Source: Paraspadella gotoi
Taxonomy: Eukaryota > Animalia > Chaetognatha
DNA: 64,000 nt
Assembly: GCA_051294375.1 (NCBI GenBank)
Contig: CM119269.1
Span: forward strand, 9,303,274-9,367,273
Reading direction: 5' to 3'
Shown in pieces: positions 1 to 64,000 of this stretch. The translations under genes and the position numbers were made by a program. Positions within the stretch are counted from its first letter, which is position 1, and the number at the start of each line of letters is the position of its first letter. The notes beneath the pieces are model-generated. The model saw nothing but the letters and a program-made list of their open reading frames with translations, had not been told where the DNA came from and did not search any database.

Positions 1-43
1 CTATTAGCAATGACCGTATTTCATCCACTCTCTCTCTCTCTAG

Positions 44-2604
44 CGGTAATGATGTACCGCCGAGCGATGCAACTCGTCCCCGAGATCGAGTCCCGCGTCC
101 CCGAGTTGAAGCAGCTGCAGCACGCCCAGCGGCGGCGTCGGCGGAGGACGTCGTCCGAGTCACAGGGCGGCAGCACGAGCGAGCAGGACGCTGCCGCCGA
201 CGCCTCGGAGCAGACGAGGCTCGTTGAAGTCCCTACCATCGAGGAAGAGGGTGAGGGAATGAATAGTGGGCGAAAGGTTTGAAGAACCATTGTTCACTGA
301 TAATTGGGGCTTAATTTGGGTAATGTGGTTTGATTAAATCGGGTTTGTTTTAACCGTTTTTCATATTCATTTATTAATAAATGGGGGTTAATTGGATCTA
401 AATTCAGTGATTGGGGTTTAATTTATTCCGTCCTCCGTTATCTACTTCGGTCATTTTTTGCCCGATGTCCAGGAGATCGCGAAAAGGCTCCCTCGATTTC
501 GGAGAGCGACGATTTGGCGAACAAGGAAGAGATGAAGGTCGTCCTCGATCCTTCCGCCTATTTGGAGGAGAACGAGGGAGTCGACGAGGTCATTCCCGAA
601 GGTTGGTCGGGAGGTTGAAATCTCGCGGGATGAAAAGCGTTCTGCTTGATTATTTGTTGTCAATTTACGAAAGGCGTGTCGCTCGTGCAACACCTCACCA
701 ACAAAAGGTTGGCCTCCAACGACGCCGCGGACAAAAAATGCTGCGTTCCCGAGAAAGCGATCGAGGTTAAAATTAATAACTTGAGCTTTGTAATAGTTTT
801 CTATTTAAAGATCATTGACATTGTAATCGTTGTATCTACTATCTGGTGCTCATTTGAAAATGATTTCCCTTTACTTTTTCAGGATGGATCAAAGCATTTT
901 TCCCATCTTCCCCCAGAGATTATGCTGTACATACTTCAGGTTAGTCCAAGCGCGTCTTATTTCTGATTTTGTGATGACCATCCTGACGCGAATGTCTCCT
1001 CCAGTGGGTTATCTCCGAAGATTGCGATGTTCGATCCTTGGAGAGATTCTCCGCCGTTTGTCGAGGCTTCTTCCTACTTGGACGAGACGGGGATCTCTGG
1101 CGGATGCTTTGCCAGAAGATGTGGACCATGGACTGTTTGCGGCCAAAGGTTGGGTTCATTGGCAAATTGTGTAAATGATATATCACAGCTGTTAATATTA
1201 CCCATCGAATTGTTTTAAACCAGATTTTGGGCTACGACTCCTGGCGCCACATGTTCCTCCGTCGGCCGCACCCAATTTTCGACGGGATCTACATCGCCAA
1301 AACTTCCTACATTAGACAGGTTCTTGTTTTTGATCTCTGGAGATTTTTTCGAAATTTTTCTTTCGCGTGAGATCAAGTTACGAGGATGCCGACTGCCGAG
1401 GATGCGATTATATGATATAAGTTTACTGTAATAGTCTTTTATCTTTTAGGCATTCGATCATCCCAGATAGGCATTCTTGGTCGTCCTCCACTAACTTCTC
1501 AACTCTCTACTAAACTTCCCATCCCTTTAGGGCGAGCAAACTTTCGGCAGCACCTACTGTCACTGGCAACTCGTCGAATACTTTCGTTACGTCCGACTTT
1601 TCTCTGACGGTTTCATGTTGATGTTGACGACTTGCGACGACCCCATCACAACCATCCCCAAAATCAAGAGTCGGCACTCAAAATATCCGGGACTCATGAC
1701 GGGTAAGTTGAATCAAAAAGAATTAAATACAATGATAAATTTAAATAATTTTATCCACTTTACACAGGCTATTACCGAACCATGGACTGCAATGACGGGA
1801 AGGAGCGTTTGACGGCTCAGTTGACGCGCGCCGCGCCGGCGCCCGTCGGACCCTCGAGAAGGCCTCCCGGTGGGCGTGGCAACAAAGGTGCCAATGCCGG
1901 TCAAGAAGGAACGCAAACCTTTCATTTGGGTACAGATTTTGAAGTCATTTACTGGGATCTAGTTTCTTATGGTCTTTTTGCGTATTTTTATTCTAGTAAT
2001 TTTAGGTTATATATAAAGGTTTTTGCGGATTCCTAAAGATGGTAAAGATACATGGGGAATTAAGTTAAACTGATGTTTAATTTTTACGAAACTGTAAAAA
2101 GGTGATTGATTTAGTATGATTTTGCTCGAAAATCACTTTCCTTGGGTTCTTATAATAATTAACTATTAATATTCTGATAACGCTTTAAACTTTTTTTCCT
2201 CTTTTTCCTACCCAAATTTAAAAAAAAAACAAAACGTTACTACCCTAATATTGACAACAACAACAAAAATAAACAAACTCTTACTTCCCTCCCAAAATGT
2301 AAATCTCCTTCCTTAAAAGAATCGATGCGCCGATTCGAAGTGATTTTTTCATTTCTTAGAATTGGAGATGCGCGTGACGGGTAAGCGACGCGTCCACTCG
2401 TGCTTGCAGTGGCGGGCCTACGCGGTCCACACGACCCATCGCGTAACGGGTGACACCTCCGTCTCGCCCTTCGAACTCAAGCCCAACAATTATCCCGATC
2501 TCTATTTCTCGAGGGTCAAGAGTTACTCGTCCGTGGCCCTCAAGCCGCTTCGGCTCTTGTCCGGGAAGGGGTCGTCCGGGCTGTGCGGAGCTCGGGAGGG
2601 CTGA
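44..2604 (+). CDS. FBXO9: F-box only protein 9 (5'-partial, 9 exons visible)
   Basis: GT-AG exons 44-250, 473-601, 674-765, 883-939, 1005-1148, 1224-1319, 1531-1702, 1768-1929, 2360-2604 splice in frame. They give [16 protein letters not shown]; an F-box [44 protein letters not shown]; [50 protein letters not shown]; and C-terminal [13 protein letters not shown]. These match FBXO9 motifs as I recall them. Confidence 0.93.
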
Positions 2605-3881
2605 GCCCCTTTTTTTTATAGGGGGCAGTTGGGGGGGACTGATTTACTTCTGGACTTTTTAAGGGAATTACTTAAACCCAACCCGGCTGGATTCTAATTT
2701 TATTTTGTTTGCGTTTTTTTTTTTTTTTCATTTTTATTTCGCTCATTTTGCAGATAGACTCACCACACTCGTATATCATCAGACTTAGAGAAGGTGACAA
2801 GCTTGTGCATAGTTTTGGCTGTGGAATTTAGATTTTTTATGGGTCGGTGCATTTTGAATGAAAGACAAGCGTTTGCTCTAATTATTATTATTATTACTCA
2901 GTATGTTTAATCACTGGGGGCTCGTTCACCTTTTCTTGGAATAACGGTTTCACGTTGCATTATGCATATATTATATATAGCATGGGGTTTTTTTTTCTTT
3001 CCTTCGAAAGAGCAGACGTTTTTTGTGGCGAAATGTTTTGTCTCTGTCATATTTACGAAACTTTACGAGTTATTTGGCGGGTTTAATGATAATTTCGCGA
3101 GTGGCGACTGAGCGCAACGAGACAGGAGACAACTCGCTACATCGACTGCCTTTCCTCATATCGAAATTGGCCCGCTGGATTTGAAGAACTCTTTTTCTAT
3201 GCGCATTAAATGTCGATCTGTGAATTTTTTTGATTAAATAACATTGTTTGAATTAACTAATTTGATTATTTTTATTATTCATTCTTCAGTTCAGTTAGAC
3301 ATGTGTAGAATTTGTGAAATTCGTTCTCAAATTGACTTGCGACCTTTTTTTCAATTTCGAGCCTCCACTAACGGGAGAGAGTAGGTTACCTAGTTTAAGC
3401 TATATATAGTCATTGACTCATTATAGTTAGTCATTTCATAAACACGTTGTCGAACGTTATTGAAAATCTGCCTGAGCGAAACGAAGATATACTTACATAC
3501 GGAGGAATAATATTGGCTTTCATCAAGGTTAATTGGGTAATTTATTGTTCCGTCATTACAAATTTTGCTAAAATCGTGGATAATTCTTTTGTTTTTATCC
3601 GTTGACGACAGCGACGATTTTTTTCAACAAAATAGCGTCGGTCGCTACCAAAGAGATACTAAGTGAATACGTCAAGAAAACTAACCCATAAAAGATTTGC
3701 TTTGACAAATTTAATTTGATACTGTAGAGGTAGAATACTAATTTGATATTAAGACAGTTAAGACATGAACCCACTGAGCCCTCTCGGCTGTATTTTCCAA
3801 AAACGCCCCTTTTCTGTTGAAATCTAACTCAAATTTCTTATGAAGTCTTATGGTGGACTAAAATCCACCAACCGTTCCTCA

Positions 3882-4070
3882 GCGGCCATTGGTGCCGGAG
3901 GCAAGTAATTCACTTCCCAACCCAAAAGGTCCGGGGTTCAAGCCCGGTGGTCGCCTAGCAGTTAAGAGGGACGGGGCGCTTAACCCGCCTGTAACACGGT
4001 GTTACAGCCTGGTCCGAAGCTCAGGGACTGCTTATATTGAACGGTTCTGTCACTAACACATAACAATAAT
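3882..4070 (+). mobile_element. tRNA-derived SINE-like element (tRNA-Gly-like head, structured body, AC/AAT-rich tail)
   Basis: Acceptor stem GCGGCCA(3882-3888)/TGGTCGC(3948-3954), T-arm CCGGG-GTTCAAG-CCCGG, A-box-like TGGTGCCGGAGG, B-box GTTCAAGCC, anticodon loop TTCCCAA. D and anticodon stems are degenerate. Tail ctaacacataacaataat. Confidence 0.7.
3957..4032 (+). ncRNA. Twister ribozyme, type-P5 permutation (predicted; P2 imperfect)
   Basis: Twister elements in P5-permuted order: P5 AGCAGTT(3957-63)/GACTGCT(4026-32); AA; P2' GAGG; GA; T1 CGG(3972-74); minimal P1 GGCGCT; TAA cleavage motif (3981-83); P2 CCC; GC; P3 CTGTAACA-CGG-TGTTACAG; P4 CCTGG/TCAGG closing loop TCCGAAGC. Confidence 0.75.
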
Positions 4071-4089
4071 TACTGTCTCTTCAGTCTCT

Positions 4090-4280
4090 TACCCAATCTC
4101 TCTACCTCACGCTTAACTTTAACCGATTCCTTAATCATAATCCCTAAACTTTTAATCTTATCCTAATCCTAAACCTTATCCCCTAACTGGAAACCTATAA
4201 CTTCACTCTTATCCCTAAACCTCTTCCCTAACCCGATTCCTAACTTACTCGGAAAGCCTAACCCCTCCCCTAATCCTATT
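4090..4280. repeat. Degenerate telomere-like (CCCTAA-type) hexamer tract
   Basis: Repeated ccctaa/cctaat/ccttaa/cttaac variants at roughly 6-nt period. Confidence 0.55.
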
Positions 4281-4443
4281 ATAATTTATTATTTAATTCA
4301 GTATTGTATTTATTTATTTATTTACTTCGGTTTCTTTTCTTTTTTCGTAGTTTATTTAATATTTTGCCTGTGTTAAGTTGGTCATAATTATTAACACATG
4401 ATTAGGTTTCGTTTATTTTGAATATAAGTACTAATGAATTGTA

Positions 4444-4482
<39 letters not shown>

Positions 4483-4593
4483 GCTTTAAAACACTTCCTT
4501 CTCTTCGCCCGCTAATCGTCCCTCGTAAAGACTGTTCCAAGTCTTACTCTCGTCGTTAACGAATTTTCTTTCGAACGAACGAACAGAGGAGCA

Positions 4594-6811
4594 ATGGTGA
4601 ATTCGCCCTGCTGCGACGGCGGCGGCGGCGGCCCAAGCGGCGACGCTCAGTCCGTCAATCGACAAAAATCGGCGGATGAGAAAAAGATGCAATTGAAGCT
4701 CAAAAACCTGGTCAGTCGGCCGGACTTTCTTTGTATCTGTCTATCTATCCTTTCTTTCCTTTCTTTCCTTTCTTTCCTTTCTTTCTTTCCTTTCTTTCAT
4801 TTATTTCTTTCCTTTCTTTCTTTCCTTTTTTTCTTTAGTTTCTTATCTTTCTTTCTTTCCTTTTCTTTCATTTTTACTTTTTTTCTTTCATTTTTACTTC
4901 TTTTTTTTTACTTTCTTTCTTTTTTTGTACTTTGTCTCTTTCCTTTTTTTCGTCCTCCCCTCTCTCTCTCTCCATACTCCCACTCTCTCTCCCTCTCTCT
5001 CTCTATCTCTCTCTCTCCCCATAAGGTCGTCACAATCCCCGAGGAAGAGATCGAGAGAGTGGAAGGGCGACTACCTCCAACTCAAGTCAATCTCAATTTC
5101 ATCCGGACTTTGGAGAGAATTCCTGGCTCGATTCAGGCGCCCGAACATCCGGAGTTTAACCTCCGGGAGTTGGGCAATGTGCTGCCGCCCTGGTGATGAA
5201 ATTCGAGAATTGAAAAAAATGATAGAACAAATCGCTTAACAGAAACATTTTTTTTTTAAATATTGATGAATGAAAACGTTGACGTACTATTTCATATGCA
5301 AACAAATAAAACCTTTTAAAACCGAACTGCCTCTCGTTGGTAATATGTACTTCTACTTAAAACTGTACCAAATACTACCTAAAAACCAGAAATTAAATCC
5401 TAAAAACCAGTTCCCCAGATGCTCCATTACTAAAACGTCGAAAATAATTTCCCTAATTTTCTACACGTTCTCCAAAATCACCAATCAACTTCCAATCATC
5501 AATCACCAATAAAACACCAATCGTCAATCAATCAACCTCAAATCGCTAATACTCGACCTCTCCCACTTACCCGACCTCACCCACCAGGTATGTGGACGAG
5601 CTCCACAAGCGGCCCTTCCCGATCCCTGACCCGAAGGCTCCATGTCTCATCTCGTCGGAACCCACAGACTTTTCCCTCGAGGCGCAGCCAAAGACTTACT
5701 CGAGATTCCAGCCCCAAAGGGTCACGGTGCCCAAAGGTGGAAAGATCGTCTGCTCGTTTCTTAGTTTTTTATTTGTATATTTTTTATTTATTTATTTTTA
5801 TAGTCGCATCCATTCATTCCAATCCAACCCTCCAGGCTTCGCGGAGGTGTTGACGGTCTACTCCAAAGAGGTGGTCCGCTATCAAGTCCAAGGCGTCGAG
5901 ATGACGAATCTCTTCTCCGCCATCTTTTTCAGAGAATTGGTCAGGATGAGAGGGATCAGCTTTCGCGATCAGCTCAAGCACTCGATAGGTGGATGAAGAG
6001 ATTCATCGGTTGATTGATCGATCGATGAATTGAGGGAGGTGGATTCGGGGATCGATTGGCTGCTGATTTGGCAATCAATGGATTGATTGATCGATTGATT
6101 AGAAGATTAAATGGGTGACGACGTGGTCTTCGATCTAATTTATTGATTGTCTTCATGATTGATTGAATGTTCCAACGATTAATGTGACGCATTAAACGTT
6201 TTTTTAATTAATATGTTTGACGGATTGATTGCTCGTCTCTTTCAGAGTTGGAAGAGTTGCGCAAATACCGGGAATCGCTGAAGCAGCTCAAACTCTACCG
6301 CGGTCGCATGGGATCGATGGTGATGACGAACGCGCACATGCACCCGGAGTTCCATATCCTCAACACTTTTCAAAGGTGAGGTGCTGGGGATTTATTTGGA
6401 ATCGTAACGTTTATTATAACATCTATTCATTCCCACATCACCCCCCCCTTCTCAAATCAGCGCCTCCACGTCCTCCTCCTCCACCGCCGGCTCCTCTTCC
6501 TCTTCCGGCTCCCCCTCGCCCTCTCCCGGCGGAAACGGCGAGACCGCCGCCGACGACGCAGCAGATGCGGAAGAAGGCTACGGCGGCGGCGACGACGATG
6601 CCGACGACGAGGACGAGGAGGAGGAGGAAGGGGAGGAAGAGGCCGAGGAGGACGACGGATCGCCGGAAGGCGCTCGCCGGGACTCGAACCGGGAGGCCGT
6701 TAACAAAGAGTTTCGCGACGTGCTGCAGGTTTGGTCTGTCGGTCAGTCTGGATTGTCTGTCTATCCGTCGGGAAGACTGTTTCCTGATAGATTTTCCCGT
6801 GTGTTTATCCG

Positions 6812-6854
<43 letters not shown>

Positions 6855-6916
6855 GGCTGTCTCTTTTTGAAGGGTTTTCATTCATATCAAATTATGTATG
6901 TTTGTCTCGAGGTCTT

Positions 6917-6985
<69 letters not shown>

Positions 6986-7927
6986 CCTTTAGAATCCAAT
7001 TCTACAGTAAACTTACCTCCTTTGTCTCTCCTCCGTCTCTCCTTCCTCACTCCAGGCGAAAGACGATGCCATCGATTACGATCCCGCGGGAGAATACAAA
7101 TTTCCAAAAATGAAAGTCATCGTGACACCGGGGGAGTTCAAGAAAGGTAAGCAATTCGGGGAGCGAGGGATGATAAGGTCAAGTTGAGGAGGGTAGGAGA
7201 GTTGAGAGCGAGGGATGATAAGGTTGAGGAAAGATGAGGAAGACAGGGGCGGAGATGGTAATTAACTAAGTTAAAGAAGACGCGAGCAAAGGATTGTAAG
7301 GTCAGTTTAAGAAATGAAGGGTGGCAGGAGATGAGTGGGTTAAATTGAGATGTTTCTGGGTGAGAAAGAAAAGAGAGAGATAGAGATAAAAGAATAATTA
7401 AACAAATTAATATTTTAAAAGTTGAGATCTCATATTTGAGTCTCTGAGCGAACGATCATCCACTCCGCATATTCAATCCCTCGTCCCAACCCTTTTAGAT
7501 GAAGACCCCAACAGCATCATCTGCACCCGCGAGACTTGCGGGGCCGCCACATGCCGCGTCTGTCAGCGCGAGGACTGCTGCGGCGCTTGCGAGGTTGGCG
7601 GCGCTGCAAAGACGCCGGGCAAACGCTGCAAAAAGTGCGGCAACCCGATCCGAAAGCCGCCGACCCTCGAGGAGCAAGGGATCTGCACGCCGGACACTTG
7701 CGGTGCCAGGCTCGTCTGCGGCGACGCTTGCTGCAAGAAGGACAAGCCCAAGCCCTGCAATCCCGAGACCTGCGGCGCCATCGTCGATTGTCTCGGCAAC
7801 TTAATTCCGGCACCGGAAGAGGAAGATGTGGGGGACGAGTCGACTTGGATGGGGGAACACATTTGCAAGTGGGTGGATGAGTAGAATCAGGTTAAGAGAG
7901 TGGAGACGGTGGTTTAAGATTGGGCCT

Positions 7928-7988
<61 letters not shown>

Positions 7989-8284
7989 TCCTCGATTTAC
8001 CGCAGACGCGACGATGTGGAACCTCCTCCCGCCGCCACCTCCAGAGTCTCCCCGCGCCCGCGATGCTGCGACCTTTGCGGCAAACCCGAACCAACTATCT
8101 GCGACCCGAAGACTTGCGGCGAAACTGAAGCCTTCACCTGCGCCGATTGCCGCCTCGGTTGCTGCGGACAGGCGCCCCCAAAATGCAGCACCTGCGGCGC
8201 TATCGGCGGCGGGAATCGCAGTGCGGAGACTGCGGCGGCGGACCAGGAGTTCGGGGGAGGCGCCGATTGTAACAGGTGATATGG

Positions 8285-8354
<70 letters not shown>

Positions 8355-9142
8355 CAATATCTTCTTTTAGTCGCCTAAAGACTAAAGACGCAACTTTATA
8401 ATATAAGAAGCTTTTCTGAGATAAAAGCCAAAGGTGATGAAAATAAAAAAAACATCAAAATAAAGAGGATGAGGAGGGAGCCTCGAGACTGGCGGGTGAG
8501 TTAGGGAGGTAGGGAAAGAGGGCGTGGTAGATGAAAATAATAAAAGGATTAAAAGGAAAGAAAAGATGAGAAAGAGGAGGAGGAGGAGTAGAAACATAAA
8601 AATAAAGAGGAGGATGAGAAGGAAGAAGAGGAAAAAGAGTAGAAACAAAAAGACAAAGAAAAAGAGGAGAAAGAATAGGAAGAGGATTAATAACATATAT
8701 TTATTTATATTGGTTGTAACAATTTCATAAAGTTAAAAAGTTAAAAAGTATTAAAAACATTAAGATAAAGAGATAGAAGAAAAAGAGAAGGAGGAATAGG
8801 AAAAGAAGGAAGAGGAAAAGGAGTAGAAATATCAAGATTAATAAAAAAGAAGAGAAGATTGTTTTGAACTTGAGCTAAAGAAAGAAAGAGAGAGAAAATC
8901 AGATGATTACTTTGTAGCTTTGGATTCAGAGTCATTCTTTGTTTCTTCATCATTGATTCATTGTTTTCTTCATTGATAATCCATTCGCTCATAACACAAG
9001 AGATTATGAATGTTTTATCTATCAGGTCGACGTCCGACAGATGGCTTTATAATGACGAGTGAATTTTTTATTTTTAATTATCGAGCCTACCGGCGAAGCC
9101 GGTTCAGGATCGATATTGATTCTGGTCAGCTTCTTTGTGACT

Positions 9143-9179
<37 letters not shown>

Positions 9180-9913
9180 TTGATTATTTTTTTCATTTAA
9201 AAAACTTTTTATCGCCATTTATTCTGCGCTTTTTTCTCAATGCAAATCCCAAATTACTATTCTAGGAAAAAAGATTAGCAAACATTTTTTTTAAAGTTCA
9301 TTTATTCAATAAAAAAATATACAAAACATGGGTAAAACATTCTCAATATTTGGTATGCCCTCCCTCAGTACTCGACACTGCCTGGCATTCGTCGCGGGCA
9401 TGCTCTCGTAAAGCTGAACACAATGTTTTTGATTTGTTGCTATCGCCGTAAAAAATTTGCAATGGTGGACGAGGGATTCCAAGATCTCTTGCGATGAATT
9501 GTTGCGTCTTTCCCTCTTTTCTCAGAAGCTACAGGGGCTGTCTATTCGGCATAACTCAAAATTTAAAAAAATGAAAAAAATAACTAATCTCAATTTGAAC
9601 ATAGTAAACAAATAACTCATTACTCAAGAATGTGGAATAAACTATAAAGGCGATTTTTTCCGCCATTTTTTCAGCTTGAGGTAGGCAATCTTATTTGCTT
9701 ACTAACTATACCTATAGCGGTTGGATCTAACGAAAAAATGGAAGAAGCCAAACTGAAAAAAAGTGAAAGGAAATATTAGTGTAGAATCTGGAAAGGACAT
9801 CGCTGAATTTTTTAAATACTCGAGCACAGTTTTCGATCGATATCCTCAATTAAAAATGATTTCTAACTTTTTTCTACTGATAGTATATCCGAGATTTCGT
9901 GGATTTATTCTCT

Positions 9914-9957
<44 letters not shown>

Positions 9958-12900
9958 ATCTCTCTTTCACCATACACGCATTTTGTTTGTGTATTTATAG
10001 GATGATGAATCATTGCATCAATGAATAACTATCATCGCATCAATAATGACTATCATCGTATCAATGAATGATTATCACCACATCAATAAATGGACTTATC
10101 ACATCAATCATTGTGGTTATCATACATCGATCATTAGGTTATCATCGAATCAATTATTGGTTATCATCGCATCAATATTTGGTTATCATCGCATCAATAT
10201 TTGGTTATCATTGAAGGGAGGCTCGATCATATTCTTTTAAGATTTTTTTCATGTTAGTTGTTGGTTTTTTTTCTGTTGTTGGATTTTTTATTTGTGTTTT
10301 CATAAAAAAATGTCACTTTTAGTTATTTTTTTTTAAAAAAAGTTATGGGTTTTTCCAAGTTTTTCCAAGTCAATAAAATTTATTAAACTTTGATTTTTAT
10401 TTCGACGACTAATCCGAATACAGAGCGACTTGCGGCAAAGACGCTTTCTGTGTTGAGTGCTGCAACAAAGGGGCGCGGTTCTGCGACGCCACGACTTGCG
10501 GCACGGGATGCAAGACGTGCAAGAGATGCTTGAAGAAGCGATTGATGTCGGCCGATTGCACTAAGAAGACTTGCCCCGTCTGTTCCGGGAAACCCACTGA
10601 GGATGGGAAGGTTAATTATTTAATCTTTTAATTATTTCATCAATCAATAATTACAGAATTCATGAAATCATTTTTCATTCAACTTACTTTTAACTAGGTA
10701 TTAAATCGTTTATCCATCCATTCATTCATTCATTCATTCATTCATTCATTCATTCATTCATTCATTCATTCATGTCTTGTTATTCGCTTACTCTCTCCCT
10801 CCCTCTCTCACTCGTTCCTTCCCCTCTCTCTCCACTCACTCTCCCACTCACTNNNNNNNNNNNNNNNNNNNNNNNNNNNNNNNNNNNNNNNNNNNNNNNN
10901 NNNNNNNNNNNNNNNNNNNNNNNNNNNNNNNNNNNNNNNNNNNNNNNNNNNNNNNNNNNNNNNNNNNNNNNNNNNNNNNNNNNNNNNNNNNNNNNNNNNN
11001 NNNNNNNNNNNNNNNNNNNNNNNNNNNNNNNNNNNNNNNNNNNNNNNNNNNNNNNNNNNNNNNNNNNNNNNNNNNNNNTCTCTCATTTCAGGTCCCAACC
11101 TGCTGCCCCAAATGCGAGCGCAAAGAATCCGTCGAAGATCTTGACACCAAAGTATCCGAGTCTGCGATTCCACCAGGAATCAAGAGACTCTTGACTGATC
11201 GACATGAAGGCGGAGATTAAGAGAGGATATCGATCATTTGGTTATCATCTGCATGAAGCGCTTCTTAACGCGCGACCTAGATAAATCCGAGTTATCGCAA
11301 TAAAACAAACTAATTTCATCTCTATTCTTCTAGAGTGCCCTATATTTGTGCCCAATTAATTATTGAATTAAATCCGTGTTCACTGCTCTGCAAATAAGTA
11401 TCTTTGGAAAACCAAACAGTTCTAACATTAAAAACATCCTTAACATAACCTTAATTTCTTAGAACCATGTAATAAAGCAGAAACAGTACCACATTTTTGA
11501 GGAAATAAAAATTTACAAATTTTTCCAATCTCAGTACAAATATTCATGGTAAGCAATGTAGAAGGAAGAGGGCAAGGTAGGCAAGAAGATGGAATGGTGG
11601 TTCAAGAAATGAGTGCAAGTTAAAACTACAAAAAATAGACAATGCTATAGTATTAAATAAACTTTAAACCTTAAATTATAAATAAACATATTTAAACCTA
11701 AGTACAATTCAATATAAATCACATGTAACACTAACCTCAATTTTGGGTTCCAGAATAGAGAATAAAAACATTGGCATTTGTAAAGTAGTACAAAACATTA
11801 TTTAAAGTATTTTCATTTTCATTTTTACCACACGTGTTTGAATTGAGAGTAAAAGACCTTTGAAAGATTAAACTGAAACACGCTCGTTCGTAGCTCTCCA
11901 CAGCTGATCGCGGGAGAGTAAATTCAGATAATTCAACCGGAAACAAATGAATTCATCGATCTAAACGAAACTAAACCCAATTATACACGAAAAAAAAGGG
12001 CATCGCTTTTCTCCATCGCATCAATTATTGGGTTATCATCGCATCAAATATTTTGGTTTGATCATCGCATCAATATTTGTTATCATTGAAGGGAGGCTCG
12101 ATCATATTCTTTTAAAGGGATTTTTTTCCAATGTTATGTTGTTGGTTTTTTTTCTGTTGTTGGATTTTTTACTTTGTGTCTTTTCATAAAAAATGTCACT
12201 TTTAGGTTATTTTTTTTAAAAAAGTTATGTTTGATTTTTCCAAGTTTTTCCAAGTCAAATAAAATTATTAAACTTTGATTTTTATTTCGACGAACTAATC
12301 CGAATACAGAGCGACTTGCGGCAAAGACGCTTTTCTGTGTTGAGTGCGTGCAACAAAGGGCGCGGTTCTGCGACGCCACGACTTGCGGCACGGTAATGCA
12401 GACGTGCAAGAGATCTTGAAAAGAAGCGTTGATGTCGGCCGATTGCACTAAAGATTGCCCGTCCTGTTCGGGAAAGCCACTGAGGATGGGAAGGTTAATT
12501 ATTTAATCTTTCTAATTCTTCATCAATCAATAATTACAGAATTCAATGAAACTCATTTTTCATTTCAAGTTACTCTTAAACTACGGTAATTTATGTATAT
12601 TCCGTAATTATTCCATTCTCATTATTCATTCATTCATTCATCATTCATTCTCAGCTTCATTCTTATTAGTCTTGTTATAGCTTACTCTCTCCCTGCCTCT
12701 CTCACTCGTTGTTCCTTCCCCATCAGCTCTCCCCTCACTATCCTCACTCTCCCCCTCACTCTCTCTCTGCTCTCCTCCTCTCTCTCTCTCGTCTCTCTCT
12801 CCTCCTCCTCTTCCCCTTTCTCTCTCTCTCTCTTCTCCCTCTCTCATTCAGGTCTCAACCTGCTAGCCCCACAAAATGCGAGCGCGAAAGGAATCCCGTC

Positions 12901-15430
12901 GAAGATTCTTTGACACCAAAAGAATCCGAGTCTGCGATTCCACCAAGGAATCAAAGATCGTTGACTGATCGACATGAAGGCGGAGATTCCGATACGAGTC
13001 TCGGCGATGTTGAGGGGATGGATGGATGGATGATGAGCGATGGATGAGGGAATGGATGGATGGATGAAATAGAGGATGGATGGAGGAAATGGATGGATGG
13101 ATGGAATGCATAGCACTGGAATGGCATGGATAAGATGAATGATGAAGGGATGGATGGAATGGATTGGATGAAATGGATGAAATGATGAAGGGATTGGATG
13201 GATCGCCAAATGATAGATGGGCATGATAGATTAAATGGATGAAAATGATGAAGGGATGGATGGATGGATGGATAGATAAANNNNNNNNNNNNNNNNNNNN
13301 NNNNNTGGATGAAATGATGAAGGGATGGATGGATGGATGGATAGAGGAATGGATCAATCTCCTTCTAGGGCGACGGAAAAACCGGGGAGGGCGGCGACGA
13401 TGGCAAAGGCGGCGTCAGCGGCGCTAAACCCGGCGACATCGGCGGCGTCATTGAGACCTATTGCGTCAAAGGCACCTGCGCCAATCAATGTGGCGTCTGC
13501 GGCGGCTGTAGCAAGAACGCTTGCGGGCCCAACAGCAACTGCAATCACGGCGGGAAATCCGGCAAAACGGACGTCAACAAAAATCGGAACAACGCCGACA
13601 ACACCGTGAGAGTGGCGGACAACGTTAACTGCTCTAATTGCTGCGGCGGCGGCGGCGAAGGCGGCGTATCCGGTGGCGTACTCGATCGCGGCGGCGCCCC
13701 GCTGGCCCGGCACCTCCTCGCCGACATGAACGTGGCCACACATTGCGACCCCAGCTCCAAACCCGGCCCTACCTGCACGATCAACGATTGTGGTCGGACC
13801 AAGTATTGCCACAAATGTCACGGTGGTCGCGACGACAAACCCGAGGCGTGCCCCATCTGCAATCCGCCCGAATTGGTCTGCGGTCCGGGCGTTTGCGGCA
13901 TCGTCGTCGAATGCGGCGATTGCTGCGAGACGCCGCCCGATTTCAAGGCCTCCTTCCCGAAGATCGCCTACTCTGGCATCGGGCCTTTCCAACTGAAAGT
14001 CTGCGGTCCGATCGCGGGGAAGATCGCCGCCAAGAAGTTGGGACTTAAATGCGCTTATCCGAGTCCGTCAATTGAGGAGAGGTGAAGGGGGCAATTGGTT
14101 TTTCTTTTCTCATTTCTTTCATGATTTATTTGTTTTGTTTTTTTGTTTTTTGTTGCTTTTTTATTGAGTAATGACGTTTTCTTTGAGGATCGATTATCGA
14201 TTGATTCACATTTGTATCGTATTGACAGTTTATGTCGTGTATGACTTTGAAAATTTGACTAAACTTTCCACATTTTCTACCTTCCCATCCATTCCCCCTG
14301 TTACCCATTCCTCTCTTCCCCCTGTTCCACCTTTCCCCTCTTCCTCTTTCCCATTATTTCCCCCTTTCCCCCTTTCTCCCCCTCCCCCCCTCAAACCCAA
14401 AGAATGGACGACCGCTGGTTCAAACCGGACGACGAGGCCGAAAGGCGTCGACTCGAAGCCATTCGCAAGAAGCAAATTCTCGACGCGGAGAACGTCTTCA
14501 CTCGGGAGCGTCTCTTCGGGCGGAGATTCAGCGGCGCAATCTGCGGAGTCGATCAAGTGTTGTGGGATCCGGCCAACGCCCCGCCGCCGCTTGACGACGA
14601 GGGTTCGTATTTTTGATTGATTGAACGATTGAACGATGGACCGTTTAATTAAGTGCTCCCAACAATCTCTTGGTCATCGGTTCTATTAATTGCACGATTT
14701 GCTGCGGCAGTACGCCCTTTTTAAGTCTCACCAAAAAAAAAGCAACGGCAACGGTGTGTAAGTGTGAATTGCTTGAGGCATCGTATTCCACAGATTAAAA
14801 TATGATTTGATTTAGCAATTGAGAGAGAAAGCAAAGTTTATTTTTGTTTACAAACAACGAGTTTTATTTTTCGAACGGACATGTTTCCTCTCTTTTTCGA
14901 GTCTTCTTCAGCGCAATTTTCGATTGAGCTATTCAAATATTCAGGGTAGAAAAATGCCCCCCCCCCATCTTCACTTACTTCAATTCCATCACTCAAACAG
15001 GAAACCCCCCCGCCGCCGGACAAGGGAAGCCTTCTTATCTCTCGGGAGGGAGAAAGGACCGACCGAACGAGTGCGACATAGAACCGACCGTCAAGCATGC
15101 GAGGACCGTCTTGCACGGGAGAGGCGCCGGAAGACGAAGGCTCGGCCCCGCCGGAACAAGAAGTGTCGGAAGGCGCGCCGTCCGAAGGCGCGGCGCCGGA
15201 AGTGAGGCAGCGCCACCTTCCGAAGCATGGGATCCGTAACCGCCGAGGAAGCGCCGCCACCGCCGCCGCCGCCTTCCCCGCCGGAACCGGAGGAAAGCGC
15301 CGCCGAATCTCCGGCGGCCGAGGACGCCGACTTGGCCGCTGAGGCTCCGGCGGAGGAAGCGGCGCCGCCAGAACCAGAAGCGCCGGCCGAGGAAGCGCCG
15401 GCAGAAGAGGCGCCTCCAGCGGAAGAGTGA
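4594..15430 (+). CDS. Uncharacterised RIIa-type D/D-domain protein with acidic tract, CxxxTCG Cys-rich repeats and Pro/Glu/Ala-rich tail
   Basis: Exons 4594-4710, 5026-5192, 5588-5736, 5836-5988, 6246-6375, 6461-6728, 7056-7146, 7499-7868, 8006-8275, 10424-10610, 11092-~11217 (fuller but error-rich copy at 12852-~13008), 13369-14081, 14403-14602, 15001-15430. Exons 1-11 and 12-13 splice in frame; the last exon has frameshifts. VTVPKGFAEVLTVYSKEVVRYQ..LFSAIFFREL resembles the PKA RIIa dimerisation/docking motif. Confidence 0.72.
9062..9254. mobile_element. Helentron-associated (HINE/DINE-1-like) non-autonomous repeat end
   Basis: T-run, then terminal stem-loop TATCGAgCCT-ACCGGC-GAA-GCCGGT-tc-AGGaTCGATA (9079-9115), followed by a (TCG)n microsatellite. 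This is the typical HINE terminal layout. Confidence 0.5.
9257..9883 (-). mobile_element. Internally deleted Tc1/mariner DNA transposon
   Basis: Degenerate TIRs (TA)ctattctaggaaaaaagattagcaaaca / tgatttctaacttttttctactgatag(TA) with flanking TA. The minus-strand remnant 9552-9343 reads, across frameshifts, an HTH-like ..GKTQQFIARDLGIPR.TIANFLRR joined to a Tc1-type C-terminus LYESMP..QAVSSTEGGHTKY*. The DDE core is missing. Confidence 0.75.
12010..13010 (+). repeat. Indel-rich tandem duplicate of ~10150-11217 (two exons of the Cys-rich gene); likely assembly artefact
   Basis: Collinear copy of exons 10424-10610 and 11092-11217 plus introns, differing mostly by single-base indels. Confidence 0.8.
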
Positions 15431-15711
15431 AGAAGATATATTTATTTGAATATTTTCTACTAACTCTGTCACTCTAAATTATGTATGTAAATAACGTTTA
15501 GTAAAGGTTAATCATTTAATTAAATCTCGTTTATTTTAACGTACTAATGATGTTGTGAAGATGGGAAAATCAACGTGACCGACGTCGTCAATTTAATTAA
15601 AAAAAAATAAATTAAATTTATTAAAAAATAAATAAAAAAAAAAACAACCTAGCAAAATAATATTTTTTTTATCAAAGATTCGATTCCTTTGTTCTTTTTT
15701 TTTCTTCCTAT

Positions 15712-18066
15712 TCATTCCCGCCCAACAACGTCCTCGTAAGATGGCGGCGGCGTTGGTGGTTTCCCCGGCGCCGCCGCTTCGTCGCGTCTTCCTGCGGCGC
15801 CCACCGCTTCGGAGTAGGAAGGCGGCGCAGGTTCGAACCCGAAATTCGCGCTGTTAGCGGAGCGCGCCGCCGTAAACGAAGAGGCGTGATATCTCGGCGG
15901 CGTCCCTCTCGTCGTCGGTCGTAAAACCGGCGTTCTTCTTGTCGACGCCGACGACGCCGCAGGAAAGTCGGCATCGCGACGAAGAGCGTGAGATTGACGC
16001 CGCTCGGACCGAAAGTTGACTTCGCCGACGCCGGGACGAAGAATCGGGGTCGTTGAGAACGTCGCAGCGGCTGACCCGGCGGAAGCGACGCCCCGACGCA
16101 GCGCAGATGTGACGGCGGACTCTAGGGCGGCGGAGGCGGCGGCAGCGGCGTCGAGCGGACGAAGGAATTGAGCGTCGCGAAGGGAGACGGAGCTAGGGAC
16201 CTCGGGAGGCGTGGTCCAAGGCGAAGTCTGATGGACGTGAGGGGGTTGAGGACTGAAATGTCTTCAATCTTCTTTTCATTCTTTATTAATTAATAAAAAT
16301 ATCAAATAATCCCAACAATAAAACAGTAGTTATGCCTTTTCGCCCCGACCCGCCCCGTCTCGGTTTTACCATACCCAGTCCTAGTTTTTTTTTTCCCTCC
16401 TTTTTTTTGTTTTTTTTTGTTTTTTACATCTTTCCTTACTTTCGCTTCGTCTTCCCTGACCTGAGTTCCGACCCGAGGTACGTTCACCGCTACTTCTCTC
16501 TCCCACTGCTCCGTCAAACGAGGGTAAGTTCCTCCTCTGTCGCCGGAGTGGTAGGAAGAGCGCGGCAGCAGCTCGTGAGCCGCGAGACGCTGCAGTATCG
16601 TCCGGTGCTGCTCCGCTATCTGTCGCGACGACAACAGATTGGACGACGACAACGGTGACGACGATATCGAAAAGTCATTGTTCGATTCGCTGAGAAGCTC
16701 TGGGGTTTGAGGGGAAAGGGGGGAGGGTGAAAAGGGGTAGGGGGAAAATCGGGACGAGGAAGAGGAAGGGGTGATCATTACGAATGAATTTTCTTTTCTA
16801 TTCGCTTTGTTCTTCCCTCTCGTTTTTCTCGCTAATTCGTTTCTCTTCTTTCTCTTTCTCATCTTTCCTTTCCTTTTAATCCTTTTATTATTTTCATCTA
16901 CCACGCCCTCTTTCCCTACCTCCCTAACTCACCCGCCAGTCTCGAGGCTCCCTCCTCCTCCTCTTCTTCCTCCTGCTCCTCCCTCGCTCTCCTCAGTTCG
17001 GCCAAACTCCTCGGCTTCACGACGCATTCGTGGATGAGGAGAGAGAAGAGGTAAGAGAGAAGAGAGAGAGACCAGAAGAGGAGGACGAGCCACCACCCGG
17101 AGTGGTTTCTGGGAGAGGGTGGTTGAATAAGCGGATGGTAAAGGGGGTGATATGGGAGATGGGCGTAATTTCCTTTGGTGAAAAAATGGACCTTGAGGAG
17201 ACGGTTACACTCTAAACATAGATTTTTTTACGTAGATTCCTTACAAAAATAAGAAGTATAATATTCTCATTTGCATATTGCAGCATTGAGATTTGTCTTG
17301 GTTAGTAAACGTAAATGCAATTTTTTTTTTAATTTATGGAATAAGACAATCGAAGATTACTTTGTATGGTTATTTAGCCTGTTATGTTAATTTATCAGCC
17401 ATTTTATGAAAAGTTGTTAAAGTTTTACTTCTCTATACCTCGTTTTATTTTCACCACCTTCATTCCGGAGAAAAAACGGGAGAAGGACTCCGGTCACGGC
17501 CAACCCGATGCCCATCTGTCGTCCAACAGAATTAAATAAATTCATTTTTTAATTACTTGCTCTCACTTTAACTAATTTCATACCATCTTAGAAAATGAAT
17601 ATTTAAGACTAACTTTTGCCCCCTTTAATATCAAAATCACTGGTAGATAATAATATATTTGAAAAATTCGGTTAATTGTGATTCGATGAGTTATTGTTCG
17701 GTAATATGCGATTAAAAAAACAGTTTCTGAGGTTCAAATGAAAAGAAGGAAGTGAAGAAAATATGGCCTTTTCAATTTTTATGACTATTTTCTAAAAACA
17801 ATCATTTATCACATTATCATAATAATATTCAATTAATCTTCCCATATAAGTAAACTCTTGATTGATTCATTTACACCTCTTAGGTTTTGCCCATAGTTAA
17901 TGATTATCAAAATTTTAAATAATTTCTCACCCAACTGTCAACCCAATCTCCCTCACGCACCAATCCCCCTCACCCAATTGCAGAGACGCGAGATTCGTTT
18001 CCAGCTGCAGCAACAGCAATCAGACAGTTCCAGTTTATCCTGTTCCATGGTGCTGGAGAAATCCAT
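15712..18066 (-). CDS. Predicted two-pass membrane protein with Cys cluster and three PPxY motifs
   Basis: Kozak cccaccATGg at 18066. Exons 18066-17974 (MDFSSTMEQDKLELSDCCCCSWKRISRLCNW), 17515-17458 (MGIGLAVTGVLLPFFLRNE), 17108-16933 (WWLVLLF..; needs one indel), 16699-16461, ~16227-15712 ending ..TPPRYH..PAPPSYSEAV..PPTPPPSYEDVVGRE*. Confidence 0.7.
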
Positions 18067-19677
18067 GGTGGGCCTCGCGGCCTTTTACATTCCTCTCCCT
18101 ACAAACCGATTCTAATCTAAGTCCCATGGGTAAACTCGGTCTATAAGGGCGCAATCTTTATACTGGAGTTAAATCTATCGGACTGGCGTAAATACCGCCG
18201 CTATCGGCGATCGCAGATTTTTTTGTTTTCCATCTTATTGGCGATTAGGTCTCGTCGATCAATCGATCCATCAATCAATCAAAATACATTTATTTTAAAA
18301 TCTTAATGTAAAATTAGAAAGTCTAATTTAGTAAAACAAGTAATCTTGTAATTTTTCATATCGTGTTAAAATTAACATTGGGAAATCGCGTTAATTGTTA
18401 ATTTTTTTTTAGCGAATTTGATCGGTAAATAATTATCCGTGGGGGAAAAAAACTGAATTTACACATCACATACAAATATTGTACAAATGATTATAGTCAC
18501 AAAAAAATAGAAAAATTTTATTTTAGTCAGGAATTTAATCAGCATCGAATACAATATTTCTGACTAAATTTTTAAAAACAATTTTTAAAGATAAAAAATA
18601 TAAAAAGCACACTAATCAAATGCTAAAACGTTCCTTCAATGTTTTAATTTAAACCAGAAAAAAAAATGATAACCGCTTTTCTTTTTTTAACATTAAAATC
18701 CAACGAGTTTCTATGGTTAACTTTAAAAGCGCGAGATTTTGATCTGTTTACATAAGAATCGAATGAAATCTTTTACAAGAATCGAATCGCGGAATGAGAT
18801 GAATGAGATGTAAATGAGAAGAGATGAATGATTCGATTAATGATTCGCTGAATGACATGAATTATTTGATTAAGGAATCAATGAATGATATGAATAAAAA
18901 AATAAAAAAAAAAAAAAAAAAACTAAAGTAAAACTGCTGGTGGTCAATTCGGTTGTGATTTTCTTTAAACATTTTACTCAAGCGAAAAGAAGAAAAAAAG
19001 AAATTTAAAAAAATATTTAAATTTTATTTTACTGGATCGAAAAAAAAATATGGGATAAAAAAAGGCGTAAAAATTGAGATGAAAGAAAAAAAAAGAAAAC
19101 TAAAAGCGATGAAGCGAAAACAAAACAAGATAAATCAATTTTTAAATTTACATTTTAATATTATCAAGTATATAACCTATTTACGTACGTACATCTCGAT
19201 TTTTATTCTTTAGTTTTATAAAAAAAATTTCTCTTTAATAACGATCATTAAATTTTCTGCTAAATTTCAGTTCTCAGACTGAAATAACTGAAGGAGTAAC
19301 TGACCAGTAAAAAAGTCGACAAACCGACAAGTCTACAAACCGACAAGTTGACAAACCGACAAGTCGACAAACCGACAAGTGGACGAGATTCAGGTTCGAT
19401 GGCCGACCATTCATCCCGACTCCCGTCCTTGCAATGCATTCCTCAAAAAAACTTTTCAAAACAAAATTCGTTAAAAAATCTGGGTTAGAAAGAGTTGGCT
19501 TTTATGCAACAATACGTCTGTGAGTTTGTGTGTGGGACTGTAGGTCTGAGTTTGAGTGTGGGACTGTGGGTCTGTGTTTGTGTGTGGGACTGTGAGTCTG
19601 AGTGTGAATACAATGGGTGTTTGTGTGTTCTGGATGAGTGGTCGAGTATCCTCCTTTTGTTTGAACATAAAAAAGTC

Positions 19678-19730
<53 letters not shown>

Positions 19731-20049
19731 AGGAGAGAGAAAGAGAGAGAGAGAGAGAGACCATCAACATTTCTTTTCCGACAAAAGTCATTCATTTTTC
19801 ATGATCGTCGACATTCATGATTTAAAAGCCTCACGGAGCTAAAAATCATTGGAATTTTTTATAAGATGTAAGTTACAAAATTTATATTTAAAATTTAAGT
19901 TTTTATCTTATAAATATATTTTAAATATTTGGTTATTTTTTAATTTATTTAAAAGTTATAAAGGTTATATGCCAAATTAGATAAATTAAAAAAATATTTT
20001 ATAAATTAATAATTTTGATGTCATTAAAAAAAATTGCCTGTTCACCTTC

Positions 20050-20252
20050 GTTTTTCCGGCTCTTTCCCACATCGTGCTCCGCCCAATCGGCCTCGACTGA
20101 AGCTCGCAGCCTCTCGTCGAAGGCCGAGACTCGACGAAAGGTTTCGAAGAGTGTGTGGAGAAGAGAGAGCATCTCAAGGAGGATCGACCCGGCGTCGTCG
20201 TCGTTATCGTCGTCGTCATCGTCGTTGTCGTCGTCGGCACTTCCCAAAGAGT
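20050..20252. other. Exon-like GC-rich island, strand and gene uncertain
   Basis: The minus strand has AG/GT-flanked ..SLGSADDDNDDDDDDNDDDAGSILLEMLSLLHTLFETFRRV... The plus strand has an ORF 20015-20284 and possible downstream + exons (21267-21408, 21504-). I cannot choose between them. Confidence 0.3.
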
Positions 20253-20498
20253 CTGGAATTCCCGCCAAAAAAATACAGATTTAGTGGAGAAAAAAAAGAG
20301 GACCAGTGGTTTTACTTTCGCCAACTTAAACATTTGGATCGAATTTCGTAAACATAAACAAAAACAAGAAAGAAAAAAACTAACAAAACAACAAAAACTG
20401 AAAAAGTCCATCCTTCAAGGTAAATTTTTTTTACGCGAGAAAACTGATTCGTAGTTTTTGTTGGATATTTCGAGCTGTTTCGCCAAAAAACAAAAATA

Positions 20499-20553
<55 letters not shown>

Positions 20554-21048
20554 TCTTCTCTTCTCTCTCTCTTAAAAATTTAACCCAAATTCAAGCTGTG
20601 AAAACGTTTAATATGAAATCATAATATCACTTTCCATTTTAAAGCCTGAAAAACCCCCAAAAAATTGCTGGTTGATGATTTTTTTCTAAAATGTTTGACA
20701 TCCAAAGATTTTTTTTCGATCATGATCACAGAATGTTTTAACATTAGTGAACCCATCACTATAAAGAAATCAAAAGTTAAAGAAGAAAATATTGATTTAT
20801 TGATAAGGAGGCCAAGTTCTTAAACTATGTATGTTATTCTATTGTAAGAGAGATGGAGGCATAAACCCTAACTTGTCCAATGTCAGGGGGCAAGATAAGA
20901 ATGAAAATAAAGAAAAAAGATCAAAGAAAGAGATAAAAGCGGGAAAAAAGATTTCAACCATTGTCACTGAATTTGGAAACAACTTGAGATTAATGACATT
21001 AATTAATCAAGATTCAAATTCTCCGACATTAACTTGGATGAATTGTTG

Positions 21049-21124
<76 letters not shown>

Positions 21125-21359
21125 CCTCACTATTCTTCTTCTTCTTCTTCTTCTTCTTCTTTTTCTTCTTTTTCTTCTTCTTCTTCTTCTTCTTCTTCCC
21201 AATCTCATTCCAAATTTTCCCCACAATAATTTTTTAAAATTTCACTCCATTTCCTTCTCTTCTCAGAAAATTCTAGTTTCATCGCTGGTGAATCCACAAA
21301 AGGAGGAAAAGGAGGAAAGAAAAGAAGAGAAGAAAGAAGAAAAAAAGGAATTTTCATAA

Positions 21360-22222
21360 AAAATGGAGGAACTTATAATATCGGAAGCTATCGAGCCCGT
21401 CATCGAGGTAAACGGCTCCCCCCCTCTCTCTCTCTATCTCTTTTTCTCTTCTCTCTCCTCTTCTCTTCTCTCTCTCTCCCTCTCTTTTAAATGGATTTCT
21501 TAGATCCCAGCCGGCGACGACGTTAATGCAAATACCAAATGGGCTCATTAAAACTGAAGGCGACGAAAAGATTAGATAGAGAGCGCAACAATTACTTGCG
21601 ACATCTCGTGATGATTAAATTATCGTTAATGTCGATCACGTCTTAACAAAAACGACGTCAACCAAAAACCAAGCTACTACAAATGAGAGTATTTAAAATA
21701 TTACTCATTTTCAAATTTTTAACGTTAGTATATACTTCGTAAATTCTATGTCCGTAGCATTCAACAGCCTAGTATATAGATTTTTTTCAATTCTGGATAT
21801 TCTAAATTCACAACTTTTCTCGGTTCACAATAGATCCAACTGCTCCCTCCTTTCACTGATGCACGTATCCGGCCAACTTATAACTGGGCAGACTCCTCAT
21901 CTGATTCGGATAGATCCAGTAGTATCGATTCTCTTTGATCTTCTCCAGCACCTCCTTGTCGAACATCAGCACCGTCTGATACAGGTGCGCGTCGAGATAT
22001 CCTCGTCGCATTTCTTCGTCCTCCTCGAAGATGGAGGGAGAGGGCACTCGAGTGGACGCGCGCTTGCGGGAAGAAGGGCGGCTCGGGGAGGGCTCGTCCA
22101 CACTTGCGCCTTCTATTAAAAAAAAGTTGGGTGGGGAAAGGATAGAAAGGAAACTAAACGCCTTTTCCTTTTTTTCACACTTATCTTAAATCTATATTCA
22201 CTGCACTTAATTAACTTGATTT

Positions 22223-22267
<45 letters not shown>

Positions 22268-22439
22268 CCGTTGCTCTCTTTCCCTCCTTCTTTGATTTTG
22301 TTAATCTCTACTCTCCTCCTCGTCTGGCTCTCCTCGTCTCTCCTCTCTCCTCTTCACCTCTCTCTTCTCTTCTCTCTCTCTCTCTCTCTTTCCTCTCTCC
22401 TTTTCGCTCTCTCTTTCGTCTCTTCCTCTTTTGATTCTT

Positions 22440-22493
<54 letters not shown>

Positions 22494-22548
22494 CTCTCTC
22501 TTCTTCTCTTTCGCTCTCGCTTTCTCTCTTTTTTCCTCTCCTTTCTCT

Positions 22549-22592
<44 letters not shown>

Positions 22593-22715
22593 TTGTCTTG
22601 ATCATCAAGGCTCTCCCTGTCTCTCTCCGTGGAGAATTCAGAGTCAGTATCGCTGTCGCCCTCGATCACTGTCGCCCGCTTCCTCCGGCGCCGATTTCGA
22701 CTTGCGGCGCGACGA
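21360..22715 (-). repeat. Tandem duplicate of ~22741-24030 (last two exons of the MGINESK gene); likely assembly artefact
   Basis: ORFs 21853-22101 and 23223-23471 encode identical 82-aa peptides, and the copies are separated by a short N gap at ~22716-22740. Confidence 0.85.
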
Positions 22716-22800
22716 NNNNNNNNNNNNNNNNNNNNNNNNNAATGGAGGAACTTTTAATATCGGAAGCTATTCGAGCCCGTCATCGAGGTAAACGCTCCCC

Positions 22801-22862
<62 letters not shown>

Positions 22863-23222
22863 TAATGGATTTCTTAGATCCCAGCCGGCGACGACGTTAA
22901 TGCAAATACCAAATGGGCTCATTAAAACTGAAGGCGACGAAAAGATTAGATAGAGAGCGCAACAATTACTTGCGACATCTCGTGATGATTAAATTATCGT
23001 TAATGTCGATCACGTCTTAACAAAACGACGTCAACCAAAACCAAGCTACTACAAATGAGAGTATTTAAAATATTACTCATTTTCAAATTTTTAACGTTAG
23101 TATATACTTCGTAAATTCTATGTCCGTAGCATTCAACAGCCTAGTATATAGATTTTTTTCAATTCTGGATATTCTAAATTCACAACTTTTCTCGTTCACA
23201 ATAGATCCAACTGCTCCCTCTT

Positions 23223-25392
<2,170 letters not shown>

Positions 25393-25400
25393 CTCGTCTT

Positions 25401-25439
<39 letters not shown>

Positions 25440-26756
25440 CTTTTTTCCTTTTTCTTTATTTCACGCAATATTGTTCGCTCATGCAGGCGGGTTTTCCGCA
25501 ATCAGCTGTGAATCGAAGGAGGATTGCAAAGTTTGACGCAGGGGCTAATAATATATCGAGGTTTGCCGCAAGCAACTGGCATGACCTTCAGGTTTGCAGC
25601 AAGGAACATTCATTTTCACTAGGCCTGCAGCAAACGTCACGGCGTGGGTTAGTTTTATAGAGCGAAGAATTTCCTTTACAACAGTAAAACAAAGAATATG
25701 TTGCATCTAATGTCGCCGAGATGCCGCAATATAATCACCGCAGTTTTATCGATGCGTGACGTTAATTTTTCTTTTTCAAATCATCAAAAGTCGAAGCGAA
25801 ACTTTTTCTCTTTAAATCGGAAAAAAAAGACAGAAAAGTAAAGAGAAAAAAATATAAATTTCGCGGTTCTTTTCAAGTTTAATCTTCGTCTCTCGACAAA
25901 AATTATCAAAATAAACAAAAATTGAATTAAACAAAAACAAAACAACACGGGGTTTATTGATTGCGTAGAAAATCATTACCCGCCTCATGTAGTAGTTCCA
26001 GAAAAAAAAATATTCAAAAGTTTTTTTTTCTTAGTTCCTTTTAACCATAATGATTATTCCAAGTATTTTTTTCCTAGTTTTTCCTTTATTTTTATTCTTT
26101 TTTTTTTCTTTATTTTTTTAAATTTTCTATTCAGTCATTGGATTTTGTCATTTCCTATCGTTTTCCTTCTTAGTCTCAATATCGCTCTCCCTTAAAAAAA
26201 ACAACAAAAAAAAAAAAAAACCAAAACCAAACCAAAACCAAAGTTGTGATAACTCTGACGTTGATGAGATTAGAGTGGTGATATAAATAGAAAGAACGAA
26301 AAACAGAAAAATGACTTTGCAAAAACAAAGATAAAAAATAAAAAAACAAAATATCAATAAAATGCTGCATAAATTCTTTACTAATGTTTTGACTGAGATT
26401 AAAATTATGTATTGTCCATCTTACATATGTTAAAAAAAGTTATGTCATTCCAACTTATTCTAGCACTAAGACTTTTGAAAAATAACTAAAGTTATATTCT
26501 TTTAATTTAAAATACTAATTTTAAAATCAAAAAAGCCTCAAAAAGATGCAGAAGTTTGTTCGGTTCGATCGCTGCTTCTAAATTGTGTCGTTTTCCAGTT
26601 GACAGGGTTCTGTTGACAAATGTCTTTTCGGTCGTAACTCGAAAAAACCCATTTGAGGATTTTCATCAGTCACATCGAGCGTGTTTCTTCCTGAACCGAG
26701 AAAACAAAACCAAAAACATAAAAAATACAAAAGATTAAAAAAAAAAGAAAAAGAAA

Positions 26757-59021
<32,265 letters not shown>

Positions 59022-62000
59022 ATCGCGCCGGTGAGAGCCGTCGGCGAGAGGCACGCCCCCACCGGCGCCTCGATCCTCGCCGCGTCTCCCGTCGCGGTTC
59101 CAGCTAGCGGCGCTCGCTCCCCGAGACCCGGCGTCGGCGGCGAAGGTGGCGGCGGCGGCGGCGGCGGCGGCGTCATCGTCCCGGAGAGAAGCTCGAGTTT
59201 ATCGTCGTCGAGGATAGAAGCGGCGTCTTTGAGAACCGCGGTGCCAATTTCAGCGGAAGCGGCGTCATTTTTTATGTCGGCGCCATCGACGTCCGTTTTG
59301 TCGGCGTCGTCCGCCAGCCTAAGATCAATCCGATTCTCTCCCGTTGCTTCAGCCTCAGCGAAACTCGAAAATAGGGATAGATTCATTAAATTCGGGGAAA
59401 ATAATTTCGATTCGGGAAAGATTCATGGAAATGAATCTGATTTAGAGAAGAATAATGAGAAATATGAGTTAGTAAAGGACGGCAAGGATAGGGATGCATT
59501 CAGCCATTTTTTAAGGAATGAGTATGAATTTGGGAAAATGAACGAAAATTATGAATCAATCTCATGTCAGGGTAGTGAGAAAGAATTTAAAATAATTGGG
59601 GAAAAAGATGACAATTTGTATGTAAATATAGATCATCAGCATGAATTTAAAAATGAATGCGACAGCGTAAGTTTAGGTTTGGAGTCGGGACTAACCATTG
59701 ATAATAATTTTCAAGTAATTGAGAAATTTGAAGAAAAATCTGAAATTTGGGAAACCAAAGATGAAATTATTGAGAAAGAGAAAACAACAGCGAACCTGAT
59801 TCAAACGAGACGGAATTTCAATGAGGAAGCCGGACAGCAACTTCCCACACCAAACCTCGCTCTAATCGATGCGTCCGACCATCCGGCTTCGAGATCTATC
59901 GGCGCCGACTTCCGGCGATTCTCAACCAAATCGCCGATTCGTCGGACCGTGCCCCTCAGTCCAGCCGAGAGAGGGATTCCAAGGGCCGCGACAGAGTCAC
60001 CGGTCAAGAGGCTCGAGATTGCAGAGAGTCCACGTCTCGACCAAAAATCGCCGACGCCGAAGGGGAAGGGGAAGAGATTCGGCAACATTGTAAATCGGTT
60101 CGAAGCAAAGGCTCAAGGTCTCGTCGAAGGTTCAAAGTTCTTTGATGCGCAAGATAAGGAATCCTCTGAAGGGAGTATCGTTAGCCCTTTTGATCCAAGC
60201 GTCTTGGTTGGCGAGCGAGGAAGTGTCAATGATATTGAAGTAGATAATTCTGAGGTCCAATTTGATGTAGAATATCTTAGAGAACCTCCGGAACTAAGAG
60301 TTTTAAGCCCATCAGCTTCGAGTGCCATCAGTGATGTAAGTGAAATCGTCCCTGACTGCGAAGTTGAGGGTTTTAAATCTGAGGTTTGTCGAGAATCTTT
60401 GGATGTCAGAGTCGCAAGTCCTGTCGGGCAGATAGAAAAAATCTCCGAAAGAAATATCATTGTAGTTAAATCGGAAGAAACAAGAGCTGCTAGTCCTATG
60501 CCTATGAACAACACAATGGGCATTGAAGATCTGCAATTAGAAATCCCTGAAGATGGCGTGGAGCTTCTGGTTGAGGAAAGTTGTGAAGGTGGTTTATCAG
60601 AGGCCAGAATTGAGAGCCCCGTTGCTTCAAGTACAAAGGATGTTTCAAAGTTGACACCCGTTGATGGTAAGACTATTTGCTGGAGTTTGTCCAAGGAAAG
60701 TGATACAGAATGGCCAGAACCTCCACCAGAGGAAATTCTAGATTCTTTTATGCAAGGAGAACAAAATGCGGGGATGGAACAAAATTACAAAAGAAAAACG
60801 GAAGCTACTGACTCTACAGCTAATGAAATTTCAACTGAATTAACCAAAAATGAATATCTAAAACAGAATGACGAGAAATCCTTTGACCATTTTATAGCTT
60901 CAAATCAATGCTCTGAGTCACTATGCACAAACCAAAAGGTACAAGAGGTGAAGTCAAGTCAATACAGTAATCGGGCAGAGCTAAAAAACCAAATCAAGAT
61001 AAACAACGTCCAAACAAACCTAAAGCTAAGATCCTCAAGCATGTTTGACATTCAATCTACTGACGAGAAACCGTTTGAAGGAGTTGAATACCTCAATTCT
61101 TCGAGAGAATCTTTTTACGCTGACTTGCAAAAATTAACAAAAGAGTGCAGGTCTGACTCAACTGAACTCAAAGCGCTATTTTCTCATGCATCAGATGCAT
61201 TGCTCAAAGCAAATACAAGACAAGAACATTTCAATTTTACATCCATTGTTAAATCTTCTTCAGAAAATAATCTTTTTGAAGCAAGTAATCAGGAGGCTTC
61301 CTTTGGTGATTCCCAGGAATTCAGTTGTTTCAGCGTGAGACAGCAAATGAGAAAAAAACGGATGCTTTCAAACAAATCTCCCAACCTAACAATTGAACAG
61401 GGTAAGAATGAGTACAGTCACATGAGGAAAGCCATTAAACATAATTTCAACCCAAGAAATTTTACAACTCCAAAGGAAAACATTAATTTGGTGTTTCGAA
61501 AGCCATCCTCACCCAGATGTCCGATACCAACAAAGCCAATTGACTTAGTTCTTGAAGCATCACCTTTACAAACCTCCAGGGAAAAAGTTAAAGACTTTGC
61601 AATTTCAAAACCACCCTTGCCTGAATTAAACACCCAAGTTACAATGACAGATCATATTAAATGGCCTCAAAAAGCTGAAACTTTATCTGAAACAAAATCC
61701 TCTACAAATATTGTATCATCAATTGAAGTTTTACCTCCACGACCAAAGTCCAAATCCCAAATGGAAATTAATATCAGTTCTCCAGAATCCGATGCGTTTT
61801 CATACCTTAACAAAGAGTTGGAAAGTTTGTCAAAAATGCAATACACTAGCAAAAACTATGAACACATAGAAGGAACTCTCTATGATCCATTGGTTCTGAA
61901 AGACGATCTGAGTGTCACTGATGCTGAAAGAGATGAAATGATTAAGAAGATAATTTCCGAAAAGGAGAAAGCGACGGCCAACATTGATGCCATGTTGAAG

Positions 62001-62993
62001 AGCATTGAGAAACAGCTTGAAAGCACAGAGATAAATCGAGAAGATCTCATGGCCCTTTCCAACGGATCATCCAATCATTCACCGTCCCAACCAAACATGA
62101 CTGAGGCTCTCACCATTGAAACAACAGAGTCAGAGCTGCCTTCTTCTGTATGTATTGTTAATAACTGGAGCACAGGAAGCGATTTGGCTGCCAAAGAAGA
62201 CCATGTATTTTCTACATCCGAAAATGAAGATCCTCGGCTTCTCTCACCATCTGATAGCGATTTGATGAGCAAGAAAGATTCTCAGTTAGCCTCACCAAAT
62301 CAAAGCATCCAAGCCATGGAAGCTGATCCACAATTGAAGTCTCCCTCTCATACTGACCTCGGTGACAAGAAAGAACCCCAGCCTCCAATTCTTTCTCCTT
62401 CCATAAGCGAAAACTCGCACTCATCTTCCGCGTGTGAATCGACATGCAGTTTGAAGACCACCATTTCTTTGAGTCCACCACATCTGGAACGGCCTGTGCG
62501 TATGTCCAGGTTTGAAGCCTTTGCTCGCGAATCAGAACGCGTGTCTACTCAAGAATCCAACTCTTCGAAGGAAAGATTTTCCATTTCAGAGATTCATACA
62601 AAACTGAGAGCGACACCCGAACCTCAAAAGAAGAGGCCCATCGCCAGAAGGATCTCCTCAACGGATCGGGCTCAGAGCCAAATCAATCCGGTTCAGGGAA
62701 ACATGGAGTTGGAGAACAAGAGTTTGGTCAAGCAGGTCAAAGCCAGCATCAATTCCGCTTTTTCCTCGTTAAAGAGTCAGGCTTCTGATGATGTGTTCTT
62801 TTCTCGGGATGCAGAAAGGGGGAGGGAGCGGGACATCCCACGGGATGGACATTGGGAAGGGACGAATTTTAGTGAAAGGGAGAGCAAAATTATCAATCAG
62901 TTAGGTTGTAAAATAGATAGCTCAAGGGATAGTTTACAAAACGAGCTACCTCCAGTGATGTCGTCCAACACTCAAAGATTAAATTTGGATTAA
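59022..62993 (+). CDS. 1,323-codon uninterrupted Ser/Glu/Lys-rich ORF in frame with, and directly after, the transglutaminase TAG
   Basis: Reads ..GCG TCT AGC TAG(59019-21) ATC GCG CCG GTG AGA.. and stays open to TAA at 62993. The first in-frame ATG is only at 59274. Composition looks disordered with many SP/TP sites and no recognisable domain. Confidence 0.75.
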   Translation: MAPVRAVGERHAPTGASILAASPVAVPASGARSPRPGVGGEGGGGGGGGGVIVPERSSSLSSSRIEAASLRTAVPISAEAASFFMSAPSTSVLSASSASLRSIRFSPVASASAKLENRDRFIKFGENNFDSGKIHGNESDLEKNNEKYELVKDGKDRDAFSHFLRNEYEFGKMNENYESISCQGSEKEFKIIGEKDDNLYVNIDHQHEFKNECDSVSLGLESGLTIDNNFQVIEKFEEKSEIWETKDEIIEKEKTTANLIQTRRNFNEEAGQQLPTPNLALIDASDHPASRSIGADFRRFSTKSPIRRTVPLSPAERGIPRAATESPVKRLEIAESPRLDQKSPTPKGKGKRFGNIVNRFEAKAQGLVEGSKFFDAQDKESSEGSIVSPFDPSVLVGERGSVNDIEVDNSEVQFDVEYLREPPELRVLSPSASSAISDVSEIVPDCEVEGFKSEVCRESLDVRVASPVGQIEKISERNIIVVKSEETRAASPMPMNNTMGIEDLQLEIPEDGVELLVEESCEGGLSEARIESPVASSTKDVSKLTPVDGKTICWSLSKESDTEWPEPPPEEILDSFMQGEQNAGMEQNYKRKTEATDSTANEISTELTKNEYLKQNDEKSFDHFIASNQCSESLCTNQKVQEVKSSQYSNRAELKNQIKINNVQTNLKLRSSSMFDIQSTDEKPFEGVEYLNSSRESFYADLQKLTKECRSDSTELKALFSHASDALLKANTRQEHFNFTSIVKSSSENNLFEASNQEASFGDSQEFSCFSVRQQMRKKRMLSNKSPNLTIEQGKNEYSHMRKAIKHNFNPRNFTTPKENINLVFRKPSSPRCPIPTKPIDLVLEASPLQTSREKVKDFAISKPPLPELNTQVTMTDHIKWPQKAETLSETKSSTNIVSSIEVLPPRPKSKSQMEINISSPESDAFSYLNKELESLSKMQYTSKNYEHIEGTLYDPLVLKDDLSVTDAERDEMIKKIISEKEKATANIDAMLKSIEKQLESTEINREDLMALSNGSSNHSPSQPNMTEALTIETTESELPSSVCIVNNWSTGSDLAAKEDHVFSTSENEDPRLLSPSDSDLMSKKDSQLASPNQSIQAMEADPQLKSPSHTDLGDKKEPQPPILSPSISENSHSSSACESTCSLKTTISLSPPHLERPVRMSRFEAFARESERVSTQESNSSKERFSISEIHTKLRATPEPQKKRPIARRISSTDRAQSQINPVQGNMELENKSLVKQVKASINSAFSSLKSQASDDVFFSRDAERGRERDIPRDGHWEGTNFSERESKIINQLGCKIDSSRDSLQNELPPVMSSNTQRLNLD

Positions 62994-64000
62994 ATCATCT
63001 TTTTTTTAAAAAAAAACGCGGTCATTCTTCTTAATTCGCGGGGAGCAGACTAGTTTTAAATGTTTTTTAAGATTAGTTGAAATGATTTATAGATTTCTAA
63101 CAGCACATATTAGATTTTTATTTTCGAGTGAAAAAGGTAAACCGCCATGCCTTATCTTTGTCCCAATGTTGCTTCATAGCTTCGCTTGTAAGATATGAAA
63201 ATCTTAAAGCTCAATCTGTTTTTTTCCTGTGTGGTTGCATTGTTTAATTTCGTTTTTTTTTATGTACTAATAAAAATGGTTAAATGCAATATGTCTATCT
63301 TTAAAGTTCAAACCATTAAATTTGCTAGTCATTCAGAGGGATATTTCTGAAAAAAAAAGAAGCAAGTGAATAGCCATAAAAAATGCTAAAAACAATTTAT
63401 CAAGTTTAATAAAAATTATAAAAAGAAATAAAATTATTTAAACTTTTTTATATCAATTTTTATCATACTTTGATTCATCTTGATGGTACTATAGAGAAAA
63501 CAGTATGAGTACAGTAGAGTTAAAATTTTAATTTTTTAGATAAATAATTTGTCTTATGTAATAGAAATAGGAAAAATACTAAGTGGAAAAAGAGATCACG
63601 AAAAACTTAAAATAGAGTGAAAGACACATGGACATTGGACAATTGATAGATCGTGATTTTGAAAAAAATATCAGATTTAGGCCTGTGATTTTAACGTAAA
63701 AAAGATCAAAGATCAAAGCAAAATTTTTCTAAAAGTCTGAATACCAAGTGGTAAAATCATTCTTAGACAGAATAAAGCTTTAAATCAGAATGATCCTGAA
63801 ATTTACAAATGCACCAAAGTTGGAATCTTACTTCTAGGCTTCCGTTGTTTGCTCAAAATTCATAGAAAAAAAGTATACTAGCAATTGGAAAAATTAATAA
63901 AACGTTGATTAAGTTATAACTTTTATACCGTTCATTATCAATACATTCTATATAATCATTCAATATTTTCACCAATTTTTGGCGAGAATTTTTGTCACTC

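Follow-up and report, generated by a model that had tools for sequence, protein, structure and literature searches.

A predicted type-P5 twister ribozyme behind a tRNA-derived segment in an abundant 235-bp repeat of the chaetognath Paraspadella gotoi

LTR retrozymes are already known from plants, where they carry hammerhead ribozymes, and mini-LTR elements that bear tRNA sequences are already known without ribozymes. The latter are represented in animals by Helenus (TRIMp3; Kojima 2024), in which a tRNA-like sequence is located in LTRs of up to 323 bp, the insertions are flanked by 4-bp duplications and solo LTRs occur (PMC10886601). We have analysed a 235-bp repeat within 64,000 nucleotides of the Paraspadella gotoi genome (contig CM119269.1 of assembly GCA_051294375.1), the whole of this stretch being referred to below as the window. 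The Helenus features, as described in PMC10886601, that find a counterpart in this repeat are A and B boxes inside a terminal repeat (120-323 bp in Helenus), the 4-bp duplication of the animal members, a CA end, solo LTRs and thousands of copies. While Helenus termini are TG...CA, the unit described here has the CA end but a TA start, for which Helenus-11B_PTrit and Helenus-4_MusRap provide precedents; an end in TTCA, as found here, is listed for Helenus-8_PSt and Helenus-3_PiIm (PMC10886601 supplement). The differences are threefold. The accessible part of PMC10886601 describes no ribozyme, the word twister being absent and ribozyme occurring once, among the references, whereas a twister fold is predicted here, and in the Helenus consensus file of its supplement no L4 motif occurred in the setting of a twister, though a motif may be split there by a line break. 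Many of the Helenus LTRs inspected by eye have a T run directly behind the tRNA part, the place that the twister takes in our unit. Finally, Helenus families keep many internal parts, LTR-11_DR being listed with 5575 LTRs and 2618 internal regions (PMC10886601), whereas none was seen here among the contig rows listed.

Plant LTR retrozymes (Cervera 2016) contain a ribozyme in each LTR, are flanked by 4-bp duplications, occur as solo LTRs and have been proposed to be mobilised by Gypsy elements via a circle (PMC4918200). The repeat resembles them, as portrayed in that article, in the predicted presence of a ribozyme in an LTR, in being non-coding, in its 4-bp duplication and in a ribozyme that is blocked in the predicted fold. 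In contrast, the plant ribozymes are type III hammerheads in LTRs of 300-400 bp, with no tRNA-type promoter described in the accessible part of PMC4918200, and the unit presented here is from an animal, is 235 bp long and combines a predicted twister with a tRNA-type promoter. Twisters at the 5' ends of RTE elements (Perere-3 T-variants) likewise place a twister with P3, and with a weak or absent P1, in an animal retroelement (PMC8501958). These, however, are of type P1, their cut marks the 5' end of the element and a reverse transcriptase is encoded, whereas the fold in our unit is of type P5 with a central predicted cut; five motifs of the family, searched in context, were absent from the supplement of PMC8501958. 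SM-alpha and the animal non-LTR retrozymes are also small ribozyme-bearing repeats, SM-alpha uniting a tRNA with a ribozyme, but they are described as hammerhead-bearing tandem arrays with a link to Penelope and not as single units with 4-bp duplications (PMC6765202; PMC7229834; bioRxiv 10.64898/2026.07.22.740005). A published tRNA-SINE or tRNA-LTR with a twister was not found in the literature searched, which held a minority of subscription papers and neither Repbase nor Dfam, in agreement with the initial annotation, which knew of no described tRNA-SINE with an internal twister.

Extent, ends and tRNA-like part of the repeat unit

Contigs from three runs of the same organism (X1, possibly the source sample, X5 and X6, from two studies) were mapped on positions 3500-4400 of the window at 80% likeness, giving 7673 contigs for X1 (about half of the run), 2982 for X5 and 1986 for X6. 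In all three runs loose contig ends pile up sharply at a left end, 3848/3849, and at a right end, 4083, where 157 contigs of X1, 145 of X5 and 92 of X6 stop. As the flanks beyond these ends are also diverse among contigs (agreement 0.40-0.47), the unit extends from 3849 to 4083, and not over 3882-4070 as initially annotated. The repeat is very abundant, at about 10^4 times the depth of its flanks: in X1 the summed depth was 0.4-1.9 million within the unit and 64-89 outside it, and the ratio of unit to flank depth, which is not to be equated with copy number, was about 7,000-15,000 in X1 and 5,000-23,000 in X5. The features of the unit, all on the forward strand, are as follows.

3845-3848: left target-site duplication, GTCT, the same four bases as at 4084-4087
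3849-4083: whole repeat unit, 235 bp, starting TA-TGG and ending TTCA, delimited by loose contig ends in all three runs and read as a solo LTR
3849-3881: 33-bp leader upstream of the tRNA-like part (U3-like), identified from family coverage, with a 7-bp hairpin, 3851-57/3864-70
3870-3877: 5' arm of stem S1, which encloses both the tRNA-like part and the twister; fully complementary, in inverted orientation, to 4039-4046
3882-3955: tRNA-derived segment, predicted Pol III promoter, with acceptor stem 3882-88/3948-54, A-box-like sequence 3890-3901 and B box 3935-3945
3957-4032: predicted fold of a twister ribozyme permuted as type P5, with a P3, a minimal P1 and an imperfect P2, from sequence indexing, a descriptor and our own model, with a weak Rfam match
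3970-3974: putative general-base G3970, the A of the A.A pair and the T1 strand CGG (first pair swapped), pairing with 4014-4016
3981-3983: UAA loop with predicted cleavage U3981/A3982, placed according to the consensus of homologous twisters (PMC8501958 Table 1)
4013-4020: L4 loop with the T1 and T2 pseudoknot strands, aligned to the Rfam model and to our own
4033-4083: trailer (U5-like) ending CA, without poly-A, simple-repeat tail or run of four T
4039-4046: 3' arm of stem S1; exact inverted repeat with 3870-3877
4084-4087: right target-site duplication, GTCT, matching 3845-3848

The target duplication is 4 bp long with a palindromic preference, seen directly in this one copy and for the family through its flank consensus. 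TA occupies positions 2-3 of the adjoining four bases in all 11 of the end rows listed, and CTAG separates one head-to-tail pair of unit copies among the contig joints listed. A 4-bp duplication with such a preference is of the kind left by an integrase or a DDE transposase.

In the tRNA-like part the acceptor stem has 7 bp and the T stem 5 bp; the GGTTC B box is intact and the A box partial, and the D and anticodon arms are degenerate. A tRNA descriptor gave one match in the window and two in 200 shuffles, and the segment was called neither by ARAGORN nor by the Rfam tRNA model. It had been annotated as a tRNA-Gly head; the acceptor stem, T arm and B box uphold the tRNA origin, but the segment begins 33 bp inside the unit instead of at its 5' end, and the glycine label rests on the loop CCC only, since the anticodon stem pairs at two of five positions in this copy. 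The tRNA-like part is best read as a promoter relic.

The 8-bp length of S1 was reached in 57 of 5000 shuffles, and the family majority base at 3878 adds one pair to it. These subterminal arms are the only inverted repeat near the unit ends, where no terminal inverted repeat was found. The unit contains no run of four T, the first one downstream being at 4150, and its depth shows no steady rise toward the 3' end. Among the contig rows listed there was no internal region, no primer-binding site after an LTR, no polypurine tract and no second LTR; among the 15 joints listed of 52 there was no high-depth joint from 4083 to 3849, and the two end-to-start joints listed had depths of 181 and 105, equivalent to about one or two loci. 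A Helentron/HINE, suggested by the terminal hairpin and subterminal arms, was rejected because of the 4-bp duplication; these elements are not known to leave one.

Some further details were observed at the ends. The 5' hairpin (3851-3870) begins TGG, as a primer-binding site does, and the CCA at the close of its 3' arm recalls the end of a tRNA. The left flank (3839-3845) holds TATGAAG, the reverse complement of the element end joined to its start, the right flank (4084-4090) repeats the GTCTCTT of 4075-4081, other copies having diverse flanks, and TCTTATG recurs in the left flank at 10-base spacing, all of which are possibly chance. A degenerate CCTAA-rich tract of single-copy depth lies directly behind the element at 4090-4275.

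Elsewhere in the window, blastn found no second copy of the repeat, and no partner element was found near it, as ten ORFs of the window gave no Pfam match. Adjacent near-duplicates of 0.7-5.7 kb with 87-92% identity (50548-61466, 25403-35409, 21362-24030 and 10143-12749) probably represent haplotypes, or noisy reads that the assembly arranged in tandem, one copy having an open frame of 1323 aa (59022-62993) that is broken in the other. Transglutaminase exons lie at 43745-44888, with best matches of 90-95% to transcriptome proteins and others of up to 87% across many phyla, which identifies the host as an animal, and cysteine-rich open frames with repeated CG motifs and no Pfam match lie at 7426-8279 and 13369-14085.

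The twister-type fold, its scores and its variation in the family

Sequence indexing confirmed all three stems that the initial annotation had proposed, P5 (3957-63/4026-32, 7 bp, closed), P4 (4008-12/4021-25, 5 bp) and P3 (3989-96/4000-07, 8 bp). Both pseudoknots can form, T1 (3972-74/4014-16) with three of three Watson-Crick pairs plus A3971.A4017 and T2 (3987-88/4019-20) with two of two, and all 18 catalytic and pseudoknot positions of the twister are present in this copy. The swapped pair of T1, which had been pointed out as covarying, also occurs in the natural sequences L056 (57.5 bits), L072 (52.9 bits) and L098 (44.6 bits), which are Rfam-grade type-P5 twisters, and is thus a natural variant, although these three of 15 came from a pattern that demanded the swap and do not represent a frequency. 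Element order, catalytic G and A, both pseudoknots and the swapped pair are accordingly shared with the type-P5 twisters of Rfam (RF02684), from which the fold in the unit differs in its closed 7-bp P5, its P1, its P2 and in scoring far short of the gathering threshold. A linker of 6 nt stands in for the P1 stem, and in place of a 4-bp P2, CCC faces GAGG with two pairs followed by either a C.A mismatch or a bulged A and a third pair. These two weak points had been recognised, but the suggestion that this copy lost a T could not be upheld. No substitution or insertion row was found at the P2 sites (3966-69 and 3984-86) at the 5% threshold in any of the three runs, indicating that CCC is the state of the family, and a sequencing error was ruled out on the same grounds. 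A type-P1 parse using the downstream GAACGG (4039-44) was rejected by eye, having no catalytic G or P2 partner.

A twister descriptor, composed once the finding was known and asking for two contiguous P2 pairs, matched the window once, at 3970; 120 dinucleotide-shuffled versions of 62,002 bases gave no match. The match at 3970 is lost when three contiguous pairs are demanded. A search with the Rfam twister models, as the initial annotation had recommended, gave no match in the window at gathering level; when 211 bases were searched, a single partial match to Twister-P5 was obtained, with 10.4 bits and E 9.5, well under the gathering score of 37.6. We also built a model from natural type-P5 twisters in viral and metagenome contigs, where at least 246 pattern loci yielded 16 that passed the descriptor and 15 that reached the Rfam threshold; L061, which passed the descriptor but had no Rfam match, was left out of the model and of the energy control. 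This model ranked 3957-4034 first of 11 matches in the 64 kb, over its full length, with 13.8 bits (E 0.076), the next best scoring 8.7. The low score is explained by P1 and P2, as the reference twisters all have P1 regions of 18-26 nt and 14 of the 15 have a full 4-bp P2. In published twister assays, defects of P1 and P2 were tolerated and those of the pseudoknots or catalytic positions were not (PMC11662667, as far as accessible), and PMC5113685 agrees.

In energies that leave out both pseudoknots, the minimum-energy fold is more stable than the nested twister fold by 10.6 kcal/mol, or by 7.9 kcal/mol when the pair that needs the copy-specific G4012 is penalised. For the 15 natural twisters the gap was 0.0-6.6 kcal/mol in every case on a shorter span, on which the window gives 9.8. 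With the copy-specific pair penalised the best fold contains a hairpin, 3969-75/3984-89, which is likewise the best fold when only the transcript up to 3990 or up to 4007 is considered. Judged from its sequence, the twister fold is credible, and we lean slightly towards measurable cleavage by members of the family. Scans elsewhere gave five pattern matches in metagenomes and one in a genome scan, none of which passed the descriptor or the model (best 7.5 bits), and these six are taken as chance; the pattern of the tRNA/P5 junction had no match in viral contigs. Two viral-contig loci, L137:58-358 and L148:297-647, each hold two Twister-P5 matches on the same strand, about 240-300 bases apart.

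The mapped contigs gave 21 substitution rows inside the unit, six private to this copy and 15 that vary in the family. The family majority base at 4012 turns a G.U pair of P4 into A-U. Eight variant rows concern acceptor, P4, P5 or T1 pairs, and pairing is kept in seven of them, which is weak evidence, all being transitions and three of them at G.U pairs, and a two-sided compensatory change within the family was not seen among the contig variant rows. One of the 15 polymorphic sites falls in the 18 core positions, against 1.15 expected, so that there is no signal of selection on the twister core; this site, 4016, varies in 1.4-7% of the depth and breaks T1. At one variant locus, present in all three runs, the P1 linker and P3 are changed and GACGG, TAA, CCC and GC are kept. 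Divergent copies with 23-38 differences, one of full length, as well as copies with 6-17 gap bases, suggest older subfamilies, the divergent one being about 84% identical.

Origin of the unit and its possible propagation

The contig mapping and the sequence together support the central proposal of the initial annotation, namely that a multi-copy mobile element contains a twister-type fold, permuted as type P5, immediately after a predicted Pol III promoter of tRNA origin. The 235-bp repeat is likely the solo LTR of a small non-coding LTR retrotransposon of the Helenus/TRIM type. The fuller reading that we prefer, of a Helenus-like mini-retrotransposon mobilised by Gypsy, in which the twister and not a terminator defines the RNA ends, is held tentatively, at a little less than an even chance. 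Against a solo LTR stand the TA instead of TG start, the missing terminal inverted repeat and the fact that no internal part was seen. The cycle would run as follows. Pol III would start near 3882 in the 5' LTR of a master copy with two LTRs and, as the unit has no T4 terminator, read through to the 3' LTR, and cleavage at 3981/3982 by the twister of each LTR would free an RNA of unit length that bears a 5'-OH and a cyclic phosphate at its termini. The cut RNA, held together by P5 and S1, would be open to ligation into a circle. Its reverse transcription and its integration, with a 4-bp duplication, would be carried out by the enzymes of a Gypsy-type element and give mostly single-LTR products. 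Pol III use, cleavage, circle, two-LTR master and Gypsy partner are all putative for this unit. A template of two copies would be needed because a single copy transcribed from its own tRNA part cannot copy its own leader, and the pairing of leader and trailer in S1 fits an RNA that contains both. The position of the twister where many Helenus LTRs have a T run suggests in turn that cleavage, not termination, sets the RNA end.

The initial annotation had proposed a tRNA-headed SINE, which would be copied by target-primed reverse transcription with the twister cutting the head from the body. This is very improbable, despite the tRNA-derived promoter boxes, a size and abundance typical of SINEs, the twisters reported at the 5' ends of RTE non-LTR retrotransposons (PMC8501958 Table 1; PMC7761336) and a P3 that resembles by eye that of the Schistosoma RTE twister (PMC8501958). 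The conserved 33-bp leader before the tRNA, the sharp 3' CA without a tail, the 4-bp duplication and a depth that does not rise steadily toward the 3' end do not fit such an architecture. A tRNA-started transcript of a single copy cannot regenerate the leader. Separation of head and body is also an unlikely purpose of cleavage; the two cleavage products would remain base-paired in P5 (7 bp) and S1 (8 bp), and for a SINE, removal of the promoter by its own cleavage would prevent propagation from single copies, a problem described for the Schistosoma hammerhead SINE (PMC6765202). Leader regeneration would be explained by a tandem Pol III retrozyme like SM-alpha of Schistosoma, or a Penelope-dependent repeat, in which head-to-tail arrays are transcribed from the tRNA promoter of one copy, cut to monomers and dispersed as dead single copies. 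Head-to-tail joints do exist, and tRNA with hammerhead in tandem repeats is a described precedent (PMC6765202; PMC4918200), but the joints listed have a depth of only one or two loci, and one 4-base spacer fits insertion into the duplication of a neighbour. Moreover, the element ends are far from the predicted cut, Rfam gave no hammerhead match and the one duplication of a metazoan retrozyme stated in the accessible part of PMC4918200 is 15 bp, and we consider this origin to have little likelihood.

A non-autonomous, MITE-like DNA transposon moved by a DDE transposase with a 4-bp stagger would account for copies that are single, sharply bounded units inserted at 4-bp targets of palindromic preference. 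Such an element would have captured the tRNA-twister module from an older retroelement, with the ribozyme as a passenger and the S1 arms as subterminal binding sites, and internal deletions that keep both ends (for example the joint from 3876 to 4064, among the joints listed), the failure to see an internal region among the contig rows listed, the lack of a selection signal on the core and the strong competing fold are consistent with it. We nevertheless regard it as unlikely, given that a terminal inverted repeat is absent, that in its 3' CA end and its LTR-like size the unit corresponds to the LTRs of Helenus, that all 18 core positions and both pseudoknots are intact and that the variant locus, though only one, changes P1 linker and P3 and spares the motifs named above. 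A further alternative, which overlaps the others, is that an LTR-type or other mobile unit carries a decayed twister that no longer cleaves, its fixed CCC forming a local hairpin with the T1 strand. The recurrence of that hairpin in the best fold and in the two transcript prefixes, and the weak model scores, argue for such a relic. It seems quite improbable, however, as folding programs omit both pseudoknots, plant retrozyme RNAs likewise hold their ribozyme in a blocked predicted fold (PMC4918200), and flaws of P1 and P2 were those tolerated in the assays cited above.

Within the preferred solo-LTR reading, a more specific proposal, which we put forward as rather doubtful, is an animal retrozyme of the LTR type, with a tRNA-derived Pol III promoter and a permuted twister in a 235-bp LTR, self-cleavage in place of a terminator and a circle copied by Gypsy. 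In its boldest form no internal region may be needed, the LTR alone being the replicating element; this LTR-only reading derives from the junction of unit end and start, which reads CA-TA-TGG, where CA resembles an integrase end, TA a spacer of two bases and TGG the beginning of a primer-binding site. It is because no internal region or second LTR appeared that both the LTR-only and the DNA-transposon readings stay alive.

If true, the retrozyme strategy would be extended to a second ribozyme class and to a second kingdom, and a genomic role would be given to a type-P5 twister. It would also suggest, in a form open to testing, how genome-length RNA can arise from a Pol III promoter in an LTR without a stop in the first LTR. 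A family at about 10^4-fold depth would, in addition, constitute a large natural collection of variant twisters whose P1 and P2 are minimal.
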